Below are positions 1 to 64,000 of a stretch of 64,000 nt of DNA, piece after piece. The first letter of the stretch is position 1. Each line of letters opens with the position of its first letter. The notes below the pieces were generated by a model. That model had not been told where the DNA came from. It ran no database searches and worked only from the letters and a program-made list of their open reading frames with translations. This DNA comes from an uncultured bacterium (GTDB lineage Bacteria > Omnitrophota > Omnitrophia > Omnitrophales > Aquincolibacteriaceae): NCBI GenBank assembly GCA_964410905.1, contig CAYPIR010000005.1, positions 33,938-97,937 on the forward strand, in the 5' to 3' direction. The translations under genes were made by a program, and so were the position numbers.

Positions 1-260
1 AAGATTATACGCGGATGCTTTTACTTTGTTATCAATACGGACTTGAGGGGCTGTGGAAAGAATGTCTGAAATTTTAACATTATCTTCGCTTGTAGGAAGA
101 GATGGATTGGAAGACCAGTTGCTTGCATCATCCCACTTTCCCAAGTCGCCACTATTCCAAGTTATTTCCGTGGCAAATGAAACCGATGAGAAAATGCTGA
201 ATAAGAAAATGAGAGAAGTGAGAAGTGTTATACCGCGGAAGAAAAACGAACGCTAATTAT

Positions 261-291
<31 letters not shown>

Positions 292-412
292 TGTTTGCAT
301 ATTCTGCTCCTTTTTTTTGTTTTTGAAGTCGTTTGTTGCTATTCCTACTTAATACTTTGCGGCAAAGTAAACAATTTCTTAATTTTGTCCAGCGTTTTTC
401 AAAAAATCACAA

Positions 413-619
413 CTACTGTTCAAGGACTTCTCGGCATAAAGCAGGCGTAAGCCGGGAAAGCCTTTTATGTATCCGAAAGATCACAAAGCCAATGTGTCGA
501 AGAACAAGTTCTTGGGCATGGGCTTTATCGCCACGCTCGGCCTCTCGGATTAGTCGCCGTTTTTCTTGAAAAGAAATTCTGGGGTATTTACGAATAATAT
601 CTCGATACGTTTTCCACAT
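413..619 (-). pseudogene. N-terminal fragment resembling sigma-70 family region 2 (ECF/FliA-like); ends after 68 aa with two stops. No downstream continuation could be reconstructed in the frames examined (sigma frame and one alternative).
   Basis: Translation ...ISFQEKRRLIREAERGDKAHAQELVLRHIGFVIFRIHKRL... resembles the start of sigma region 2.1/2.2. TAG then TGA follow in frame, and the downstream frames checked gave no region-4-like sequence. Confidence 0.3.
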
Positions 620-642
620 ACCGAGGCATTTTCAGTCAAAAA

Positions 643-1008
643 CTATTGGCCGTCGACTACTTCAACGGATTTTTCGATACATTCGAGGCAGCTTTTCTTC
701 TTCAAAGATTTGATCTCACGGCACTTTAGAGAGCCAGCAAAAGACCGAAGCAACTCCATCTTTTCTTCAGCAACTTGAGAAAAATGACGATCGAGGATGC
801 GCTTTGTGGCATAAAAAGCACCGCAATATCCTTCCGGTGCTTTTCCTCCTCCGCAAGATGAGAGCAACTCCATAGTTTCCTCATCAAACGGAAATTTTTC
901 TCGAAAAGTTTCGGCTATAGATTGAGCGCAATTAAGCCTGCGGGGGCCCTTCTTCCCGAGATAATAGGCCTTCGCTAACTCTTTCATTTCTTCGATACTC
1001 CGGAGCAA
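643..1008 (-). CDS. C_GCAxxG_C_C family redox protein
   Basis: Motifs LNCAQSIAETF, SSCGGG and YCGAF match the C_GCAxxG_C_C family pattern. The start overlaps the upstream ORF by 25 nt (translational coupling). Confidence 0.7.
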   Translation of the reverse strand: MLRSIEEMKELAKAYYLGKKGPRRLNCAQSIAETFREKFPFDEETMELLSSCGGGKAPEGYCGAFYATKRILDRHFSQVAEEKMELLRSFAGSLKCREIKSLKKKSCLECIEKSVEVVDGQ

Positions 1009-1199
1009 CAGCCTTCAGAAACTCCTAGCTTCTTTAGAATTTTTTCTGCCAAGCACCAGTCCGTAAACGAAGACTGGATCTGGTTCATGCCGACAAATGC
1101 AGTCCAAAGAAGCCACCATTTGCTTACACACACCGCCAGAATGACGCTGAGCAAAGTAAAACTTCCGGCGATTACGCGAATCCATTTTTCCATATTCAT
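984..1199 (-). CDS. Small inner-membrane protein, DUF2892 (YgaP C-terminal domain)-like
   Basis: 71 aa with two predicted TM segments. The ...FTDWCLAEKILKKLGV tail resembles the DUF2892 CP-x-Y-x-LG motif region. It sits 12 nt downstream of the RND gene. Confidence 0.45.
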   Translation of the reverse strand: MNMEKWIRVIAGSFTLLSVILAVCVSKWWLLWTAFVGMNQIQSSFTDWCLAEKILKKLGVSEGCCSGVSKK

Positions 1200-1211
1200 G
1201 ACAATTTTCCT

Positions 1212-4200
1212 TTATGATTTTTTTGCCATCATGTAATAAAAGACGGGAACGGCACTGCGCGAAAGAATGGTCGAAGCAATTTCTCCGGCCATTAAAGCAA
1301 CAGCCAAGCCCTGAAAGATCGGATCGAACAGGATCACGGCTGCTCCGACCACAACCGCCGCCGCAGTCAAAAGCATCGGTCTGAACCGTTGCGCGCCCGC
1401 CTCAATGACCGCTTCTTCAAGCGGCATGCCATCGGCACGTTTCAATTCGATGAAATCCACCAGAATAATGGAATTGCGAACCACAATCCCGGCTCCCGCG
1501 ATCATGCCGATCATGGAAGTCGCAGAAAAGAATACGCCTCCGAGCCAGTGCGCGGGCAAAATACCGATCAACGTAAGCGGGATCGGAAGCATGATAATCC
1601 ACGGCGTTTTAAACGATTGGAACCATCCCACCACGAGAACATAGATAAGAAGAAGTACAAACGCAAATGCCATTCCCAGATCACGGAATACTTCAAAGGT
1701 AATTTGCCACTCCCCGTCCCACTTGAGAGTCCAACGGTCCATCGTTTGAGGCTGGCCGTTGAACAGTTGATCAAGCGTCTTCTGATCTTCGTGATTTTCC
1801 GGTATCGGCATCTTCGCAATATCCTTTTTGAGCTTCAGGATTGCATAAACCGGGCTCTCAAATTTACCCTCCACATCCGCAATTACATAAGAGACTCGCA
1901 TAAGATTCTTATGGTAGATCGCACGATCTTTGAACCCATCCTGAATATCCACAAGGTCTTTAATGGGGATAGGATTTCCATAGCGGGAAAGAAGTGTCAT
2001 ATTAAGCACAGCATCCAGCGTCTTCCGTTTCCCCTCAGGCAACCTCACAAGGATCTCGACCGGCTCATATTCACCGGAGAGATGAGCAAGATCCACGGCT
2101 TTTCCTCCGATTGCGGTCGTAATGGCCTCCGCGATATGGGTCACTGGAATGCCGTTCAGAGAAGCCTTTTGAGTGTTCACTTTCAGACTCGCCAGCTTTT
2201 CCTTAGCCTGAACATAGGTATCGATGTCCGTAATATCGTGATCTTCTGAAAGCATTTTTTCGATTTGAGCGGCAAGCCTATTTTGTCCTTCCGTACTCGG
2301 ACCATAGATTTCAAGCACCAAAGTTGAAAGCACCGGAGGCCCCGGCGGGACCTCGGCTATCTGTATGCGACCACCGTATTTCCCAACGATTTCGTGAATT
2401 TTCGGTCGAACGGCCTTGGCAATGTCATGACTCTGTCGTTTCCGCTGGTGTTTCCCCGCGAGATTCACCTGGAGATCTGCTTGATAAGGTTTCGATCGCA
2501 GAAAATAATGGCGCACAAGACCGTTAAAATTGTAGGGAGCTGCGGTTCCAACATACATTTCGATATCCTTAACCTCAGGAACTGTCGCTAAATAATCCGC
2601 AATCTCCGCGATGACTTGCTGAGTTTTGGCCTTGGGAGTTCCTTCAGGCATATTGAGAACCACCTGGAATTCATTTTTATTATCAAACGGGAGCATTTTC
2701 ATACGGACAAGCTTGAGCGGCACCAGCATCACCACCGTAAATAACAAGATCCCAAGTGCCCACAGAAATTTTTTACGAATCTTCGGATTATGAATCAAAG
2801 GATTCATATATGACCGATAAAGACGCGTCAGAAAGTCTTCTCTTTCTCCTTCATGATGGACCTTGAGTTTGCCCTGGGTAAATGCCTGTCCTAGAATTTG
2901 ATAGGCTGCCCACGGCGTCGCCACAAACGCCACAAACATCGAAAACATCATCGCCGCGCTGGCACCAACCGGAATCGGCCGCATGTAAGGTCCCATGAGA
3001 CCGCGAACAAAAGCCATAGGCAAAATCGCCGCAATTACCGTAAGCGTCGCAAGGATCAAGGGACTTCGGACTTCGTTCACGGCCTCGATCGTAACATCTA
3101 AGATGTTCTTGCCCTTGTTTTCCGGCAAGCGAAGGTGTCGGACAATGTTCTCCACATCCACGATTGGGTCATCGACCAAAATACCGATTGAAAAGATCAA
3201 AGCGAAAAGCGTGATACGGTTTAATGTGAATCCCAGAAAATAAAAAGTCGCGAGAGTAAGCGCTAGAGTCATCGGAATAGCGATCGCTACAACGCCCGCT
3301 TCCCGACTCCCGAGCGACCAGGCAATCAAGAGACTGACGCCGAATACCGCGATTCCCATATGAAACAGAAGCTCATCGGATTTTTCTTTGGCCGTTTCAC
3401 CGTAGTCGCGTGTCACGGTCATTTGAACATCTCTGGGAAGCACGGCTTCGGGTATTTTCTTGATCGTATTGAGGATTACATCTGACAGATGGGCCGCGTT
3501 TGCGCCCTTGCGCTTGGAAATGGCCAGAGTTACCGCTTCGAAAGGCCCCTTCTTTTGAGCCTTCGCAGCTGGCCCAAAAAGGATTTGCGTCGAGCGTTCT
3601 TCCTGATCAGGACCATCCAAAATCTGCGCGATGTCTTTAAGCATCACGATATTGCCGGCATTCACTCCAACCACAAGATTTTCCAAGTCAGACTTTGTTT
3701 TAAAAAAAGAGTCCGCTTCTACCGATTTCAATGCCGGTTCGTTTTCTAAATGTCCGGCACCTTGTTTCACATTTGCTGCGCGTATCAATTGTCCGATCTC
3801 TAGAGGATTTAAAAGCCGTTCTTTTAATTTCTCTTCGTCAAAAAAGACCTGGAATTGCCGTTTGCGACCTCCGGTGATAAGAGTTTCCGAAACCTCAGGA
3901 ATCGCATTCACGATGTTTTGAAGATTTGCCACCGTCTTGCGTAACGCCACGGGGTCCTGTTTCTCACTGTGGAATGTGAGCGTAAGAATAGGAACATCAT
4001 CAATCGAACGAACTTTTAGAAGCGGTTGCGTCGCGCCCAGAGGCAGAAAATCCAGATTAGAATAAACCTTGGTGTAAAGTTTGATCAGACTTTTTTCGAC
4101 ATCCTCCCCCACTTTGAACCGGACAATGATCAATGCGCCTTCAGGCTCGATCGTGGAATAGATGTATTCCACGCCCGGAATCTCCCAAAGCTTTCTCTCC

Positions 4201-4424
4201 CCAAGATTCACGATCCTCTGCTCTACTTCTTTGGAATCCGCACCAGGGTAAGATACGAAAATATCGAACATTGGCACCGAGATCTGAGGTTCTTCTTCCC
4301 GAGGAAGATTTATGATCGCAAAAAGGCCGATGATGAACGATGCGGCGATGATAAGGGGCGTGATCTTCGACTTCGCGAAGTAGCTGACGATGCCGCTGAG
4401 CAAGTCAGAATGATGTGTTTTCAT
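1212..4424 (-). CDS. RND efflux permease, heavy-metal-efflux (CzcA/CusA-like) subfamily, 1070 aa
   Basis: N-terminal TM followed by a large periplasmic loop. The conserved TM4 region ...AIAIPMTLALTLATFYFLGFTLNRITLFALIFSIGILVDDPIVDVENIVRHL aligns to CusA/CzcA. It has 12-TM RND size and architecture, and a 4-nt overlap with the upstream TolC gene. Confidence 0.85.
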   Translation of the reverse strand: MKTHHSDLLSGIVSYFAKSKITPLIIAASFIIGLFAIINLPREEEPQISVPMFDIFVSYPGADSKEVEQRIVNLGERKLWEIPGVEYIYSTIEPEGALIIVRFKVGEDVEKSLIKLYTKVYSNLDFLPLGATQPLLKVRSIDDVPILTLTFHSEKQDPVALRKTVANLQNIVNAIPEVSETLITGGRKRQFQVFFDEEKLKERLLNPLEIGQLIRAANVKQGAGHLENEPALKSVEADSFFKTKSDLENLVVGVNAGNIVMLKDIAQILDGPDQEERSTQILFGPAAKAQKKGPFEAVTLAISKRKGANAAHLSDVILNTIKKIPEAVLPRDVQMTVTRDYGETAKEKSDELLFHMGIAVFGVSLLIAWSLGSREAGVVAIAIPMTLALTLATFYFLGFTLNRITLFALIFSIGILVDDPIVDVENIVRHLRLPENKGKNILDVTIEAVNEVRSPLILATLTVIAAILPMAFVRGLMGPYMRPIPVGASAAMMFSMFVAFVATPWAAYQILGQAFTQGKLKVHHEGEREDFLTRLYRSYMNPLIHNPKIRKKFLWALGILLFTVVMLVPLKLVRMKMLPFDNKNEFQVVLNMPEGTPKAKTQQVIAEIADYLATVPEVKDIEMYVGTAAPYNFNGLVRHYFLRSKPYQADLQVNLAGKHQRKRQSHDIAKAVRPKIHEIVGKYGGRIQIAEVPPGPPVLSTLVLEIYGPSTEGQNRLAAQIEKMLSEDHDITDIDTYVQAKEKLASLKVNTQKASLNGIPVTHIAEAITTAIGGKAVDLAHLSGEYEPVEILVRLPEGKRKTLDAVLNMTLLSRYGNPIPIKDLVDIQDGFKDRAIYHKNLMRVSYVIADVEGKFESPVYAILKLKKDIAKMPIPENHEDQKTLDQLFNGQPQTMDRWTLKWDGEWQITFEVFRDLGMAFAFVLLLIYVLVVGWFQSFKTPWIIMLPIPLTLIGILPAHWLGGVFFSATSMIGMIAGAGIVVRNSIILVDFIELKRADGMPLEEAVIEAGAQRFRPMLLTAAAVVVGAAVILFDPIFQGLAVALMAGEIASTILSRSAVPVFYYMMAKKS

Positions 4425-5881
4425 GATGCCCTACCTTTCAAGCGGGTATTCACCAAATGAATTCCTTTTTCATCTAACTGTCCCGAAAGAAAAAGTAACT
4501 TGGCGTACTCCACTTCCAAGCCGAAAAGCACCTGTTCAAATTCCGTTGTCGTGATAAGGTTTGCTCGGCGTATCTCGAGAAGATCCGCGATGGATTTGCG
4601 TCCTTCTTGATAAAGTTTAGCGGTCAGGTCACTCGCCTGCTCGGCATCCTTAGAAGCCTGCTTCAATACCGGAAGATCCATGATAACGGTTTCAAACCGC
4701 GTCAATTCATCGGCAAGGTTTTTGGCAATCTCATCACGAAGCACCTGACGATCCGCCTTCAATTCTTCATAACGATGTTTGGCATTCTTGATACGACCCG
4801 GAAGGGTTGGCTCAAAAAGGTCAATGGTTCCTTTGAATCCCACCGTATAGTCCCAACCGCTCGTGTGCCAATCAGGGCTATGCTCATTAAAACTTCCGAA
4901 ACCATAAAATTTCGGAAGAAAGGAAGTCTTCTGCCGAAGGCTCTCAATACGCTGGGCGTCTATTATTTGATCCATGGCCGCAAGATCTTTACGCTCCTGA
5001 TAGGCCTTTGCGATCCAAGCGCGAAGCTCGCCTTTGTCCTGTACATATTCTGGCAATTTTCCAACCGGCTCCCACGTCAATTCCAGATCTTCGCCCATGA
5101 GAATATTCATGAACATTCTGGAGTTTTTCAACATGGCTTGGGCTTTGTTTCTCTCGCGTTCAATTCCGGCAGCAGTAACCTTCGCAGCGTAAAAATCCGC
5201 TCCAAGAATCAGACCCTTTTGATTTAAATCTTCGGCTTGTTTTAGATCTTTGTCGCTTTGATCTTTCATCGTCGCAGTGATAGCGAGAACTTCTTTTGCA
5301 AGCAGAATTCTGAGATAACTCTCAAGGGTCACGATCCCGGCTTCCATCTCGGTAAAGTCCGCTTCAAGGTTCGCAGACTTCACAAGTCGGCGAGCAGAAC
5401 GGATCTTGGAGATCGTATTGAAGGAGTCAAAAAGCAGCATCTCCCCTTCCAATCCGAAGTGATAGTCTGTGCGATGGTTGGGATTGTTAAGCTCGTTAAC
5501 TGCGAAATTAGCTTGTGTGAATTTGTTCTGCTGGAGGAGCATGCCGAAGACGCCTACGGGATCATTCGTCGTCGTCATCGAACTCACGCCCTGAACGTGG
5601 GGAAAAAGATCGGCGATAGCGATATTACGACCGGCCTTCGCTTGTTCAAGTTGCTCGTATCTTTTCTTTAAAGCGGGGTAATGCGCTAAAACTTTTTGGT
5701 AACAATCAAGAAATGTCAGATTATCCAGATGAGCGGGAGCTTGGAGTGCGATTTCTTCAGCAAACACAAACTGCCCCGCCAAAAATACGAACGCAAAGAA
5801 AACCGATAGTGTTTTTTTTATAGACATTGAAATCATCTTAGGTTGTTCTCCCTGGCTTGAAAACAGGTTTTTAGACCTCAC
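4421..5881 (-). CDS. TolC-family outer membrane efflux protein (OEP)
   Basis: 486 aa with a signal peptide, two OEP repeats rich in coiled-coil helices, and a TolC-like size. It overlaps arsM upstream and the RND gene downstream by 4 nt each. Confidence 0.8.
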   Translation of the reverse strand: MRSKNLFSSQGEQPKMISMSIKKTLSVFFAFVFLAGQFVFAEEIALQAPAHLDNLTFLDCYQKVLAHYPALKKRYEQLEQAKAGRNIAIADLFPHVQGVSSMTTTNDPVGVFGMLLQQNKFTQANFAVNELNNPNHRTDYHFGLEGEMLLFDSFNTISKIRSARRLVKSANLEADFTEMEAGIVTLESYLRILLAKEVLAITATMKDQSDKDLKQAEDLNQKGLILGADFYAAKVTAAGIERERNKAQAMLKNSRMFMNILMGEDLELTWEPVGKLPEYVQDKGELRAWIAKAYQERKDLAAMDQIIDAQRIESLRQKTSFLPKFYGFGSFNEHSPDWHTSGWDYTVGFKGTIDLFEPTLPGRIKNAKHRYEELKADRQVLRDEIAKNLADELTRFETVIMDLPVLKQASKDAEQASDLTAKLYQEGRKSIADLLEIRRANLITTTEFEQVLFGLEVEYAKLLFLSGQLDEKGIHLVNTRLKGRAS

Positions 5882-6717
5882 CGAACAATTCTTTTTTCCG
5901 CGCTTACTTTGATGCTGGCAATGGAATGTTCGATCTTTTTCAAATCCTCTTGGTTTACAATAGGACTATTTTTAATAACCTTGGCTGTTGCATCGTTGGA
6001 CATCGCTTTAATCGGATAAAACGTCTCATTTACTATTTTGATCGTACTGAAACCAGCATCCTTGATCAAATGCAGATAATCCTTCTTGAAAATTGCGCCG
6101 GCGAGACAGCCTACATAAGCTTCTATAGATCGCTTAATAGTTTGGGGTAATTCTCTTATCAGAACCAAATCGGATACCATCAATTGTCCCCCCGCCTTCA
6201 ACACCCTGAACGCTTCTTCAAATACGCTTTTCTTATCTGGCGAAAGATTGATAACACAATTTGAAATAATCATATCTATCGAACTGTTTTCAATAGGAAG
6301 GTTTTCGATTTCGCCTAAACGAAACTCCACATTGGAATATCCTCCTTTTTTGGCGTTTGCTTTGGCTCTTTCGATCATCTCTGCTGTCATATCAACGCCG
6401 ATAACACGTCCTGTCTTTCCGACTTTTTTCGCCGCAAGAAAAACATCGAATCCCGCGCCACTCCCCAAATCCAACACCACGTCGCCTTCCTTTAACGATG
6501 CCAAGGCAACAGGATTACCGCAACCAAGCCCCAGGTTAGAACCTTCTGGAACAGCATCTATTTCATCCGCACTGTAACCCACGCTCTTGCTTATATCTTG
6601 AACAAGGTTTTTGCTACCGCAACACGAACTCGTAGGACAACAAGAACTACCGTTTTGAGCAATTTTGGCATAACCTTCTCGAACAATTTTTTTAATCTCT
6701 TTTTGTCCTCTTGCCAT
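5878..6717 (-). CDS. arsM: Arsenite S-adenosylmethionine methyltransferase
   Basis: Strong match along the whole protein to ArsM: IVREGYAKIA..SSCC, LGCGNPVALASL, the SAM motif VLDLGSGAGFDV, ISNCVINLSPDK, EAFRVLKAGGQLMVSDLV and YVGCLAGA. The As(III)-binding cysteines are conserved. Confidence 0.85.
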   Translation of the reverse strand: MARGQKEIKKIVREGYAKIAQNGSSCCPTSSCCGSKNLVQDISKSVGYSADEIDAVPEGSNLGLGCGNPVALASLKEGDVVLDLGSGAGFDVFLAAKKVGKTGRVIGVDMTAEMIERAKANAKKGGYSNVEFRLGEIENLPIENSSIDMIISNCVINLSPDKKSVFEEAFRVLKAGGQLMVSDLVLIRELPQTIKRSIEAYVGCLAGAIFKKDYLHLIKDAGFSTIKIVNETFYPIKAMSNDATAKVIKNSPIVNQEDLKKIEHSIASIKVSAEKRIVR

Positions 6718-6720
6718 AAA

Positions 6721-7026
6721 TTATTTCGTCTTTCTGTTCACAACTTTACAACATCCGCCCTCGATCTTGATGCCATGCTGATTGACGAGCGCGTTAGCAA
6801 TCTTTTGTCGAGCCGAAATGAGTATCCGCGAAATGGTAGCTCGGTGAACTTTCATTTGTTTCGCAGCATCCAACTGTTCCAGACGCATCCCGTCACAAAG
6901 ACGCAAAGCCTCTAGTTCATCCAAGGTGATCCTAGTAACTATGATGTCGTTACGCGGCACATGAAGAGGGCGGAAGCATCTGTCCCCCGGCTTACAACTA
7001 ACCCACCTTGTTTTCTTAGGTCTCAT
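6721..7026 (-). CDS. DUF134 (UPF0251) family putative DNA-binding protein; candidate regulator of the downstream operon
   Basis: MRPKKTRWVSC...LDELEALRLCDGMRLEQLDAAKQMKVHRATISRILISARQKIANALV fits the DUF134 pattern RPKK-R-...DE-EA-RL-D...EAA..M.VSR.T..R...AR.K.A.ALV. Five Cys are present, including a C-terminal vicinal CC. An AGGAGG-like RBS (tcctcc on +) lies at 7030-7035. Its stop is 1 nt from the arsM ATG. Confidence 0.8.
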   Translation of the reverse strand: MRPKKTRWVSCKPGDRCFRPLHVPRNDIIVTRITLDELEALRLCDGMRLEQLDAAKQMKVHRATISRILISARQKIANALVNQHGIKIEGGCCKVVNRKTK

Positions 7027-7054
7027 TCCGTCCTCCAGTTATGCACATATGCTT

Positions 7055-7082
7055 ATAATATCACGCTTTGATTCTTTGTCAA
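7055..7082 (-). promoter_or_regulatory. Candidate sigma70 promoter for the DUF134-arsM-tolC-RND operon
   Basis: The minus strand reads TTGACA (7082-7077), a 16-nt spacer, then TATTAT (7060-7055), about 25 nt upstream of the RBS. Identified by eye only. Confidence 0.35.
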
Positions 7083-7297
7083 ATTCATTTTCTCTTTTAG
7101 GTCGATCTCGTCGCCGCCTTCTTTCCAGCTTTCTTGACAGAAGCACTCAACTGGAAGGCAATCAATCCTACGGGCTCACCTTCGCAAGTACAGCTGTAAG
7201 ACCCGCAAACAGCGCTGAAGTTAGCGCACAGATCTGCCGGCGACTCCTGATGATCGATATTTGAATAAAAACGAGAGGGATCAGATGGGCTGAAAAG

Positions 7298-7330
7298 TAA
7301 AACTCCCCCAGTGTCCTTGGGGGATTTTAT
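7298..7330 (-). terminator. Rho-independent terminator downstream of tRNA-Lys; the hairpin is flanked by A and T tracts on both sides
   Basis: Stem TCCCCCA (7304-7310), loop gtgtcct, stem TGGGGGA (7318-7324). A T-run follows on the minus strand (gttttactttt) and also on the plus strand (ttttat). Confidence 0.5.
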
Positions 7331-7359
7331 CTCTGTCCGATAGAGAGTGACAAGAGAAG

Positions 7360-7432
7360 TGAGCCCGGATGGATTCGAACCATCGACAACCGCCTTAAAA
7401 GGGCGATGCTCTACCAGCTGAGCTACGGGCCC
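7360..7432 (-). tRNA. tRNA-Lys (anticodon UUU), no encoded CCA
   Basis: The minus-strand sequence GGGCCCGTAGCTCAGCTGGTAGAGCATCGCCCTTTTAAGGCGGTTGTCGATGGTTCGAATCCATCCGGGCTCA folds as a cloverleaf. It has a 7-bp acceptor stem with one G-U pair, a D-arm GCTC/GAGC, anticodon loop CTTTTAA and a T-arm GATGG-TTCGAAT-CCATC. The annotated ORF 7097..7480 overlaps it and is spurious. Confidence 0.9.
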
Positions 7433-7518
7433 AACTATTAAAGAGACAATAATTACTGCGTAATTAAAACAAAAATCCACTTTCGCGACAACAAAATCGT
7501 GGAAGACTAATATGTTTT

Positions 7519-8091
7519 TTAAATCGCGTAAACTTCTTTTTCTTTATTTGCCAACGCTTCATCAACTGCCGCTATTGATTGGTCGGTCAATTTTTGAATT
7601 TCTTTTTGTGAAACATGCGAAGCATCTTCAGTCGCAATTTTTTCTTTTTCAAGTTTCTTAATTTGCTCTATCGCTTCATGGCGCGTACTGCGTATCGCAA
7701 TGCGGCCTTCTTCAGCAACCTTGCGAACAACTTTCGTCAATTCCGCTCTGCGTTCATCAGTAAGCGATGGAATTTGAATGCGAAGAATTTTCCCATCATT
7801 GATTGGCGTAAGTCCGAGATCCGATTTTAGAATTGCTTTTTCAACTTCAGCAACGGCAGAAGCGTCCCACGGTTGAATCTGAATAGTCCTAGCATCCGGC
7901 GTTGAAATTGTCCCAAGATTTTTAATGGGGGTCGGAGTATTATAATAGTTTACTGAAATCCCTTCCACGAGGGCTATGGACGCGCGGCCCGTGCGGATAT
8001 TTTGAAATTCCTTTTTTGTAGCATCAACGCTTTTGGTCATTTTCTTTTTTGCTTCATCCGCCAACTGTTTCAAATCCGTAACATTATTCAT
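7519..8091 (-). CDS. frr: Ribosome recycling factor
   Basis: 190 aa with full-length similarity to RRF. Located in the conserved rpsB-tsf-pyrH-frr cluster. Confidence 0.95.
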   Translation of the reverse strand: MNNVTDLKQLADEAKKKMTKSVDATKKEFQNIRTGRASIALVEGISVNYYNTPTPIKNLGTISTPDARTIQIQPWDASAVAEVEKAILKSDLGLTPINDGKILRIQIPSLTDERRAELTKVVRKVAEEGRIAIRSTRHEAIEQIKKLEKEKIATEDASHVSQKEIQKLTDQSIAAVDEALANKEKEVYAI

Positions 8092-8117
8092 AGGATTCTC
8101 CTTTGAAGTTGAACCTT

Positions 8118-8837
8118 TTAAGAAACGACAGTTCCAATTTTTTCGCCTAATACCGCGCGGCGAATATTACCGGGCTTTGTCAAATCAAATACCACAATCG
8201 GAAGATTATTTTCCATACAAAGAGATGTGGCTGTTGTGTCCATAACGCGAAGTTGATTTTTAATCACATCAAGATATTTCAATCGCGCAAACTTTACAGC
8301 GTCTTTATGTTTCACGGGATCTTTATCGTAAACGCCGTCTACTTTTGTAGCCTTCAAAATAACCTCGGCATTCATCTCGACTCCGCGAAGCACCGCCGCC
8401 GTATCTGTCGTAAAAAACGGATTTCCTGTTCCTGCAGCAAAAATCACTACACGGCCTTTTTGAAGATGACGCATTGCTCTGCGGCGAATATAAGGTTCGC
8501 ATAAAGCCTTAATTTCTAGCGCCGATTGAACCCTTGTATGCACACCGACTTTTTCAAGCGCGTCAGACATCACAAGCCCGTTCATTACCGTCGCAAGCAT
8601 TCCGATATAGTCGGCAGTCGCGCGGTCAATGCCGTTTTTTTCACCTTCAGCACCTCTGAAAAAATTTCCGCCGCCAATAATGCAAATCACATCAACGCCA
8701 AGCGTCCTAACTTCTTTTATCTGCTTTGCGATTGAATTAACAATTTCAGGATCAATTCCAAAACCGCGTTTCCCTTCCAGCGCTTCACCGGAAAGTTTCA
8801 AAACGATACGCTTATAAACAGGTTTTTTTACTTTCAT
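8118..8837 (-). CDS. pyrH: UMP kinase
   Basis: Motifs [12 protein letters not shown]...GGGNFFRG...TTDTAA are typical of PyrH. Confidence 0.95.
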
Positions 8838-8874
8838 TAGGAGTTTCAGCCTTTTTGTAATTTAACCAAATATT

Positions 8875-9471
8875 TTAGTTGCCACCGACTTCAAAGCGCA
8901 CGAAACGGCGGACAATAATGTTTTCACCAATCTTCGCAATCGCCTCAGTTACGAGGTCTTTAATCGTCTTAGAGTCATCTTTTATAAATTTTTGATTCAT
9001 AAGACAAATTTCCTCATAGCGTTTACTCAGTTTTCCTTCTAAGATTTTTTTTCTGACTTCTTCGGGCTTATCTTTGACTTGATCCAAAAAAACCGCGCTC
9101 TCACGCTCTAATTCCGCGACAGGAATATCTTCCGCGCGGACATAAAGCGGATGCGCCGCCGCGATTTGCATGGACAAATCACGAATAAACGCTTGAAAAG
9201 TTTCGTTTTTAGCAACAAAATCCGTCTCGCAATTCACTTCTAAAAGAACTCCCAGCTTCCCGCCGGAGTGAATATAAGATGTAATTTGTCCTTCACGCGC
9301 TTCACGAGAAGATTTTTTCTTCGCGATATCCAGCCCTTTTTTACGAATAATATCTTGCGCCTTTTGAATGTCTCCCGATGTTTCGACAAGCGCGTTTTTA
9401 CAATCCATCATTCCCGCGCCCGTAAGTTCACGAAGCTTTGTAATATCCGTACTGCTAAATGGTGTTATCAT
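8875..9471 (-). CDS. tsf: Elongation factor Ts (short form)
   Basis: The N-terminal motif ITKLRELTGAGMMDCKNAL is the EF-Ts UBA-like domain. 198 aa. Confidence 0.9.
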   Translation of the reverse strand: MITPFSSTDITKLRELTGAGMMDCKNALVETSGDIQKAQDIIRKKGLDIAKKKSSREAREGQITSYIHSGGKLGVLLEVNCETDFVAKNETFQAFIRDLSMQIAAAHPLYVRAEDIPVAELERESAVFLDQVKDKPEEVRKKILEGKLSKRYEEICLMNQKFIKDDSKTIKDLVTEAIAKIGENIIVRRFVRFEVGGN

Positions 9472-9518
9472 TTTTATTTCCTTTTATATTGTTTTAAATG
9501 AATGAGTGATTTTTGTTC

Positions 9519-10430
9519 TTAAGCGTTGTCTTTTTTCTTAACCGGTTTTTTTGTTTTTACTTTAACTTCCTCGTCAGCGCCTGCCACCGCAAGAATCTTT
9601 GGATCAACTTTCTTCTCAATCACTTCTTCTTCCAAAACAACCTCATCGTCAGAAACCTCTTCAGCGTCCGCAACCGCTGCCGTCGCTTCGGCTTCCTCTT
9701 TTTTATTCGTAGCAATCTTTTTATATTCCTTGCGTCCTTCGGCAACAACCTCGGAAATAACGGAAGCAAAAAGTTTAATCGCCTTAATCGCGTCATCATT
9801 TCCGGGAAGAGGAAAATCGATAATATCAGGATTGGCATTGGTATCCAGAAGCGCTACGACAGGGATACCAAGTTTACGGGCTTCGGCAACCGCAATATTT
9901 TCAAGTTCCGCGTCAATGACAAACACCGCGCCGGGAAGACGTTTCATTTCGCGAATGCCAGAAAGATTCTTTATAAGTTTTTCGCGTTCCTTTTTTAACG
10001 AACCGATTTCTTTTTTGGTAATAAATTGAAAACTGCCGTCTTTTTCCATTTCATCAATAGAATCCAACTTCTTAACGGATTTACGAATGGTTTCAAAATT
10101 GGTGAGCATTCCGCCAAGCCAACGCTGATTAACATAAGGCATTTCGCACGCTTCAGCAGATTCTTTTATTACAAGCTGTGCTTGTTTCTTTGTCCCAACG
10201 AATAAAACTTCCTTGCCTTCGATTGCAATTTGCTTGATAAACTCCAATGCTTTTTCTAAAGCGGCAAGCGTTAATTCAAGATTAATAATATAAATACCGT
10301 TGCGTTCGCCGAAAATATATTTTTTCATTTTCGGATTCCAACGCTGAGTTTGATGACCAAAGTGAACGCCGGCTTCGAGTAACTGTTTAATGGTAACCTG
10401 AGACAAGATTAAATCCTTTCGTGGTAACAC
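9519..10430 (-). CDS. rpsB: 30S ribosomal protein S2 with a ~60-aa acidic/lysine-rich C-terminal extension
   Basis: Begins LSQVTIKQLLEAGVHFGHQTQRWNPKMKKYIFGERNGIYIINL. The tail ...EEVSDDEVVLEEEVIEKKVDP...KKPVKKKDNA lies beyond the conserved S2 core. Confidence 0.95.
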   Translation of the reverse strand: MLPRKDLILSQVTIKQLLEAGVHFGHQTQRWNPKMKKYIFGERNGIYIINLELTLAALEKALEFIKQIAIEGKEVLFVGTKKQAQLVIKESAEACEMPYVNQRWLGGMLTNFETIRKSVKKLDSIDEMEKDGSFQFITKKEIGSLKKEREKLIKNLSGIREMKRLPGAVFVIDAELENIAVAEARKLGIPVVALLDTNANPDIIDFPLPGNDDAIKAIKLFASVISEVVAEGRKEYKKIATNKKEEAEATAAVADAEEVSDDEVVLEEEVIEKKVDPKILAVAGADEEVKVKTKKPVKKKDNA

Positions 10431-10676
10431 AAGAATAAGCGACTAATGTCCAAATGAGCACCGGGAAATTCCGGAGGGTTCAGTATCGTGTCCCTCCCTT
10501 TCCCTTTCGCTCGGAGGGTTCGCCTATCTTCCAACTACTGCAGAACTAATACTGCGGAGAAGCTCTAATGAGGCTCTTTAAAAAGTTGGCGCGACATTAT
10601 ATCTAAAAACTTTGTTGAAACAAGTTTTTTAATGTTTTTTATGCGCTGATAATCGACTCGCCATTATTGTAAAAGT

Positions 10677-10906
10677 CAATAATTTCGTAGACAGACATGA
10701 GTCACAAAGATCGTGGTCATATGCAGCCGGTCGTGAAGCCCTCGCAACCACTGTCGAAGTTCTTTGCGAACCTTAGAATCGAGAGATCCGAAAGGTTCGT
10801 CCAACAACAAAACTTTAGGTTCAATCGCAAGGGCTCGAGCCAAAGCCACGCGCTGTCGTTGGCCACCTGAAAGCTGAGACGGGTACCGCGGCGCGAGACC
10901 ATCCAG
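10677..10906 (-). pseudogene. cysA: Remnant of sulfate/thiosulfate ABC transporter ATP-binding protein CysA: only ~75 codons of the signature/Walker-B region survive
   Basis: The frame reads [74 protein letters not shown] and then VCLRNY*. The Walker A/Q-loop N-terminal ~130 aa and the C-terminal ~150 aa (D-loop, H-loop, TOBE domain) are absent. The upstream end is fused out of frame to the cysW 3' end. Confidence 0.7.
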
Positions 10907-11810
10907 ATGACTTCCTTTTTAGCGCGCCACTCGATCCATTGCTTAAGGACAAGAGTTACAAACGCCAGAAGCATCAGTATCGAGGCAACGGCGAACGCAG
11001 CCGTAAAATTGTATTCGTTATAAAGAATCTCAACATGAAGCGGGATCGTATTCGTTAACCCCCGGATATGCCCCGATACTACCGATACGGCTCCAAACTC
11101 CCCCATCGCTCGAGCATTGCAGAGGATCACACCATAGAGAAGTCCCCATTTGATATTAGGAAGCGTCACTCGCCAAAACGTCTTCCACCCACTCGCACCA
11201 AGCGTCACTGCCGCATACTCTTCCTCATTCCCCTGAGACTGCATGAGTGGAATGAGCTCACGAGCGACAAAAGGAAACGTCACGAAAAGTGTTACTAGAA
11301 TGATCCCTGGTACTGAAAAAATAATTTTGATGTTATGCTCCCCTAGCCAATGTCCCAAGGTGCCCTGCGCACCAAAGAGCAGTACGAATATCAGACCTGA
11401 GATCACGGGCGAAACAGAAAAAGGAAGATCGATTAACGTAATTAAGAATTTCTTCCCCCAAAAATCAAATTTTGTAATCGCCAAGAAGCCGCTAGCCCGA
11501 ATAAGAGATTCAGCGGAACACTTGCGATGGCCACGATCAGCGTCAATCGAATCGCCGAAAGAGCGACCGGATTGGAAAGCGAATGAAGATAAAAGGCAAA
11601 GCCTTTTTTCAGCGCTTGCGTAAGCACCATGGCGATCGGCAGCACAAGAAAGAAGGCAAGAAAAACAAGCGCGGCCGTGATAAGTAAAACACGGATCCAT
11701 CGAGGTTCCGATAAAAATGGGCGCTCGACTACTTTGCCGTCGTCTTCTAATTTTTTACTTACAATGCCAGCCATATTTTCCTCTAAAGGCTTTCGCTTTG
11801 CCGACCCCAA
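10907..11810 (-). pseudogene. cysW: Sulfate ABC transporter permease CysW, disrupted by a -1 frameshift near 11481 and loss of its stop codon (3' deletion into cysA)
   Basis: The N-terminal ORF (11442..11810) reads ...LLFGLAASW, then a wrong frame. CysW continues in another frame (within ORF 10717..11700) as [26 protein letters not shown]...[14 protein letters not shown]...[12 protein letters not shown]. The junction falls in a GG run at + 11481-11482. Confidence 0.7.
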
Positions 11811-12607
11811 GACTGCAGGATATTCAGGGTCAAAAGCATAATAAAAGACACGATTAGCATCACGCCTGCAATCGCAGTCGCACCCGCATAATCGTATTGT
11901 TCAAGTTTGGTCATAATGAGCAACGGTGCGATTTCAGTTTTCATTGGCATATTCCCCGCGATAAAAACAATCGAACCATATTCCCCGAGTGCCCGCGAGA
12001 AGGCCATCGCCGCGCCCGTGAGCAGTGCCGGACTAATCGTCGGCATAATGATCTTTAAAAAAATCTGCCAACGGTTCGCGCCAAGGCTTGACGCCGCTTC
12101 CTCGACTTCATTTTCGATGTTTTGAAGCAGCGGTTCCACCGTCCTCACCACGAATGGCAAACCGATAAAAATCAACGCAATCGTGATCCCAAACGGTGAA
12201 AAAGAACTTTTGATGCCTATCGCATATAGTTGCTTTCCCACCCATCCATTTTGCGAATAAAGCGCGGTGAGTGCGATACCAGCCACCGCAGTCGGTAACG
12301 CGAACAAAAAATCCACAAAAGCATCCACCAGCTTTTTCCCGTGAAATTCATAACGCACTAGAACCCACGCCACCAAAAGACCAAAAAAAGCATTGATCAA
12401 AGCACTAACGAACGATGTAGTGAAACTCAACCGCAAAGCCGCAAGAGTCCGAGGTGCAGCAATGGCCTGCAAAAAATGCCCCCAGCCAAGTCCAAGCGCT
12501 TTTAAAAAGAGCGTGGACAGAGGGATAAGGACGATTACGCTCAAATAAAAAAGCGTAAACCCCATGGAGATCCCAAACTCCGGTAACGCGCTGTAACTTT
12601 TAAGTTT
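11783..12607 (-). CDS. cysT: Sulfate ABC transporter permease CysT (CysU); apparently intact
   Basis: ...LPEFGISMGFTLFYLSVIVLIPLS...DFLFALPTAVAGIALTALYS...EAASSLGANRWQ... aligns to CysT across its length. The start is probably TTG at 12607, 4 nt after GGAGGG. No ATG lies between sbp and the conserved N-terminus, so the start is uncertain. Confidence 0.7.
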   Translation of the reverse strand, partial: KLKSYSALPEFGISMGFTLFYLSVIVLIPLSTLFLKALGLGWGHFLQAIAAPRTLAALRLSFTTSFVSALINAFFGLLVAWVLVRYEFHGKKLVDAFVDFLFALPTAVAGIALTALYSQNGWVGKQLYAIGIKSSFSPFGITIALIFIGLPFVVRTVEPLLQNIENEVEEAASSLGANRWQIFLKIIMPTISPALLTGAAMAFSRALGEYGSIVFIAGNMPMKTEIAPLLIMTKLEQYDYAGATAIAGVMLIVSFIMLLTLNILQSWGRQSESL

Positions 12608-12669
12608 CAAATTCCCTCCGTCAAAACAAGGGACGGTTTTCTTTGTGAGAGCCGTCCTCGTTGATTTAA

Positions 12670-13687
12670 TTAACTTGCTTCGTAAATCTGATCGAAAATC
12701 CCCGCATCGGCAAAATGTTTCTTTTGCGCCTTGTCCCATCCTTCGAAATCGGCAATCGTGACCAGCTCGATCTTTGGAAATTGAGTCTGATACTTCGCCG
12801 CGATGGCCTGCGACCGCGGCCGGTAATAATTCTGCGCAATGATCTCCTGGTCTTCTTCTGTGTACAAGAATTCCAGATAGGTCTTTGCACCCTCTTCAGT
12901 TCCGTGCTTGGCAACGATCTTATCAACGACTGTCACTGGCGGTTCGACCAAAATACTGAGCGACAGAAAAATGATCTCGAATTGATCCTCCCCGAGTTCA
13001 TTGATTACTAGGAATGCTTCATTCTCCCAAGCGAGCAAGACATCTCCGATCCCCCGTTCAACGAACGTCGTCGTGGAACCGCGCGCGCCCGTATCCAGCA
13101 CAACTACGTTTTTAAAGAGCTGCTTGATGAATTCCTTCGCCTTCGTTTCATCGTTCGCATTCTTTTTCAAAGCATACGCCCAAGCCGCGAGATAGTTCCA
13201 GCGCGCGCCGCCAGAAGTCTTAGGATTCGGCGTCACGATCTCGATACCCGGCTTGATCAGATCGTCTCAATCCTTAATTCCTTTCGGGTTTCCCTTTTTC
13301 ACAAGGAACACGATCGTGGAAGTGTATGGCGAGCTGTTGTTGGGAAGTTTTGTTTGCCAGTCTTTGAGATCAATCCCGCTTTTTGATAGAGCTGGTCTAC
13401 GTCATAAGCGAGCGCAATCGTTGCATGTCCGCGTCAAGCCCGTCAATGATCGCGCGGGCCTGCTTGCCAGACCCTCCGTAGGACTGCTGGATCGTGACGG
13501 TTTCCCCTGTTTTTTCTTTCCATTGCTTCGCGAACACTTCATTAATCTTTTGATACAGTTCACGCGTCGAATCGTACGAAACATTGAGAATCGCTGTGTC
13601 CTTACCTCTCTTCGCTTGGACAGCTGATGGAGGCCAAGAAATAACACTTAAAATTGAAAGAATCACTGCTAATAATCGATTACGCAT
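12670..13687 (-). pseudogene. sbp: Sulfate-binding protein Sbp/CysP, disrupted by a frameshift near 13419-13432 and an in-frame TGA at 13267-13269 where a conserved Trp is expected
   Basis: The N-terminal ORF has a signal peptide and ...[53 protein letters not shown], then a wrong frame. The correct frame resumes as [78 protein letters not shown]... and runs to the C-terminus ...HFADAGIFDQIYEAS. All parts align to E. coli Sbp. Confidence 0.75.
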
Positions 13688-13838
13688 AAAAAATTTTCCT
13701 TACAAACTTTTAAAATACAACTTGAGCGTGGCTGATCCCATCGCTTATCTCTTTAATAGCGTCATTCACACTATTTTTTTGAATTTCTGTTGGGGAACCG
13801 TCATTTTTTCCTTCTGAGAATCTGTCGTTAGGAAACGC

Positions 13839-14273
13839 TCAGATCTGATAAGTAAGTTGCCCTTTGCGAAGCCGCACCATCAATTCCTCCAGCGTGACCT
13901 CAAGTTGTTTGCTCAGGGTACAGCTTATATCAGCCCAGATTCCGGAGAAAAGACGACCGGCTTCTGAATCGTTTTTCTTGGAAGAAGGTTTGGGGAACTC
14001 AAGAATTTGGCTATCAACTGCACGAAACACATCCGCCAAGGTAATCCGGGATGGATGTTTTGCAAGTGCATATCCGCCTGCTACACCACGAACCGTTTCA
14101 ACAACCCCTGCATTTTTTAGGCGCAAAAGCAATTGCACCAAAAACTTCCCAGGAATTTGCTGGGTCCTCGCAATCAGCTCCAAAGGCACTGGTCTGTCAC
14201 TTTCACTGCGCAGAGCTAGTTCCAGAACAGCTTTGACCGCGTATTCAATTTTTGCCGGCAACCTCATAGCCAC
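13839..14273 (-). CDS. Rrf2-family transcriptional regulator, CymR-like
   Basis: Motifs YAVKAVLELALR...LIARTQQIPGKFLVQLLLRLKNAGVVETVRGVAGGYALAK form an Rrf2 wHTH. It has a single Cys, so no Fe-S ligands, like CymR. Confidence 0.85.
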   Translation of the reverse strand: MAMRLPAKIEYAVKAVLELALRSESDRPVPLELIARTQQIPGKFLVQLLLRLKNAGVVETVRGVAGGYALAKHPSRITLADVFRAVDSQILEFPKPSSKKNDSEAGRLFSGIWADISCTLSKQLEVTLEELMVRLRKGQLTYQI

Positions 14274-14313
14274 TCCTTTTTAAAATTTATGTCTAACAAT
14301 TTAAATATAACTA

Positions 14314-14334
14314 ACTTGATTATATTTGTCAAGT
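14314..14334. promoter_or_regulatory. Inverted repeat ACTTGA-N9-TCAAGT in the divergent promoter region between rrf2 and the PLP enzyme gene; candidate operator
   Basis: Read directly: acttgattatatttgtcaagt. The surrounding 160-bp intergenic region is very AT-rich. Confidence 0.3.
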
Positions 14335-14433
14335 GTTAATTCCTATGTTAGAATACTTTTATTGTATATTCGACAAGGAGCACAGTAGCATGCCCCGCTT
14401 ACTCAACTCTCAAAATCAGTCAGAAAGGCTTTT

Positions 14434-15570
14434 ATGGACATCCGAACCAAATCAGTCCTCACGGGGACCGCAAAAGATTCTCAATACAATTCCGTGATTA
14501 CCCCTATTTATCCGACATCGACTTTCCGCTTTGAAGAACTCGGAAAGCACAAGGGATACGATTACACTCGCAGTGGCAATCCGACACGGTCGGCACTGGA
14601 AGAGAACATTGCAGCCCTCGAAGGCGGTATTGGAGCGAGGGCCACTGCCACCGGCATGGCCGCCATCACTGTCGTCATGTTCCTTTTGAAACCCGGCGAT
14701 CATGTAATCACGGGAAATGACATTTACGGCGGCACCTATCGTTTGTTTAAAGATATTTTTTCAAAGCGCGGCATATTATTTTCTTTCATCAACATGATGA
14801 ACCACGCAGAGATTAAAAATTTCATCCGAAAGGAAACCAGGATGATCTGGATCGAAACGCCGTCCAATCCCCTGCTGCATATCGTGGATCTAAAGACAGT
14901 AATGGGAATCGCCAAACGCAACGGTCTTCTTATCGCTTGCGACAACACATTTCTTTCTCCTTATTTTCAGAGACCTCTGGAATTTGGAGCTGATATCGTG
15001 GTTCACTCCACAACCAAATATCTCAACGGGCATAGCGATGTGGTTGGCGGGGCTATCGTCTACAATAACAAAAAAATTGGAGAGCAAATCCAGCTTTTCG
15101 TCAACACTCTTGGAGTGAGTCAGGCCCCGTTCGATTCATGGCTTGTTCTTCGAGGAGTTAAAACCTTGCCGTACCGGATGGAAGCTCATCAGCAAAACGC
15201 TTTCAGAATCGCATCATTCCTCGAAAAACATCCTGCCGTGAAGAAAGTTTATTTTACGGGGCTCAAAAGCCATCCTCAGCAGGCTCTTATCAAGAAACAA
15301 ATGACCGGTTGGGGTGGCATGCTCGCTTTTGAGCTTAATACTAAAAAGGTTTCACTCAAAAATTTTTTCAGAAAGGTAAAACTTTTTCAGGTCGCCGAAT
15401 CGCTCGGTGGCGTAGAGTCTTTGATCGAGCATCCTTGGAGCATGAGCCACGTTTCCATGGGACCGGAAGGTTTGAAACTCTCCGGCATCACAAAGGAAAC
15501 GATTCGCATTTCGATAGGGATTGAATGCTCTGACGACCTGATTGCGGATTTAAAAAAAGCGTTAGGTTAA
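14434..15570 (+). CDS. Cys/Met-metabolism PLP-dependent enzyme (cystathionine gamma-synthase/gamma-lyase/beta-lyase family)
   Basis: 378 aa containing ...YTRSGNPTR..LE..IAALEGG...TKYLNGHSDVVGG... with the PLP-lysine in the TKY motif. Typical of the MetB/MetC/MccB family. Confidence 0.85.
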   Translation: MDIRTKSVLTGTAKDSQYNSVITPIYPTSTFRFEELGKHKGYDYTRSGNPTRSALEENIAALEGGIGARATATGMAAITVVMFLLKPGDHVITGNDIYGGTYRLFKDIFSKRGILFSFINMMNHAEIKNFIRKETRMIWIETPSNPLLHIVDLKTVMGIAKRNGLLIACDNTFLSPYFQRPLEFGADIVVHSTTKYLNGHSDVVGGAIVYNNKKIGEQIQLFVNTLGVSQAPFDSWLVLRGVKTLPYRMEAHQQNAFRIASFLEKHPAVKKVYFTGLKSHPQQALIKKQMTGWGGMLAFELNTKKVSLKNFFRKVKLFQVAESLGGVESLIEHPWSMSHVSMGPEGLKLSGITKETIRISIGIECSDDLIADLKKALG

Positions 15571-15582
15571 TGTTAAACCAAT

Positions 15583-15617
15583 AAAAAAGCCATCTGGAAT
15601 TCCAGACGGCTTTTTTT
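15583..15617. terminator. Bidirectional rho-independent terminator between the convergent PLP-enzyme gene and cysK
   Basis: aaaaaGCCATCTGGaattCCAGACGGCttttttt: a 9-bp stem with one mismatch and a 4-nt loop. An A-tract precedes it and a T-tract follows. Confidence 0.65.
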
Positions 15618-15637
15618 ATTTCTTCTACGATTTTGTT

Positions 15638-16573
15638 TTAATGAGCCAATTCTTGAAAAAGCCAGGTTGAGAAATACCGCTCTCCAGAATCACAAATCAT
15701 TGTCACTATCGTTTTTCCTTTCGATTCCTTACGCTTAGCGATCTCTAAAGCTGCCCAAACATTCGCTCCAGAAGAAATACCTCCCAGAATACCTTCTTGC
15801 TTCGCGAGCTGACGAGCAATATTGCCGGCATCTTCATGCCGAACTTTGATGACCTCATCATAAAGTTTTGTGTTCAATATTCCGGGAACAAAACCAGCTC
15901 CGAGCCCTTGAATTTTATGCGGGCCCGGCTTCCCGCCTGAAAGCACGGGTGAATCTTCCGGTTCCACGGCAACAACCTTCCCGGAAGGTTTTCTTTTTTT
16001 GAGTACTTCACCGACTCCCGTGAGCGTCCCCCCCGTACCGACACCGGCAACAAAAATATCCACGATACCATCTGTATCGTTCCAAATTTCTTCGGCAGTC
16101 GTACGACGATGAATTTCTGGATTCGCGGGATTATTGAACTGTTGCGGCACAAAACTGTTCGGAGTGCTTTTCGCTATCTCCTCAGCCTTTTCAACAGCGC
16201 CTCGCATCCCCTTCGATCCTTCGGTGAGCACAAGTTCGGCGCCAAGGATCTTCAGAAGTTGACGGCGCTCCATACTCATGGTATCAGGCATGGTCAAGAT
16301 CAATCGGTAACCGCGCGCAGCTGCCACAAAAGCCAGGGCAATTCCAGTGTTTCCGCTGGTAGGCTCCACGATCACGCTCCCGTTTTTGAGCTTACCGGCC
16401 TTTTCGGCAGCGTCAATCATTGCGACTCCTATTCTGTCCTTTATGCTCGCAAGCGGATTCGAGGATTCCAGTTTGACCAGGACCGTTGCATCAAGCCCTT
16501 TCGTTAGCCGGTTCAACCGTACAAGCGGTGTATGCCCGATCGTTTTTGTAATATCATTAAATATTTTCGACAT
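15638..16573 (-). CDS. cysK: Cysteine synthase A (O-acetylserine sulfhydrylase)
   Basis: Motifs ...TPLVRLNRL...[12 protein letters not shown] (PLP-Lys), ...[12 protein letters not shown]...[10 protein letters not shown].. The start is taken at the internal ATG 16573 (MSKIF...), which is preceded by AAGGAG. The longer ORF to 16606 has no RBS. Confidence 0.9.
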
Positions 16574-16636
16574 GCTTTCTTCTCCTTTATCTTGGTGCTT
16601 CTTCAAAGCCGTGACGGCAAGGATTTATTTATGACA

Positions 16637-17062
16637 TCAAATGGAATAAGTTAAAATTCTTCTTGCACCGGTAGCTCTGCGACACAAATCCTCAAAAGTG
16701 ATCGAATCAACAACGTCAGCAATCGCTTTATCCGCTTTCTGCCAAATTTCCAAAAAAACATTTCCATCTTCTAAAGAAACATTTTCAGCTACCGGAAACA
16801 ACGGCCCTTCCAACTCTTTCAAAACATTACCAAGTCGTATGTCTTTTGGATTTTTTGAAAGTAGATATCCACCCCCTTTTCCTCTTACGCTCTTGACCAG
16901 CTTCATCGACTTCAAACGTATCAAAATTTGAACTAAGTATTGGGTTGGGATTCTTTGTTTGCTTGCAATATCCTGGATCTGCAACAGCTTTTTGTTCGGC
17001 CACTGAAGAGCCAGTTCCAATAAGGCATTTAACCCATAATTGCATTTTGCAGATATTCGCAT
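16637..17062 (-). CDS. Rrf2-family transcriptional regulator, CymR-like, immediately upstream of cysK
   Basis: MRISAKCNYGLNALLELAL...IASKQRIPTQYLVQILIRLKSMKLVKSVRGKGGGYLLSK. An AGGAAG RBS is present. It has a single Cys. The gap to cysK is 63 nt, so the two probably form an operon. Confidence 0.85.
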   Translation of the reverse strand: MRISAKCNYGLNALLELALQWPNKKLLQIQDIASKQRIPTQYLVQILIRLKSMKLVKSVRGKGGGYLLSKNPKDIRLGNVLKELEGPLFPVAENVSLEDGNVFLEIWQKADKAIADVVDSITFEDLCRRATGARRILTYSI

Positions 17063-17099
17063 GGCTTCCTTACTTTATCATGTTTACCAACTTAGTAAT

Positions 17100-17127
17100 G
17101 TTATATCGCTTTTATCTTTTTGTCAAT
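17100..17127 (-). promoter_or_regulatory. Candidate sigma70 promoter of the rrf2-cysK operon
   Basis: The minus strand reads TTGACA (17127-17122), a 16-nt spacer, then TATAAC (17105-17100), about 40 nt upstream of the ATG. Identified by eye. Confidence 0.35.
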
Positions 17128-17647
17128 ATCACGAGATTTTAGACTTGGGAATGGCACCATAGATCGTTACTCTCTGTGCGAGAGTGAGGTTTAAAAGATT
17201 TTGTGTATTAACCCCAAGGTATGGGGACAGATTTATCAGAGCTTTGTTTCCTTTCAGCGGTTGTTCAAACTATCAACGACACAGAAAAAACCGATCTTCC
17301 AGTTTGACATGGCGGGGCAAAGACCTTATGGATATTCCCGAGTAGTTCCTCCAGGCCAAGTCCCGCAGCCTTCCCAAGCCTCAGTACACTTATCGTGAGG
17401 TGCCCGGCGGCGTCATCTTCCTCGCTTTCACCAATCAACACTCACTCACACATGCCCAGCTCTTTTTTACCCTTCACAGACTCAACTCTTACAAAGAACA
17501 CAAAACACCCTCATTCACAACCAAATCGCTAATGTTTAGTATCAACTAAAAGGTGTTTTTATAGAGAGCTTTGAGAAGAGACGAAGAAAATCCGTGTTAA
17601 CGCGAAATTTCGCATCAACAAAAAAACGTCTTTAAAGGACAAAAATG

Positions 17648-18892
17648 TTAGGCGCGAAAGCGTTTCATCGCGACACAAGCGTTATGTCCGCCAAACCCAA
17701 GCGAGTTAGAAAGAGTAAAATCTACTTTAGCGGTTTGAGCGACATTAGGAACATAATTAAGAGCGCAATCGGGGTCAGGAGTTTTGTAGTTTATGGTTGG
17801 CGGAACAATTTGATCTCGAATCGCGAGAGCGCAAACAGCGCCTTCAACCGCGCCGGCAGCGCCCAATAAATGTCCCGTCATTGATTTTGTGGAACTTATA
17901 AGGATTTTGCGTGCCACATCTTCGCCTAGCGCTAACTTTATGGCAAGAGTTTCTCCTTTATCATTAAGCGAAGTCGAAGTCCCATGCGCGTTAATATAAG
18001 AAACATCTTCTGGTTTCGCGCCAGCGTCTTTTAGAGCATTAATCATACAACGCGACGCTCCAGCTCCCGTGGGATCTGGCGCGGTAATATGGCTCGCGTC
18101 TGATGTCATTCCGTATCCAGCCATTTCAGCATAAATCTTCGCGCCGCGTTTTTTAGCATGTTCTAATTCTTCTAAAATAAGAACAGCGGCTCCCTCACCC
18201 ATCACAAATCCGTTTCTTGTTTTATCAAATGGTCGGGACGCGGTTTCCGGCGATTCATTGTTAGTGCTAAGAGCGTGCATAGCGTCAAATCCGCCAAAAC
18301 CAAGTTGAGTAATGCAAGACTCCGTTCCGCCCGTAAACATCACGTCAGCATCGCCGCGTTGTATAATCTTAAAAGCATCGCCAAGTGCGTTCGACCCCGT
18401 AGCGCACGCCGTTGCAACGCAAGAATTAGGACCTTTTAAGCCCAAAGCAATTGAAATCGCACCCGGCGCCATATTAACAATCAGCATTGGGATAAGAAAC
18501 GGAGAAACACGATGCCCTCCTTTTTCAATGGCTACTTTGTGCTGCTCTTCAATTACGCGAAGTCCGCCGATACCTGAACCAACCAAAACGCCAACGCGGT
18601 ATGGGTCTTCTTTTGTAATATCAAACTTGGCATCTTCTGCCGCCATTTTCGCGCAAGCAATTCCAAATTGAACAAAGCGGTCGGTTTTGCGAACTTCTTT
18701 AGGGTGGGATAAATATTTGACTGGATCGAAGCCTTTTACTTCTGCGGAGACTTTAGAATCAAACGGCGTCGGGTCAATTTGTGTTAGAAGCCCCGTTCCG
18801 CTTTTTCCTTTTAAAAAACTCTGCCAAGTTTCTTCTGTCGTATTGGCAACAGGAGTAATCATTCCGATGCCAGTAATAACAACGCGCCGCAT
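17648..18892 (-). CDS. fabF: Beta-ketoacyl-ACP synthase II
   Basis: 414 aa. Begins RRVVITGIGMITP. Active-site Cys/His/His regions are present. Sits directly downstream of acpP. Confidence 0.95.
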   Translation of the reverse strand: MRRVVITGIGMITPVANTTEETWQSFLKGKSGTGLLTQIDPTPFDSKVSAEVKGFDPVKYLSHPKEVRKTDRFVQFGIACAKMAAEDAKFDITKEDPYRVGVLVGSGIGGLRVIEEQHKVAIEKGGHRVSPFLIPMLIVNMAPGAISIALGLKGPNSCVATACATGSNALGDAFKIIQRGDADVMFTGGTESCITQLGFGGFDAMHALSTNNESPETASRPFDKTRNGFVMGEGAAVLILEELEHAKKRGAKIYAEMAGYGMTSDASHITAPDPTGAGASRCMINALKDAGAKPEDVSYINAHGTSTSLNDKGETLAIKLALGEDVARKILISSTKSMTGHLLGAAGAVEGAVCALAIRDQIVPPTINYKTPDPDCALNYVPNVAQTAKVDFTLSNSLGFGGHNACVAMKRFRA

Positions 18893-18944
18893 AGTAAAAA
18901 AATCCTCGAATCAATAATTTATGAAGTAAATTAAAATGAAAGAA

Positions 18945-18965
18945 CGAGCCGTTACTTCTGGCTCG
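18945..18965 (-). terminator. Hairpin overlapping the acpP stop codon; possible partial terminator/attenuator between acpP and fabF
   Basis: CGAGCC-gttacttct-GGCTCG forms a 6-bp stem. On the minus strand it is followed by a weak T-run (ttctttcatttta). acpP-fabF intergenic attenuation is known in other bacteria. Confidence 0.3.
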
Positions 18966-19191
18966 CCTTTTCTTCTACATACTTAACGGCATCGCCGACA
19001 GTTTTGAGTTTTTCCGCGTCTTCATCTGGAATTTCCGCGCCAAACTCTTCTTCAAACGCCATAACTAATTCAACTGTATCAAGAGAATCCGCGCCAAGAT
19101 CATCCACAAAGGACGCTTCCGGAACGACTTCTTCGGGTTTTACGCCAAGTTGCTCAACAATAATTTCGGTGATTTTTTCTTGAACGCTCAT
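18952..19191 (-). CDS. acpP: Acyl carrier protein
   Basis: 79 aa. The phosphopantetheine motif [19 protein letters not shown] is present. Confidence 0.95.
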
Positions 19192-19244
19192 TGATGTTTC
19201 TCCTGTTATTTATGGTTAATGACTGCTACTGCTTAATAAATGCA

Positions 19245-19988
19245 TCAGATTACAAGACCGCCATCTACAACTATTGTTTGTCCTGTAACATAAGCCGATG
19301 CGTCCGATGCCAAAAATACGGCAACATTTGCTACATCTTGAGGATCTCCGAGCCTCCCAAGTCCAATACGTTCTTTCATTTTTTCTATTATTTCCGGAGA
19401 TAATTTGTCGGTCATTTTGCTCTTGATAAATCCCGGAGCAATGGCATTGGCGCGGATATTTCGTTTTGCTAACTCTTTCGCTATTGTTTTTGTCAGAGCG
19501 ATCATCCCGCCTTTTGATGCAGAATAATTTGCTTGCCCAGCATTGCCAGCGACCCCCACGATTGACGCTATATTGATAATTGCACCACCTCGTTGTTTCA
19601 TCATTGGCCGAGCGCACGCTTTACCAAAAAGAAACGCGCTCTTAAGATTAATGGTGAGAACATCATCCCAATCTTGCTCTGACATTGTCGCAAGCAAACC
19701 ATCTTTTGTTATGCCCGCAACGTTGGCAAGTATATCGATGCGACCACAAGTGTCAAGAGCGATTTTGACGACTTGCTCGACTTCAGAAGCTGTCGCAACA
19801 TTAGCTTGCGTCAATACAACTTGAGGCGATCCTGCCGCTTTTACGAGTTGTTCCGTCTCTGTCAAAAACTCCGTTTTGATATCAGAAAGAACTAGTGAAG
19901 CGCCTTGTTTCGCGAACGAAACCGCTATTGACTGTCCAATTCCGCGTCCTGCGCCAGTAATAAGTGCAACCTTTCCTTTCAACACCAT
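19245..19988 (-). CDS. fabG: 3-oxoacyl-ACP reductase
   Basis: SDR fold with ALITGAGRGIGQ...NAG...YSASKGG. Has the fab cluster context. Confidence 0.9.
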   Translation of the reverse strand: MVLKGKVALITGAGRGIGQSIAVSFAKQGASLVLSDIKTEFLTETEQLVKAAGSPQVVLTQANVATASEVEQVVKIALDTCGRIDILANVAGITKDGLLATMSEQDWDDVLTINLKSAFLFGKACARPMMKQRGGAIINIASIVGVAGNAGQANYSASKGGMIALTKTIAKELAKRNIRANAIAPGFIKSKMTDKLSPEIIEKMKERIGLGRLGDPQDVANVAVFLASDASAYVTGQTIVVDGGLVI

Positions 19989-20004
19989 GATTATCTCCTT
20001 TTGG

Positions 20005-20946
20005 TTATGATTGCGATAAAACGGTTAAAGCATCAAGAGCCTTAAAATCCGAAATTGCTCCGATTGAAATCACTTCGAGATCGGGCTGGCATTTGCGAGC
20101 CAACCCTTTTAACACTTTTCCGGGACCAAGTTCCAAATATGTCGATATTCCAGTCTCTTTAGCGGAAGCAAGAGTTTCAACCCAGCGGACAGAGCTTGTT
20201 AATTGCCGCGCTAAAAGTTTGCGAATCTCATCCGGATTCGATTCGATTTTCGCCGTAACATTAGGAATAAAGATACACTCGGGAGCTTTAATAGGCGTAT
20301 TCGCTAACGCCTCTTCAAGTTTTGTTTTTGCGTCATTCATTAAAGAAGAATGAAAAGCGCCGCCGACTTTGAGCGGCATAGCGCGTTTCGCGCCTTTTGC
20401 AGTTGCCAATTGGCAAGCTTTTTCTATAGAAGAAACCGTTCCAGATAAAACCGTTTGATCCGGCGCATTAAGATTCGCGACTTCCGATCCGGACTCTTTT
20501 GCTATAGCCGTGCACTCTTCAAGCGATAACCCCATAATAAACGCCATTGTTCCAGGATTGTTTTTTGCCGCCGCGTCCATCGACTCAGCGCGAATTTGGA
20601 CTAATTTTAACGCGTCTTCAAACGAAATCGCATTTGATGCCGTAAGCGCGGTAAATTCTCCAAGACTCAACCCTGCGACAAAAGAAGGCTTTAAGTCAGA
20701 AATTTTTTCTCTGACAGACGCAAGCACGGCAAGACTTGTCACAAGAATGCCGGTTTGCGCGTATAAAGTTCGGGTAAGCTGTTCTTCTGTTCCGGAAAAA
20801 CAAATTTCACTAATGGAATAGCCTAAAATCTCATCCGCTTTTTGATAAATTTGCTTCGCGGCAGGACTTTGCTCAAAAAGATCTTTTCCCATGCCAACAA
20901 ATTGAGAACCTTGACCGGGAAATAAAAAGCCAATCTGTTTAGTCAT
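20005..20946 (-). CDS. fabD: Malonyl-CoA:ACP transacylase
   Basis: Motifs FLFPGQGSQFVGMG and GLSLGEF (active-site Ser). Confidence 0.9.
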   Translation of the reverse strand: MTKQIGFLFPGQGSQFVGMGKDLFEQSPAAKQIYQKADEILGYSISEICFSGTEEQLTRTLYAQTGILVTSLAVLASVREKISDLKPSFVAGLSLGEFTALTASNAISFEDALKLVQIRAESMDAAAKNNPGTMAFIMGLSLEECTAIAKESGSEVANLNAPDQTVLSGTVSSIEKACQLATAKGAKRAMPLKVGGAFHSSLMNDAKTKLEEALANTPIKAPECIFIPNVTAKIESNPDEIRKLLARQLTSSVRWVETLASAKETGISTYLELGPGKVLKGLARKCQPDLEVISIGAISDFKALDALTVLSQS

Positions 20947-20950
20947 TTAA

Positions 20951-21937
20951 TCACCATTTAATAAGGGTCGCGCCCCAAGTCAAACCGCCGCCGAAAGCGA
21001 CCAACACAACGTAATCTCCTTTTCGGACATTACCTGCTCGAACAGCTTCATATAACGCAACAATGGTTGACGCGCTGGACATATTTCCGTAGCGGTCAAC
21101 ATTTATAAAAATTTTTTTAGGGTCTATCTCAAGCCGCTCCGCGACCGCTTGAAGAATACGATTATTTGCTTGATGCGGGATAAGGCAGCCTATATCGCTT
21201 ACCGTAAGATTCTTTGCTTCCAAAACTTTATGAACAGCCTGCGTCATAGTTTTGACCGCCATTTTAAAAAGCTCAGGTCCTGCCATCTTTATAAAATGTT
21301 TACCCTCGGAAACAGTTTCCACACTCGGCGGTAATCTGGAACCTCCGGCTGGGATTTGAAGAATTTCGCTTTGCGTTCCATCAGAACCAATATAAGAACC
21401 AAGAATTTCTCTTTCACCTTTCGCGCGAGACACAATAACAACTCCCGCGCCGTCGCCGAAAAGAACACATGTAGAACGATCTTTCCAATTCACATAGCGC
21501 GTAATAGTTTCCGCCCCGGCAACAAGAACATTTTTATAGATGCCTGAACGAACAAAAGAGTCGGCAACGGAGAGCGCGTAGGCAAATCCCGAACAAGCGG
21601 CGGCTAAATCAAACGCGCCGCAGCGAGCGCTAAGTTTTGCTTGAAGATAACAGGCGGAAGAAGGGAACGCGCGGTCAGGGGTTGTTGTGGCAACTACTAT
21701 CAAATCAATATCATCAACGGTTAGTCCGGCATTTTTTATGGCTTCTTGCGCGGCAGGCAAAGCCAAATCGCTTGTAGCTTGCTCAGCCGCAGCTATATGA
21801 CGTTCCCTTATTCCCGTTCGTGTTCTTATCCACTCGTCCGAAGTTTCAACTATTTTTTCCAAATCAGCATTGGTTAAAACTTTTTCTGGAACATACACAC
21901 CAATTCCTGCTATTGCAGATTGATAAATTTCGTTCAT
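20951..21937 (-). CDS. fabH: Beta-ketoacyl-ACP synthase III
   Basis: 328 aa. Active-site Cys in ...AACSGFAYAL... and a C-terminal GGGLTWG. Confidence 0.9.
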   Translation of the reverse strand: MNEIYQSAIAGIGVYVPEKVLTNADLEKIVETSDEWIRTRTGIRERHIAAAEQATSDLALPAAQEAIKNAGLTVDDIDLIVVATTTPDRAFPSSACYLQAKLSARCGAFDLAAACSGFAYALSVADSFVRSGIYKNVLVAGAETITRYVNWKDRSTCVLFGDGAGVVIVSRAKGEREILGSYIGSDGTQSEILQIPAGGSRLPPSVETVSEGKHFIKMAGPELFKMAVKTMTQAVHKVLEAKNLTVSDIGCLIPHQANNRILQAVAERLEIDPKKIFINVDRYGNMSSASTIVALYEAVRAGNVRKGDYVVLVAFGGGLTWGATLIKW

Positions 21938-21972
21938 ATTTCCTTTAATTTGGAGTCTTTAAAACAATAGCC

Positions 21973-23022
21973 TTAAGAAGCGCTAGTTTTATGTTCTGTT
22001 GCGGTCGTTGACGCGGCGCCGTTTAAATATGGCGCGATTTCATCAACTATTTGTTCGTTGACTTTTGTCGTTACAAGCTCGCCCGCGACACGAATTGCGT
22101 TGCGAATCGCAAGCGGAGAAGAAATTCCATGGCTAATAATTACATTGCCGTTCACGCCAAGAAGCGGCGCTCCGCCCGCTTTTTCATAATCAGTTTCTTT
22201 TCTTAATGATGAAAGCACCGGTTTTAGAAACCAAGCTGCAATGGCCGCAAGCGGATTTTTCTTAAGTTCTCTGACAATCAATGAAACAGATGTTTCCAAA
22301 ACGCTTTCTATCATTTTAAGAACAACATTTCCAACAAAGCCGTCGCAAATAATGCAGTCGGCGCGCCCAGAAAAAAAATCACGACCTTCAATGTTGCCGA
22401 TAAAATTCAAATTAGAATCGCGGAGCAATTTATATGCTTCTTTTAAAACATCCGTGCCCTTTGTCTCTTCCTCGCCAATATTGAGAAGTCCGATTGCCGG
22501 GCGGCGGTTTTTTTTGAGAATACTTTTCGCAAAAACATCCGCCATCAAAGCGTATTGGAAAAGCTCATTAGCAGAAGGATTAAGATTCGCGCCCACATCA
22601 ACCGCGACTGACATTCCGTGAAGAGTGGGAAAAGATATAGCTATGCCGGGGCGTTTAATTCCGGGCAAAAGTCCGAGATTAAGAGTGGCAGCCGCAACCA
22701 TCGCGCCAGTATTCCCCGCCGAAACGGCCGCCACGCATTCTTTCTTTTTTAGAAGTTCAATACAAACGCCTATTGAGGAATCTTTCTTTTTACGCAAAGC
22801 AGAAACCGGCGAATCTTCCATGCCTATCACTTCGGTCGCTTCCTGCAAAACTATTTTTCCGCCAATAACCTTGTGCCTATTGAGTTCACTTTTAAGAACG
22901 GCGGTTTGCCCAACCAAAACGATTTCAAGATTTTCAAAATTGTTTGCCGCCAGCACCGCGCCTGCTACTACCGCCTTCGGAGCGTTGTCGCCGCCCATTC
23001 CGTCTAAAGCGATACGAATCAT
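21973..23022 (-). CDS. plsX: Phosphate acyltransferase PlsX, with a short low-complexity C-terminal tail
   Basis: Motifs IALDGMGGDNAP...GNTGA.. The position between rpmF and fabH is conserved. Confidence 0.9.
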   Translation of the reverse strand: MIRIALDGMGGDNAPKAVVAGAVLAANNFENLEIVLVGQTAVLKSELNRHKVIGGKIVLQEATEVIGMEDSPVSALRKKKDSSIGVCIELLKKKECVAAVSAGNTGAMVAAATLNLGLLPGIKRPGIAISFPTLHGMSVAVDVGANLNPSANELFQYALMADVFAKSILKKNRRPAIGLLNIGEEETKGTDVLKEAYKLLRDSNLNFIGNIEGRDFFSGRADCIICDGFVGNVVLKMIESVLETSVSLIVRELKKNPLAAIAAWFLKPVLSSLRKETDYEKAGGAPLLGVNGNVIISHGISSPLAIRNAIRVAGELVTTKVNEQIVDEIAPYLNGAASTTATEHKTSAS

Positions 23023-23025
23023 AGA

Positions 23026-23223
23026 CTATTCCTTAGCCTTAGATTTCGCTTTTACAGTTTTAACGAGTTTGCCTTTGTAAAAACCACACTCTTTACAAAC
23101 TCGATGCGGGAGAACAAACGCGCCGCATTGCGGGCATTGCGACTGCGATTGGGGCGTAATAAAATCGTGTGCTCTACGCGTTCTGGAACGCGTGTTTGAA
23201 TGTCTTCGTTTAGGATTAGCCAT
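23026..23223 (-). CDS. rpmF: 50S ribosomal protein L32
   Basis: MANPKRRHSNTRSRTRRAH with a C4 zinc ribbon (CPQCG...CKECG). Confidence 0.9.
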   Translation of the reverse strand: MANPKRRHSNTRSRTRRAHDFITPQSQSQCPQCGAFVLPHRVCKECGFYKGKLVKTVKAKSKAKE

Positions 23224-23225
23224 GG

Positions 23226-23690
23226 TTACTCCTTATGAGATTTCGACTTTTTTATGATAACAGGTGTTGAATGATAACGATTTTCTTTACAATTGCAAGC
23301 ACCATCATTTAGATCCTTGCCGCATTGCGAGCAAAGACCTTTGCAATCAGACTTGCAGAGATAAACAAGCGGTCGTTCGATAATTAAAAGTTCGCGAATG
23401 TTCTCAAGAGGCTCAATAAATTCTTTTCCGGTTATATCAAAAATCCAATCAAAATTGAAAGAGATTTTTTCGTCTTTTTCTTTCAAGCACTTCCCACAAA
23501 CGCGTTTTACTTCGGAGGTCAATTCCCCTTTCAGTCTAAAAATGACATCTGTCTTTTCACCTATTCCTTTGAGAGTGATTGGACATAAATAAATTAAATC
23601 CTGAAACTCCACCTCAGACGCTTTTGCGTCATACGAGCCTTCAACTTGTTTGGGAATCCCTTCCTCAAAATCAGAAAGTATTAATTTCAT
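23226..23690 (-). CDS. yceD: YceD/DUF177 family protein (large-subunit rRNA accumulation)
   Basis: 154 aa. A C-terminal CxxC...CxxC region is present. The position upstream of rpmF is conserved. Confidence 0.8.
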   Translation of the reverse strand: MKLILSDFEEGIPKQVEGSYDAKASEVEFQDLIYLCPITLKGIGEKTDVIFRLKGELTSEVKRVCGKCLKEKDEKISFNFDWIFDITGKEFIEPLENIRELLIIERPLVYLCKSDCKGLCSQCGKDLNDGACNCKENRYHSTPVIIKKSKSHKE

Positions 23691-24184
23691 TTCGTTTCTC
23701 GTTGTTTAAGTTTTTTTTGAATTTCTTTCGCTACAAGTTTTGGGACATAAGCAGATATGTTGCCGCCAAGCTGCGCGATTTCTTTCACAAGCCGTGAGGA
23801 AAGAAAAAAATGAGACTCGGACGGCATTAAAAAAACAGTATCAATTTGAGAAGCAAGCTCGCGGTTGGTTAAAGCCATTTGGAACTCATAATCAAAATCG
23901 GATGTCGCGCGAATACCGCGTATCAAAGCAGAGGCGCCTTTTTTCTTCGCGAAATCAACGCTTAAACCTTCCCAATGTTCAACTTTTGCCCGCGGATATT
24001 TTTTTAAAACGTTTTTTAAGAAATTCACGCGTTCTTCCACTGTGAAAAACGCCGTCTTTGAACTATTTGACGCGACAACCACAATGACTTCTTCAAAAAG
24101 ATTCAGCGCGCGCTCAATCAGATCAAGATGTCCGTTGGTAATCGGATCAAAGCTCCCCGGATATATAGCTTTTTGTTTTTTCAT
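23687..24184 (-). CDS. coaD: Phosphopantetheine adenylyltransferase
   Basis: The motif AIYPGSFDPITNGHLD is the CoaD nucleotidyltransferase signature. Confidence 0.9.
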   Translation of the reverse strand: MKKQKAIYPGSFDPITNGHLDLIERALNLFEEVIVVVASNSSKTAFFTVEERVNFLKNVLKKYPRAKVEHWEGLSVDFAKKKGASALIRGIRATSDFDYEFQMALTNRELASQIDTVFLMPSESHFFLSSRLVKEIAQLGGNISAYVPKLVAKEIQKKLKQRETK

Positions 24185-24749
24185 TTGTTGATTCCAGTCT
24201 GAAGTAAAAAGACAAACAGGCCTGTCCTATTTTTCGCGTTTGTATTAATTTGAGATTTTTCAGTTCATCAGATGCCGGCAAATCCTCACGCCACATATGT
24301 CCGACCACAATCTGCGCGAAGGGCAAAACGATATCGGAATCGTCCAGCCTAATAAGTGTCTTTTTTACTAAACCTTTCAAAAACGGCGGGTCGACAAAAA
24401 TGAGATTAAAACCAGCATTTTGCTTTTCGAGTTTTCTTATCGCCGCGGACATTTCCATGGGCAGCAAAGCCGCTTGCTTCGAAAGCCCCAATGTCTCAAG
24501 ATTTTTTTGAATTATTTTATGCGTCCATGTCCCGTTATCAACAAATGTAACCGTTGACGCTCCGCGGCTAAGAGCTTCAAGCCCGAGACTGCCCGACCCC
24601 GCGTAAATATCCAATACGCTTTTCCCAAACACAAAAGAGCCAACGATGTTGAAAAGCGTTTCTTTGGTTCTGTCCGTCATCGGGCGTGTGAGTTTGTTTT
24701 TAGGGAAATCTATTTTTCTGGATTTGAATTTACCGCTGATGATTCGCAT
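24147..24749 (-). CDS. rsmD: 16S rRNA (guanine966-N2)-methyltransferase
   Basis: Motifs VLDIYAGSGSLGLEALSRGA and FVDPPF. Confidence 0.85.
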   Translation of the reverse strand: MRIISGKFKSRKIDFPKNKLTRPMTDRTKETLFNIVGSFVFGKSVLDIYAGSGSLGLEALSRGASTVTFVDNGTWTHKIIQKNLETLGLSKQAALLPMEMSAAIRKLEKQNAGFNLIFVDPPFLKGLVKKTLIRLDDSDIVLPFAQIVVGHMWREDLPASDELKNLKLIQTRKIGQACLSFYFRLESTNEKTKSYISGEL

Positions 24750-24760
24750 ATTTTGTTAGT

Positions 24761-26818
24761 TTAATCGGTTTTGGGCATTTGTTCGAGATATTTTTGAATC
24801 CAAACTGATTTTTTTTCACTGCTTTTGTTATCAGAAACCCAGCGCATCGCTTCACTTCGCGCTTTAATCAAAATAGCTTGGTCGGTGATTGGATCGGCGA
24901 CTTTAAAGAGTGGCTCGCCCGATTGTCTGGTTCCCCAAATATCTCCCGGACCGCGTATTTTTAAATCTTCTTCTGCTATTTCAAAACCATCAGTTGTTGT
25001 CGTAAGAAGTCTAAGGCGTTTTTTTCCTTCTATGCTATTGGGCTCTCCAAACAAAAAACACTCGGACTCTATAACTCCTCGTCCAATTCTGCCGCGCAAC
25101 TGATGGAGCTGAGCAAGCCCAAACCGCTCGGCATTTTCAATAATCATTATCGTGGCGTTTGGCTGATCAACTCCGACTTCTATAACAGAAGTCGCAAAAA
25201 GAATAGAAATTTCTCCGCGTGAAAACGCTCGCATAATCTGTTCGCGTTCAGATGATTCTATTTGTCCGTGAACAAGCGCAGTTGAAACATTTTTAAATAT
25301 AGTTTTACTAAGTTTTGCAAATTCTTTTTCCGCGGCAAGAATATCACTTTTTTCCGTCTCTTCTATCGCGGGGAAAACAATATAGGCCTGTTCGCCTTTT
25401 TTTATCCGTTCAATAACGCGCGCAAAAACGATTGATTGCTTAGCGCGAGTAATCCAATAAGTTTTTATTGGACGTCTGCCTTTGGGCAGTTCCCGCAATA
25501 CCGATATATCGAGATCCGCAAAGGTGGTTAGTTCTAGCGTTCTTGGAATGGGCGTGGCCGTCATTGTCAAAAGATGCGGCCGAGGCGATCTGTTTAAAAG
25601 CTGCGTTCTTTGTCTGACTCCAAATTTGTGCTGCTCATCAACTCCAAGAAAAACAAGTTTTTTAAAGGTTACTTCGTTCTGAAGTATAGAATGAGTGCCG
25701 ACTATAAGAGAAAGTCTTCCCTCTTTCAAATCACCGAGAATTTGCGCTCTTCGATTTTTTTTCGTGCTTTTTGTGAGAAGCTCTATACGAACGCCAAGCG
25801 GATCTAAAAAACGTTTTAAAGTTTTCATATGTTGCTCGGCTAAAATTTCTGTCGGGACAAGAAACGCCGATTGATATCCGGCTTTTGCGACAAGATAAAA
25901 AGCGAATGCCGCGACAACTGTTTTCCCAGATCCCACGTCTCCTTGTAAAAGCCGATTCATTGGGATAGCCTTTGATAAATCGTTTTGAATATCCACAATC
26001 GCCGTTTCTTGACTCTTAGTTAAATCAAACGGCAAAGACGCTTTAAATTGTTCTAATAAATTTAGCGTTGACGAAACCTCTTCAGATTCAAAACGCGTTC
26101 GCAGCATCTTTACTTTTAAGCGGACCCGGAGGTCGAAAGCAAAAAACTCATCAAAAACCACGCGTTCGCGCGCCTTTTTAAGTTTTTCAAAAGATGTTGG
26201 AAAATGCATTTCGCGGACAGCAGTTTGAAGCTGCGACAAATTATGACGATTTAAAATTTCTGCCGGCAAAAAATCCTGAATATTTTTTGCCAAATGATTT
26301 TGTACGGCATCAAAAAGAGTCGCGCGAAGCGATCGTTGAAAAATTCCTTCTTTCAGATGATAAATCGGCGTAATTCTTCCAGTATGCAAAGCCTCCGCTT
26401 CAAATGAGTCGACTATTTCAAAGTCCGGATTTTGTATTTTTAAAAAAGTTTGATGCGGTTCAATTCGACCGTAAAAAATAATATTCTGTCCTACGGAAAA
26501 CAAACGCTTCAGATAAGGCTGGTTATACCAAACCGCGAGAAGCGTTCCGTCAGCGTCACCAATCAAGACTTCAACGATTGGCATGCGGCGAATGGGACGG
26601 AATTTGACATCGAGAATTTCGCCTCTGCAAGTCGCGAATTCACCTATTGGGAGAGACTTTAATGGTAATAAATGAGAACGGTCTTCATATCGGCGAGGAA
26701 AAAAATAAAGAAGATCGCGAATTGATGAAATTCCGATCTTTTGGAATATGAGAGCTTTTTTGGGACCAACGCCTTTTAAAAAACGAAGTTCGGAAAAACT
26801 CTGCGCTGCGCTGTCCAT
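24761..26818 (-). CDS. recG: ATP-dependent DNA helicase RecG
   Basis: 685 aa with an N-terminal wedge domain, helicase motif I GDVGSGKTVVA, DEQHKFGV and motif VI QLRGRIGRG. Confidence 0.9.
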   Translation of the reverse strand: MDSAAQSFSELRFLKGVGPKKALIFQKIGISSIRDLLYFFPRRYEDRSHLLPLKSLPIGEFATCRGEILDVKFRPIRRMPIVEVLIGDADGTLLAVWYNQPYLKRLFSVGQNIIFYGRIEPHQTFLKIQNPDFEIVDSFEAEALHTGRITPIYHLKEGIFQRSLRATLFDAVQNHLAKNIQDFLPAEILNRHNLSQLQTAVREMHFPTSFEKLKKARERVVFDEFFAFDLRVRLKVKMLRTRFESEEVSSTLNLLEQFKASLPFDLTKSQETAIVDIQNDLSKAIPMNRLLQGDVGSGKTVVAAFAFYLVAKAGYQSAFLVPTEILAEQHMKTLKRFLDPLGVRIELLTKSTKKNRRAQILGDLKEGRLSLIVGTHSILQNEVTFKKLVFLGVDEQHKFGVRQRTQLLNRSPRPHLLTMTATPIPRTLELTTFADLDISVLRELPKGRRPIKTYWITRAKQSIVFARVIERIKKGEQAYIVFPAIEETEKSDILAAEKEFAKLSKTIFKNVSTALVHGQIESSEREQIMRAFSRGEISILFATSVIEVGVDQPNATIMIIENAERFGLAQLHQLRGRIGRGVIESECFLFGEPNSIEGKKRLRLLTTTTDGFEIAEEDLKIRGPGDIWGTRQSGEPLFKVADPITDQAILIKARSEAMRWVSDNKSSEKKSVWIQKYLEQMPKTD

Positions 26819-26862
26819 TATGCGCTCCAGAAATACATTTGAGATTTTATCGACGCAAAACG

Positions 26863-27375
26863 TTATTTCGTCTCTGAGACAATTCCTTCAACATCAGAAA
26901 TTATTTCTTGGGCTGCTTCAGAAACCGAAGACGCAATTTCTTCTGCTTTATCAGTAAGAGTTCCGGCAAGGTCTTTGGCTTTGTCGGAAACCGAAGAGGC
27001 GACCTCGTTTGTGGAAGTTTTAGCGGCAGCAACAGCAGACTCTGTAGCTTTAGCAGCGTCAGACTGTTTTATTTTTTCCAAAGCGCTTTTAAGCTGTTCG
27101 ACATCAATAGGCGCTTGAGAGCTTGCGGGTCTAAAAAGAGAACGGCTTTTGCGAACTTCATAAATATTTAAACCAATGCAAGTAAAAAGAAAAAGAACCG
27201 CGCAAACGGTTGTCGCTTTTGTCAAAAAGGAAGATGCCTTTGTCCCAAAAAGCGATTGAACATTGCCGCCAAAACTCGAACCTGTCAGACCCTGTCCGCG
27301 TCCAGCTTGCAAAAGAATAACAATAATGAAAACTAAACAAACAATAATGTGAAGAGCAATAACCAGAACGTTCAT
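26863..27375 (-). CDS. secG: Preprotein translocase SecG with a ~90-aa Ala/Ser/Glu/Lys-rich C-terminal extension
   Basis: N-terminus IIVCLVFIIVILLQAGRGQGLTGSSFGG...LFGTK... is the SecG core. The tail is a low-complexity, helical-repeat-like sequence (KAKDLAGTLTDKAEEIASSVSEAAQEIISDVEG). Confidence 0.75.
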   Translation of the reverse strand: MNVLVIALHIIVCLVFIIVILLQAGRGQGLTGSSFGGNVQSLFGTKASSFLTKATTVCAVLFLFTCIGLNIYEVRKSRSLFRPASSQAPIDVEQLKSALEKIKQSDAAKATESAVAAAKTSTNEVASSVSDKAKDLAGTLTDKAEEIASSVSEAAQEIISDVEGIVSETK

Positions 27376-28157
27376 GACTGTCCTCCGCGCTCAAGCGTCG
27401 CTTGGGCTTCTTGAATAATTTGTGCAAAAGATTCTGCCTTGAGAGAGGCGCCGCCGACTAGAGCTCCGTCAATGTTCGGTTTTTCCAAAAGCAGCTTTGT
27501 ATTATCAGGTTTCACGCTGCCGCCATAAAGAAGAGAGATTTTATTACCAATTTCTTGTCCGAATTTTTCATTTAAAAGTCTGCGAATATAAGAATGGATC
27601 TGTTCGGCTTGATCGGGAGTCGCGGTTTTACCTGTCCCGATTGCCCAAACAGGTTCATAAGCGATGACAACTTTCGATATATCCTCTTTCGCGAGTGTCC
27701 CGAGGGCCTCATCAAACTGCGTCTTGATTACATCAAAATGTTTTTTTGCTTCTCGCTCCGTCAGCGTTTCGCCGACACAAACTATCGGAACTAAACTATA
27801 TTTCAAAGCCGTTTTTATTTTTTCATGAATTAAAATATTATCCTCTTTGAAATACTGACGACGTTCAGAATGTCCGAGAATAACATAACGGCAGCCGCTT
27901 TCCTTCAGCATCACTGGAGAAATCTCGCCCGTAAACGCTCCTTCCGGAGCCGCATACATATTTTGCGCGCCCAAATTGATCGGCGAATCCTTAAGTATCT
28001 CCGACACGCTCGACAATGCCGTAAAGGGAGGGCAAATGACAATTGTAACATTAGAAACAGCATGAACTGCCGCTTTAATGGTTTGAACCAGCGTAACCGC
28101 TTCAGCCGCTGTTTTATACATTTTCCAGTTACCAGCAATAAAAGGTCTTTTTGTCAT
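27372..28157 (-). CDS. tpiA: Triosephosphate isomerase
   Basis: Motifs FIAGNWKM, ...ILGHSERR, ...AYEPVWAIGTG. Confidence 0.9.
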   Translation of the reverse strand: MTKRPFIAGNWKMYKTAAEAVTLVQTIKAAVHAVSNVTIVICPPFTALSSVSEILKDSPINLGAQNMYAAPEGAFTGEISPVMLKESGCRYVILGHSERRQYFKEDNILIHEKIKTALKYSLVPIVCVGETLTEREAKKHFDVIKTQFDEALGTLAKEDISKVVIAYEPVWAIGTGKTATPDQAEQIHSYIRRLLNEKFGQEIGNKISLLYGGSVKPDNTKLLLEKPNIDGALVGGASLKAESFAQIIQEAQATLERGGQS

Positions 28158-28199
28158 AACTCTCTCATTAGTTTTAAGTGTTTAGTTTTTAAAATAAAT

Positions 28200-29462
28200 T
28201 TATTTATCAAGCAAAGCCGCGACGCCGGGAAGCGTTTTTCCTTCAACAAGCTCAAGCGATGCCCCGCCGCCCGTGGAAATATGCGAAATTTTTGACGCCA
28301 CACCGGATTTATTGACCGCCGCGACCGAGTCCCCGCCGCCGATAACCGAGACACAATCCGGAAGATCAGCTATCGCGCGAGCAATAGACATTGTTCCGTT
28401 AGCGAATTTCTCAAATTCAAAAACGCCTACTGGACCATTCCAAAAAACCGTCCTCGCGCCGTTAAGCGCGCCTTTAAATTTTTCTATAGTCATGGGACCA
28501 ATATCCATTCCCATTTGATCATTACCTATGTTTCCGCGCGCGACATGTTTCGCGTCCGCGTCAGCGGCAAACTCTTTTGTAACAATGTGGTCGATTGGAA
28601 GATAAAGATATATGTGCGACTCATAAGCTTTTTGAAGAATTTTTCTTGCGACAGCAATCATATCCTCTTCAATGAGAGATCCCCCTATTGAAAGTCCTTT
28701 TGCTTTAAGAAATGTATACGCCATTCCTCCGCCGACAATTAAACGGTCAACTTTACTTAAAAGGCTTTCGAGAACGGCTATTTTGGATGAAATTTTTGCA
28801 CCGCCAATAATCGCGACAAACGGCCGCGCCGGATTATTAACAACTTTATCTTCAAGATACTCAAGTTCTTTTTCCATAAGAAAACCAGCCACGGCGGGCA
28901 AAAATTTAGCGACCGTCTCCGTTGACGCGTGGGCGCGGTGAGCAGAACCAAAAGCGTCATTTACGAAAACATCACCATATTGCGCCAGCTGCTTTGCTAG
29001 TTTTTCGCGTTCTGCGGCGTCTTTTGAAGTTTCCTCTTTTTGAAACCGCGTATTTTCAAGCATCAAAACTTCGCCGTCTTTTAGAGACTTTACTATCTTT
29101 TCGGTTTCTTCACCTACGCAGGAAGGAGCAAAAAGAACGCTCTTGCCAAGCAATTCAGAAAGCCTTACAGCGACAGGCTGCATCTTATGCTTGCCGTTAA
29201 CAAACTTTTGTTCATCAAACGGCTTACCCGCTTTTTCTGCTTTTTCTTTCGCTTTCTGCGTGTCTTTTTTAGGATCGCCGAGATGCGACATTAAAACTAT
29301 ATTTTTAGCGTCCTGTTCTAGAGCATAACGAATTGAGGGAAGAGCCGATTTGATTCGCGTATCATCTTGAACAACGCCGTCTTTCATTGGGACGTTAAAG
29401 TCAACTCGCATTAAAATGCGTTTGCCGCGAATATCAATATTTTTTATCGTTTTCTTTTTCAT
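28200..29462 (-). CDS. pgk: Phosphoglycerate kinase
   Basis: 420 aa with RVDFNVP...NGPVGVFE. Confidence 0.95.
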   Translation of the reverse strand: MKKKTIKNIDIRGKRILMRVDFNVPMKDGVVQDDTRIKSALPSIRYALEQDAKNIVLMSHLGDPKKDTQKAKEKAEKAGKPFDEQKFVNGKHKMQPVAVRLSELLGKSVLFAPSCVGEETEKIVKSLKDGEVLMLENTRFQKEETSKDAAEREKLAKQLAQYGDVFVNDAFGSAHRAHASTETVAKFLPAVAGFLMEKELEYLEDKVVNNPARPFVAIIGGAKISSKIAVLESLLSKVDRLIVGGGMAYTFLKAKGLSIGGSLIEEDMIAVARKILQKAYESHIYLYLPIDHIVTKEFAADADAKHVARGNIGNDQMGMDIGPMTIEKFKGALNGARTVFWNGPVGVFEFEKFANGTMSIARAIADLPDCVSVIGGGDSVAAVNKSGVASKISHISTGGGASLELVEGKTLPGVAALLDK

Positions 29463-29556
29463 TACTCTTCCCTTTTCGCTAGTGAGGAGTTAAAAGAAAC
29501 GTCTTCTCGTTTCTCTCATACGCAAGCAAACGCGAAAGACGTTCCCCAATATTTTA

Positions 29557-30774
<1,218 letters not shown>

Positions 30775-30806
30775 TCAAGAAATCAGCCTTGCTTTTGGGG
30801 GATTTT

Positions 30807-31739
30807 TTAAGAAATATTTGTCCCTGCGATAATTCGCCGTCCGTGCGCGAACTCAGCACCGGACATCGCGTTCTTCCCTTCGGGTTTTACCTTTGTTACG
30901 CGGACAGCATTTGATAGCGCGGATAAAGTAAAGCCCTCACTATCAAGACTCAAAATCACACCGGGTTTATTCGCGATGCCATCTACCGCGACAACCTCCG
31001 CGTTTAATATCGCGACGCGTTCTTTCCCCCAATAAAAAAATGTCCCAGGCCATGGCTTAAGCCCTCTGACTTTTCTAACAATCTCCGTTGCGTTCATATG
31101 AAGAAATTTTATTTCTCCATCGGATTTTTCAAGTTGTCTTGCGACTGTCGCCCGCGCGTCATCCTGCGCGATGCCTTTTAAATTTCCAGCCGCGGCAAGA
31201 TTGAGAGCTTTCTTTAAAAGTTCATAACCAAGTTCCGCGAGTTTGTTATTAAGTTCAAGAGCGTCAATATCTTCTGAAAGTGAAACTTTTTCCTGAAGAT
31301 AAATTTCACCCGAATCAAGTTTTGCGGCAATATCAATAATGCTCACGCCTGTTTCGCTATCGCCGTTTAATATCGGCCAATTTATGGGAGCAGAACCTCT
31401 ATATTTGGGCAAAAGAGAGGGATGCACATTTAAACGAAATTTTGGTATTTCAAGCAGGTTTACCGGAATGATTTTTCCATAAGACGCAACCACAAAGACA
31501 TCGGGATTAAGCTCTTTGATGTCGCTTGCGATTTGCGGATCCTTAAGGGATTGATACGCGGCCAGAGGAAGATTTTTTTCTTTCGCGAAAGTTTCAATTT
31601 CGCTTGGGATGAGTTTTAGTCCGCGTCCTTTTTTTTTAGGCGGGGTGGTAATAACTCGCGCAATTTCAAAATCGGAGTCGAGGCACGCTTCAAGCGCTTT
31701 AATTGAAAAATTGTCCGAACCAAAAAAAATTAGTTTCAT
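30807..31739 (-). CDS. fmt: Methionyl-tRNA formyltransferase
   Basis: Formyltransferase core (...HPSLLPKYRG...) plus a C-terminal domain. Forms a def-fmt pair. Confidence 0.9.
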   Translation of the reverse strand: MKLIFFGSDNFSIKALEACLDSDFEIARVITTPPKKKGRGLKLIPSEIETFAKEKNLPLAAYQSLKDPQIASDIKELNPDVFVVASYGKIIPVNLLEIPKFRLNVHPSLLPKYRGSAPINWPILNGDSETGVSIIDIAAKLDSGEIYLQEKVSLSEDIDALELNNKLAELGYELLKKALNLAAAGNLKGIAQDDARATVARQLEKSDGEIKFLHMNATEIVRKVRGLKPWPGTFFYWGKERVAILNAEVVAVDGIANKPGVILSLDSEGFTLSALSNAVRVTKVKPEGKNAMSGAEFAHGRRIIAGTNIS

Positions 31740-32284
31740 TGCGGAGATTGAAGTTTGTATTTCTCAAGAATTTCGGCTCGACCGCGCGCGGACTTTGATA
31801 AAGATTTATATTGCTCTAAAATTTTTTCACGCTCGGCGCCGGAAAAATGATCGACCAAAGTCTTGCCCGACAAATGATCCATTTCGTGTTGAATTATGCG
31901 GGCAAAAAAATCGACCGCAACTATTCTGTGTTTTTCGCCAAGTCTATCTTGAAAACCCACTTCTACTTTTGACGCGCGGACAATTTCGGCGGAAAAACCG
32001 GGAAAGCTCAAGCAGCCTTCAGCGGCAGAAACAGCGCCTTCTTTTTTTTCTATCACGGCATTTACAAAAACAAATTCTCCGCCTTGGCGCATAGTGGGAG
32101 AAGCGACAAAAATATTTTTTGAAATACCGACTTGAGTCGCCGCGAGCCCAACTCCGTCCGACGAATACATAGTTTCAATCATATCGTCAAAAAGTTTCTG
32201 CGCGGCCGGGCCAAAATCCGTAACGTTCTGAACCTTGGCTTTTAAAATAGGGTCTGGATAAATTCTTATTTTTAATTTCGCCAT
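31736..32284 (-). CDS. def: Peptide deformylase
   Basis: Motifs GVGLAATQ, EGCLSFPG and QHEMDHL. The start is ambiguous between 32293 and 32284. Confidence 0.9.
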   Translation of the reverse strand: MAKLKIRIYPDPILKAKVQNVTDFGPAAQKLFDDMIETMYSSDGVGLAATQVGISKNIFVASPTMRQGGEFVFVNAVIEKKEGAVSAAEGCLSFPGFSAEIVRASKVEVGFQDRLGEKHRIVAVDFFARIIQHEMDHLSGKTLVDHFSGAEREKILEQYKSLSKSARGRAEILEKYKLQSPQ

Positions 32285-32323
32285 AGGGAGCATTCTAACA
32301 TAACTTTTAAAATAAAGACTTCA

Positions 32324-32962
32324 TCAAAAAGTTTCGCAAAAAGTTTCGCCGATTTTTTTAGCCATTTCGGACGCCTCGATTATTTTTTGATTCCGAACAA
32401 CTTCTCCGCACGCGTCGGCAGGCTGAACATAAATAAATTCGCTAATCTCTATACCGAAAAATGAAAAAATAGTTTTGAGATATTTTGACTCGTGATCAAC
32501 GAGGCTAGCTGGAGCTTGAGAATAATCGCCGCCCCGGCTTGTTACTATTACCATTTTTCTTCCCTTCGCCAGCCCTTCGGGGCCGGACTCAGTATAGCGG
32601 AAAAGATAACGCGGCTGCGCTATCACATCAATGTAATGTTTTAAAGGATATGGGATGCCGAAATTCCACATCGGCACACTGAGCAAATATCCATCGGCGG
32701 AAAGAAAATGATTAATCCTTTCCATAATTTTTTCCCATGCCGCGGCTTGTTCGGACGATAAATTTTTGCCCGACATCAAAGTATATTTCCCGTCAACCTG
32801 TTTTACGCCAATCGACGGCAAATCCGTTTCAAACAAATTAAGCGTATCAACTTCCCAATCGCTATGCGTTGCGGTAAACGATTGCAAAAAAGATTTTGAA
32901 ACCGCAAGAGTGCGGGACTCTTCATTTCTGGGCGTCGCGATTATGTGTAAAAGTTTTTTCAT
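32324..32962 (-). CDS. azoR: FMN-dependent NADH-azoreductase / ACP phosphodiesterase family
   Basis: Motifs KKLLHIIATPR...SRT, ...LLSVPMWNFGIP. Confidence 0.8.
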   Translation of the reverse strand: MKKLLHIIATPRNEESRTLAVSKSFLQSFTATHSDWEVDTLNLFETDLPSIGVKQVDGKYTLMSGKNLSSEQAAAWEKIMERINHFLSADGYLLSVPMWNFGIPYPLKHYIDVIAQPRYLFRYTESGPEGLAKGRKMVIVTSRGGDYSQAPASLVDHESKYLKTIFSFFGIEISEFIYVQPADACGEVVRNQKIIEASEMAKKIGETFCETF

Positions 32963-33035
32963 TTTATTTCCTTCCTGTTTGCGCGCGCGATTTTAATACT
33001 TAACTGTTAACGACGACTAATTACATGCGTAAAGG

Positions 33036-35141
33036 CTACAGAACATTTAACGGATCAACATCGATTTGAAATGCTACTGCAGTCGGTTTTTTAAGTTTGG
33101 CAAGAGCGGCAGATATATCCTGAGCAAAATTCATACGCTTTTGTTCAAGCAACAAGTTAGTTTTTATCATTATATGCCATCTGACATGTCCACGAAGTTT
33201 ATAAAAAGGAAGCGGCGCAGGACCAATAATTTCTATTTTATTCTGGCCGACGGAAGAAGGCGTAATCTGTCCATAAAGCATATCGCGCATTTCTTTGGCA
33301 AAGCTGTAGGTTTTTTTTTCGTCGCGGCCGCGGACAATAATGTTTATGAGAGAGCTTTCCGGCGGATAAAAAAACTCTTTTCGCGAAATACTTTCTTGAT
33401 TATAAAAACCAAGAAAATCATGATTTTTCGCAAAAACAATTGCCGGATGCTCAGGCATCCAAGTTTGAATAAAAACGCGCCCCTGCTTTTCTCCCCGCCC
33501 GGCGCGCCCGGCAAATTGCGTCAATAATTGGAATGTTCTCTCGCCCGACCTAAAATCTGGAAGCCGAACTCCCACATCCGCAAGAATTGCCGCCACAAGG
33601 GTTACGTGAGGAAAATCAAAACCTTTGGCTATCATTTGAGTGCCAATCAAAATATCCGTTTTTTGCTTTCTGAAATTTTCCAAAATAAGTTCGTGAGCGC
33701 CACGTTTTTGAGCAGTATCGGTATCGAGCCGGCCAACGCGCGCCGTTGGGAAAATTCGCGCGATTTCACTTTCCACTTTTTCCGTGCCAAAACCCGAAAA
33801 TCGCAGTTGAGGGGCTTTGCACTTGGGGCATTTATCTGTAGTTTTTTTTTGATAGTTACAGTAATGACAAACAAGAATATTTCTATCTTGATGATATGTG
33901 AGAGGAACCTGACAACTTTTGCACGTTTCAACTTCTTTGCAAACGGTGCAGCAAATTGTCGTGGAAAAACCTCTACGGTTGAGAAGCAGCATTGTTCCCT
34001 CTCTCGCTTTAAGATTTCTTTCGATTTCGTAATAAAGCGGCGGGGCAAACAGATAACTCGCTTTTTTGTCGCCATCGTATCGTTTTAAATCAATAACCGT
34101 AACTCCGGGCAAAGTTTTTTTGTCGACGCGTTTTATCAGCGTTATTAATTCGTAATGTTTCTTCTCAGCGCGCGACATCGACTCCATGGATGGAGTCGCG
34201 GTTCCCATCACAAACAACGCGTTTTCCGCTTCCGCTCGCCACGCCGCGACTTCCCGCGAGTGATAACGCGGAACAGTTTCTTGTTTATAAGAAGACTCGT
34301 GCTCTTCGTCCATAATTATCAGTCCGAGATTAGAAAACGGCGCAAAAACTGCCGAGCGCGGGCCCAAAACAACTTTGCATTTTCCAAGCTCAATTCGTTT
34401 CCACGCGAGAAACCTTTCACCATCAGTCATTTTGCTATGAAAGACTTCCAGCGACTTCCCAAAATGACTGATAAAAAAACGTTTCAGCTGCTCGGTAAGA
34501 GCAATTTCAGGGACTAGACAAATGGCGGATTTGTTTTGGTTTAAAGTTTCTTTAATCGCGCGAATATATATTTCACTTTTTCCGCTTCCGGTTATGCCAA
34601 ATATTAGAATCGGCTTCACAGATTTTTTTTCAGTAGATTCTCTCAAGCGGGTTTGAATAATTTTAAATGCCGCGGATTGTTCTTCTGTGAGAGATATTTC
34701 TGACATTTTCCGAACAGGCAAAGATTCATCGCTTTCTATTTTCTCAATGTATTTTTCAACTTTTTTCCCATATTTAACCCATCTGGGCAGCGCATTTTCA
34801 ATCGCCTCTCCCCAACTCGAGCCGTAATATTCCGAAACCTTTTTTGTCAGGCATAACATATTTTTAGAAATTGCGGGCTCCGCATCAAGCAAACTCGAAA
34901 CGGCTTTGAGCGTTATTTTTTTAGCCTTTTTGTTTTTCGATGAAATTTCTATATCGGATATTTTTTTCTGTTCTATCGCGATAACATATCCAGTTATTTC
35001 ATCATTGCGGAATGGGACAAGAACACGAATCCCAACCTTTATTTTATCTTTAAAATGTTCGGGAATTTGATAACTGAATACGGTAGGGATTGGGACAGGG
35101 ATGGCAACCTGAGCGATATTTATTTCGGACTCGGCGTTCAT
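33036..35141 (-). CDS. priA: Primosomal protein N' (replication restart helicase PriA)
   Basis: 701 aa with Walker A GITGSGKSE, a DEEH box and the Cys-rich zinc-binding insert CxxC...CxxC. Confidence 0.9.
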   Translation of the reverse strand: MNAESEINIAQVAIPVPIPTVFSYQIPEHFKDKIKVGIRVLVPFRNDEITGYVIAIEQKKISDIEISSKNKKAKKITLKAVSSLLDAEPAISKNMLCLTKKVSEYYGSSWGEAIENALPRWVKYGKKVEKYIEKIESDESLPVRKMSEISLTEEQSAAFKIIQTRLRESTEKKSVKPILIFGITGSGKSEIYIRAIKETLNQNKSAICLVPEIALTEQLKRFFISHFGKSLEVFHSKMTDGERFLAWKRIELGKCKVVLGPRSAVFAPFSNLGLIIMDEEHESSYKQETVPRYHSREVAAWRAEAENALFVMGTATPSMESMSRAEKKHYELITLIKRVDKKTLPGVTVIDLKRYDGDKKASYLFAPPLYYEIERNLKAREGTMLLLNRRGFSTTICCTVCKEVETCKSCQVPLTYHQDRNILVCHYCNYQKKTTDKCPKCKAPQLRFSGFGTEKVESEIARIFPTARVGRLDTDTAQKRGAHELILENFRKQKTDILIGTQMIAKGFDFPHVTLVAAILADVGVRLPDFRSGERTFQLLTQFAGRAGRGEKQGRVFIQTWMPEHPAIVFAKNHDFLGFYNQESISRKEFFYPPESSLINIIVRGRDEKKTYSFAKEMRDMLYGQITPSSVGQNKIEIIGPAPLPFYKLRGHVRWHIMIKTNLLLEQKRMNFAQDISAALAKLKKPTAVAFQIDVDPLNVL

Positions 35142-35812
35142 AGCTCATTTGTTTTTAAGAAATGTAAAACTTTTTTCATATCTTCCCAAACTTTGCGTTT
35201 CTCGCCGGGGCTTCTCAATAAATACGCGGGATGATATGTGCAGATCACGGGGATACCTTCATATTTTTGAAATATTCCGCGCATTGATGTTATGCCTTTA
35301 TCCGTTTGCAGCAAAGCACGAGCGGCATGAGCGCCTAAGGCGATGATCACTTTGGGCTTTATAAAATCAAGCTGGCGTTTTAAATAAGGCCGGCAATTCG
35401 CGACTTCATTTGGAAGCGGCTGACGATTTTCCGGCGGACGGCATTTTAAAACATTGCAAATAAAAACATCTTCGCGCTTCAACCCCATAGCTTCGATTAT
35501 CTTAGTAAGAAGCTGCCCCGCCCTCCCCACAAACGGTCGTCCTTGTTCATTTTCATCCGCGCCCGGCGCTTCGCCGACAAAAATAATGTCCGCTTCCGCG
35601 TTCCCTTCGCCAAAAACTATTTTGTCGCGCGTCCTAGAGAGTTCATCGCAAAGTTTGCATGCGGAGACTTCTTCGCGTATTTTTTCAAAATCAGCCGGCA
35701 GCGGCGGCAAAGGTTTTGTTTGAGAAGTTTTTCTTTGCGAATTAACCATTATATATTCCACGCCATCTTCTTTAAGCGCGCGAAGAAATAAAGCAGCGTC
35801 ATTTATAGACAT
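35138..35812 (-). CDS. Uracil-DNA glycosylase, family 4
   Basis: Motifs CKLC.L, GEGNAEADIIFVGEAPGADE and HPAYLLR are family-4 UDG signatures. Confidence 0.8.
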   Translation of the reverse strand: MSINDAALFLRALKEDGVEYIMVNSQRKTSQTKPLPPLPADFEKIREEVSACKLCDELSRTRDKIVFGEGNAEADIIFVGEAPGADENEQGRPFVGRAGQLLTKIIEAMGLKREDVFICNVLKCRPPENRQPLPNEVANCRPYLKRQLDFIKPKVIIALGAHAARALLQTDKGITSMRGIFQKYEGIPVICTYHPAYLLRSPGEKRKVWEDMKKVLHFLKTNEL

Positions 35813-35814
35813 TG

Positions 35815-36927
35815 TTATTCCGATAAAACTTTTTGAACAAGGTCAAATGCGGCGTTAGGCTGCGCCAAGGTTTCAACCGCAATCTTTTTTCTGGCAAATT
35901 CTTGAGGATTATCAAAAATACTTTGAAGGATGGTTTTTATTTCTTCGGGACGTTTAAGAAAATAAGAAGCGTTGCGTTTTTTTAAAAGATTTGCATTGCG
36001 AGTTTCTTGTCCCGGTATTGGCGACATAATAACCATAGGAACACCTTTGGCTAACGCTTCGGAAGTTGTAGAGCCGCCGGACTTCGCGATCATAAGATCG
36101 CTTGCTTCCATAAGCTCAGGCATAAAATCCACAAACCCAAAAGTTTTCACGGGAAACGGATAAGTTTTCGCGTCCAAAATGGATTTAAGTTCTTTGTTAT
36201 TGGCACAAACTACAAAACACTGAATTTTATCAGCAAAACTTTTCAAGTTTTCTAAAATCGCTTCCTGCGGACCCAAGCCAAAACTCCCGCTTGTAAGAAG
36301 AACCGTGAAACGATCTTTACTAAAACCATACTTTTCCCGAAACTCCGCCTTTTTTTCTGTCGGAAAAAAATCTTTAAGTATCGGGATTCCTCCGGCTGCT
36401 ATTTTTTCACTAGGGACATGCCGATGAATGAGTTCGTCTTTTGTTTCGTGCGTCATAACCCAGTAAATATCTGTGCCGGGATTTACCCAAAATGTATGCG
36501 GATAAAAATCCGTAATCACCGTCCATAATTTCGACTTGATTAACCCTTTCAACTTCGCCCTACCCAATATTTCTGGAGGCAAGAAATGAGTCGAAATAAC
36601 AATGTCAGGCTGATGGCGGGCTATAGCCGCTAAAAGTTTTTTCGCGTGATGCGAATTGGTTAGTGAACGGATTGGTCTAAGTAAGTTATAAAGCCATTGC
36701 CAATCGAGTATTTCGTAGGACGCGCCCCAAACAGCAGCCGCGTGTCTAACCGCCCAATAATAAATTGGCGCGTAAGTTTTTTGAAATGTTGAGTCCACAT
36801 AATCAAGCGCGTTCAGCTGTCTAATCTCAAGATCGTCTCTGTTTTGTTCTTTAAAAGCCGCCTCAATGGCAAGCGCGATTTTTCTATGTCCTTCTCCAGC
36901 TGTCGCGTGAATAATATCAATTTTCAT
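35815..36927 (-). CDS. Glycosyltransferase, MGDG-synthase/UgtP-like (diacylglycerol glycosyltransferase family)
   Basis: 370 aa with a GT-B fold. The N-terminal G(E)GH motif is present in ...ATAGEGHRKIA and there is a C-terminal UDP-sugar binding region. Confidence 0.65.
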   Translation of the reverse strand: MKIDIIHATAGEGHRKIALAIEAAFKEQNRDDLEIRQLNALDYVDSTFQKTYAPIYYWAVRHAAAVWGASYEILDWQWLYNLLRPIRSLTNSHHAKKLLAAIARHQPDIVISTHFLPPEILGRAKLKGLIKSKLWTVITDFYPHTFWVNPGTDIYWVMTHETKDELIHRHVPSEKIAAGGIPILKDFFPTEKKAEFREKYGFSKDRFTVLLTSGSFGLGPQEAILENLKSFADKIQCFVVCANNKELKSILDAKTYPFPVKTFGFVDFMPELMEASDLMIAKSGGSTTSEALAKGVPMVIMSPIPGQETRNANLLKKRNASYFLKRPEEIKTILQSIFDNPQEFARKKIAVETLAQPNAAFDLVQKVLSE

Positions 36928-37490
36928 TTTGTCGCCTCCAAAACCGTAGAAACCGCGGTAAACAGATTATCGGAAATATAATCGGGGCGCGTTGTGCCAG
37001 CCAACTCTTTTTCAGCTTTAGCGCCGTAGCCCGTCCGCACAAGTATGGTTTTTATGCCGAAGTTTTTACCCGCCTCAATGTCGCCCAATTTATCCCCAAT
37101 AAAAAACGTTTTTGATTTTTCAAATGTTACACCCTTAACAGCGTTTTCGAGAAGTTTTGTTTTCGGTTTCCGGCAATCACAGCCTGCCTTTTTACCGTGA
37201 AGGCAATATTGGGTTCCCGCTATTTTTATGCCTGCTTTTTCCATCTCCGCGAGCATTTTGTTATGAATGTCCCAAAGAGCGGCTTCGGTAAACACCCCGT
37301 CTCCCACGCCGGCTTGATTGGAAATAATGAAAATCTTAAAATTGTTATCCGCAAGTTTTTTGAGCGCGGGTAAAACATCTTCTTCAAATTTGAACTCGTC
37401 CCAACGCTCGACATATTTCCATAAATCAACGTTGATAACGCCGTCTCGGTCGATAAAAACAACTTTTGCGGGATTGGTTTCAGAAAACAT
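36924..37490 (-). CDS. gmhB: D,D-heptose 1,7-bisphosphate phosphatase (HAD family)
   Basis: HAD motif I FIDRDGVIN, and the Zn-binding C-x-H-x..C-x-C region (YCLHGKKAGCDCRKP). Confidence 0.75.
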   Translation of the reverse strand: MFSETNPAKVVFIDRDGVINVDLWKYVERWDEFKFEEDVLPALKKLADNNFKIFIISNQAGVGDGVFTEAALWDIHNKMLAEMEKAGIKIAGTQYCLHGKKAGCDCRKPKTKLLENAVKGVTFEKSKTFFIGDKLGDIEAGKNFGIKTILVRTGYGAKAEKELAGTTRPDYISDNLFTAVSTVLEATK

Positions 37491-38605
37491 TATTTTTTGT
37501 AGAATTGCTTGATAGCGCTGGTAATAAAAAGCATTTCGGCTTTTTTCATGTATGGGAAAAGCGGCAATGTTAAAACTTCTTGCTGTAGTTTTCTTGTAGT
37601 TGAGAGATCAACTTTGCGAGTTTTAAAGCGTTTCATGACGGGCTGTTCATCAACCACGGTTTTATAATGAATCATTGACGGAATATTTTTTGAGGCAAGA
37701 TATTCTTTCAGTGCGTCGCGTTTACCTTGAGGAACGCGAACCACATAAATGTGATAAACGTGATAAGCGCCAGGCGTTTCATACGGCAATCCAAGAGGTG
37801 TTGTCTTCAATTCTTTGTGATAAATATCTGCTATTTCACGGCGATTTTGATTAATCCCATCTAGCTGTTTTAATTTTAGATTTAAAAACGTCGCCTGAAT
37901 GCTGTCTAAACGGCTTGTCCAACCTATTTCATCATGGACCATAGGGTTTTCTATTCCCTTGCCCAAATTGCGATACTGCAAACACTTCTTTTGAATATTG
38001 GCGTTTGATGTTGTAACCGCTCCGCCATCGCCTACTCCGCCAAGATTTTTGGTAGGATAAAAACTAAAGGCTCCCGCATCGCCAAAACTTCCCGCTTGCT
38101 TGTTTTTCCACGTAGAACCATGCGCTTGGCAAGCGTCTTCCACAACCTTCAAGCCATATTCTTTCGCGATATTTAAAATTGCTGTCATATTTGCGCATTG
38201 CCCAAAAAGATGGACAACTAAAATCGCTTTCGTCTTTTTGCTTATGGCTTTTTTGACAGAGTCGGGGTTAAGATTGAAAGAAGTTTCTTCCACATCGACA
38301 AAAACCGGAATCGCTCCAATGTGAGTAACCGCAAGTGCCGTGGATGTAAAAGTAAAAGAAGGGACTATGACTTCATCGCCTTTTTTAATTCCAAGAGAAA
38401 GAAGAGAAAAAATAAGCGCGTCCGTGCCGGAGCCAACTCCCAACGCGTATTTCGTCCCGACATATGAAGAAAAGGCGGCTTCAAACGCTTTAAGTTCCGG
38501 GCCGAGTATATACGCTCCGCTGTTTAAAACTTTTTTAAATGAAGCGATCGCGTTTTTACTAAACGATTGATGTTGTCTTGAAACGTCAAAATATGGAATT
38601 TTCAT
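37490..38605 (-). CDS. DegT/DnrJ/EryC1/StrS (ArnB-like) PLP-dependent sugar aminotransferase
   Basis: 371 aa with the pattern ...GTDAL...VPSFTFTSTA... and the PLP-Lys in the ...SFYPTKNLG region. Confidence 0.85.
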   Translation of the reverse strand: MKIPYFDVSRQHQSFSKNAIASFKKVLNSGAYILGPELKAFEAAFSSYVGTKYALGVGSGTDALIFSLLSLGIKKGDEVIVPSFTFTSTALAVTHIGAIPVFVDVEETSFNLNPDSVKKAISKKTKAILVVHLFGQCANMTAILNIAKEYGLKVVEDACQAHGSTWKNKQAGSFGDAGAFSFYPTKNLGGVGDGGAVTTSNANIQKKCLQYRNLGKGIENPMVHDEIGWTSRLDSIQATFLNLKLKQLDGINQNRREIADIYHKELKTTPLGLPYETPGAYHVYHIYVVRVPQGKRDALKEYLASKNIPSMIHYKTVVDEQPVMKRFKTRKVDLSTTRKLQQEVLTLPLFPYMKKAEMLFITSAIKQFYKK

Positions 38606-39159
38606 TTTAAGATTTTTTTGACAAAATTCGCGCCGACAGAAAGAGCATGCTCGTTTACATAAATGAGTTCTTTGCGTAGTCCTTTAAAAACCTTCCCCAA
38701 AACTTTTATGGCGTTTTCAAGTTTGACTACGCCTGTTTTTTCAATCGCGGCGCCAATCATAATCATATTGGTTACTTTTTCATTTCCTATTTCAAGCGCC
38801 ATTTGGGTTGCGGGAATTTCAATAATACGTCCCGTTGCTCCGTCTTCTATTTTATCAACTTTGGTAACTTGCGAAGAATTTACAAAGAATAGTCCTTTGG
38901 AATCTGTTTTGGTTTTAAATTTATTATAAGCAGCTTGGTTTAACGCAAAACCCAGAGTCGCTTTTTCTATGATTGGGCAATCTATTTCGTGGTCAGCAAT
39001 AATAACAAAACTATGAGACGCACCGCCGCGGACCTCAACACCGTAAGAAACCATTCCAAGAACAAATCTGTTTTCCACAAGCGCCGCGTGAGCCAAAATG
39101 TTCCCCGCCACGACCACGCCTTGTCCGCCAAATCCCGCAACAAAAATTCTCTCTTCCAT
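38602..39159 (-). CDS. 2-oxoacid:ferredoxin oxidoreductase, gamma subunit
   Basis: 185 aa. Begins IFVAGFGGQGVVVAGNILAHAA. There is a 4-nt overlap with the DegT gene downstream. Confidence 0.8.
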   Translation of the reverse strand: MEERIFVAGFGGQGVVVAGNILAHAALVENRFVLGMVSYGVEVRGGASHSFVIIADHEIDCPIIEKATLGFALNQAAYNKFKTKTDSKGLFFVNSSQVTKVDKIEDGATGRIIEIPATQMALEIGNEKVTNMIMIGAAIEKTGVVKLENAIKVLGKVFKGLRKELIYVNEHALSVGANFVKKILK

Positions 39160-39887
39160 TAGTTGGTGTCCCTAAAGTTTTTTATTGGATAATAATTTGC
39201 CATTTCGTTTCCGACAAACTGGCAGGCATCTTTTCCTGAGAGTTTCCAGTGAGTTGGGCACATAGAAAGCACTTCGATAAACGAAAACCCACGGCCGTTT
39301 ATTTGATTTTGAAAGCCTTTGTGTATTGCTTGCTTCGCCCGTTGAACTTGTATGGCATCACAAACTGCCACCCGCTCAATAAAAACAGGGCGCGCGAGCG
39401 TGTCAAAAATTTCGCAAATGCGGAGCGGCGCTCCGGTAGACGCGGCAATTCTGCCGTCCGGCGTTGTGATTGTTTTTTGTCCAATAAGAGTTGTCGGCGC
39501 CATTTGCCCGCCTGTCATTCCGTAAACCGCGTTGTTAATAAAAATCAGAGTTATATTTTCTCCGCGGTTAGCGCAATGAATTGTTTCGGCTAAACCAATT
39601 GAAAGCAAATCTCCGTCTCCGCCATATCCAAAAACAATATTGTCAGGACGGGAACGTTTAATACCTGTCGCGACCGCGGGAATTCGTCCGTGCGGACATT
39701 CAATAATGTCGCAGTTAAAATAATCATAAAGCAAAACAGCGCAGCCGACAGGCGCCGTGCCGATAATTTTTTCTCTTATACCAAGTTCATCAATTACATC
39801 CCCTATAATGCGCTGAACGATTCCATGCCCGCACGCGGGACAGTAATGCATTTTTACAGGACGAATTGTTCTAGTTTCAACGCTCAT
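39159..39887 (-). CDS. 2-oxoacid:ferredoxin oxidoreductase, beta (TPP-binding) subunit
   Basis: Motifs YCPACGHG and TPP-binding GDG. Confidence 0.85.
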   Translation of the reverse strand: MSVETRTIRPVKMHYCPACGHGIVQRIIGDVIDELGIREKIIGTAPVGCAVLLYDYFNCDIIECPHGRIPAVATGIKRSRPDNIVFGYGGDGDLLSIGLAETIHCANRGENITLIFINNAVYGMTGGQMAPTTLIGQKTITTPDGRIAASTGAPLRICEIFDTLARPVFIERVAVCDAIQVQRAKQAIHKGFQNQINGRGFSFIEVLSMCPTHWKLSGKDACQFVGNEMANYYPIKNFRDTN

Positions 39888-40963
39888 TATTTTGCGATTT
39901 CTCTAATTTTACTTAAGACTTCTTCGGGACGGGGATACCACCCTCCGCCGCGTCCTAAGAATTCTATTTTTGGGTCAACATTAGTGGTAGGAAGACGAGA
40001 AAGACGAACATCTTCTATCATCTGCCCTTCGCTCATTTCAATTATCAAAAGTTTTTTGCAATGCGAAGCAATTTTTCTAAGTTCTTCGGACGGGAACGGC
40101 CAAAGCGTTATGGGACGGAACAAACCCACTTTTATTCCCTTTTCGCGCGCCTGTTTAATTGCCCAATAAGAAATTCTCGCAGGCGTTCCATAAGCGATCA
40201 CGCAAATTTCCGCATCATCAACGTAGCGAGTTTCATAAAGGCTTAATTCTTTTGTGATCTTAGCGTATTTTTCTTGAAGCTCCCGATTCTTCTGCTCCAG
40301 CGCGTCTTTTTCTTGAAGATAAAGTGTTCTTATTACGTTAGGCTCTCGGTCTTTGCAGCCTGTTAATGCCCAAGACTTTTTTATATAAATATTTTCCTTC
40401 ACGGGTTTAAGTTCTATTGCCTCCGCCATTTGTCCCAAAATCCCATCGGCCAAAATCATAGTCGGATTTTTATATTTGTCGGCGAGATCAAACGCCTTAA
40501 TGGTCAAGTCATACATTTCTTGAACCGACCAGGGAGCTAAAACAATTAGCCGATAATCGCCATGACCTCCGCCGCGTGTCGCTTGAAAATAATCTGCTTG
40601 CGAACCTTGAATATTTCCAAGACCTGGACCTCCGCGCATAATGTTTGCGATAACACAAGGGACTTGAGCGGCGGCAATATAAGACAACGCCTCTTGCATC
40701 AAGCTAATACCGGGACTCGAAGAAGAAGTCATTGCCCGAACACCTGTTGCTGCCGCACCAAAAACCATATTTACCGCGGCAAGCTCAGACTCCGCCTGAA
40801 CAAAAACACCGCCAGCCTGAGGAAGTTTGGTCGCAAGGTATTCGCTAACTTCGTTTTGCGGCGTAATAGGATACCCCGAATAAAAACGGCAACCAGCGCG
40901 CACTGCCGCTTCCGACATCGCCACGTTGCCCATTAATAATGATTTTTCGATTTGGGAAGACAT
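39887..40963 (-). CDS. 2-oxoacid:ferredoxin oxidoreductase, alpha subunit
   Basis: 358 aa. Begins MGNVAMSEAAVRAGCRFYSGYPITP. Confidence 0.85.
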   Translation of the reverse strand: MSSQIEKSLLMGNVAMSEAAVRAGCRFYSGYPITPQNEVSEYLATKLPQAGGVFVQAESELAAVNMVFGAAATGVRAMTSSSSPGISLMQEALSYIAAAQVPCVIANIMRGGPGLGNIQGSQADYFQATRGGGHGDYRLIVLAPWSVQEMYDLTIKAFDLADKYKNPTMILADGILGQMAEAIELKPVKENIYIKKSWALTGCKDREPNVIRTLYLQEKDALEQKNRELQEKYAKITKELSLYETRYVDDAEICVIAYGTPARISYWAIKQAREKGIKVGLFRPITLWPFPSEELRKIASHCKKLLIIEMSEGQMIEDVRLSRLPTTNVDPKIEFLGRGGGWYPRPEEVLSKIREIAK

Positions 40964-41011
40964 ATATAAGAAGGACTTTCTTTTGAAAAATTTTTGTTAT
41001 TCTATCACAAA

Positions 41012-41956
41012 CTAAGAAATTTGGAGTTCTTGTTTAAAATATTCAATCGTATAAATAAGCCCCGCGTCCAAATCTATTTTAGGAGCCCAGCTCAAAAACT
41101 TTTTTGCCTTGTCAATGTTGGGCTGACGAATTTTAGGATCATCAATAGGCAACGGTTTATAAACAATTTTACTTTTGCTTCGCGTTAGCAAAATAATTTT
41201 TTTTGCCAGCGCATTCATTGACAACTCATGAGGATTGCCTATGTTTACCGGCTCATTTATCTTAGACAAAAGCAACTCCTCAATCCCATCAATTAAATCT
41301 CTAACATAGCAAAGACTGCGCGTCTGCGTTCCCTTTCCAAAAACAGTTATGGGTTTTCCTGTTAATGCTTGCGATAAAAACGTGGGAATGGCGCGTCCAT
41401 CACGGAGACGCATTCTGGGACCAAACGTGTTAAAAATGCGAACGATTTTCGTGTTCACTTTGTGCGAGCGGTAATATGCCATAGTCAAAGCTTCAGCAAA
41501 ACGTTTCGCCTCGTCATAAACGCCGCGCAAACCAATCGGATTAACATTCCCCCAATAATCCTCCCGCTGCGGATGCACTAAAGGATCTCCATAAACTTCA
41601 GAAGTTGAAGCTAAAAGAAATGTCGCTTTTTTATCTTTCGCAAGTCCTAACGCGTTATGAGTTCCGTGAGCTCCGACTTTCAAGGTTTGTATTGGATATT
41701 CCAAATAATCCAGCGGACTTGCCGGCGAAGCAAAATGCAAAACATAATCAACCCTGCCGGGTATGCGTATAGGTTTACTAATGTCATGACGGATTAAGGA
41801 GAAATCTTGGTTGGTTTTTAAATGCGCAATATTTTTGAGATTGCCAGTCAGGAAGTTATCAACAACAATAACTTTGTTTCCACGAAAGATGGCGCGATCG
41901 CAAAGATGCGAACCCAAAAATCCTCCCCCGCCAGTTATAACGCATACTTTTTTCAT
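41012..41956 (-). CDS. UDP-glucuronate decarboxylase (UXS/ArnA-C-terminal-like SDR)
   Basis: Motifs [16 protein letters not shown]...STSEVYG...YDEAKR. Confidence 0.85.
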
Positions 41957-42930
41957 GATGGGGTATTGTCTTTTTGAGCAATTGTTTCTTCAGCCTTTTT
42001 CGCCTGTTCTATGTTGAACGCGTTTAATTTTTGAAGAAACTCGGTTGTCGCGGTCTGCCACGAACGCATTTGAATGCCAAAATTTTTCTGCATTTTTTCA
42101 TAAGACATTGTTGAGTTTTGAGGACGCGGCGCGGCGCGACGGCTTTCACTTGTTGATATATCTAAAATTTTAATATCGTCAAAGCCCGTCGTTTTTAAAA
42201 TAAATCTGGCGTAATCAGCCCAATGAACAAATCCATCGTTATGGAGATGAAAAATATCAGGTTTTGCGGAAAGAATTTTTTCTTTATGACTTTGGATTAT
42301 TTCATACATTGCTTGCGCTACATCCCACGACCAAGTCGGACTTCCTGTTTGATCACTGACAACTTTGAGTTCCTTCGCGTCCGGAACTTGTCTCAATATC
42401 GCTTTGGGAAAGTTTTTTCCCCAAATGCCATATAGCCACGTAATGCGAAAAATCATCGCATGCTTTGCGTTTTTCAATATAAATTCTTCAGCTAATTGTT
42501 TTGTCTTGCCATAAAAACTTATCGGCGAAGTCGCGTCTGTTTCAAAATAAGGAGACTTCTTTTTTCCATCAAAAACATAATCCGTGCTAAAAAACACTAT
42601 TGTCGCATCGATTTCATTCGCGGCTCTAACGATATTTTCCGTTGCTGTTACGTTGGCAAGAGTTGCTTCGTCATGATTTTCTTCACAAAAATCAACATCT
42701 GTAAGCGCGGCGGCATGAAAAATCACTTTGGGCTCACGGCTTAAAACGGCATCGCGCGTTTGCCGTTCATGCGTTAAATCGCAAATGTCATAAGGGACTG
42801 TCAGATGCGGCGCGGGTTTTCTATCTAGTCCGGACACGTCGCAAATATCAGCCAGCGCAATGGACAAATCCGTTCCAAGCATTCCGCCAGCGCCTGTAAT
42901 CAAAACTTTAAGTTTAGTTTCTTGAGTCAT
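41953..42930 (-). CDS. rfbD: dTDP-4-dehydrorhamnose reductase
   Basis: Motifs [11 protein letters not shown] and STDYVFDG. Confidence 0.8.
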
Positions 42931-43908
42931 TTATTTCACTGTCCATTTATCGTGTTTCAGCGGCTCCCACCAAGCGCGATTTTCTTGATACCATTTTGTC
43001 GTAGCCGCGAGTCCTCTTTTAAAGTTCCACTTCATTTTAAAGCCAAGTTTTTTCAGCTTATTAATATTTACCGCGTATCGCAAATCATGTCCAAGCCGAT
43101 CCGCTACATAGCGAATCATTTCTTTACCTTTACCAAAATGTTTCAAAATCGCGTTCGTCAGCTCAAGGTTGCTAATTTCCTGATGTGCACCGGCGTTATA
43201 TGTTTCACCAGATTTCCCTTTGGTCAGCACAAGATAGACCGCTTGGCACGCGTCTTCCACATAAATCCAATCGCGGCGGTTTTTACCGTTCCCATAAAGC
43301 GGAACTGTTTTCCCTTCCAACAAATTTGTAATAAAAAGCGGAATGACTTTCTCCGGAAATTGATAAGGACCAAAATTGTTTGTGCAGCGAACTATCATTG
43401 CGGGATGATTGAATGTTTTTTGAAAAGAACGGACAAGCAAATCTCCCGCCGCTTTCGATGCCGAGTAAGGACTATTAGGCAAGAGCTTCCAATCCTCAGC
43501 CGCGTAGCCTTTCGCGATAGAACCATAAACTTCGTCAGTAGACATATGAACATATCGTTTAATCTTAAGCTCACGCGAGGCTTCAAGCATTACGGTAGTG
43601 CCGATGACATTTGTCTTTAAAAAATCGTCAGCGCTTTCAATTGAGCGGTCGACATGTGTTTCCGCCGCAAAATGAACTACGGCATCAACGCCTTTCATAA
43701 CTTTAAGAACAAGTTTTTTATCGCAAATGTCGCCTTTTACGAGTTTGTAGCGAGAGCTGCCTTTAAAATCATCAAGATTTTTTACGTTTCCTGAATAACT
43801 CAATTTATCAAGATTAATAACCGCCCAGCTCGGTGAACGTTTTAAAAAATACCGTATAAAATTTGAGCCGATAAATCCACAACCGCCCGTTACTAAAAGT
43901 TTTTTCAT
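42931..43908 (-). CDS. rfbB: dTDP-glucose 4,6-dehydratase
   Basis: Motifs LLVTGGCGFIGSNF...STDEVYG...YSASKA. Confidence 0.9.
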   Translation of the reverse strand: MKKLLVTGGCGFIGSNFIRYFLKRSPSWAVINLDKLSYSGNVKNLDDFKGSSRYKLVKGDICDKKLVLKVMKGVDAVVHFAAETHVDRSIESADDFLKTNVIGTTVMLEASRELKIKRYVHMSTDEVYGSIAKGYAAEDWKLLPNSPYSASKAAGDLLVRSFQKTFNHPAMIVRCTNNFGPYQFPEKVIPLFITNLLEGKTVPLYGNGKNRRDWIYVEDACQAVYLVLTKGKSGETYNAGAHQEISNLELTNAILKHFGKGKEMIRYVADRLGHDLRYAVNINKLKKLGFKMKWNFKRGLAATTKWYQENRAWWEPLKHDKWTVK

Positions 43909-44636
43909 TTATTAGTTTTTCCTTGCTGTTTAGCAATAAGAGAATTAGCGCGGTATAAAGATTCAAATGAACCCGCGTCAGTCCAAAAGCCATTCAAATA
44001 GTCATATTCAAGGTCACCTTTTGAAAGATACCAATTATTCACATCGGTAATTTCAAGCTCGCCCCGCACCGAAGGTTTTAGTGTTTTGATGAAATTAAAA
44101 ACTTTCGAATCATACATATAAACGCCGATAACGGCAAAATCGCTTGCTGGTTTCTGCGGTTTTTCAGTTATTCGAGCTATCTTTTTATTTTTAAAAGTTA
44201 CCACGCCGAACGCTTGAGGATTGGAAACTTTTTTCAAGAGAAGTCTCGCTCCTTTTTCTTGTTTCTCAAATTTTTTAACATAAGGAGAAATATCTTCTTG
44301 CAAAACATTATCGCCTAATACAACTACTACTTTGTCGTTGCCGATAAAATGTTCAGCAAGCCCAAGCGCTTGAGCAATTCCGCCTTCGCCTTCTTGATAA
44401 GTATAGTTTATATGTTTTAAACCAAATTGTTTTCCATTGCCGAGAAGTTTCAAAAAATCCCCCGATGAATTCCCGCCCGTTACAATCAAAATATCTTTAA
44501 CACTCGCCTTCACAAGTGTTTCTATTGGATAATAAATCATCGGTTTGTTATAGATAGGAAGAAGATGTTTGTTAGTAACTTTTGTAAGAGGAAAAAGTCT
44601 CGAGCCTAAGCCGCCAGCAAGAATAACACCCTTCAT
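43905..44636 (-). CDS. rfbA: Glucose-1-phosphate thymidylyltransferase (short form)
   Basis: MKGVILAGGLGSRLFPLT. The start is at the internal ATG 44636, so it does not overlap ugd. Confidence 0.8.
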   Translation of the reverse strand: MKGVILAGGLGSRLFPLTKVTNKHLLPIYNKPMIYYPIETLVKASVKDILIVTGGNSSGDFLKLLGNGKQFGLKHINYTYQEGEGGIAQALGLAEHFIGNDKVVVVLGDNVLQEDISPYVKKFEKQEKGARLLLKKVSNPQAFGVVTFKNKKIARITEKPQKPASDFAVIGVYMYDSKVFNFIKTLKPSVRGELEITDVNNWYLSKGDLEYDYLNGFWTDAGSFESLYRANSLIAKQQGKTNK

Positions 44637-44649
44637 TTTCAATCCTTTC

Positions 44650-45948
44650 TTAAAGAGTTGGACGGCCCATTGAACGGTATTTAAATCCAAGCAGTTTCAT
44701 TTCTTGAGGAGAAAATAGATTTCGACCATCAAAAAAGAAACGATCTTTCATCATGCGTTTTAAATGATCCCAATCAAGATTCAAGAACTCCCCCCATTCC
44801 GTCAAAACAGCAACAGCGTGAGCCCCGCGCGCGGCATGATATGGCGAAATAACATAATCTACATCGAGAAGAATTTTTGAGGCTTTTTCTATAGCTTCAG
44901 GGTCATAGGCTTGAATACGCGCGCCTTCTTTTTGGAGCGCTCGTATAATCGGAATAGAAGGAGCTGAACGCATATCATCCGTGTCGGATTTAAATGCCAA
45001 TCCCAAAATCGCAATCGTTTTTCCTTTTAAAGTCTTCAAATCCTTACGAATTTTCGACACAAAGTGCATGGCCTGTTCATTGTTAATCCGCAGGACCTCG
45101 CCCAAAAGCTCAAAAGGAACATTAAGTTTTTTAGAAATATGAAAAAACGCGCTGACATCTTTTGGAAAACATGAACCGCCGAAGCCTATACCCGCTCTTA
45201 AAAAAGACTTTCCAATCCTAGTATCCAGCCCCATACCAAGCGCTACATTTTCAACATCGGCACCTGTCTCATCACAAACACGAGACACGGCATTTATGAA
45301 TGAAATTTTTGTCGCGAGAAATGAGTTTGAAGCATGTTTTATAAGTTCCGCACTTTTAATGTCGGTAACAATCAAAGGCGCTTTAATTGTCGAATAAAGT
45401 GTGCGAAAAATTTTTTCAGCACGCGCTGTAGAAACTCCGATAACAATTCTGTCCGGATTTAAAAAATCGCGCACAGCCGTTCCTTCACGAAGAAATTCCG
45501 GATTTGAAGCGACGTCAAATTGGACGCCTTTTTTTGCGTGGCTGATAATGGTTTTTCTAACCCATTCACCTGTCCCCACGGGTATTGTGCTTTTTTCAAC
45601 TATAAGACAATATTTTTTAAGCCGCTCGGCAATTTGCCTGGCAACTTTACCGACAAAACCAAGATCAGCTTCGCCGTTGGCCTTCGCGGGAGTATTGACG
45701 CTTATAAAAAGAACTTCACAGCGATTTACTATGGAAGAAATTTCCGAAGAAAAAGAAAGTCGTTTTTTTTTAATATTGGTTGTTACTATCTCTTGCAATC
45801 CCGGTTCAAAGAACGGAACAATGCCGGCTTTTAAGGATTTGATTTTCGCTTTGTCTTGATCGACGCAAATAACCGTGTGCCCTAAATGAGCAAAACACGC
45901 GCCCGTTACAAGTCCGACATAACCCGAACCAATTACACCAATTTTCAC
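44650..45948 (-). CDS. ugd: UDP-glucose 6-dehydrogenase
   Basis: MKIGVIGSGYVGLVTG. The catalytic Cys is in ...GFGGSCFPKD. Confidence 0.85.
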   Translation of the reverse strand: MKIGVIGSGYVGLVTGACFAHLGHTVICVDQDKAKIKSLKAGIVPFFEPGLQEIVTTNIKKKRLSFSSEISSIVNRCEVLFISVNTPAKANGEADLGFVGKVARQIAERLKKYCLIVEKSTIPVGTGEWVRKTIISHAKKGVQFDVASNPEFLREGTAVRDFLNPDRIVIGVSTARAEKIFRTLYSTIKAPLIVTDIKSAELIKHASNSFLATKISFINAVSRVCDETGADVENVALGMGLDTRIGKSFLRAGIGFGGSCFPKDVSAFFHISKKLNVPFELLGEVLRINNEQAMHFVSKIRKDLKTLKGKTIAILGLAFKSDTDDMRSAPSIPIIRALQKEGARIQAYDPEAIEKASKILLDVDYVISPYHAARGAHAVAVLTEWGEFLNLDWDHLKRMMKDRFFFDGRNLFSPQEMKLLGFKYRSMGRPTL

Positions 45949-45969
45949 AAAAACTCCTATTTGAAATAA

Positions 45970-48342
45970 TTAGTGGTTTGCAAAACGGTCAAATTCAGAC
46001 AATAGCGGATTTCTATCGCGCCAGGCCGCGTATTCGTTTGCTCCCGCGACAGTTTCTCCGATACGCGGTTCTGAAACGCCCGATTTGCCGGCGCTGCCAA
46101 GTTTTATTCCAGGTAGTGCCTTCATCTGAAATTGGACGAAAATTTGATTGTTGTTGCGGTCGATTCGCGAACGGCGGCAGTTGTAACCAAACTCCAGTAT
46201 GAAGTCATGCAAATCACGCGTCGCTGAAATTTCCCACTCCTGAAGCCCGTTTGGAGTGTCGTCTAAAGTCGTTTTTTCATTTGTGATATTATTATCAAAA
46301 CGCACATATCCGCCCAATTCCCATAGTTTGTTTATTTGATAACGCAAATCGATTGTGAATTGATCGCTTGTATCAATCCATTCATCAAAATACCAGTCTT
46401 GATGCTGATGGGCGTAACGATGACCAAGTGTTAATTTAGCCGGCCCTTTTCTGATAATCATATCTGTGTTAGCAAACTTTAAATAATCGCGGCTTGCGTC
46501 ATACTCAACATAATTCCTAAATTGTAGCCACTCGTAAGGACGAAGAGTTATTTCATTTGAAGCCACCGTGAAGGAAGCACTGTTTGCATCAGGGTCTTGA
46601 GGCGAACCTTCAAAATGCAAAAACGTGTTCATACTTACAAAATCTACCCTCTTCATTTTCCCATCAACCACGCGTTTGGTTTGAAGTCTATTCGCCATTC
46701 CTAAAATTACTTCTTGATTACTTCTGAGGCGGTCGACGGAATCATAATGAACAACTTTTGTTCTGCGCATTGATGTTTCCGTTCCCTTTACAGTTATACT
46801 TGGCTCAAAAATATGCCTCAATTGATTAACTTCAATTCCCAATTCATCAAAAGAAACATCAAAAAATTTATAGTAATGATTGCGAATATCAATACCGTAT
46901 TCGAGGGTGTTTCTAAAAATCGAACTTTTTGTTTCAACCTGCCGGCTATACTCAGTAGCGCGATAACCAACAAACGGCATAATGCTCGCATCGTCCCATT
47001 TAAGCGGAACATAGCAACGCGTATACGCATCAGCCCGCAAAAGTTTTTGTTTTTCTGAAGTATACGCGTAACGCTTGACAAGATTGTCCGCTTGAACACG
47101 GCTTTCGTTAAAAATCTTATCTGTAAAAAACGGCTGGTTTTTCCAATCAAGTCTTAATTCGGGAAGCCGTTCCACCATTGCCTCATAGTTATTCATTTTA
47201 GAAGTAGCGTGCAGCATAATTCCGTAGCGTTCCGTATTATGAGTCGCGGTAATAAAAGAATTGGGCTGCATTTGATTGCGGTATTCTTCTTCAAAAAAAT
47301 CTTGTAAAAGATAGCGGTCGGCAGCGCGATGATAGCGCGCTAAAATATGCGTGTTTTCTCCGAAATCCGAACGGTGCCGCCAAGTAATTCTCCCGCGATT
47401 CCTGTCCTCTTCCTCGGAATACGGGTCTGGACGATTCGGAATCGGAGCACGTTTGTCTTGTGTCAGATAAGTTTTGATGCTTCCGCTCGCTATTTTTCCA
47501 TAATCATAGTATTGATTCCACCCGGCACCAAAACCGCGCTTGGAACGCCAGTCAAGCAACGCTCTCCCCCACAAATTTTTATTAAAAACAAATCCTTTTG
47601 AAAGTTCTACATAAGCGCCATATCGTTTAGAATAGCCGGCGGAAATTTGAAACGGCAAGTGTCGCCAGTAAAGAGGAATAGTCATGCGCGGCAGCCAAAA
47701 CACAGGTTTTCCCAAAACATAGATTGTCGCGCTTGAAAGGACTAGTTTTTCATCAGAATAAAGCGTCGCCTTTTTTGAACGGATTTCATAGTGAGGCTTC
47801 GCAAGATTACAAGTGGTAACTGCCCCATTATTTATTTGATATGTTTTTTCCTTTAACTGCAAAACATCTTCACCTCTCGCGAACCAAGGTTCGTTCATCA
47901 ATTTCGCGTTTGGGAAAGAGCCTGTTTTGTTTTCAAAATCGTAATAAATTTCCTCGCCTTTCAAATTCGGCTTCTCATCTTTAAAAATCATTACATGCCC
48001 CTTGGCAAATGCTTTTTTTGTATTTGTTTCAACCTCAGCGTAATCGGAAATTATTTTTATGTTTTGATAAGTTATGACGGCGTTGCCGCGAGCAATTAAC
48101 TTCCCCGTATCTTTTTGAAATTCAAGACTGTCCGCGACAGCTTCCACTTTGGCGAGAGATTCTGCTTCGTTCGCTACCGGAACGCGCATGGCTCGTTTGA
48201 GAGATTCTGACTTTTTGGAGGGCTTGACCGTGGTTGTTTTGCTTTCAACCACGGCTGTTTCCGCAGCAAAAGCATTGACAGATAAAATATATAAAAAAGC
48301 TACAACAAAAAGAGCGCCCCTCGATAGAGACTTTATGTCCAT
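45970..48342 (-). CDS. lptD: LPS-assembly outer-membrane protein LptD (OstA)
   Basis: 790 aa with a signal peptide, an N-terminal OstA jellyroll and a large C-terminal beta-barrel. Confidence 0.8.
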   Translation of the reverse strand: MDIKSLSRGALFVVAFLYILSVNAFAAETAVVESKTTTVKPSKKSESLKRAMRVPVANEAESLAKVEAVADSLEFQKDTGKLIARGNAVITYQNIKIISDYAEVETNTKKAFAKGHVMIFKDEKPNLKGEEIYYDFENKTGSFPNAKLMNEPWFARGEDVLQLKEKTYQINNGAVTTCNLAKPHYEIRSKKATLYSDEKLVLSSATIYVLGKPVFWLPRMTIPLYWRHLPFQISAGYSKRYGAYVELSKGFVFNKNLWGRALLDWRSKRGFGAGWNQYYDYGKIASGSIKTYLTQDKRAPIPNRPDPYSEEEDRNRGRITWRHRSDFGENTHILARYHRAADRYLLQDFFEEEYRNQMQPNSFITATHNTERYGIMLHATSKMNNYEAMVERLPELRLDWKNQPFFTDKIFNESRVQADNLVKRYAYTSEKQKLLRADAYTRCYVPLKWDDASIMPFVGYRATEYSRQVETKSSIFRNTLEYGIDIRNHYYKFFDVSFDELGIEVNQLRHIFEPSITVKGTETSMRRTKVVHYDSVDRLRSNQEVILGMANRLQTKRVVDGKMKRVDFVSMNTFLHFEGSPQDPDANSASFTVASNEITLRPYEWLQFRNYVEYDASRDYLKFANTDMIIRKGPAKLTLGHRYAHQHQDWYFDEWIDTSDQFTIDLRYQINKLWELGGYVRFDNNITNEKTTLDDTPNGLQEWEISATRDLHDFILEFGYNCRRSRIDRNNNQIFVQFQMKALPGIKLGSAGKSGVSEPRIGETVAGANEYAAWRDRNPLLSEFDRFANH

Positions 48343-48347
48343 TTTAC

Positions 48348-49712
48348 TTATTCCTTATAAACGCAAACACGGTTACGGCCTTCTTCTTTTGCTCGATACA
48401 TTGACACATCGGCTTTGCGAATAAGTTCGGCGGTGATTTTTTTAAATTGTTGTTCGGATTCTTGTATCATAAAGTCATCAAAAATCGCAATACCTTGGCT
48501 CACAGTTACTTTTGTTTTTACATTGTAAAAACTAAAACTGTGTCGGGCGATAGTTGAGCGGATACGTTCAGACACCTCTGAAGCATCGTCAATTTTTGTT
48601 TCCGGCATTATCACAACAAACTCTTCTCCGCCATAACGTCCTACTAAATCCATTTTACGGAGGCTTTGTTTGAGAAGATGTGCTACTTCTTTTATGGTCG
48701 CGTCACCGGCAATATGTCCGAAGTCGTCATTATATCTTTTGAAATGGTCGATGTCCAACATTAACACAGCAAGAGGGCGCTTAAAACGCAGACTTCGTCG
48801 AAGCTCTTCTTCAAAACGTTCCAAGAAATGTCTGCGCGTCCAAACTTGTGTAAGTTCATCAATAATAGCAAGTTCACGGACAGTTTCATAAAGACGAATT
48901 TTTTTAATTAAAAGAACTAAATAAGCACACAAAACTTCAACTTGCGCAAAATCTTCTTCCGCGATTCCCCGTATCGAAAAACTTGCCACTATGGATCCGT
49001 TGTCTTTTATGGGGAAACAGTAGGAATCATTTTTTTTAATTTGCGAATTGCTTTCCTTTAGAGAAGAAAACTGTTCGGTTTCCTCCTCAGAGAGAACACG
49101 CGTCTCAATCGAAACTCCATCGTTTTCCATAATATAAAACTTTGCTTGTTTTGCAGACGCGTCAAACTCTGACGGATACAAAATTATTTGCATTTCTTTA
49201 AACTGAAGATTAACTCGAATTTTTTTTAGGAGGAATTCTGAAAGAGTCAAAAAATCCATACATTCGCTAAAATCACGCGCTATCTCAAAAAGATTTACCA
49301 AACTGGAAACTTGTTCTTCGAGGTGACGCAAACTTTGCATTCTTACTTGATATTTAGCCTGAAAATCGTTAAGTTTTTTTTGGACTATTGCTTCTGAGTC
49401 CAAAACACGAAATTGCAATTTTTTCAACTCCCAGTGATACAACAAAAGAGCCGAGGCTATCCCGCTTTGAAGAAAGAAAAGTATCAAAATCCTAATTGCC
49501 GGCTGTTTATAAAAAAAGAATGAGTGCAATCCAACCCAGATTAGTCCGCTCAATGTAAAAAATATCCACGCTCTCTCTTTTAAAAAGTAATAAACCGGGA
49601 AAACGCAAATCGTCGACATTATGTAGTAATAAAGAGAAATTTCTTTTGAAATATAAACGGTAAGTAAAATGGAGGCTAAAAATGCAAAAAACGCTAGGAA
49701 GCGGCGGCGCAT
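48348..49712 (-). CDS. Membrane-anchored diguanylate cyclase (TM, sensory region, GGDEF)
   Basis: GGEEF active site RYGGEEF and DIDHFKRYND. The start is set at ATG 49712 (MRRRF...), preceded by GGGAGG. The track start at 49742 is a TTG. Confidence 0.8.
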   Translation of the reverse strand: MRRRFLAFFAFLASILLTVYISKEISLYYYIMSTICVFPVYYFLKERAWIFFTLSGLIWVGLHSFFFYKQPAIRILILFFLQSGIASALLLYHWELKKLQFRVLDSEAIVQKKLNDFQAKYQVRMQSLRHLEEQVSSLVNLFEIARDFSECMDFLTLSEFLLKKIRVNLQFKEMQIILYPSEFDASAKQAKFYIMENDGVSIETRVLSEEETEQFSSLKESNSQIKKNDSYCFPIKDNGSIVASFSIRGIAEEDFAQVEVLCAYLVLLIKKIRLYETVRELAIIDELTQVWTRRHFLERFEEELRRSLRFKRPLAVLMLDIDHFKRYNDDFGHIAGDATIKEVAHLLKQSLRKMDLVGRYGGEEFVVIMPETKIDDASEVSERIRSTIARHSFSFYNVKTKVTVSQGIAIFDDFMIQESEQQFKKITAELIRKADVSMYRAKEEGRNRVCVYKE

Positions 49713-51139
49713 ACTCGGTTCCTCCCTTTGCGTTTCGCGCAATATAGCGCCTTGTCGGCTTTTGATACCAGCTCTTCCGGATCCAACGTATCCGTTGGTA
49801 AATTTGAAACACCGATAGAGACTGTCATTTGAATACGTTCTCGGCGGACTTTAAAAGAAGTTTTTTCGACAGCCTCACGTATTTGCTCCGCGATTTTCAG
49901 AGCCTCTTCCCTCGATGTTTCCGGAAGCAAAATTGCGAATTCTTCTCCGCCATATCTGGTAAGCAACGCTCCACGCACCGTTTTCTTGAGAATCTCCGCG
50001 AATTGAACCAACATCAAATCGCCCGCCTGATGACCAAACTTATCGTTACAATCTTTAAAATGGTCAAGGTCGCACATAAAAAAAGAAAGATTCTTTTTAT
50101 TTGAAATCGCCCGCCGATGTTCTTCATTTAAGCGTTCATAAAAATATCTTCGTATAAAGAGCCCGGTCAACGCGTCTCGTATAGCTAGATCTTCCGTCTT
50201 TTCGTAAAGAATAGCGTTTGAGATAGCCGAAGAGGCAAGAGTAGCCAAAGCGTCTAAAAGTCTTAAATCGTCATGACTAAAAGCGTTCGCCCGCACGGAA
50301 TGAATGGCAAGCGTTCCGCTTACCCTGCCTTCGTAAAAAAGAGGCGCTGCAATCAAACTCCTAAAAGGCGATTTCTTTTCAACATCATCAAGGACAAATC
50401 TGAAATCCTGTTGGGTATCCATAACTATTAAACGTTTTCGATTTTTAATGCACCAAAAATCAAACAAATCTCCCTGCTTAGCGTTCCAATTTCCAACGGG
50501 ACGGTTACGGCGCTTCGCAACAACAGGAAGTTTTGAGTCATCGCCTCTAGCCCAAGTGATTTTGGCAAAATCGCCGCGAGATATAAAATCCATTGTCCTA
50601 TCTACCGTCTTCTGAATTAAATCCGCCCACGACAAACTAGCCGCCATTTCTTCCGCCAATTTTCTTAAATTGTAATAAGTGGAATATTTTTCAAAAAACG
50701 TGCTGATTCCCTCGCCTTTCGTTTTAAACGCGAGCGCTAAATCATTTATTTCATCTTCCGCTTTTTCTTGCCTGATCCCAATCAACGCGATTTGAGATTC
50801 AAAATAGCTTTCGATTCTATACAGCAAAAAAACCATCACTCCATATACCAAAAATACCCAAAGAAACGCCGTCACCTTGGTAATAGACACAATAAAAAAC
50901 ACCAACGGAATAAGCAAAGCGCCGGCGAACACATAAATTCCAAGCCATTTAAACCGCCACCACAAAGTAAACAAAGGCATGGAAAACGCGACGAGTAAAA
51001 TGGCTAGTCTGTCAAGCTGAACATCTGGAGAGACGGAAGTGCGAAGCTGGACTAAAGTAAAAATAACGAGATAAATTAAAAAAACAAGAGAGGCAATCCC
51101 TAATAAAAAAGCAATTTGACGGCGGGTTTGTGAGCCCAT
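49694..51139 (-). CDS. Membrane-anchored diguanylate cyclase (TM, GAF-like, GGDEF); paralog of the downstream gene
   Basis: Motifs RYGGEEF and DLDHFKDCND. The N-terminus has 5-6 TM segments. Confidence 0.8.
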   Translation of the reverse strand: MGSQTRRQIAFLLGIASLVFLIYLVIFTLVQLRTSVSPDVQLDRLAILLVAFSMPLFTLWWRFKWLGIYVFAGALLIPLVFFIVSITKVTAFLWVFLVYGVMVFLLYRIESYFESQIALIGIRQEKAEDEINDLALAFKTKGEGISTFFEKYSTYYNLRKLAEEMAASLSWADLIQKTVDRTMDFISRGDFAKITWARGDDSKLPVVAKRRNRPVGNWNAKQGDLFDFWCIKNRKRLIVMDTQQDFRFVLDDVEKKSPFRSLIAAPLFYEGRVSGTLAIHSVRANAFSHDDLRLLDALATLASSAISNAILYEKTEDLAIRDALTGLFIRRYFYERLNEEHRRAISNKKNLSFFMCDLDHFKDCNDKFGHQAGDLMLVQFAEILKKTVRGALLTRYGGEEFAILLPETSREEALKIAEQIREAVEKTSFKVRRERIQMTVSIGVSNLPTDTLDPEELVSKADKALYCAKRKGRNRVCAAAS

Positions 51140-51156
51140 ATTCTATTCTCGAGACA

Positions 51157-52266
51157 TCACGAAATAGCAACGCCTGTTTGAGGATCAAAAAAATGAGCTT
51201 TGCTCATATCAAACACGACCTGAAGATCCTGATTGGCGCTAGCGGTATCTTGATTGGAAACTCTGACAACAAAATCATTGCTTCCGCTTGTTAGATAAAG
51301 AAAAATTTCCGATCCCATCGGTTCAACCATATCCACAGTGGCTGATATAGTAAATTCAGGACGAGCATCCTGCGCGAAAATTTTGTCATAAATATCTTCC
51401 GGGCGAATCCCCATCGTGAGAGCCTGCCCTTTAAACTGCGCTATACGGGAATAAAAATGCGGCAAAATTCTTAATTTAATATTCTTATCCTGAAAATAAT
51501 AATCACCGCCCTCGGAAAGAACTGTTCCTTTTAAAAAATTCATCGGTGGCGAACCAATAAACTCAGCGACAAATTTATTTTTGGGACGTTCATAAAGATT
51601 GACCGGGTCGGCAACTTGTTGAACTATGCCATGATGCATTACCACTATCCTGTCGCCTAGCGTCAACGCTTCGACTTGATCATGAGTAACATAAATCATC
51701 GTTGCCAGCAAACGGTTATGCAGTTTTTGAATCTCCATGCGCATCTGCACGCGCAGTTTCGCGTCAAGATTGCTCAATGGTTCATCAAACAAAAAAACCT
51801 TGGGTTTTCTAACAATGGCGCGTCCCACCGCGACTCTTTGGCGTTCTCCGCCGGAAAGTTCTTTAGGACGACGTTTCAGCATTTCCATAGTAAGCCCCAA
51901 AATCTCCGCCGCTTCGTGAACGCGGCGATCAATTTCATTTGCTGGATAACGGCGAAGTTTGAGACCAAACGCTAAGTTTTCATAAACTGTCATATGTGGA
52001 TAAAGCGCATAATTTTGAAAGACCATGGCAATATCGCGATTTTTAGCGGGCGTATTATTTACCAGCGAGTTTTCTATAAAAATTTCACCTTCGCTAATTT
52101 CCTCAAGTCCCGCGACCATACGAAGAGTTGTGGATTTTCCGCATCCGGAAGGGCCGACTAAAACAACAAATTCTTTATCCGCGATTTCAAGATTTACGTT
52201 GTTAACGGCCAAGTCGTTTCCGTCCTTATAACGCTTCGACACATTTTTCAAAATAACGTTGGCCAA
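51157..52266 (-). CDS. ABC transporter ATP-binding protein, MalK/UgpC/MsmX family; no cognate permease in the window
   Basis: Walker A GPSGCGKST, signature LSGGERQRV, and a C-terminal TOBE regulatory domain. Confidence 0.85.
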   Translation of the reverse strand: MANVILKNVSKRYKDGNDLAVNNVNLEIADKEFVVLVGPSGCGKSTTLRMVAGLEEISEGEIFIENSLVNNTPAKNRDIAMVFQNYALYPHMTVYENLAFGLKLRRYPANEIDRRVHEAAEILGLTMEMLKRRPKELSGGERQRVAVGRAIVRKPKVFLFDEPLSNLDAKLRVQMRMEIQKLHNRLLATMIYVTHDQVEALTLGDRIVVMHHGIVQQVADPVNLYERPKNKFVAEFIGSPPMNFLKGTVLSEGGDYYFQDKNIKLRILPHFYSRIAQFKGQALTMGIRPEDIYDKIFAQDARPEFTISATVDMVEPMGSEIFLYLTSGSNDFVVRVSNQDTASANQDLQVVFDMSKAHFFDPQTGVAIS

Positions 52267-52281
52267 GAAAGCTCCTTATTT

Positions 52282-53115
52282 TTATGAAAGATATTCGAGC
52301 AGAAGCCCAAGTTTTTCTTTTAATTTTTTACGCGAAACAACAATGTCCACCATTCCGTGATCAAGTAAAAACTCTGATGTTTGAAAGTTTGGCGGAAGTT
52401 TTTGCCGTATAGTTTGTTCGATAACACGCGGCCCGGCAAATCCTAAAAGTGCGCGAGGTTCGGCAATAATCACATCGCCAAGCGACGCAAAACTAGCCAT
52501 GACACCGCCCATTGTCGGATTGGTCAAAACGGAAATAAAAGAGTTCCCTTCATTTTGGAATCTAGCAAGCGCCACGGAAGTTTTTGCCATCTGCATAAGA
52601 CTTAACGCGCCTTCATACATACGAGCTCCGCCACCCGAACCCGAAATCACGATTAAAGGAAGTTTTTCTTCTTGAGCGTGTTCGATAATCCGCGTCAGCT
52701 TTTCACCAACAACCGAACCCATTGACCCCATAATAAACCGAGAGTCAGTTACGCCAAGCGCGCATCTCCTGCTCATAATTTTTGCGGTTCCGACAATACA
52801 AGCGTCTTTGAGTCCAGTCCGCTTCTGATCTTGCTTGATTTTTTCTCTATAGGCTTTAACAGCAGAAAACTTCAGAGGATCTTCTGAGGTGAGGTTGGCG
52901 AAAAGTTCAGAAAAAGTGTCTTTGTCCACGAGATGTTGGATACGCTCAGTCGCTCCCATAATAAAATGATACGAACATTTAGTACATACAAAGAAATTCT
53001 CATGAAGAGTTTTGTGGAACATCACATTTTGACAACTCGGACACTTTGTCCAAAGACCAGCGGGAATACTATTTTTACGAAGACCTTTTGTTATTGGGGC
53101 ATTTGTTTGCGGCAT
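52282..53115 (-). CDS. accD: Acetyl-CoA carboxylase carboxyltransferase beta subunit
   Basis: The N-terminal Zn ribbon CPSCQ...CTKC is followed by a carboxyltransferase fold. Confidence 0.9.
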   Translation of the reverse strand: MPQTNAPITKGLRKNSIPAGLWTKCPSCQNVMFHKTLHENFFVCTKCSYHFIMGATERIQHLVDKDTFSELFANLTSEDPLKFSAVKAYREKIKQDQKRTGLKDACIVGTAKIMSRRCALGVTDSRFIMGSMGSVVGEKLTRIIEHAQEEKLPLIVISGSGGGARMYEGALSLMQMAKTSVALARFQNEGNSFISVLTNPTMGGVMASFASLGDVIIAEPRALLGFAGPRVIEQTIRQKLPPNFQTSEFLLDHGMVDIVVSRKKLKEKLGLLLEYLS

Positions 53116-53149
53116 ATTTCCCTTTTCTAAAGCGAATCGGCAAGAAATA

Positions 53150-53200
53150 CAAACAAAAAAGACGCGGAAACCTTTGCGTGTCTGTTCAATCCCGCGTCTT
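53150..53200 (-). terminator. Rho-independent terminator downstream of tilS
   Basis: Stem AAGACGCGG (53159-53167) pairs with CCGCGTCTT (53192-53200). A T-run follows on the minus strand (ttttgtttgtatttc). Confidence 0.5.
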
Positions 53201-53252
53201 GAAATAAAAAACTACGCGCATTATAAAAAATCCATAAGCAGTGTCAAATGTT

Positions 53253-54269
53253 TTAAACATTCTTAACTTCAGCACGCTCTCCTCCATAAAAAACAATTCG
53301 GGAGCGAGAGACCTCCATGCAAATCTTTCTCGGAAAAAAATATACAAATTTGTTAGCAGAAATATTTTGAGAAATTTCTTGCCACGCGGCGAAATCTATT
53401 CCGCTTGAGGCATCTATGCTCTTAAGCGCCTTTTCCAATATTCTAAACTGAATCGCGGCGTAAGTTTTAAGCAGGAATGCTTTTTTAAGGCTGATATTGC
53501 CATGCTTATTTTTCAGAGAAACTCTCCTCCAGATTTTTTCAGCCTCGCACGCAATAAAATCATTTTCTATTCGCGCTATTTTAGGAATACGCGCCAAAGC
53601 GTCCGCGATTTGCGGATTAAATTTTTTCTTGAGCATGGGCAACAATTCAAGCCTAACTCGATTGCGCAAAAACTTAGCAGAATTATTTGTCTTGTCCTCT
53701 CTAAAAGAGAATTTGTTTTCTGATAAAAAACTCACCAATTCCGTTTTAAAAAAATCAAGCAGCGGACGGACAATTCGGACACCTTCAAAAAAATAATCGG
53801 CACGAATTCCCTGAAGCCCGCGCGTTCCCGTTCCTTGAATAATACGCATTAAGACGGTTTCGGCTTGATCGTCTTTTGTATGCGCAAAGACTACAACCGA
53901 TTTAGAAACTTTTTTTGCCGTTTTAACAAAAAACTCATACCGCAATTTGCGCGCGGACTCTTCTATTGACTGCTTATTTTTCTTCGCGGCATCGGCAACA
54001 TCCGCCTGTCCAACACATATTGGTACTTTATATTTTTCCGCCAGCGCGCGAACAAACTTTTCGTCCTTCGCCGCGTCTGTAGGCCGAAGATTGTGGTTGA
54101 AATGGATTAGAGAAATTTTAATTTTGAGAATTTTTGCGGATAATCTTAGGAGATGAAAAAGTGATACAGAGTCGGAACCGCCGGAACACGCGATAAAAAC
54201 TTTTGTTTTGGGAGAAAATGTTTTTTTCTCTTTTATTCCTTCTAAAAACCTATCGAATAATGTTTTCAT
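53253..54269 (-). CDS. tilS: tRNA(Ile)-lysidine synthetase
   Basis: PP-loop SGGSDS near the N-terminus. 338 aa. Confidence 0.85.
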   Translation of the reverse strand: MKTLFDRFLEGIKEKKTFSPKTKVFIACSGGSDSVSLFHLLRLSAKILKIKISLIHFNHNLRPTDAAKDEKFVRALAEKYKVPICVGQADVADAAKKNKQSIEESARKLRYEFFVKTAKKVSKSVVVFAHTKDDQAETVLMRIIQGTGTRGLQGIRADYFFEGVRIVRPLLDFFKTELVSFLSENKFSFREDKTNNSAKFLRNRVRLELLPMLKKKFNPQIADALARIPKIARIENDFIACEAEKIWRRVSLKNKHGNISLKKAFLLKTYAAIQFRILEKALKSIDASSGIDFAAWQEISQNISANKFVYFFPRKICMEVSRSRIVFYGGERAEVKNV

Positions 54270-54288
54270 TTATTACCGCCGCGGTGAA

Positions 54289-54897
54289 TTAAGTTTTTTT
54301 TAAATAATCGGAAAGTAAGAGCTTGAATTTTTCCAACGCTTGCCCGCGATGCGAGACGCTTGTTTTTTGTTCAAGAGGAATTTCCGCGAAAGTTTTTTTA
54401 AAATTAGGGTAATAAAAAAGTGGGTCATATCCAAAACCGCCTGAACCGCGGTGTTCTTTGATAATAAATCCATGAACTTGCCCGCGGACAACACCGATTA
54501 ACTTTTCAGGCGCGGCGAGCGCGATTGCCGATTCATAATAAGCTGTCCTGTTTTCTTCCGGTATGTCAGTCAAAAGTCGCAATAATTTTTCATTATTGGA
54601 CGCATCATTACCTCGCTCTCCAGAAAATCGCGCCGAGTAAATTCCGGGTGCCCCGTCCAAAGCCTCGCAGCAAAGACCGGAATCTTCCCCAAGCGTCAAA
54701 AGCCTGGTTTGCGAAGCATAACCAACCGCCTTCAATTTCGCATTCTCCTCAAATGTCTTTCCATTTTCCTCTACAACTTTTATGGAAGAAAAATCTTTAA
54801 GGCTGACAATTTCGACATCAAGGTTTTTTAAGACATCTCGCAACTCTTCAAGTTTTTTTAGATTTGTGGTCGCGACAAGAAGTTTTGTTTTAGGCAT
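54289..54897 (-). CDS. rdgB: Non-canonical purine NTP pyrophosphatase (RdgB/HAM1)
   Basis: [14 protein letters not shown]...[19 protein letters not shown].. The start is at the internal ATG 54897. Confidence 0.85.
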
Positions 54898-55603
54898 TCT
54901 TTTTTTGAATCGTGGAAAGTTCATGAATTCCCTTTTTGGCAAGAGTTAAAAGTTTCGCTAAATCAGATTCACTAAAAGGTTCACCTTCAGCCGTGCCTTG
55001 AACTTCCACAAGTTTTCCAGAGCCCGTCATCACAACATTCATATCTACTTCCGCTTTTGAGTCTTCGGCGTAACAAAGGTCCAATACAGGCGCTCCGTTT
55101 ACGATGCCGACACTGATTGCGGCAACAGAATCTTTTATCGGAGATTCCGTCAGCGCGCCCGTTTTAATAAGTTTTTTTATTGCTAGTGAAAGGGCGATAT
55201 AACAGCCCGTAATTGCCGCGGTTCTCGTGCCGCCATCGCCCTGAATAACGTCCGCGTCAATCCAAATCGTCCGCTCGCCTAGTTTTTTTAAATCAACAAT
55301 GGAGCGAAGGCTGCGCCCTATCAGGCGCTGTATCTCTTGCGTTCTGCCTGACACCTTTCCTTTTGCTGCCTCACGGGAAATTCGTTCGTTACAAGACGCT
55401 GGAATCATTCCATATTCGGCGGTCAGCCAGCCCTTAGCTTCCGCTTTGCAAAACAGTGGGACCTTTTCCTCCACGGACGCCGAGCACAAAACCTTTGTGT
55501 CTCCCATTTCTATCAAGCAAGAACCCGCCGCGTTTTTCAGATAATTTGTCTTCACTCTAACTTCACGCAGCTGATTGTTTTTTCGTTTATCAAACCTTGT
55601 CAT
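54890..55603 (-). CDS. rph: Ribonuclease PH
   Basis: 237 aa with the GDGGTRTA motif. Confidence 0.9.
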
Positions 55604-55624
55604 ATTCTCTCCTTATTAGACTCA

Positions 55625-56344
55625 TCATTTAATTGATAATATTTTGTGAAGCTGAACTCCGATGCGAGCGTTCGACAAAATTTTAGATGCCATCTTTTGC
55701 GTGCAATCTAAAAATTTGATATTGCTTTTTGAGACGTATTTTTCTTTACGGTTAAAAGCGAGTTGCAAATAAAGAACAATCTCAGCAGCGTTTTTTTTTA
55801 TTACTTCAAGATGCTCTTTAAATTCTTTTAAATTCAATCCTTTTCGCACGACCGCTTTAAGATAAATTTCTTTCTTTTTAGCAAGAGAGAGAAACTGCCC
55901 GTGCTCCCGCAAAAAATTACCCGATCCTGTTACGCTCGGAAGTTTTATATCCATTGAAACAATATCAACGGCGGCCGAGACTAAACGATAATTTTTCCAC
56001 AAAATGCCGTTCGTCTCTAACAGGATTTTAAAATTTAATTTTTTTAAAACCCTGACAAGCGACATTAAAAAATCAATGTAAATAAGCGGCTCTCCGCCCG
56101 TCAAACTAATTACAGAATGTCGGGCTATTTTATTTAACCTTTTTACTTCGGAGATAACTTCCGAGACAGAATATTGCCTAACTTTATTATTTGCTTCATC
56201 GCAATATCGGCATTTTATGTTGCAGCCAGAAAACCGTATAAAAATTTGCCGCTCGCCCGCTCTTGCCCCTTCACCTTGAAATGATGAAAATATTTCCGTA
56301 ATTGGCGCTTTATTTTGATCATTAAATTTCATTTGCCAGCCCAA
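55625..56344 (-). CDS. queE: 7-carboxy-7-deazaguanine synthase (radical SAM)
   Basis: FSSFQGEGARAG...FIRFSGCNIKCRYCD. Confidence 0.85.
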   Translation of the reverse strand: MGWQMKFNDQNKAPITEIFSSFQGEGARAGERQIFIRFSGCNIKCRYCDEANNKVRQYSVSEVISEVKRLNKIARHSVISLTGGEPLIYIDFLMSLVRVLKKLNFKILLETNGILWKNYRLVSAAVDIVSMDIKLPSVTGSGNFLREHGQFLSLAKKKEIYLKAVVRKGLNLKEFKEHLEVIKKNAAEIVLYLQLAFNRKEKYVSKSNIKFLDCTQKMASKILSNARIGVQLHKILSIK

Positions 56345-57000
56345 AGCGGATCCGAAAGTCCCGCCTCTTGAAAACCTTTTGCGCGAAACTTACAAGAATC
56401 ACAAACTCCGCACGGTTTATCCTCGCCAGCGTAACACGACCAAGTGTTTTCAAACGGCACGCCCAGTTTATTTCCAAGTAAAATTATTTCTTTTTTTGTG
56501 AGGCTTATAAGAGGCGCTTTGATTTCTATTTTTTTACCTAGCACTCCGGCGCGAGTTCCCGCCCAAATCGCATCTCCAACTTTCGCTAAATACTCGGGAC
56601 GGCAATCGGGATAACCGCTGTAATCAAGAACATTCGCTCCGATAAAAACCGTCTCCGCTCCGACAGCCTCCGCGCACGAAATCGCCATCGCAAGAAACAC
56701 GCTATTTCGTCCGGGCACATATGTGGCGGGAATCTCGTTTGTTTTTTTTTCTGTATCATTTTCAGGAATGGAGATTTTTTTATCAAGCAACGCGCTGCCC
56801 TTCCACGGCATGCTAAGAGCGGAAAAATAATGCGCGATTTGCAAATGTTTTGTAGTTTTGCGAGCGGCGGCAATTTCTCTAAAATGCCGCTGTCCATACT
56901 CAACCGACAATGCTATTGCGGTATAGCCTTCCGCACGCGCCGCGTAAAGCGCCACAGTGGAATCAAGTCCGCCGGATAAAAGACAAACTGCTTTTTTCAT
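56329..57000 (-). CDS. queC: 7-cyano-7-deazaguanine synthase
   Basis: PP-loop LLSGGLDS and a C-terminal zinc site CxxC..C. Confidence 0.9.
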   Translation of the reverse strand: MKKAVCLLSGGLDSTVALYAARAEGYTAIALSVEYGQRHFREIAAARKTTKHLQIAHYFSALSMPWKGSALLDKKISIPENDTEKKTNEIPATYVPGRNSVFLAMAISCAEAVGAETVFIGANVLDYSGYPDCRPEYLAKVGDAIWAGTRAGVLGKKIEIKAPLISLTKKEIILLGNKLGVPFENTWSCYAGEDKPCGVCDSCKFRAKGFQEAGLSDPLWAGK

Positions 57001-57839
57001 ACAATTTTGACTTTCTGAATTTTCTCTAAACTTTCTCTCAAAAATATTTCTCCGACTCGAAGAAAATTTCTAACAAAATCGGTTACAAAAATCCGTAAAT
57101 CCGCTTTGCTTTTTCGCGCCGCCAAAAGTCCTAGTTCAGTTAATTTATTTTTAAGTTGAATCGCCGTAGGCTTAGCAGAATCAACCAGCGAAACACCGCG
57201 TCCCATCACCTTAGCGATAGGTTTTGAAAGAAGAGGATAATGCGTGCAACCTAAAATCAGTGTATCAATATTTTTTTGCTTAAGCGGATTGAGATATTTG
57301 TGGGCAATTTCTACGGACACATGGTCATTCAGCCAGCCTTCTTCCGCCAGCGAAACAAATAATGGACAGGCTTTTAAAAAGCATTGAACTGCGGGGCACT
57401 TTTCTTCTATTTGTTTGGAATAACTTCCGCTTTCAATAGTCGCGTTTGTAGCGATTACGCCGATTTTTTTATTTTTAGAAATTTGTATCGCGGCATCAAC
57501 GGCGGGAGATATTACATTGAGAACGGGTATCGATAATTTTTTTGCAAGCGTTTTTGCCGAAACGCTGGAGGCTGAATTACAAGCTATGACGAGCGCTTTT
57601 ATTTTTTTTTGAAGCAAGAAATCCGCGCACGAAAGCGAAAGATGCTTTATTTCTTCATCGGATTTTGTTCCGTATGGGAGATGCGCGAGGTCGCCCAAAT
57701 AAACAATTTCCTCAAAAGGCAATTCCCTGCGGAGGGCACGGACAACCGTCAAACCACCAAGTCCGGAGTCAAAAACTCCTATTGGAGCATTCGCGTCTTT
57801 ATTTTGTTTCCGTTTCGATTCAGAGCCTTTTTTTTTCAT
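56997..57839 (-). CDS. murI: Glutamate racemase
   Basis: Motifs GVFDSGLGGLTV and ...ACNSAS; ...GCTHYP. Confidence 0.85.
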   Translation of the reverse strand: MKKKGSESKRKQNKDANAPIGVFDSGLGGLTVVRALRRELPFEEIVYLGDLAHLPYGTKSDEEIKHLSLSCADFLLQKKIKALVIACNSASSVSAKTLAKKLSIPVLNVISPAVDAAIQISKNKKIGVIATNATIESGSYSKQIEEKCPAVQCFLKACPLFVSLAEEGWLNDHVSVEIAHKYLNPLKQKNIDTLILGCTHYPLLSKPIAKVMGRGVSLVDSAKPTAIQLKNKLTELGLLAARKSKADLRIFVTDFVRNFLRVGEIFLRESLEKIQKVKIV

Positions 57840-57851
57840 AAACTCCGGCGT

Positions 57852-58919
57852 CTAAAGCACTGATACTTTTTTCATCGCGTCTTTAATTCTGCCAAGCCCT
57901 TCTTCAATCTGCTTCACATCAAGCGCGTAACTTAGGCGAATCCTGTCAGGCGACCCGAACCATTCCCCAAGATATGTTATCACTTTAAAATCATTGTAAA
58001 GCACCGACAAAAACTCCCTCGCGTTCTTGCATTTGGGTAAAACATAAAACGCACCTTCTGGTTTCCATAAATCGAATCCTAATTCGCTTAAACCTTTATA
58101 AATGTAATCTCGTCTTTCGCGCCAAATATTTTGTTGTTGAACAATAAAACTTTTTGGAGCTCGCATCGCGGCAAGCGCCATATCTTGTCCAATCAAAGTC
58201 GTGTTCATTGATGTATGAGTTTTAAGTTCGCAAATGTCTTCGACTATTTTTTTATCTGAGCTCCAAAGGTATCCGACCCTCACTCCGCACATGCAATATG
58301 TTTTAGAAAACGAATTTACAGTAATAACTTGAGAGCCTTTAATTTGATAATTTTCACGCTCGTAAATTAAATCTTTATAAACTTCGTCTGATATGACATA
58401 AACACCAAGCTCTTGCGTAACACGTTCAATTTCCTTAAGCGTCTCGATTTTCTCCACAAGTCCGGTCGGATTTGACGGCGAGTTAATAAGCACGGCTTTG
58501 CAGCCTTTTATCTTTTTCTTAAAGTCGTCTATGTCGATTCTGCCGTCTACGAGATCGGTAAAAACGGGCTGCATTCCGCCAAGCTCGACAAGCGGTAAAT
58601 ACGAATAATAAAACGGCCGCGGCAGAAGAATTTTTTCACCTTTTCCCCAGCTGCGAAAAATAAGGTCAAGGGCTTCGGATGCTCCATTGGTAATCACAAA
58701 ATTCTCAGCTGTCGACTTGGGATATTCTTTGGCAAGGCTTTCGCGCAATTTCACTTCACCTTGAATAAGCCCGTAGCGAAGGTCAGAACGAAGATTAAGC
58801 CCCTGAAACGCTTCGTTTGGCGGCGGCAAATCAGGTTGACCAGAGCCGAAACTAATTACGCCATTTCCTTGTTTGCCAATAAAATCCGCGGGACTTTTAA
58901 GTTTTAAAATTTGTGTCAT
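57852..58919 (-). CDS. Class I/II pyridoxal-phosphate aminotransferase (aspartate/aromatic family)
   Basis: ...NSPSNPTG...SFSKTY...GVRVGY (PLP-Lys motif). Confidence 0.8.
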   Translation of the reverse strand: MTQILKLKSPADFIGKQGNGVISFGSGQPDLPPPNEAFQGLNLRSDLRYGLIQGEVKLRESLAKEYPKSTAENFVITNGASEALDLIFRSWGKGEKILLPRPFYYSYLPLVELGGMQPVFTDLVDGRIDIDDFKKKIKGCKAVLINSPSNPTGLVEKIETLKEIERVTQELGVYVISDEVYKDLIYERENYQIKGSQVITVNSFSKTYCMCGVRVGYLWSSDKKIVEDICELKTHTSMNTTLIGQDMALAAMRAPKSFIVQQQNIWRERRDYIYKGLSELGFDLWKPEGAFYVLPKCKNAREFLSVLYNDFKVITYLGEWFGSPDRIRLSYALDVKQIEEGLGRIKDAMKKVSVL

Positions 58920-59010
58920 AGTAGAAAGAAAAGACGTTCCCTTCCAGAACAGTCATTATTATTGTATCGAATTACAGAGGATTAGTTGCGCGGCAAAATC
59001 TCTCCCGCTC

Positions 59011-59283
59011 TTAAGCGTCTTCGTCAGCATCATCTCCGATTTTAATTTCTTCGTCATCTATAATGCATAAAAGCTCATCTCGTCCAACCGCTTCATCTTC
59101 ATCCACGCAAACTTCAGTCAAAACACCCGAAACAGGCGCGGTAACCAGAACCGAGACATCATCCGCGACAAGTTCCGCCAATTCATCGCCTTCTTCAACT
59201 TCATCGCCTTCTTCAAAAAACCAAGTTTTTACTACCGCCTCATCAGCATTTTTGGCAAACCCTTTAGCAAGGACTTCGAACAT
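59011..59283 (-). CDS. Small, highly acidic biotinyl/lipoyl-attachment-domain-like protein that lacks the modifiable lysine
   Basis: 90 aa, ATG preceded by AAGGAG. WFFEEGDEVEEGDELAELVADDVSVLVTAPVSGVLTEV aligns by eye to the AccB/E2 hybrid-motif hairpin (VGD.L..iEAMKm...I.AP.SG.V..I). The position of the modified Lys is occupied by Asp. Confidence 0.55.
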   Translation of the reverse strand: MFEVLAKGFAKNADEAVVKTWFFEEGDEVEEGDELAELVADDVSVLVTAPVSGVLTEVCVDEDEAVGRDELLCIIDDEEIKIGDDADEDA

Positions 59284-59304
59284 CGCCTGTATCTCCTTTA
59301 TTGG

Positions 59305-60219
59305 TTAAGTATTGTTTAGGTTATTTGATGAAAAGTTGGAACATTCTGAACTCTTAGATTTCCCAAGAACTGAAAATGACTCTCTCGCGTGATAAGAACT
59401 TCGGACATACGAACCCGCCTTCACGCCGCTGAAACCCATCGCCTTTAATTTTTTCGCAAGATCGTCAAATTTTTCTGGTGAAATATATTCTTGAACTTCG
59501 AGGCTTTGCGCGTTGGGCTGTAGGTATTGACCTAGCGTCAGCAAACTTACACCCACGGACAAAAGATGTCGCCCTGTTTCAAGCACCTCAGGAACAGTTT
59601 CGCCAAGACCCAGCATCAGTCCGCTTTTTGTAACGCATAACGGATTTAGGCGTTTCGCGATTTCCAGAACTTGAAGCGAGCGATAATAACCCGCTTGAGG
59701 CCGAGCCAAAGTCTGCAGTCTCTCAACCGTTTCCAGATTATGATTAAACACATTCACATTGGTGTCCGTAACTTTTTTCAAAAGTTCTTCGCGCGCGTGA
59801 AAATCGGGCGTCAAAACCTCAACTTCCGAATCTGGAATTTCACGCTTAATGGCACAAACCGTTCTGGCATAATGTCCCGCCCCTTCATCGGGCAAATCAT
59901 CACGCGTTACAGACGTTACAACCACATAACGCAATCCAAGTTCTTTTACGGCAAACGCCACGCGTTCCGGCTCGTCCGCTCTTAAATCTTCCGCTCGTCC
60001 GCTTGGAACAGCGCAAAATTTACAATGGCGAGTACAAATCCCGCCCAAAATCATAAATGTAGCGGTTTCCTTTGAATAACATTCGTGGCTATTTGGACAT
60101 CGTGCCGAGCGGCAAACCGTGTTGAGTTCGTATTTTTGCAAAATAGCGTGTGTTCTCTGGGAAGAATCTTTAGGGAGGGAACGCCTCAACCAGTCTGGAA
60201 ACCGTCTAAAATTCCGCAC
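59305..60219 (-). CDS. lipA: Lipoyl synthase (radical SAM), with a short C-terminal extension
   Basis: Motifs CPNSHEC...GICTRHCKFCAV (two Fe-S Cys clusters). The start is GTG, preceded by AGGAAA. Confidence 0.9.
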   Translation of the reverse strand: MRNFRRFPDWLRRSLPKDSSQRTHAILQKYELNTVCRSARCPNSHECYSKETATFMILGGICTRHCKFCAVPSGRAEDLRADEPERVAFAVKELGLRYVVVTSVTRDDLPDEGAGHYARTVCAIKREIPDSEVEVLTPDFHAREELLKKVTDTNVNVFNHNLETVERLQTLARPQAGYYRSLQVLEIAKRLNPLCVTKSGLMLGLGETVPEVLETGRHLLSVGVSLLTLGQYLQPNAQSLEVQEYISPEKFDDLAKKLKAMGFSGVKAGSYVRSSYHARESFSVLGKSKSSECSNFSSNNLNNT

Positions 60220-60272
60220 TTTTATTTCCTATTATTTTGTGTATTCGCTGCAAGATTATTTCAAAATTCAAA

Positions 60273-61844
60273 CTATAATTGCATGCTGTCTTTCCCGCGT
60301 TGAAAAGAGGTCCGCGGCAAGGATTTTTTATCCGTGTCCAATACCGCCGACTCACTGCCTAAAAACATAATTAGTTTTTGAAGCCCTTGTCTGACCGTAT
60401 CGACAATGCGAATCCACTCGCCAAGCTCGCGAGTCGCGGCCGCGGTTTTTCTATCCGCGCGGCTTTTATATCTGCGGTGTTCATCTTCTAATTTCGCGAG
60501 TCTGGATTCTTGGTCTGCCAGTTGCGCGTGGTATTCTTGCTTGATAGTCGCGCGCTCTTGAACAAGCTGCGCGTGCTCTTTTTTAACCGCCTCTGCCGCC
60601 TGCAATTTTTGCGCTAGTTCCAGTATTTGTTTTTCAAAAAGCGATAACGCGGCATCACGAGATTTTAATGACTCTTCCATGCCGCCAAGAGTTTTTTCCA
60701 ATCCCGACGCTTTTAAAATCCATTCTTTTTCTCTTAAGCTGACAGCGTCAAACTCGCGTTTGGCATTCTCAATATTCTTTTCTAGTTCTTGAATTCTCGT
60801 TTCAAACTTCGCCTTTTGCTCGTCAAAGCCTCGCGTCTCTTGCTCTAGTTGCAAAATCCTAGATTGACGGCTTTCGTTTTCGCGAGTTGCACCGGCAAAA
60901 TTTTCTTCTACGGATTTAAGTTTGTTCTTCAATTCATTTTTTTCAAAATCGGAATTCTTGATTGCTTCTTCCAATTCAGAAATACGTTTGCGAGACGCAT
61001 CGTCGTCTCCCGCATACGCCGCATGTTCACTAACCGCATTTTCACGCTGTGTTAATTCCTGTATTTTGTTTGAAAGCGCTTCTTTTTCTCGATTCAAATT
61101 TACGATTGCTTCATCTTTCTCATAAACCGTTTTTTCAAGTTGTGAAAGTTTTCCATTCAAAAAATCAATCTTATATTGCCACTCAGCTTCGCTTGCATTC
61201 TTGGCTTCTTCCGCCGCGGATACGGGCAAATCGACAGGAGAGCTTCCCGCAAACTCCTCATTCTCTGTTTTGTTTATTTGAACATCTTCCGCTTCTGTTT
61301 CAATGTCCTCGTCCTTTTTCGACGAAGCAAGATTTTTGCCTTCTTGAAAAAGTTTTAGTTTCTCATTGAGTTCTCGCGTCCTGCGCTCCCACTCATCATC
61401 TTTTTCAATAGTATTCAAGATATTCTCAGCCGGCGGGACAATGGCTTCTTTGCTTTCATTGTTTTCTTTAACAAGTTCGGCAATCGGCTCGACGGGTAAA
61501 TTTTCTTTTATTTTCTTTTTAAAGAATATCGCGAGATCAGGTCTTTCAGGCCAAACTATCTGAAAACAATTTTTCTTTATCATTTGGTGATTAGTAATTT
61601 CCACCACAACCCCGCTCTCCTGAAAAAACTCCTTAACTTGTTTGGCTTCCTCAGAAAAAACATTATCAAGCAGCAAAAGAGGCATATTAGACAACACTTG
61701 CGCGGCATCTTCTGATTCGAGATCAAAATTTTCTTCTAAACTTTTAATCACATTTTTTTTTGTTTTTGATGGAACAGACTGAAAAATAACCGCCCAATCT
61801 GCTTGATTTTGACCCGGAAGATTTTGCGTAGGATTTGAAGCCAT
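60273..61844 (-). CDS. Hypothetical ~520-aa coiled-coil protein whose N-terminal domain resembles the ribosomal L7/L12 C-terminal domain
   Basis: The start is set at ATG 61844 (MASNP...), after GAGGTG. Residues ~30-85 (VIKSLEENFDLESEDAAQVLSNMP...EEAKQVKEFFQESGVVVEI) resemble the L7/L12 CTD. The remaining ~400 aa are heptad-rich with E/K/Q/L and fit SMC-like coiled coil. Confidence 0.5.
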   Translation of the reverse strand: MASNPTQNLPGQNQADWAVIFQSVPSKTKKNVIKSLEENFDLESEDAAQVLSNMPLLLLDNVFSEEAKQVKEFFQESGVVVEITNHQMIKKNCFQIVWPERPDLAIFFKKKIKENLPVEPIAELVKENNESKEAIVPPAENILNTIEKDDEWERRTRELNEKLKLFQEGKNLASSKKDEDIETEAEDVQINKTENEEFAGSSPVDLPVSAAEEAKNASEAEWQYKIDFLNGKLSQLEKTVYEKDEAIVNLNREKEALSNKIQELTQRENAVSEHAAYAGDDDASRKRISELEEAIKNSDFEKNELKNKLKSVEENFAGATRENESRQSRILQLEQETRGFDEQKAKFETRIQELEKNIENAKREFDAVSLREKEWILKASGLEKTLGGMEESLKSRDAALSLFEKQILELAQKLQAAEAVKKEHAQLVQERATIKQEYHAQLADQESRLAKLEDEHRRYKSRADRKTAAATRELGEWIRIVDTVRQGLQKLIMFLGSESAVLDTDKKSLPRTSFQRGKDSMQL

Positions 61845-62009
61845 TGTTTCACCTCTCATTAGAAATAAGCCATTTCTCCTTTAGATTTCGCACATCAATT
61901 GACGGCTAAAATCAAAAAGAATTTAGAAAAGTTCGATACGCCTTGCTATTATATACAGACTATTTCTTTTTTCTAGCAAACTCTCAATAAAATTATTCTT
62001 AAAAATTCG

Positions 62010-63008
62010 ATGTTCAAAATCGGAAAGCTAAAATTAAAATCTCGAGTTTTTCAATCTCCCATGGCAGATTGCACGGATATTGCGTTTCGCGTTATCGCGC
62101 GATCCCTCGGTCTTGAATTCGCGTGGACGGAAATGATTTCCGCGGAAGCTCTTGCGAGACAAAATCGCAAGACGCTCCCTCTTTTAAGACGAGAAAAAAA
62201 TGACTCGCCAATCGGCGCCCAACTGGTAGGCGCAAATCCAGATTCTATGGCAAAATCCGCCGCTATGATTGAAGAAATGGGATTTGATGTTTTAGACATA
62301 AATTGCGGCTGTCCTGTTCCTAAAATTACAAAATTGGGTGCTGGCTCCGCTCTTTTGCGAAATCCGGACCTTGTAAAAAAAATATTTAAATCTGTAATAA
62401 AAAACACGCGAAACATTCCAGTTACTTTAAAAACACGAATCGGCTGGCAGGACTCAAGCGGAAAAGAAGCGTTGCGATTGGGACAAATCGCTCAAGATTT
62501 AGGACTTGCGGCAATTACCATACATGGCAGAACTCGTTCACAAGGTTATTCGGGCAAAGCGGATTGGAAAATTATTTCATTATTAAAAAGTAAATTAACA
62601 ATTCCCGTTTTTGGAAATGGCGATATTTTTTCTCCGCAAGACGCGAAGAAAATGTTTTCAGAAACAAATTGCGATGCCGTAGTTGTCGGACGCGGCGCGC
62701 TTGGCAATCCTTGGATTTATCGCGATATTCAAAATATTTTAGATAATAAAAAAGTCCAAACAATTTCATTTTCCGAAAAGAAAAAAATTCTTTTGAAACA
62801 TTTGCGATTGGAAATTAAATACGAGGGCGAAAAAAACGGAGTTTTAAGAACGCGTAAAATTGCCACTTGGTATTTCAAAGGACTTCCCAATGTTTCAGAG
62901 TTTAGAAACAATATTAATCGCGCTAAAACGTTTGAAGAAATGTCGCGGATAATAAAAACGTTTATTTTTCCCACGCATGATCTGAGAGACAATACAGAAA
63001 AGGCGTAA
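62010..63008 (+). CDS. dusB: tRNA-dihydrouridine synthase
   Basis: Motifs SPMADCTD..FR (FMN binding), NCGCP and ...HGRT. Confidence 0.9.
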   Translation: MFKIGKLKLKSRVFQSPMADCTDIAFRVIARSLGLEFAWTEMISAEALARQNRKTLPLLRREKNDSPIGAQLVGANPDSMAKSAAMIEEMGFDVLDINCGCPVPKITKLGAGSALLRNPDLVKKIFKSVIKNTRNIPVTLKTRIGWQDSSGKEALRLGQIAQDLGLAAITIHGRTRSQGYSGKADWKIISLLKSKLTIPVFGNGDIFSPQDAKKMFSETNCDAVVVGRGALGNPWIYRDIQNILDNKKVQTISFSEKKKILLKHLRLEIKYEGEKNGVLRTRKIATWYFKGLPNVSEFRNNINRAKTFEEMSRIIKTFIFPTHDLRDNTEKA

Positions 63009-63011
63009 AAG

Positions 63012-63590
63012 TTATTTAATTCGGCTTAATTCGAGGGCGAAATCCGTAAAAGCTGCGACTTCTTCTTCGCTGAGGCGAGATAGTTTTAGAAGTTGCCCGG
63101 AAAACGATGGCGAAACCATTGGGTTTTCAACGCTGACGCGCGTCGTCGCCGCCAAGCTGCGCGAGGAGTCCCATTTGCAAAGATGCATATCAAGAGTTTT
63201 TTTATCTGTATTTCTTCCGGCATATTCAAAGAAACAAATTTCATTGCCGAGCGCGGAAAGTCTCGCGCTCATTTTCGAGTCAAGTTCGGGAGCGAACAAA
63301 CAAAGCATAGCATCGGCGGGCATCATCATCTGCAGCTTCCTAATTTCACGATAAATTTCTTCAAATGAAAAATCTTTCATAGAACGATAAAAAACTCTAG
63401 CCCAAATCTTAGCGTCTTTGCTTTTAAAAATAAACGGCGACTCAATCTCATCTTCCAATTCTTCTAAAACAATTTCGTCGGAATAAAACTCGCTAATAGA
63501 AGTTCGTATGGATTTGAAAATTTTATCACGGACATTTTGGGACGCCTGGGTTATCACGGTCTCACCTCTTGAGGTTCTTTTGCCCCGCAC
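63012..63590 (-). CDS. Hypothetical protein, 192 aa, no recognisable domain
   Basis: The ORF overlaps the upstream MinD-like gene by 37 nt, so it is probably co-translated. No motif was assigned. Confidence 0.4.
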   Translation of the reverse strand: MRGKRTSRGETVITQASQNVRDKIFKSIRTSISEFYSDEIVLEELEDEIESPFIFKSKDAKIWARVFYRSMKDFSFEEIYREIRKLQMMMPADAMLCLFAPELDSKMSARLSALGNEICFFEYAGRNTDKKTLDMHLCKWDSSRSLAATTRVSVENPMVSPSFSGQLLKLSRLSEEEVAAFTDFALELSRIK

Positions 63591-64000
63591 GACTTTTGAG
63601 TTTTTTCAATCCAATTCGCTAAAATCGCGCGCGGCAAACTTGGTTGGCTTGCCCAAGCCTGATATTTCAAAAGTTCCACCTCAAGCGAGGAAGAAAAATG
63701 CTTATGAGGATCAGCTAAATTCATCCAGCCAAGCCAATTAACGCGCGTCTTTAGATACCGTTCGACAAGTTCGGAAAACCTTTCAAAAATAAGTTCGCCT
63801 TTTGCGCTATGCACAACGCCTTCCAACGCGACATAACATTCCAAATAAGGATTAATTCCAAGCGCTGCTTTAATCATCTTATAACCTTCTTCTATCGATT
63901 CTGCGTCAGGACGAAGCAACAGCACCCATTTATCTAAAACCGTCATCAGTTGTTCGCAATGCAAAAGATGCCTGTATTCAAAATCGATAAAAACATCGCG
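63554..64000 (-). CDS. MinD/ParA/FlhG-family P-loop ATPase, C-terminal part; the gene continues beyond the window edge
   Basis: The frame is open to position 64000 (...RDVFIDFEYRHLL...). LLLRPDAESIEEGYKMIKAALGINPYLECYVALEGV resembles the MinD/FlhG region after switch II. Confidence 0.5.
   Translation of the reverse strand, partial: RDVFIDFEYRHLLHCEQLMTVLDKWVLLLRPDAESIEEGYKMIKAALGINPYLECYVALEGVVHSAKGELIFERFSELVERYLKTRVNWLGWMNLADPHKHFSSSLEVELLKYQAWASQPSLPRAILANWIEKTQKSCGAKEPQEVRP

What the first reader, a model, noticed from the sequence alone, without database searches (positions are those of the whole stretch)
643..7082. Translationally coupled DUF134-arsM-tolC-HME-RND-DUF2892-C_GCAxxG operon: candidate novel arsenic/metalloid methylation-efflux system
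Six minus-strand genes run from 7026 down to 643 with 1-4 nt gaps or overlaps (DUF134 stop to arsM ATG 1 nt; arsM/tolC and tolC/RND overlap by 4 nt; the last two ORFs overlap by 25 nt). A single promoter-like element and RBS lie upstream at 7030-7082. ArsM operons normally carry ArsR and an ArsP/ArsB/Acr3 exporter. Here the regulator slot is filled by a Cys-rich DUF134 DNA-binding protein (5 Cys including a vicinal CC, a plausible As(III)/thiol-reactive sensor). The export slot is filled by a tripartite-type TolC plus a CusA/CzcA-like RND pump. Coupling a methyltransferase that makes toxic MAs(III) with an outer-membrane-spanning efflux system plus two small redox/membrane proteins is not a described ars architecture. 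It suggests export of methylated arsenicals, or a combined metal/metalloid detox module.
Basis: partly seen in the sequence, partly recalled or inferred. Interest (0 to 1): 0.75.

Follow-up and report, generated by a model that had tools for sequence, protein, structure and literature searches.

The report
Arsenic operon with unusual regulator, pump
An uncultured Omnitrophota bacterium carries an arsenic-detoxification operon that appears to be switched by an uncharacterised DUF134 protein instead of the usual ArsR repressor, and it pairs an arsenic methyltransferase with an outer-membrane channel and RND pump that has no adaptor protein.

Summary
The six minus-strand genes and the promoter are real. 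Three details need correction.
- The RND pump is not CusA/CzcA-like. It belongs to a separate, widespread subfamily closest to AcrB/MexB.
- There is no adaptor (MFP) gene.
- Two of the reported gene junctions differ.

arsM is not a chance neighbour. Every relative with a pump at least 83% identical and readable upstream DNA carries bona fide arsenic genes in the arsM position (Acr3, or ArsE/F/G plus Acr3), behind the same DUF134 gene. DUF134-ArsM-Acr3(-ArsC) operons without any pump also occur in other Omnitrophota.

All of these operons share a 20-bp palindrome, TTATG..CATATG..CATAA, fused to the -10 box. It occurs once in the 64-kb window, at 7039-7058. DUF134 operons with no arsenic genes have the same promoter layout, so DUF134 is the likely autorepressor. 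The arsenic-linked DUF134 subgroup alone has C17 and a C-terminal Cys pair, which could form an As(III) site.

The DUF2892 partner is a hallmark of the whole pump subfamily and is fused to the pump in one lineage.

I found no description of these features in the papers I could search. I rate this a new variant of the ars operon. Nothing has been tested experimentally, and the pump's substrate is inferred only.

The parts
7077..7082 (-). -35 hexamer TTGACA
   Evidence: Consensus scan, 11 of 12 matches; best site in 1-8200. Sequence read.
7055..7063 (-). Extended -10 element, TGa-TATTAT
   Evidence: The same TATTAT, fused to the palindrome, is seen in relatives' promoters.
7039..7058 (.). Operator-like 20-bp palindrome. 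It reads TTATAAGCATATGTGCATAA on the minus strand, overlaps the -10 box and the expected transcription start, and is the putative DUF134 binding site.
   Evidence: It is the only match in 64 kb to TTATGNNCATATGNNCATAA, with 1 mismatch. About 0.2 matches are expected by chance, and 18 of 100 shuffles gave at least one. In the 179 fetched loci the same motif occurs only at DUF134 promoters. DUF134 operons without ars genes have a sister motif in the same position.
7031..7036 (-). Ribosome-binding site GGAGGA for DUF134
   Evidence: Sequence read.
6721..7026 (-). DUF134/UPF0251 protein, 101 aa. Putative arsenic-responsive autorepressor with Cys 11, 17, 44, 92, 93.
   Evidence: PF02001 at 69 bits. 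The AlphaFold core (residues 30-89) has pLDDT above 90 and is a sigma-70 region 4 / DeoR-type helix-turn-helix. C11, C17, C92 and C93 are conserved in the ars-linked subgroup only. It heads ars operons in at least 9 loci.
5878..6717 (-). ArsM, As(III) S-adenosylmethionine methyltransferase, 279 aa
   Evidence: NF008823 at 362 bits against a cut-off of 263. The best solved relative is Chlamydomonas ArsM 5evj (E 2e-37). The GCGNP, NCVINL and CLAGA cysteines align exactly, and the N-terminal cysteine falls within one residue of the query's Cys pair. A 100% identical protein exists in NCBI (P0241).
4421..5836 (-). TolC-family outer-membrane factor, 471 aa from ATG 5836. The ORF is open from GTG 5881.
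   Evidence: PF02321 at 133 bits with two repeats. Signal peptide MISMSIKKTLSVFFAFVFLAGQFVFA. RBS GGGAG at 5852-5848. The stop overlaps the RND start as ATGA.
1212..4424 (-). RND permease, 1070 aa, from a distinct subfamily with motifs PREEEPQI and FDNKNEF. It is neither HME-type nor a curated HAE-1 member.
   Evidence: PF00873 at 473 bits, with every specific NCBIfam model far below its cut-off. Best PDB matches are MexB/AcrB/TriC-type at about 196 bits. The proton relay is present: D418/D419, R983 and R1015 align to MexB D407/D408, K940 and R971. The protein has no Cys. A scan of one genome per species was capped at 600 stretches, of which 592 encode relatives.
984..1199 (-). DUF2892 / YgaP-like two-helix membrane protein, 71 aa, with the conserved WC motif and a C-terminal GCC tail. 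Putative accessory subunit of the pump.
   Evidence: PF11127 at 40 bits. A homologue is present in 106 of 180 sequences examined (179 fetched loci plus the window), usually directly after the RND gene. It is fused to the RND C-terminus in P0099. The close clade carries the C-terminal Cys pair.
643..987 (-). C_GCAxxG_C_C putative thiol-redox protein, 114 aa from ATG 987
   Evidence: PF09719 at 38 bits against a cut-off of 27. It is 63% identical to a 114-aa protein in a different DUF134 operon of a relative (L171 4997-5341). No homologue was detected in the loci clustered or seed-searched; the only one seen is the L171 protein.
601..625 (-). Weak terminator-like hairpin after the last gene
   Evidence: 10-bp stem with a poor T-tract. 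Low confidence.
7304..7324 (.). Upstream boundary: a bidirectional GC-rich terminator hairpin after tRNA-Lys (7359-7432)

Best explanation
This is an arsenic-resistance (ars) operon of an Omnitrophota bacterium, built on a lineage-specific plan.

1. One sigma-70-type promoter drives all six genes. A 20-bp palindrome that overlaps the -10 box and the transcription start is the operator.
2. The first gene product is a small DUF134/UPF0251 helix-turn-helix protein. It most likely binds the palindrome as a dimer and represses its own operon, taking the place of ArsR. The gene layout and the motif are shown here. Binding is inferred.
3. Release is probably triggered when As(III) or MAs(III) is bound by three of the subgroup-specific cysteines (C11, C17, C92/C93). 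This step is inferred.
4. ArsM then methylates As(III). Family membership and the catalytic cysteines are shown. Activity is inferred.
5. The TolC-like channel, the RND permease and the small DUF2892 membrane protein remove arsenicals from the inner membrane or periplasm across the outer membrane. In this window those would be the hydrophobic, highly toxic MAs(III)/DMAs(III) made by ArsM. In sister operons they would be As(III) or organoarsenicals delivered to the periplasm by Acr3 or by the PF03773 permease and ArsG. This step is inferred from recurrent co-location only.
6. DUF2892 probably acts as a pump-bound accessory subunit whose Cys tail handles the thiophilic substrate. This is inferred from family-wide adjacency and one gene fusion.
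7. C_GCAxxG is a lineage-specific thiol-redox add-on.
For: **Gene identities:**

**Conserved context**
- For relatives whose pump is 83-93% identical and whose upstream DNA is available, every operon reads DUF134-[ars cargo]-OEP-RND-DUF2892:
  - L097 and L001: permease-ArsE-ArsF-ArsG-Acr3-peroxiredoxin as cargo.
  - L091, L171/172 and L173/174: Acr3 as cargo.
- The same DUF134 subgroup also heads DUF134-ArsM-Acr3(-ArsC) and DUF134-Acr3-DUF2892 operons that have no pump.

**Operator**
- The palindrome TTATG-NNC-ATAT-GNN-CATAA abuts the -10 box in nine distinct promoters. Its inner bases change symmetrically: GCAC/GTGC, GAGT/ACTC, GAGC/GCTC, GAAC/GTTC.
- It occurs once in the window.
- DUF134 operons with entirely different cargo (NifX-like, beta-lactamase-fold) have the same layout with TTATTGACATATGTCAATAA. 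DUF134 is the only gene the two operon types share.

**DUF134 protein**
- The fold is a sigma-70 region 4 / DeoR-type helix-turn-helix.
- C11 and C17 are 98-99% conserved, and C92 and C93 88% each, in the ars-type subgroup. Generic DUF134 proteins have Y17 and no Cys pair. Only about 6 of 4473 family cluster representatives belong to this tight top-scoring ars-type group (at least 120 bits).

**Pump**
- The proton-relay residues are intact.
- An RND::DUF2892 fusion exists.
- DUF2892 is present in 106 of 180 sequences examined.
Against: - No experiment and no expression data support any step.
- The pump has no cysteine, and no arsenic-specific feature was found in it.
- At 45-57% identity its subfamily sits next to varied ArsR/SmtB-type regulators, ECF sigma factors, OsmC, thioredoxin and, once, cytochrome bd. 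Its ancestral substrate therefore need not be arsenic.
- No adaptor gene was found, yet known RND-TolC pumps need one to work.
- The window operon has no Acr3, ArsB or ArsP.
- The window's own palindrome has one degenerate half-site.
- Two operon-head DUF134 proteins lack C92, and three subgroup representatives lack C17. The exact sensing site is therefore unclear.
- The DUF134 termini that carry the cysteines are modelled with low confidence.
Confidence: 0.55

Rival explanations
1. It is a genuine ars operon, but the OEP-RND-DUF2892 block is a general efflux module for thiol-reactive, oxidative-stress or xenobiotic compounds. On this reading it became co-transcribed with ars genes in this lineage and does not itself transport arsenic species.
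For: - The pump subfamily is very widespread: 592 of a capped 600 matched stretches in a one-genome-per-species scan encode relatives.
- Outside the close clade it is not associated with true ars genes. Its neighbours there are varied ArsR/SmtB regulators, ECF sigma/anti-sigma pairs, OsmC, thioredoxin, peroxiredoxins, cytochrome bd, and generic SAM methyltransferases that are not ArsM.
- The pump has no Cys and looks HAE-1-like.
- A DUF2892 gene was reported to be induced about 10-fold by H2S in Azospira (PMC5358917).
Against: - In all six operons of the 83-100% identity clade with readable upstream DNA (five relatives plus the window), the block lies inside the DUF134/palindrome-controlled ars unit with short intergenic gaps.
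- DUF2892 stays next to Acr3 even where the pump is absent.
- The DUF2892 of this clade carries a C-terminal vicinal Cys tail that the ArsR-linked Kiritimatiellia-type versions lack.
Confidence: 0.3
2. DUF134 is not the regulator. On this reading the palindrome is a site for another factor or an RNA/DNA hairpin, and DUF134 has some other small role, such as handling Fe-S clusters or zinc.
For: - In relatives the palindrome would fold as an RNA hairpin of -7 to -10 kcal/mol, with compensatory changes.
- Foldseek matches for DUF134 have poor E-values (0.2-1) because the domain is short.
- Many generic DUF134 proteins neighbour NifX-like Fe-S/cofactor proteins and carry Cys-rich C-terminal extensions.
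Against: - The palindrome overlaps the -10 hexamer, so much of its left arm lies upstream of the expected transcription start and would not be in the RNA.
- In the window the hairpin is negligible (-1.5 kcal/mol, z = +0.6), yet 19 of 20 pattern positions are kept.
- The outer TTAT/ATAA and central CATATG bases are conserved in sequence, as expected for a protein-binding site.
- DUF134 is the only gene shared by the two operon types that have this promoter layout.
- Pfam and NCBIfam also give weak sigma-70 region 4 / HTH matches.
Confidence: 0.1
3. This is a heavy-metal (Cu/Ag/Zn/Cd) CusA/CzcA-type efflux operon, and arsM sits beside it by chance.
For: The RND protein gives a sub-threshold match to the CusA/CzcA model TIGR00914 (209 bits). 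Vicinal Cys tails also occur in some mercury and metal-handling proteins (from general knowledge).
Against: - TIGR00914 is far below its cut-off of 701, and the multidrug-type models score higher.
- The TM4 motif is the HAE-type VDD, aligned to MexB D407/D408.
- No CusB, CusF or CzcB gene is present.
- The arsM slot is filled by other arsenic genes in every close relative, and DUF134-ArsM pairs recur without the pump.
Confidence: 0.03

Closest known systems
Canonical ars operons (arsR-arsM, arsR-acr3-arsC, arsRBC), controlled by ArsR/SmtB repressors
   Same: A single autoregulated unit. The first gene is a small DNA-binding protein with candidate As(III)-binding cysteines, followed by detoxification genes. 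These are ArsM here, and Acr3, ArsC and ArsE/F/G in sister operons. An operator palindrome overlaps the promoter.
   Different: The regulator is DUF134/UPF0251, with a sigma-70 region 4-like HTH, not a winged-helix ArsR. The window operon has no Acr3, ArsB or ArsP. An outer-membrane factor, an RND permease and DUF2892 are part of the operon.
CusCFBA / CzcCBA heavy-metal RND systems, which act together with inner-membrane exporters
   Same: The concept of a two-step route across the envelope: an inner-membrane exporter (Acr3 in sister operons) feeds a periplasm-to-outside RND/outer-membrane channel, together with a small accessory protein.
   Different: The permease is not HME-type (TIGR00914 at 209 against 701; TM4 motif VDD). 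There is no adaptor (CusB/CzcB) and no CusF-like periplasmic chaperone. The presumed substrate is a metalloid or organoarsenical.
AcrAB-TolC / MexAB-OprM with the small inner-membrane partner AcrZ
   Same: These are the closest solved relatives of the permease (about 196 bits), with the same proton-relay positions. A small membrane protein encoded with or fused to the pump (DUF2892) recalls AcrZ as an accessory subunit.
   Different: All curated HAE-1 models are far below cut-off. There is no AcrA/MexA-type adaptor gene. DUF2892 is a two-helix YgaP-type hairpin unrelated to AcrZ. The regulatory and genomic context is arsenic, not drugs.
As(III)-sensing ArsR variants with vicinal cysteine pairs (AfArsR Cys95/96/102, CgArsR Cys15/16/55; recalled from the literature, not tested here)
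   Same: A three-thiolate site that includes a Cys-Cys pair in a flexible terminus, placed independently of the DNA-binding fold. The ars-type DUF134 has C11, C17 and a C-terminal GGCC.
   Different: A different protein fold and family, so any As(III) site would be a separate evolutionary invention. No binding has been shown.
ArsP and ArsEFG organoarsenical resistance modules
   Same: The sister operons L001 and L097 carry a PF03773 permease (the ArsP Pfam family) plus ArsE/ArsF/ArsG-family genes, above NCBIfam cut-offs, behind the same DUF134. Export of trivalent organoarsenicals is the role proposed here for the pump.
   Different: The window has none of these genes. The RND/OEP block occupies the exporter position.

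Membership tests
ars (arsenic resistance) operon | Encodes an arsenic-specific enzyme: ArsM with its conserved catalytic cysteines | tested here: met
   NF008823 at 362 bits against a cut-off of 263. In the alignment to Chlamydomonas ArsM 5evj, the cysteines of GCGNP, NCVINL and CLAGA align exactly. The N-terminal cysteine falls within one residue of the query's Cys pair.
ars (arsenic resistance) operon | ArsR/SmtB-family repressor as the first or adjacent gene | tested here: not met
   No ArsR-like ORF in the operon or in the 64-kb window by phmmer seed search. The regulator slot holds DUF134.
ars (arsenic resistance) operon | Dedicated inner-membrane arsenical exporter (Acr3, ArsB, ArsP, ArsK or ArsJ) | tested here: not met
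   Seed searches for Acr3 and the PF03773 (ArsP-family) permease found none in the window. ArsB, ArsK and ArsJ were not searched for. Acr3 is present in the sister operons (TIGR00832 at 454-463 bits against a cut-off of 283).
ars (arsenic resistance) operon | Induction by arsenite, and conferral of arsenic tolerance | not testable with these tools
   Needs RT-qPCR or reporter assays and resistance assays.
HME-RND (CusA/CzcA heavy-metal efflux permeases) | Scores above the curated family model and has an HME-type TM4 motif | tested here: not met
   TIGR00914 at 209 bits against a cut-off of 701, lower than the generic multidrug RND models at 392 and 341 bits. TM4 reads ILVDDPIVDVEN and aligns to the HAE-1 motif LLVDDAIVVVEN.
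HAE-1 multidrug RND permeases (AcrB/MexB) | Scores above the curated subfamily models | tested here: not met
   NF033617 at 392 and NF000282 at 341 bits, both against cut-offs of 1250. TIGR00915 at 287 against 940. The solved structures are only distant matches at about 196 bits.
RND superfamily proton-driven permease | ACR_tran fold across the full length, with TM4 Asp pair and TM10/TM11 basic residues | tested here: met
   PF00873 at 473 bits over residues 15-1066. D418/D419, R983 and R1015 align to MexB D407/D408, K940 and R971, and are invariant in 8 homologues.
Tripartite RND efflux system (permease + adaptor + outer-membrane factor) | Outer-membrane factor of the TolC family encoded with the permease | tested here: met
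   PF02321 at 133 bits with two repeats, plus a signal peptide. Its stop overlaps the RND start.
Tripartite RND efflux system (permease + adaptor + outer-membrane factor) | Periplasmic adaptor (membrane-fusion protein, HlyD/RND_mfp) encoded with the permease | tested here: not met
   An HMM built from 110 adaptors of the same pump subfamily found none in the window or in 460 kb of close-clade loci. Its single weak hit is a biotin/lipoyl carrier. Members at 45-57% identity do have an adaptor (TIGR01730 at 219 bits). The rest of the source genome could not be searched.
DUF134 / UPF0251 (PF02001) | Matches the Pfam model above the gathering score | tested here: met
   69 bits against 27, over residues 2-92. 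A profile search found 4473 family cluster representatives.
YgaP-like TM / DUF2892 (PF11127) | Matches the Pfam model; two-helix hairpin with the conserved W-C motif | tested here: met
   40 bits against 25.3. The motif FT.WC is conserved across the 107 homologues found in 106 sequences.
C_GCAxxG_C_C (PF09719 / TIGR01909) | Matches the family model and has the C...GxCGAxxG...C...CxxC cysteines | tested here: inconclusive
   Pfam at 38 bits against 27 is met. TIGR01909 at 27.4 bits is below its cut-off of 47.4. The cysteines of NCAQ, GYCGAF, KCRE and CLEC are visible in the sequence.

The most novel reading that the evidence does not exclude
Two claims together.

1. The ars-type DUF134 proteins are a previously unrecognised family of arsenic-sensing transcriptional repressors. 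They would have a sigma-70 region 4-like HTH and an S3 site drawn from C11, C17, C92 and C93. They would bind a defined 20-bp operator (TTATG-NNC-ATAT-GNN-CATAA) and replace ArsR across Omnitrophota.
2. The OEP-RND-DUF2892 block they control is a dedicated exporter of trivalent (methyl)arsenicals across the cell envelope. It would work without a classical membrane-fusion adaptor, with DUF2892 as a thiol-bearing accessory subunit.
Probability: 0.25. Interest if true: 0.8.

Novelty: new variant of a known kind. Interest (0 to 1): 0.62.

Why it matters
- **A possible new arsenic sensor.** Arsenic regulation in bacteria is attributed almost entirely to ArsR/SmtB repressors. A second, unrelated sensor family with a known operator would give DUF134/UPF0251 its first functional handle. 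That family has about 4500 sequence clusters and no described function in the papers I could search. It would also offer a new biosensor scaffold.
- **A possible new export route.** RND/TolC pumps are not part of the recognised ars gene set. If this pump exports As(III) or the very toxic MAs(III)/DMAs(III) made by ArsM, it adds an outer-membrane step to arsenic detoxification. It could also serve to release methylarsenite as a toxin, in anaerobic, possibly host-dependent nanobacteria.
- **An exception to the adaptor rule.** The missing adaptor gene in a whole clade of RND-TolC pairs, and the family-wide DUF2892 partner, touch on what is usually taken as the rule that RND-TolC pumps need a membrane-fusion protein.
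- **Testable claims.** Each point can be tested with gel shifts, reporter assays and heterologous resistance assays.

Tried and rejected
- **HME/CusA-CzcA assignment:** rejected on NCBIfam scores, PDB matches and the TM4 motif.
- **ArsM-like genes as a general partner of the pump:** methyltransferases near distant pump homologues looked like a recurrent ArsM link. They score only 30-47 bits against the window ArsM and fall below every ArsM cut-off, so they are generic SAM methyltransferases.
- **Hidden adaptor:**
  - Searched with one seed and then with a 110-sequence HMM. The only hit is a biotin/lipoyl carrier at 59011-59283.
  - Looked for insertions in the RND or OEP that might compensate for a missing adaptor. 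None is longer than 4 residues.
- **Cysteine or metal-binding clues in the pump:** there are no Cys at all.
- **As(III) motifs in the ArsR-type regulators beside distant homologues:** these regulators are heterogeneous. One of them (L042) has the classical ELCVC motif, and L145 has only ELCVL. This says nothing about the family's substrate.
- **Riboswitch or other RNA element in the leader:** Rfam finds only the tRNA. The palindrome as an RNA hairpin is rejected for the window at -1.5 kcal/mol.
- **Solved structure for DUF134 by sequence:** none.
- **Literature searches** on DUF134, UPF0251/COG1342/PF02001, DUF2892 with arsenic, Omnitrophota with arsenic, RND with ars operon or methylarsenite: nothing describes this system.
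- **Exact look-up of the window's RND protein** in the contig index: not on record.

Full report
**1. What is in the sequence**

Six minus-strand ORFs fill 7026-643. Pfam and NCBIfam identify them as follows.

| Coordinates | Product | Evidence |
|---|---|---|
| 6721-7026 | DUF134/UPF0251 | PF02001, 69 bits |
| 5878-6717 | arsenite methyltransferase | NF008823, 362 bits, cut-off 263 |
| 4421-5881 | TolC-family outer-membrane factor | PF02321, 133 bits |
| 1212-4424 | RND permease | PF00873, 473 bits |
| 984-1199 | YgaP-like TM / DUF2892 | PF11127, 40 bits |
| 643-1008 | C_GCAxxG_C_C | PF09719, 38 bits |

- The ArsM aligns to Chlamydomonas ArsM (5evj, E 2e-37). The cysteines of GCGNP, NCVINL and CLAGA align exactly, and the N-terminal one lies within a residue of the query's Cys pair.
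- The best promoter-like site in the first 8.2 kb is TTGACA(7082-7077)-16 nt-TGa-TATTAT(7060-7055), followed by GGAGGA and the DUF134 ATG.
- Upstream, a tRNA-Lys (7359-7432) and a GC-rich hairpin (7304-7324) end the previous unit.
- Promoter-like sites inside the operon are weak (9 of 12 matches), and promoter-like sites overall are no more frequent than in shuffled sequence (8 found, 10.2 expected).

**2.

- The gap from DUF134 to arsM is 3 nt.
- The OEP most likely starts at ATG 5836. GGGAG precedes it, and a typical signal peptide begins there. That gives a 41-nt spacer rather than a 4-nt overlap.
- The OEP/RND ATGA overlap is real.
- The gap from RND to DUF2892 is 12 nt.
- The last gene most likely starts at ATG 987, an ATGA overlap with the DUF2892 stop. 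A 114-aa homologue that is 63% identical aligns end to end from that Met.
- The permease is not CusA/CzcA-like. TIGR00914 scores 209 bits against a cut-off of 701, below the generic multidrug RND models. The nearest solved structures are MexB/AcrB/TriC-type at about 196 bits.
- The TM4 motif ILVDDPIV aligns to the MexB/AcrB DD pair. R983 and R1015 align to K940 and R971.
- No curated RND subfamily model reaches its cut-off.
- There is no membrane-fusion (adaptor) gene.

**3. Organism and pump family**

- Homologues of the permease at 65-93% identity come almost entirely from Candidatus Omnitrophota, with a few from Kiritimatiellia.
- Two conserved peptides, PREEEPQI and FDNKNEF, retrieve relatives widely. 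A scan of one genome per species was capped at 600 matched stretches, and 592 of them encode a relative. They span Acidobacteriota, Verrucomicrobiota, Desulfobacterota, Nitrospirota and other phyla.
- I fetched 160 loci from the two collection scans, plus loci from the contig index. I called ORFs and classified neighbours with sequence seeds. Three results stand out.
  - **DUF2892 is a hallmark of the subfamily.** A homologue occurs in 106 of 180 sequences examined. It usually lies directly after the permease, often overlapping its stop codon, and sometimes lies before the OEP. In one lineage it is fused to the permease C-terminus (P0099, 1149 aa).
  - **Adaptor presence splits by identity.** Members at 45-57% identity are almost all OEP-adaptor-RND. 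The adaptor was verified as TIGR01730 at 219 bits. In the clade at 65% identity or more, including the window, the OEP abuts the permease.
  - **ArsR/SmtB-type regulators recur** upstream of distant members (23 distinct sequences), but their cysteine patterns are heterogeneous.

**4. Is arsM a chance neighbour? No.**

For relatives at 83-93% pump identity with readable upstream DNA, the position held by arsM in the window always carries recognised arsenic genes, behind a DUF134 gene.

| Locus | Pump identity | Operon |
|---|---|---|
| L097 | 93% | DUF134 - PF03773 permease - ArsE - ArsF - ArsG - Acr3 - peroxiredoxin - OEP - RND - DUF2892 |
| L001 | 85% | Same as L097 |
| L091 | 84% | (contig end) Acr3 - OEP - RND - DUF2892 |
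| L171/172 | 83% | DUF134 - Acr3 - OEP - RND - DUF2892 |
| L173/174 | about 84% | DUF134 - Acr3 - OEP - RND - DUF2892 |

- Sources for the table.
- The NCBIfam scores are above cut-off: ArsE family 109 (cut-off 62), ArsF 115 (60), ArsG 279 (200), Acr3 454-463 (283).
- Starting instead from the window's ArsM, three other Omnitrophota genomes have operons without any pump: DUF134-ArsM-Acr3 in L177 and L178, and DUF134-ArsM-Acr3-ArsC-like in L175.
- Another set of contigs has DUF134-Acr3-DUF2892.
- The lineage therefore has a modular ars operon. DUF134 is the constant first gene, and the OEP-RND-DUF2892 block is an optional but recurrent module.
- Methyltransferases near distant pump homologues are not ArsM. 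They score 30-47 bits and fall below all ArsM cut-offs.

**5. DUF134 as the regulator**

- Aligning the DNA upstream of nine DUF134 genes that head ars operons shows a 20-bp palindrome abutting or overlapping the -10 hexamer.
  - L001, L097 and L171: TTATGCACATATGTGCATAA.
  - L173: TTATGCACACATGTGCATAA.
  - L170: TTATGAGTATATACTCATAA.
  - L178: TTATGAGCATATGCTCATAA.
  - L177: TTATGAACATATGTTCATAA.
  - L175: TTATGAACGTATGTTCATAA.
  - Window: TTATAAGCATATGTGCATAA.
- The outer TTATG/CATAA and the central ATAT are fixed. The inner bases change symmetrically.
- In the 179 fetched loci, the exact pattern occurs only at these promoters.
- In the 64-kb window it occurs once, at 7039-7058, with one mismatch. 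That single count is only weakly significant: 18 of 100 shuffles gave a match. The weight lies in its position and its conservation.
- Two DUF134 operons with unrelated cargo have the same architecture, TTGACA-spacer-TATTAT fused to a palindrome. DUF134 is the only gene common to the ars and non-ars operon types, so it is the most economical candidate for the binding protein.
  - One is DUF134-methyltransferase-NifX-like-C_GCAxxG-beta-lactamase-fold in L171, with TTATTGGCATATGCTAATAA.
  - The other is DUF134-NifX-like-beta-lactamase-fold-OEP-RND::DUF2892 in L007, with TTATTGACATATGTCAATAA.
- The palindrome covers the -10 box and the expected start site, the classical position for a repressor.
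- An RNA-hairpin reading is unlikely. Much of the left arm lies upstream of the expected start site. In the window the hairpin is worth only -1.5 kcal/mol (z = +0.6), against -7 to -10 kcal/mol in relatives.
- An AlphaFold model has pLDDT 77.8 overall and above 90 for residues 30-89. It gives strand-helix-helix-helix-strand and superposes on sigma-70 region 4 and DeoR/SorC DNA-binding domains at 0.5-0.7 Å over 40-48 residues. E-values are poor (0.2-1) because the domain is short.
- No solved homologue exists by sequence.

**6. A possible arsenic-sensing site**

- Among 120 close homologues, C11 and C17 are 98-99% conserved, C92 and C93 88% each, and C44 63%.
- The DUF134 paralogues of the non-ars operons, and the family at large, have Tyr at position 17 and no C-terminal Cys pair.
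- A profile search of 1.84 billion representatives finds 4473 family clusters. Only the top six or so (at least 120 bits) form the tight ars-type group.
- Individual members lack either C92 (L097, L171) or C17 (three representatives), so any three of the four thiols may suffice.
- Three-thiolate sites that include a vicinal pair are how several ArsR variants bind As(III). That is recalled knowledge, so here it is a lead and not a result.
- The cysteine-bearing termini are modelled with low confidence.

**7. The pump**

- The evidence that it handles arsenicals is contextual only. It sits inside the DUF134-controlled ars unit in all six members of the closest clade.
- Its DUF2892 partner there has a C-terminal Cys-Cys tail, which the ArsR-linked Kiritimatiellia-type versions lack.
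- DUF2892 remains beside Acr3 where the pump is absent.
- Against this, the permease has no cysteine and looks like a pump for hydrophobic or amphiphilic compounds. Its wider family sits in varied redox and thiol-stress contexts.
- A working model that fits both sets of facts: the pump clears membrane-soluble or periplasmic trivalent arsenicals across the outer membrane. In the window these would be MAs(III)/DMAs(III) from ArsM. In sister operons they would be species exported by Acr3, the PF03773 permease or ArsG.
- The main rival is a general stress-efflux module co-regulated with ars genes.

**8. The missing adaptor**

- An HMM built from 110 adaptors of this same subfamily finds nothing in the window or in 460 kb of close-clade loci. 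Its one weak hit is a biotin/lipoyl carrier.
- Neither the permease nor the OEP of the adaptor-less clade has an insertion longer than 4 residues relative to adaptor-containing relatives.
- Either the adaptor is encoded elsewhere, or this clade works without one. I could not search the rest of the genome.

**9. Literature**

Full-text searches found nothing that describes this arrangement. The search terms were:
- DUF134 (whole word);
- UPF0251, COG1342 and PF02001;
- DUF2892, alone and with arsenic;
- Omnitrophota with arsenic;
- RND with ars operon, TolC or methylarsenite.

The only functional note on DUF2892 is a roughly 10-fold induction by H2S in Azospira (PMC5358917). The library does not hold most subscription-journal papers, so absence there is not proof of novelty.

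**10. Verdict**

- The HME and 'tripartite' labels are wrong, and C_GCAxxG is a lineage-specific add-on.
- I classify it as a new variant of a known kind of system.
- My rough estimates for each claim:
  - about 0.85 that this is an arsenic operon;
  - about 0.7 that DUF134 is its operator-binding regulator;
  - about 0.5 that DUF134 senses As(III) directly;
  - about 0.4 that the pump transports arsenicals.

Noticed in passing
L171 4293-6700 (minus strand); L007 5134-11450: A second kind of DUF134-headed operon carries no arsenic genes. It reads DUF134 - small SAM methyltransferase - NifX-like - C_GCAxxG - beta-lactamase-fold in L171, and DUF134 - NifX-like - beta-lactamase-fold - OEP - RND::DUF2892 in L007. 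Both have the same promoter plan as the ars type: TTGACA, TATTAT, then a fused 20-bp palindrome (TTATTGGCATATGCTAATAA or TTATTGACATATGTCAATAA). This points to a family-wide mode of autoregulation for DUF134.
   Followed up: partly
window 1212-5881; L001-L011, L090-L097, L171-L174; also L086, L098, L099, L110, L137: A whole clade of this RND subfamily has the TolC-like gene directly abutting the permease with no membrane-fusion gene, as do a few scattered members. Most members at 45-57% identity have OEP-MFP-RND. No compensating insertions were found.
   Followed up: partly
L007 8001-11450 (protein P0099, 1149 aa): A natural fusion of the RND permease with the DUF2892/YgaP-like TM domain at its C-terminus, which argues for physical association of the two proteins.
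   Followed up: no
L057 13415-14002, L120 6719-7336; also in L060, L074, L113 and L134 (coordinates): In Acidobacteriaceae-type loci, a conserved 194-214-aa SAM methyltransferase follows RND-DUF2892 directly. It is not ArsM and is below every NCBIfam cut-off. Its function is unknown.
   Followed up: partly
contigs carrying protein P0130 (no DNA held): A minimal DUF134-Acr3-DUF2892 operon without OEP or RND. DUF2892 therefore travels with the arsenic exporter as well as with the pump.
   Followed up: no
window 10430-11700: Only a 57-aa fragment of an ABC-transporter ATPase (Walker B region, 10676-10849) remains between a permease gene (10717-11700) and rpsB. The permease ORF continues out of frame into it. 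This looks like a truncated or frameshifted ATPase gene of an ABC importer.
   Followed up: partly
window 7097-10430 versus L001, L171, L173: In relatives the ars operon lies between feoAB and gatCAB. In the window it lies next to tRNA-Lys and the frr-pyrH-tsf-rpsB cluster. The module has moved or was acquired separately, and a tRNA-adjacent insertion is possible.
   Followed up: no
window 413-619 (minus strand): A 68-aa ORF lies just downstream of the operon. By eye its sequence (RRLIREAERGDKAHAQELVLRHIGFV) resembles the N-terminal part of a sigma-70-type factor, but it has no Pfam match and ends early. It may be a gene remnant.
   Followed up: partly
window 13839-17062: Two Rrf2-family regulators (13839-14273, 16637-17062) flank a Cys/Met-metabolism PLP enzyme (14434-15570) and a PALP-family (cysteine synthase-like) enzyme (15638-16606). 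This sulfur-assimilation cluster lies a few kb from the ars operon.
   Followed up: no
window 5878-6717: A protein 100% identical to this ArsM is already in NCBI and Logan assemblies (P0241, longest contig 119,935 bp). The source genome is therefore public and could be searched whole.
   Followed up: no

Follow-up and report, generated by a model that had tools for sequence, protein, structure and literature searches.

A probable non-functional remnant of a sulfate-uptake locus in an uncultured Omnitrophota bacterium

A decayed sulfate-uptake locus

Comparison with the intact loci of Candidatus Omnitrophota relatives identified positions 10696-13804 (minus strand) of the window, that is, of the whole 64-kb stretch of DNA analysed here, as what is left of a sulfate-uptake locus. 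Judging from the sequence, we are highly confident that this region would be a non-functional remnant of a locus formerly composed of genes for an Rrf2-family regulator, a DUF2292 protein, an outer-membrane porin, and the transporter components Sbp, CysT, CysW and CysA. At least eight lesions were mapped as disabling mutations against the intact orthologues of close relatives (the loci L087 and L089), namely four 1-nt deletions, one nonsense change and three larger deletions, and the alignment placed every one of them at base level. Of the whole locus, cysT (275 aa) and the gene for the Rrf2 regulator alone remain intact. As read from these lesions, normal-length Sbp, CysW and CysA could not be made, and the transporter could not work despite the intact cysT because its ATPase would be without the Walker A motif. 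The locus is an ordinary pseudogenised operon, a form of gene decay that is already familiar, and no new mechanism is involved.

Intact orthologous loci in relatives

Gene identities were assigned by NCBIfam profile matches, which were obtained for all four components, sbp, cysT, cysW and cysA. The remnants match their intact orthologues with 76% identity at the DNA level and 78-97% at the protein level over about 3 kb, which rules out a chance resemblance. Intact orthologous operons were found in L087/L088, L089/L090, L091 and L092/L093; L087, the closest relative, is a Candidatus Omnitrophota metagenome-assembled genome (MAG; GCA_041674705.1, contig JBAYVF010000021.1), and L089/L090, L091 and L092/L093 are metagenome contigs. 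Their usual gene order is Rrf2, DUF2292, porin, sbp, cysT, cysW and cysA, commonly followed by cysH, cysD, cysNC, sir and cobA, and the intact Sbp, CysT, CysW and CysA proteins have 338, 275, 299 and 354 aa, respectively. The loci L087 and L089-L093 share their gene order with the window at about 76% DNA identity and with 80-88% identity in CysT; whereas they keep the porin and full-length proteins, the window has lost or broken every gene of the locus except cysT and the Rrf2 gene. The earlier note had recognised an sbp-cysT-cysW-cysA operon hit by several independent mutations, a reading borne out by the relatives, which carry the same four genes intact. Its account of the decay was nevertheless incomplete, as DUF2292 and the porin gene were also struck.

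The sulfate/thiosulfate ABC importer of Escherichia coli and Salmonella consists of Sbp/CysP, CysT, CysW and CysA (TC 3.A.1.6 family). The same four components occur in the same order here, and the fragments match NF008022/TIGR00971, TIGR02139, TIGR02140 and TIGR00968/NF008105. Unlike in that importer, three of the four window genes are disabled, with the ATPase down to 70 codons, and the Omnitrophota locus adds an upstream Rrf2 regulator, a DUF2292 gene and a dedicated porin.

Lesions in sbp, cysW and cysA

The sbp pseudogene (12670..13687, minus strand) was delimited by alignment to relatives, and NF008022/TIGR00971 matched both of its fragments. Besides the frameshift near 13425 noted earlier, which is a 1-nt deletion between positions 13425 and 13424, a second 1-nt deletion was found at 13362/13361. 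The nonsense change that had also been described was confirmed: a TGA at 13269-13267 stands in place of a Trp codon which is TGG in every relative. As a result, the longest sbp open reading frames (ORFs) encode 96 and 188 aa, compared to the 338 aa of the proteins in relatives.

The cysW pseudogene (10906..11774, minus strand) was delimited by alignment and matched TIGR02140 at positions 1-83 and 74-260 in two different frames; it shares 93.8% identity with residues 99-290 of the L089 CysW (tblastn). As had been proposed, it carries a -1 frameshift, a 1-nt deletion at 11481/11480 in the context TTGG-CG, and has lost its stop codon to a 3' deletion. This deletion, of 402 bp in comparison with both L087 and L089, removes the last ~9 codons of cysW, its stop codon and codons 1-125 of cysA, and fuses cysW to codon 126 of cysA at a junction around 10906/10905. 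Of the two permeases, CysT is whole, and CysW is split and without its C-terminus.

What remains of cysA (~10696..10905, minus strand), according to alignment, tblastn and NCBIfam searches, are codons 126-195 of 354. These 70 codons, slightly fewer than the ~75 estimated previously, share 97% identity with residues 126-195 of the L089 CysA (tblastn), match positions 120-189 of TIGR00968/NF008105 (126-195 of 362 in NF008105), and lie in a different frame from the cysW reading frame that continues into them. The fragment keeps the LSGGQ signature, Walker B and the H-loop His, so the earlier description of an LSGGQ/Walker-B region with both termini deleted stands. The Walker A motif and the Q-loop, contained in the 125 lost N-terminal codons, and the C-terminal regulatory domain of 159 codons are deleted; hence the set of motifs of a complete ATPase (Walker A, Q-loop, signature, Walker B, H-loop) is incomplete in the remaining residues 126-195. 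Homology to cysA ends with codon 195 at 10696, and ~65 nt further on, at ~10630, the conserved region upstream of rpsB begins. The ~65 nt in between (10631..10695, minus strand) had no match in any relative and contain the right-hand junction left by whichever event, deletion or rearrangement, truncated cysA. An attempt to follow this 3' deletion through rpsB synteny was not informative: what the nearest rpsB loci (L094-L096) have in common with the window is limited to rpsB-tsf-pyrH-frr and the region just upstream of rpsB, and the gene order farther upstream is not conserved in these relatives.

The Rrf2 regulator, DUF2292 and the lost porin

In relatives, the sulfate-uptake locus is headed by an orthologue of the intact Rrf2-family regulator gene of the window (13839..14273, minus strand; TIGR00738 at full length, 101.2 bits compared to a cut-off of 73.3). 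Together with the start of DUF2292, this gene shows 73.6% DNA identity between window positions 14339-13734 and positions 6639-7244 of L087. A promoter-like TTGACA-17-TATATT site lies upstream of it at 14332-14304. An Rfam search of window positions 10300-14400 gave no match.

Downstream of the regulator, alignment with DUF2292 from L087, L089 and L092 revealed a remnant of about the first 26 of 65 codons (13728..13804, minus strand), with a 1-nt deletion at 13781/13780, beside a run of seven A, and an in-frame 3-nt deletion. A deletion of ~1.7 kb took the remainder of DUF2292 and the entire porin gene, and homology in the window restarts ~35 nt ahead of the sbp ATG. In L087 and L089-L093, the porin gene (~1.5 kb; 486-520 aa) is located between DUF2292 or Rrf2 and sbp, and its product matches Porin_O_P (L087, L091) or Porin_5 (L089, L090, L092, L093). 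It is kept in every relative with the transporter cassette and is absent from the window.

The intact cysT gene

In contrast to its neighbours in the cassette, cysT (11783..12610, minus strand) is intact and encodes 275 aa, matching TIGR02139 over profile positions 2-263 of 265 with 397.6 bits (cut-off 246.1). It starts with TTG, as in L087, and its product is 88% identical to the L087 CysT and 80-88% identical to those of close relatives in general; among the contigs of representative genomes, no match to it exceeded 67% identity. The other remnants carry five small lesions in ~2.2 kb; at that density, the 828-bp cysT would have escaped with a chance of about 0.15, and its intactness may well be fortuitous.

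Timing and course of the decay

Amino-acid changes were compared among lineages. The window sbp has 33 private changes compared to 6-10 in each of four relatives, and its non-synonymous share, N/(N+S), was 0.40 on the window branch versus 0.20-0.22 on control branches. This excess of lineage-private changes in sbp was significant relative to cysT and cysW (Fisher p = 5e-6). Neither cysT, which has no excess of non-synonymous change, nor cysW showed a signal of relaxed selection, and cysT, cysW and the cysA fragment retain 86-97% protein identity to relatives with DNA only ~76% identical. Because the excess of amino-acid change is limited to sbp, and because the other three stay this similar with no excess non-synonymous change, we infer that the decay is recent. 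The lack of a relaxed-selection signal in cysT and cysW fits this recency; it is not positive evidence that these two genes are unselected. The first gene freed from selection was probably sbp.

Pseudogenes decay with a deletion bias in bacteria that lose selection on a pathway. The window resembles such decay, since all four frameshifts are 1-nt deletions, the three larger events are all deletions, and insertion lesions were not seen; it differs in that a single locus is affected within 64 kb that are otherwise gene-dense and intact-looking.

Sulfur-assimilation genes and other routes for sulfate

As stated in the earlier note, the cysK gene, the trans-sulfuration enzyme gene and two regulator genes nearby are intact: CysK is full-length, scoring 479.7 bits on TIGR01139 (cut-off 350.95), the matches of the Cys/Met PLP enzyme to its profiles extend over residues 1-377, and both Rrf2 regulators score above the superfamily cut-off. 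The absence of cysDN, cysH and sulfite reductase genes, which the note had predicted, found positional support in that tblastn detected none of cysH, cysD, cysN/cysNC, sir and cobA in the 64-kb window, and in that cysA is cut beside rpsB. In three of the four transporter-bearing relative lineages, cysH, cysD, cysN and sulfite reductase genes directly follow cysA. The truncation of cysA beside rpsB may therefore also have removed cysH, cysD, cysNC, sir and cobA. That one deletion extended from cysA across the assimilation genes is inferred rather than reconstructed, with the order upstream of rpsB unconserved and L087 without cysH after cysA.

Alternatively, the organism might still import and assimilate sulfate by means of another transporter and another cluster elsewhere, so that a spare locus decays with the lifestyle unchanged. 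We consider this unlikely. The window is 64 kb of a genome in which SulP, CysZ, a PiT-type CysP, another ABC copy or cysHDN could lie elsewhere, and the layout varies among relatives: in L174, cysK is directly followed by cysH, cysD and cysNC and the ABC cassette is absent, and L087 has the cassette without cysH, so transporter and reduction genes can sit apart. Against such redundancy, the 64-kb window holds no second copy of a sulfate transporter and no assimilation gene, and a search with CysT returned a single protein type at 100% identity, the next one being at 89%. A search for the CysD of the organism in its sequencing runs points at best weakly in the same direction, as the two best Logan-only candidates (P0121 and P0129), the only two tried, belong to other runs.

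Reality of the lesions

We also considered whether the organism itself has an intact operon, the lesions being due to errors or a chimeric MAG join, as the source is a metagenome assembly and the DUF2292 frameshift at 13781 adjoins the A-run. This is highly improbable. In per-run Logan assemblies of five SRA runs from two accession series (SRR11845623, SRR11845624, SRR11845625, SRR27197510 and SRR27197514), six contigs agreed with the window at 100% identity over 1.5-6.3 kb each, lesion sites included. Those from the first three runs (L083-L085) cover the locus completely or almost completely, those from SRR27197510 (L001) and SRR27197514 (L086) cover portions of it, and three contigs run through the frameshift in cysW, the two cysA junctions and the boundary with rpsB. 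Furthermore, three of the four frameshifts lie outside runs of more than three bases, those in sbp and cysW not being in long homopolymers, and errors would not yield the excess of amino-acid substitutions in sbp. Sequencing or assembly error was therefore rejected, in agreement with the earlier note. As the samples behind the five runs may be related, the identity of their contigs establishes the lesions in that population, fixation in the species being a separate matter.

Expression through recoding, with TGA read as Trp or Sec together with programmed frameshifting, was dismissed as next to impossible: although the sbp TGA falls exactly on a conserved Trp codon, TGA is a true stop here (10 of 41 long ORFs terminate with it, and it is absent in frame from their 15,451 codons, in which all 144 Trp codons are TGG), four separate frame changes would be required, and an ATPase core deleted of 125 N-terminal codons, Walker A included, and of 159 C-terminal codons would not be restorable.

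Discussion

A literature search on the run and assembly accessions found nothing. In a paper on Omnitrophota, assimilatory sulfate reduction appears only in the summary table, in a row apparently for the other phylum treated (PMC8542988).

For annotation, our results mean that the 327-aa ORF at 10717-11700 and the ORFs of 96, 188 and 57 aa are pieces of pseudogenes. Although automated pipelines will match "CysT" and "CysW", metabolic reconstructions should not credit the MAG with sulfate uptake.

With regard to physiology, it is reasonable to read the remnant, as the earlier note did, as belonging to an organism that would no longer import sulfate and would rely on sulfide or organic sulfur. 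If it has given up sulfate assimilation, it could obtain cysteine from sulfide via the intact CysK, or from organic sulfur, which suggests that it lives where reduced sulfur is always available. Further, we tentatively raise the possibility, itself rather doubtful, that this Omnitrophota lineage has just abandoned the whole sulfate route, comprising the porin, the ABC importer and the adjoining cysH, cysD, cysNC and sir, while keeping Rrf2, CysK and the Cys/Met PLP enzyme. If so, the locus would record how a lineage of a phylum in which host-dependent lifestyles are suspected recently turned to sulfide, or to sulfur provided by a host or partner, and a dated, stepwise order of loss, with the binding protein first and the permeases last, would be readable from its sequence. 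The locus offers a small, clean case of pathway loss in an uncultured phylum.

Gene Pieces of a Sulfate Importer Operon

On the minus strand from 13800 to 10600, six-frame translation and the ORF list revealed four transporter genes whose reading frames jump or stop. The sulfate-binding protein gene sbp was split into two pieces (13397-13687 and 12670-13236; positions 18-81 and 142-327 of NCBIfam profile NF008022/TIGR00971), and cysW into two pieces in different frames (11442-11774 and 10717-11478; TIGR02140 positions 1-83 and 74-260). The cysA piece (10676-10918) covered only positions 126-195 of the 362 of NF008105, and cysT (11783-12610) matched TIGR02139 over its full length with 397.6 bits (cut-off 246.1). 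An earlier note on this DNA had likewise recognised all four genes and described the neighbouring cysK, trans-sulfuration enzyme and two regulator genes as intact; in our NCBIfam scan cysK, the 378-aa Cys/Met PLP enzyme and the two Rrf2 regulators were all full-length. Homology places the locus in the classical sulfate/thiosulfate ABC importer family, where it is best regarded as a pseudogenised copy of the operon. A literature search found no paper describing this locus. The spacer between sbp and cysT differs from that of the relatives; within it (12630-12658, minus strand), a 12-bp GC-rich hairpin and then TTGTTTTG resemble a terminator or attenuator inside the operon.

The Intact Locus in Related Omnitrophota

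Searches with the CysT protein returned a single identical match at NCBI, encoded on a 119,935-bp contig, one identical protein from Logan, a collection of per-run SRA assemblies, and then relatives with 80-89% identity annotated as Candidatus Omnitrophota. Gene order in the relatives was Rrf2, DUF2292 (in most), porin (486-520 aa), sbp (337-338 aa), cysT (275 aa), cysW (299 aa) and cysA (354 aa). The Rrf2, DUF2292 and porin genes, intact in these relatives, are Omnitrophota-specific additions to the classical importer operon. In three of the four relative lineages (L089/L090, L091 and L092/L093) sulfate-assimilation genes directly follow cysA: cysH, cysD, cysNC, sulfite reductase and cobA in L089/L090 and L092/L093, and cysD and cysNC only in L091. 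The closest relative (L087, GCA_041674705.1) carries a metal repressor and an RND pump in their place.

Further arrangements were observed in the clade. In L091, CysA (11733-13388) is a 551-aa protein with a C-terminal APS-kinase domain fused on, and the locus adjoins sulfotransferase and glycosyltransferase genes, which together suggest that sulfate uptake is coupled to PAPS supply for sulfation, beyond assimilation alone. Another relative's sulfur locus (L174, 25-7590) comprises Rrf2, O-acetylhomoserine sulfhydrylase, cysK, DUF2061, cysH, cysD and cysNC with no ABC cassette between them, so the transporter block is a variable insert in this clade's sulfur locus. A transposase-like HTH_29/HTH_32/HTH_33 gene and a small ORF lie between DUF2292 and porin in L092 (971-2116), hinting that mobile elements have disturbed the locus within the clade. 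The window's PLP enzyme next to Rrf2 (14434-15570, plus strand) and the 432-aa enzyme in the corresponding place in L089 (4753-6051) share 33% identity and are not orthologues; the window enzyme matches a 377-aa gene about 8 kb downstream of cysA there (20477-20876; 76% DNA identity), so the sulfur locus has been rearranged as well as deleted.

Mapping of the Lesions

DNA alignment of sbp, cysW/cysA and DUF2292 against L087 and L089 resolved eight lesions. DUF2292 carries a 1-nt deletion beside an A-run (13781/13780), and its homology stops at codon ~26 (~13728), resuming ~35 nt before the sbp ATG; about 1.7 kb, including the whole porin gene, has therefore been lost. In sbp, two 1-nt deletions (13425/13424 and 13362/13361) precede a TGG to TGA change (13269-13267). 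cysW has a 1-nt deletion (11481/11480), and a 402-bp deletion joins its codon ~290 to cysA codon 126 (~10906/10905). Homology to cysA stops past the H-loop His, at codon 195 (10696). Since the segment starting ~65 nt further on (10630-10455) shares 76-83% identity with the DNA upstream of rpsB in the nearest relatives (L094-L096), cysA is joined nearly directly to the promoter region of rpsB. No lesion was found in cysT, and all small indels were deletions. Deletion-biased decay of pseudogenes is a well-known process, and the decay is ordinary in kind. The operon decay proposed in the earlier note was thus borne out, with damage extending to DUF2292 and porin; its sbp frameshift at 13425 and TGA codon stand, but the frameshift is not single.

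Recoding of TGA was discarded: among the window's 41 long ORFs, 10 end in TGA and none is interrupted by this codon in frame, and all 144 Trp codons (out of 15,451 codons) are TGG. Sequencing error, which the earlier note had also argued against, is contradicted by separately assembled Logan contigs with 100% identity to the window, from runs SRR11845623 (L083, 7359-13617; L002, 13591-17131), SRR11845625 (L084, 10133-14727), SRR11845624 (L085, 10070-14037), SRR27197510 (L001, 12314-17223) and SRR27197514 (L086, 11674-13190). Three runs covered all the lesions from those in sbp to the join with rpsB, and gene calls on these contigs gave matching pieces of 96, 188, 260 and 327 aa.

Age of the Decay

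Despite a DNA identity to L089 of only ~76%, protein identity remained high (cysA fragment, 97%; CysW C-terminal part, 94%; CysT, 86%; Sbp C-terminal part, 78%), so most of the divergence arose under purifying selection. Private amino-acid changes were counted in the window, L087, L089, L091 and L092, of which L087 and L089 are on short branches; the window had 33 in Sbp (relatives, 6-10), 14 in CysT (1-18) and 10 in CysW (0-22). The Sbp excess was significant against the deep lineages L091 and L092 (Fisher p = 5e-6). Where the relatives establish the ancestral codon, non-synonymous changes made up a fraction N/(N+S) of 0.40 for sbp on the window branch (controls, 0.20-0.22), 0.28 for cysT (0.22-0.30) and 0.11 for cysW (0.24-0.38); sbp differed from cysT plus cysW with p = 0.016. 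From these few sequences we infer that sbp was probably the first gene freed from selection, that the permeases would have followed too recently for a visible signal, and that cysT may be intact by chance, its escape probability being ~0.15 at the observed lesion density.

The rpsB Upstream Element and Other Genes

The non-coding element upstream of rpsB (10455-10630, minus strand) shares 76-83% DNA identity across Omnitrophota relatives (L094, 9776-9954; L095, ~966-1064; L096, 9865-9959). RNAalifold predicted a structure of 25 base pairs around CCCTCC...GGGAGGG...CCCTCCGG, with a conserved promoter-like TTGT-N17-TATAAT site in front of it; covariation is thin, with 2 compensatory pairs among 4 sequences, and Rfam gave no hit at E<=1. 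The element may act as an autoregulatory leader for S2.

Elsewhere on the minus strand, consecutive genes immediately downstream of frr (1212-6717) encode an RND permease, a TolC-like outer-membrane protein and an ArsM-type arsenite methyltransferase (NF008823, 362 bits vs a cut-off of 263), and two neighbouring GGDEF diguanylate cyclase genes with a slight overlap (464 and 481 aa) occupy 48348-51139.

Consequences for Sulfur Metabolism

The ABC importer encoded at this locus cannot function, since its binding protein and ATPase core are missing and CysW is split. Apart from the cysA remnant, the window encodes a single ABC ATPase (51157-52266), which belongs to the UgpC/MalK type, and tblastn with L089 proteins found no cysH, cysD, cysNC, sir or cobA in the 64 kb. 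As the reduction genes directly follow cysA in relatives and cysA is here cut off beside rpsB, one event plausibly removed both the cysA end and these genes; because the genes upstream of rpsB are arranged differently in the nearest relatives available, this event can only be inferred. The finding serves mainly to correct this MAG's annotation and what is concluded about its metabolism. Without proving the physiology, the intact cysK and PLP enzyme genes would agree with cysteine being made from sulfide or organic sulfur, and a 2-oxoacid:ferredoxin oxidoreductase subunit (39887-40963) would agree with the anaerobic, ferredoxin-using lifestyle suggested in the earlier note.

What the first reader, a model, noticed from the sequence alone, without database searches (positions are those of the whole stretch)
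59011..60219. Lysine-less biotinyl/lipoyl-like mini-protein encoded immediately downstream of lipoyl synthase
The 90-aa acidic protein has its own strong RBS and aligns to the hybrid-motif hairpin of lipoyl/biotinyl carrier domains. An Asp sits where the modified Lys should be (…LAELVADDVSVLV…). LipA acts on octanoylated lipoyl domains. A carrier-like domain that cannot be octanoylated or lipoylated, encoded 22 nt from lipA, could be a decoy, a regulator of LipA, a scaffold, or a highly divergent carrier using another residue. I do not recognise it as a described family.
Basis: partly seen in the sequence, partly recalled or inferred. Interest (0 to 1): 0.6.

Follow-up and report, generated by a model that had tools for sequence, protein, structure and literature searches.

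The report
Lysine-less lipoyl domain beside lipoyl synthase
A small, very acidic protein encoded right after lipoyl synthase has the fold of a lipoate-carrying domain but has lost the lysine that carries lipoate; it is conserved across a whole order of Omnitrophota bacteria and descends from a genuine lysine-bearing carrier, so it is probably a non-modifiable "pseudo-carrier" that still works with the lipoylation machinery.

Summary
Window 59011-59283 (-) encodes a 90-aa acidic protein. It starts 21 nt after lipA (59305-60219, -) and has its own AAGGAG ribosome-binding site. It passes Pfam Biotin_lipoyl (E 6e-14) and models confidently as a lipoyl domain (pLDDT 87.6; 1.3 Å rmsd to a human E2 lipoyl domain). 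Asp42 aligns without gaps to the lipoyl-lysine.

This is a family trait. All 107 database homologues and all 37 genome loci carry D/E (rarely Q, N, G, A or V) at that site. No alignment column has a conserved lysine, and three members have no lysine in the core. Median dN/dS is 0.087. An intact lipA lies directly upstream in 36 of 37 loci.

The family belongs to order Omnitrophales. The six carrier genomes that could be matched to published tables all encode GcvH, so LipA has an ordinary substrate. Other Omnitrophota have Lpd-LipB-LipA-LD operons whose 76-79-aa domain in the same position keeps the canonical TDKA lysine.

It is therefore a derived, non-lipoylatable pseudo-carrier under selection. 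A LipA-linked accessory or decoy role, analogous to plant BADC, is the best inference but is untested. It is a new variant of a known kind, and I found no description of it.

The parts
59011..59283 (-). Gene for the 90-aa lysine-less lipoyl-domain-like protein (pseudo-carrier)
   Evidence: ORF. Pfam PF00364 at E 6.1e-14. AF2 pLDDT 87.6. Foldseek matches to lipoyl domains: 3crk_C at 1.3 A rmsd over 75 columns, also 2l5t and 1ghj. Median dN/dS of 0.087 across 137 pairs.
59155..59166 (-). Codons for the hairpin tip, residues 40-43 (Ala-Asp-Asp-Val). Asp42 (59158-59160) takes the place of the lipoyl-lysine. The family consensus is T-E-[ED]-[GS].
   Evidence: Gapless profile alignment to solved lipoyl domains. 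Column counts are E52 D51 Q2 A1 G1 in 107 sequences and D26 E8 N2 G1 V1 in 38 locus sequences. Seven Lys-bearing orthologues align TDKA to the same columns.
59014..59058 (-). Acidic C-terminal tail, residues 76-90 (DDEEIKIGDDADEDA). It is predicted to be disordered and is variable in length across the family, up to about 45 residues of D/E.
   Evidence: Alignments. pLDDT is below 50 for residues 83-87. Mean net charge of family proteins is -27.9 for the full length and -16.6 for the core.
59293..59298 (-). Shine-Dalgarno sequence AAGGAG, 9 nt upstream of the mini-gene ATG and inside the 21-nt lipA/mini spacer
   Evidence: Read directly from the sequence.
59305..60219 (-). lipA, lipoyl synthase, with all catalytic motifs intact (CRSARCPNSHEC, CTRHCKFC, RSSY)
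   Evidence: NCBIfam TIGR00510 at 331.8 bits, cut-off 310.25, and NF004019 at 365 bits. The motifs are present in the window and in all 33 locus LipAs not truncated by a contig end.

Best explanation
SHOWN. The 90-aa protein is a real, strongly constrained member of the lipoyl-domain fold that cannot be lipoylated on the canonical site. An acidic residue replaces the lysine at the hairpin tip, and no other lysine is conserved. It defines a family found in class Omnitrophia, order Omnitrophales (Candidatus Omnitrophota). Its gene lies directly downstream of an intact lipA, often 0-30 nt away or overlapping it. In other Omnitrophota lineages, including a Gorgyraia genome, the same position is occupied by a 76-79-aa stand-alone lipoyl domain with the canonical TDKA lysine, inside an Lpd-LipB-(LipA)-LD module. 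The lysine-less protein is therefore a derived orthologue of a genuine small lipoyl carrier. Genomes that carry it also encode GcvH and the other glycine-cleavage proteins, and the window carries a type II fatty-acid synthesis operon. LipA therefore has a conventional substrate and an octanoyl source.

INFERRED. Having lost its cofactor site, the protein kept the surface by which lipoyl domains dock on the enzymes that recognise them. The best candidate partner is LipA, with which it is co-transcribed and probably translationally coupled. It would act as a non-substrate partner of LipA. It could be a competitive pseudo-substrate that tunes access of octanoyl-GcvH to LipA, as lysine-less BADC proteins do for BCCP in plant acetyl-CoA carboxylase. 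Or it could be a stabilising or adaptor subunit. LipA/LIAS binds its acidic carrier through a basic N-terminal belt, and the pseudo-carrier is even more acidic than true carriers. The direction of the effect, inhibition or help, is not known.
For: Fold and lysine loss:
- Pfam PF00364 at E 6.1e-14.
- Gapless alignment of D42 to the lipoyl-lysine of solved E2 domains.
- AF2 pLDDT 87.6 and Foldseek to lipoyl domains at 1.3-2.2 A rmsd.

Family-wide trait:
- The K-site is E52/D51/Q2/A1/G1 in 107 proteins.
- The most lysine-rich column holds lysine in 55 of 107 sequences.
- Three members have no core lysine.
- Among the 38 locus sequences, L035 and L040/L043 share no lysine position.

Selection: median dN/dS 0.087 and maximum 0.37 over 137 pairs.

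Linkage:
- lipA is immediately upstream in 36 of 37 Omnitrophota loci, with overlapping or abutting stop and start in L036, L038 and L043.
- lipA is also upstream of the divergent representatives P0096, P0118 and P0108.
- No terminator lies between the genes.
- LipA motifs are intact in 33 of 33 untruncated copies.

Origin:
- P0161 and the domains of L055, L056, L059, L060, L062 and L065 are 76-79 aa, carry TDKA and sit in Lpd-LipB-(LipA)-LD modules.
- In L060 and L062 the Lys-bearing domain is followed by the same 'HEANR..LPPYLF' aminotransferase that follows the Lys-less domain in L033, L034, L038 and L043.

Ordinary substrate present:
- Table S5 of PMC10066038 lists gcvH (K02437) in genomes #169, #170, #175, #194, #195 and #202. 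These are L017, L013, L026, L031, L033 and L039.
- The window carries plsX-fabH-fabD-fabG-fabF and accD.

Docking plausibility: the LIAS-H-protein interface consists of charge-charge contacts, with a negative carrier and a positive LIAS N-terminal belt (PMC12246082).

Precedent: BADC proteins are inactive BCCP homologues that lack the biotinylation site and inhibit ACCase (10.1101/634550, PMC12706156).
Against: - No physical or functional link to LipA is shown. The evidence is gene order alone.
- That gene order sits inside a larger block (YjeF_N / lipA / mini / aminotransferase / murI / queC / queE / rph / rdgB) that is syntenic across the order. Adjacency could therefore be inherited rather than functional.
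- In L033 the mini-gene persists without an adjacent lipA.
- A charge comparison gave no sign of co-adaptation. The LipA N-terminal belt is +4.6 in Lys-less loci and +3.2 in Lys-bearing loci, and the LipA core is more acidic in Lys-less loci (-3.4 against +4.2).
- Whether Omnitrophales genomes encode LipB, LipM or LplA could not be established. All seven LipB contexts examined were Lys-bearing modules.
Confidence: 0.45

Rival explanations
1. The protein has a new function unrelated to LipA. After losing its lysine, the acidic barrel-sandwich domain was recruited as a binding module for some other partner, such as Lpd or the glycine-cleavage proteins, or as a generic polyanionic mimic. Its position after lipA is simply inherited from the ancestral Lpd-LipB-LipA-LD operon.
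For: The whole gene block around it is syntenic across the order, so adjacency carries little weight on its own. L033 keeps the gene without an adjacent lipA. There is no charge co-variation with LipA. The family gained features absent from Lys-bearing orthologues: WFFEEGD, DE[DG][DE], an invariant C73, a core charge of -13 to -19, and a poly-D/E tail. These features suggest a changed interaction surface.
Against: lipB and lpd left the neighbourhood while the lipA-mini pair stayed intact in 36 of 37 loci, with very short or overlapping junctions. The aminotransferase downstream is variable while lipA upstream is not. The only known binders of lipoyl domains are lipoate-pathway and lipoate-dependent enzymes.
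Confidence: 0.3
2. It is still a cofactor carrier, modified on a residue other than the canonical lysine. Candidates are the invariant Cys73 (thioester), the acidic hairpin tip, or the N-terminus.
For: Cys73 is invariant in 107 sequences, and the tip is acidic in 103 of 107. The gene stays next to lipA.
Against: LipA chemistry is known only on octanoyl-lysine amides. The tip residue is not fixed: it reads D/E/Q/A/G, plus N or V in genome loci. No lysine is conserved, and some members have none in the core. From memory, the human E2p lipoyl domain carries a Cys at the aligned position ('PLCIIVE') in the last strand. This was not checked against a retrieved sequence, and the burial of C73 in the model was not measured. 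Lys-bearing orthologues have Ala at that position.
Confidence: 0.05
3. It is a BADC-like decoy for the biotin system rather than the lipoate system. It would be a lysine-less biotinyl-type domain that modulates acetyl-CoA carboxylase, whose accD is 6 kb away.
For: Foldseek also retrieves BCCP and biotinyl domains with similar scores. accD lies at 52282-53115. BADC is a precedent.
Against: Sequence profiles favour E2 lipoyl domains by many orders of magnitude. SucB and acetoin-E2 score 1e-12 to 1e-10, while BCCP models score 1e-3 to 7e-3. The Lys-bearing orthologues carry the lipoyl-type TDKA motif, not the biotinyl MKM motif, and sit with LipB, LipA and Lpd. accB and accC are not adjacent.
Confidence: 0.05
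4. It is a decaying relic of a lipoyl carrier with no function.
For: The defining lysine is lost.
Against: Median dN/dS is 0.087. The family has 12 invariant and 19 nearly invariant columns over 107 sequences down to 39% identity. The reading frame is intact in all 37 genome loci. A strong Shine-Dalgarno sequence is present.
Confidence: 0.02

Closest known systems
Lipoyl domains of 2-oxoacid dehydrogenase E2 subunits (Pfam PF00364; e.g. E. coli SucB 1pmr, human E2p L2 3crk)
   Same: Same barrel-sandwich hybrid fold, at 1.3-2.2 A rmsd. Same length. Same structural motifs: W..xGDxV..GDxLxE, then the hairpin, then PxxGxLxE. The alignment is gapless.
   Different: The lipoyl-lysine is replaced by Asp or Glu throughout the family. 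It is a stand-alone 88-130-aa protein with no catalytic or E3-binding domain. It is far more acidic, with a core net charge of about -17, and has a poly-D/E tail.
Stand-alone 76-79-aa lipoyl carriers of other Omnitrophota, in Lpd-LipB-(LipA)-LD modules (L049, L055-L065; found here, not described in the literature I searched)
   Same: Same size. Same genomic position after lipA, and in L060/L062 before the same aminotransferase. They are 38-45% identical and align without gaps.
   Different: They keep the TDKA lysine, are co-located with lipB and lpd, are less acidic (-5 to -14), lack the acidic tail, and have Ala instead of Cys73. One such genome, #85 in class Gorgyraia, has lpd but no gcvH, gcvT or gcvP.
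Plant BADC proteins (biotin attachment domain-containing), which are BCCP homologues lacking the biotinyl lysine
   Same: The same logic applies: a carrier-domain paralogue or orthologue that lost its modifiable lysine, stays under selection, and acts on the enzyme complex that normally uses the true carrier (10.1101/634550, PMC12706156).
   Different: BADC derives from the biotin carrier, not the lipoate carrier, and is eukaryotic and plastidial. Its inhibitory binding is experimentally shown. Nothing has been shown experimentally for the protein here. The two arose independently.
GcvH / H-protein, and GcvH-like LbpA lipoate-binding proteins of the sHdr sulfur-oxidation system
   Same: They are small free-standing lipoate carriers that serve as LipA or LipS substrates and sit in operons with lipoate-assembly genes (PMC6067878, PMC10332631).
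   Different: They belong to a different sub-family (PF01597; E 0.12 here, below cut-off). They are about 130 aa and always carry the lysine.

Membership tests
Biotin/lipoyl attachment domain (Pfam PF00364, barrel-sandwich hybrid fold) | Profile match above the curated gathering score | tested here: met
   52 bits against a cut-off of 22.1, E 6.1e-14. A profile search against PDB sequences finds 25 lipoyl or biotinyl chains, best E 2.5e-20.
Biotin/lipoyl attachment domain (Pfam PF00364, barrel-sandwich hybrid fold) | Flattened beta-barrel fold with a protruding beta-hairpin | tested here: met
   AF2 on a 107-sequence alignment gives pLDDT 87.6, with 65 residues above 90. Foldseek gives TM 0.70-0.78 and rmsd 1.3-2.2 A to 3crk_C, 2l5t, 1ghj and 2dnc. 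A first model from 28 close homologues was poor (pLDDT 41.7).
Functional lipoyl carrier (lipoyl domain proper) | Lysine at the tip of the hairpin (the [ED]-T-D-K-A motif) that receives octanoate or lipoate | tested here: not met
   Asp42 occupies the position. The position holds 0 lysines in 107 database sequences and 0 in 38 locus sequences. No other conserved lysine exists, and three members lack any core lysine.
Functional lipoyl carrier (lipoyl domain proper) | Covalent lipoyl or octanoyl modification in vivo | not testable with these tools
   This needs mass spectrometry of the expressed protein.
Biotinyl domain / BCCP | (A/V)-M-K-M biotinylation motif and best match to BCCP models | tested here: not met
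   There is no MKM motif. BCCP models in NCBIfam score E 1e-3 to 7e-3, far below their cut-offs and well below the E2 lipoyl-domain matches of 6.5e-12.
Glycine cleavage H-protein (PF01597) | Profile match above the gathering score | tested here: not met
   12.7 bits against a cut-off of 22.2, E 0.12.
Pseudo-carrier / decoy of the BADC type (functional class, not a homologous family) | Carrier-domain homologue that lacks the modifiable lysine yet is under purifying selection | tested here: met
   Lysine loss. Median dN/dS of 0.087.
Pseudo-carrier / decoy of the BADC type (functional class, not a homologous family) | Binds the enzyme that uses the true carrier and alters its activity | not testable with these tools
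   Only gene adjacency to lipA is available. No complex model or assay was possible.
Lipoyl synthase LipA (the upstream neighbour) | Equivalog-level profile match plus the CX4CX5C auxiliary-cluster motif, the CX3CX2C radical-SAM motif and the RSSY motif | tested here: met
   TIGR00510 at 331.8 bits, cut-off 310.25. The motifs CRSARCPNSHEC, CTRHCKFC and RSSY are present in the window and in 33 of 33 untruncated orthologues.

The most novel reading that the evidence does not exclude
The lysine-less domain is a dedicated, stoichiometric partner of LipA. This would be a new class of radical-SAM accessory subunit derived from the enzyme's own former substrate. It would gate the substrate channel or protect the sacrificial auxiliary [4Fe-4S] cluster, or recruit cluster-repair factors. 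LipA regulation in Omnitrophales would then work by substrate mimicry. A corollary is that the Lys-bearing ancestor in Gorgyraia (an Lpd-LipB-LipA-LD module in a genome without any glycine-cleavage gene) would be a free-standing lipoyl redox carrier of unknown function.
Probability: 0.2. Interest if true: 0.8.

Novelty: new variant of a known kind. Interest (0 to 1): 0.58.

Why it matters
Lipoyl domains are defined by one lysine. Natural, conserved lysine-less versions have not, as far as I could find, been described for the lipoate system. The only well-studied parallel is BADC in the plant biotin system.

This case is a whole bacterial order that keeps such a protein under strong selection, encoded next to and probably translationally coupled to lipoyl synthase. 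A clear evolutionary series leads to it from a functional carrier. This offers three things:
- a natural probe of how LipA recognises carrier proteins independently of the octanoyl-lysine;
- a candidate first protein-level regulator or accessory factor of a lipoyl synthase;
- a warning for annotation, since these proteins are currently labelled 'E2 component' or 'biotin/lipoyl-containing protein'.

The sister Lpd-LipB-LipA-LD module is also worth study. It occurs in a genome that lacks all glycine-cleavage genes, which points to an undescribed minimal lipoyl-protein system.

Tried and rejected
1. The first AF2 run, on 28 close homologues, gave an unusable model (pLDDT 41.7). It was repeated with 107 diverse members.
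2. An Fe-S or disulfide role for two cysteines was considered. C59 is Tyr or Phe in half the family, so only C73 is invariant. From memory, a Cys sits at the same aligned position in the human E2p lipoyl domain. Rejected.
3. A lysine shifted to K7, K11, K19 or K68 was considered. None is conserved (at most 55 of 107), and L035 shares no lysine position with L040/L043. Rejected.
4. The idea that LipA has no substrate in these genomes was considered after all seven LipB look-ups turned out to be Lys-bearing modules. It was rejected because Table S5 of PMC10066038 shows gcvH, gcvT and gcvP in six carrier genomes.
No Omnitrophota locus gave a hit. This says only that these genes are not nearby.
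6. Charge co-variation between LipA and the domain was examined. It was not supportive.
7. Literature searches for Omnitrophota with lipoyl or lipoate, and for lysine-less lipoyl domains, found nothing relevant.
8. The afdb50 fold library was unavailable.
9. Whether Omnitrophales encode an octanoyl or lipoyl transferase could not be settled. The stored supplement was truncated, and the look-up and scan quotas were exhausted.
Full report
**1. What is in the sequence**

Two adjacent ORFs lie on the minus strand. lipA runs 59305..60219 (304 aa). A 90-aa ORF runs 59011..59283. They are separated by 21 nt, which contain an AAGGAG motif ending 9 nt before the ATG. No promoter-like or terminator-like site lies between them.

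The upstream gene is an orthodox lipoyl synthase. It scores 331.8 bits against TIGR00510, above the 310.25 cut-off. It carries the auxiliary-cluster motif CX4CX5C, the radical-SAM motif CX3CX2C and the RSSY motif.

The small protein has 30 acidic and 5 basic residues. It matches Pfam Biotin_lipoyl at E 6.1e-14, well above the gathering score. It does not reach the GCV_H cut-off. In NCBIfam its best partial matches are the N-terminal lipoyl domains of SucB and other E2 proteins, at E 1e-12 to 1e-8. BCCP models score E 1e-3 to 7e-3.

**2. Is the lysine really missing?**

A profile of the family aligns without any gap to solved E2 lipoyl domains. 'atED' sits on 'sTDK' or 'eTDK', so Asp42 takes the place of the lipoyl-lysine.

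A first AF2 model from 28 close homologues was poor (pLDDT 41.7). A second model from 107 diverse homologues is confident (pLDDT 87.6; only the acidic tail is disordered). Foldseek superposes it on lipoyl domains: 3crk_C at 1.3 Å over 75 columns, and also 2l5t, 1ghj and 2dnc.

Both were tested, and neither applies.

**3. It is a family, not an accident**

Two database searches returned 28 and then 253 proteins, with 120 of the 253 listed. They are 87-131 aa long.

In an alignment of 107 of them:
- The lysine position reads E52, D51, Q2, A1, G1.
- The tip motif T-E-[ED]-[GS] is itself conserved.
- The column richest in lysine holds lysine in only 55 of 107 sequences.
- Three members (P0234, P0247, P0268) have no lysine in the 77-residue core.

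A scan of one genome per species found 37 loci. Those with organism names are all Candidatus Omnitrophota. Their proteins give the same picture, and L035 shares no lysine position with L040/L043.

Pairwise Nei-Gojobori dN/dS over 137 pairs with 0.1 < dS < 1.5 has a median of 0.087 and a maximum of 0.37. The gene is therefore under strong purifying selection and is not a decaying relic.

**4. Linkage to lipA**

lipA is the immediate upstream neighbour in 36 of 37 loci. In L036, L038 and L043 the stop and start overlap or abut. The downstream neighbour varies: a class I/II aminotransferase of one type, one of another type, or murI directly.

Divergent representatives from the 50%-identity library (P0096, P0118, P0108) also follow a lipA or a lipA fragment. 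All 33 LipA copies not cut by contig ends keep the three motifs.

There is a caveat. The whole block (YjeF_N - lipA - mini - aminotransferase - murI - queC - queE - rph - rdgB) is syntenic. L033 keeps the mini-gene without an adjacent lipA.

**5. Where it came from**

In the exhaustive profile search, the only short protein with a lysine among the top 150 was P0161. It is 79 aa and contains '...WHFEEGD...EMATDKAVF...'. It lies in an operon: Lpd-like flavoprotein - LipB - LipA - LD.

A search with that LipB returned proteins that NCBI names as Omnitrophota/Omnitrophica LipB. Every context I could look up (L055, L056-58, L059, L060-61, L062-64, L065) has the same module: aconitase L/S - Iso_dh - Mdh - Lpd - LipB - (LipA) - 76-79-aa LD. 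All seven of those small domains carry TDKA. They align without gaps to the lysine-less family at 38-45% identity.

In L060 and L062 the Lys-bearing domain is followed by an aminotransferase beginning 'MHEANR.KRLPPYLF'. The same enzyme follows the Lys-less domain in L033, L034, L038 and L043. The two kinds of domain therefore occupy the same genomic position. I read the lysine-less protein as a derived orthologue of a real small lipoyl carrier.

P0161 and L062 are intermediate in composition. They are acidic ('FEEGD' in P0161, 'IEEGD' in L062) but still carry the lysine. Core net charge runs from -5 or -6 (L055, L056, L059) through -12 and -14 (L060, L049) to -13 to -19 in the lysine-less family.

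**6. Does LipA still have a normal job in these genomes?**

Yes, by published annotation. The supplementary tables of Seymour et al. 2023 (PMC10066038) place six lysine-less loci in class Omnitrophia, order Omnitrophales. Three are in Aquincolibacteriaceae and three in Taenariiviventaceae:

| Genome | WGS prefix | Locus |
|---|---|---|
| #169 | MHFU01 | L017 |
| #170 | PLLJ01 | L013 |
| #175 | CAIJDY01 | L026 |
| #194 | MHFC01 | L031 |
| #195 | JAMWDC01 | L033 |
| #202 | SICL01 | L039 |

Table S5 of that paper lists gcvH (K02437) in all six. It lists gcvT and gcvP in five of them; #169, a 75%-complete genome, lacks both. It lists lpd (K00382) in five; #202 lacks it.

The window itself carries plsX-fabH-fabD-fabG-fabF and accD. 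An octanoyl-ACP source is therefore plausible.

The one Lys-bearing genome I could map is #85 (GCA_023818895.1, L055), in class Gorgyraia and 94.5% complete. It has lpd but no gcvH, gcvT or gcvP.

On the few genomes I could match, the pattern is complementary:
- Where the small domain is the only visible lipoyl protein, it keeps its lysine.
- Where GcvH is present, it has lost its lysine.

This rests on seven genomes and needs a full census. I could not establish whether Omnitrophales encode LipB, LipM or LplA (quotas exhausted).

**7. How it most likely works**

Shown: the fold, the lysine loss, the selection, the coupling to lipA, the descent from a Lys-bearing carrier, and the coexistence with GcvH.

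Inferred: the protein kept the docking surface of a lipoyl domain and acts as a non-substrate partner of an enzyme that recognises lipoyl domains. LipA is the best candidate.

The human LIAS-H-protein structure shows that carrier recognition is largely electrostatic. The carrier is negative, and a positive N-terminal belt of LIAS wraps around it (PMC12246082). The window LipA N-terminus (MRNFRRFPDWLRRSLPK...) is basic, and the pseudo-carrier is hyper-acidic.

The closest functional precedent is plant BADC. BADC proteins are BCCP homologues that lack the biotinylation site and inhibit ACCase.

I cannot say whether the Omnitrophales protein inhibits, stabilises or adapts LipA. A simple charge co-variation test did not support co-adaptation.

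I put 0.45 on a LipA-linked pseudo-carrier role. I put 0.3 on a lysine-independent role with another partner, and small probabilities on the remaining rivals.

**8. Comparison with what is known, and novelty**

By sequence and fold it belongs to the lipoyl-domain superfamily. It fails the defining functional feature of a lipoyl carrier, the lysine, so it should not be annotated as an E2 component or as a 'biotin/lipoyl-containing' protein. Sources currently give it those names.

No specific Pfam or NCBIfam model covers it, and none of the papers I could search describes it. I rate it a new variant of a known kind: a lipoate-system counterpart of the BADC idea, with an unusually clear evolutionary trail.

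Noticed in passing
L055:8640-11733; also L049, L056-L065 (other Omnitrophota, e.g. class Gorgyraia GCA_023818895.1): A conserved module of Lpd-like flavoprotein (CLNRGC redox motif) - LipB - (LipA) - stand-alone 76-79-aa lipoyl domain with TDKA. It follows aconitase L/S, Iso_dh and Mdh genes. In the one genome I could map (#85 of PMC10066038, 94.5% complete), lpd is present but gcvH, gcvT and gcvP are absent. This suggests a minimal free-standing lipoyl-protein/Lpd system of unknown function.
   Followed up: partly
window 60273-61859 (-): A 528-aa protein lies directly upstream of lipA. It has an N-terminal match to the ribosomal bL12 C-terminal domain (PF00542, 26.9 bits, just above cut-off) followed by a long coiled-coil region. 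A 526-aa gene with no Pfam hit lies upstream of lipA in L001, separated from it by a YjeF_N gene.
   Followed up: no
window 17648-23022 (-) and 52282-53115 (-): A type II fatty-acid synthesis cluster (plsX, fabH, fabD, fabG, then a gap where acpP would be expected, then fabF), plus accD. The organism can therefore probably make octanoyl-ACP for endogenous lipoylation.
   Followed up: partly
window 48348-51139 (-): Two tandem GGDEF diguanylate-cyclase genes (464 and 481 aa). The second has a GAF domain. Their reading frames overlap by about 50 nt.
   Followed up: no
window 35815-36927 (-): An MGDG-synthase-like glycosyltransferase. In the Lys-bearing loci the homologous type of gene sits immediately after the small lipoyl domain (L055, L056, L059, L065), which hints at an ancestral neighbourhood that was later split.
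   Followed up: no
L062:5001-5931 (also L063, L064): A variant module in which the Lys-bearing small lipoyl domain follows LipB directly, overlapping it by about 30 nt, with no lipA between them. The small carrier is therefore tied to the lipoylation module as a whole, not only to LipA.
   Followed up: partly
L054:341-928: The ORF upstream of the divergent family member P0108 has an unrelated N-terminal 140 aa fused to the last ~45 residues of LipA (…GFSEVYSGPYVRSSYHAGE…). It is either a chimeric assembly on a 1.5-kb contig or a truncated lipA.
   Followed up: no
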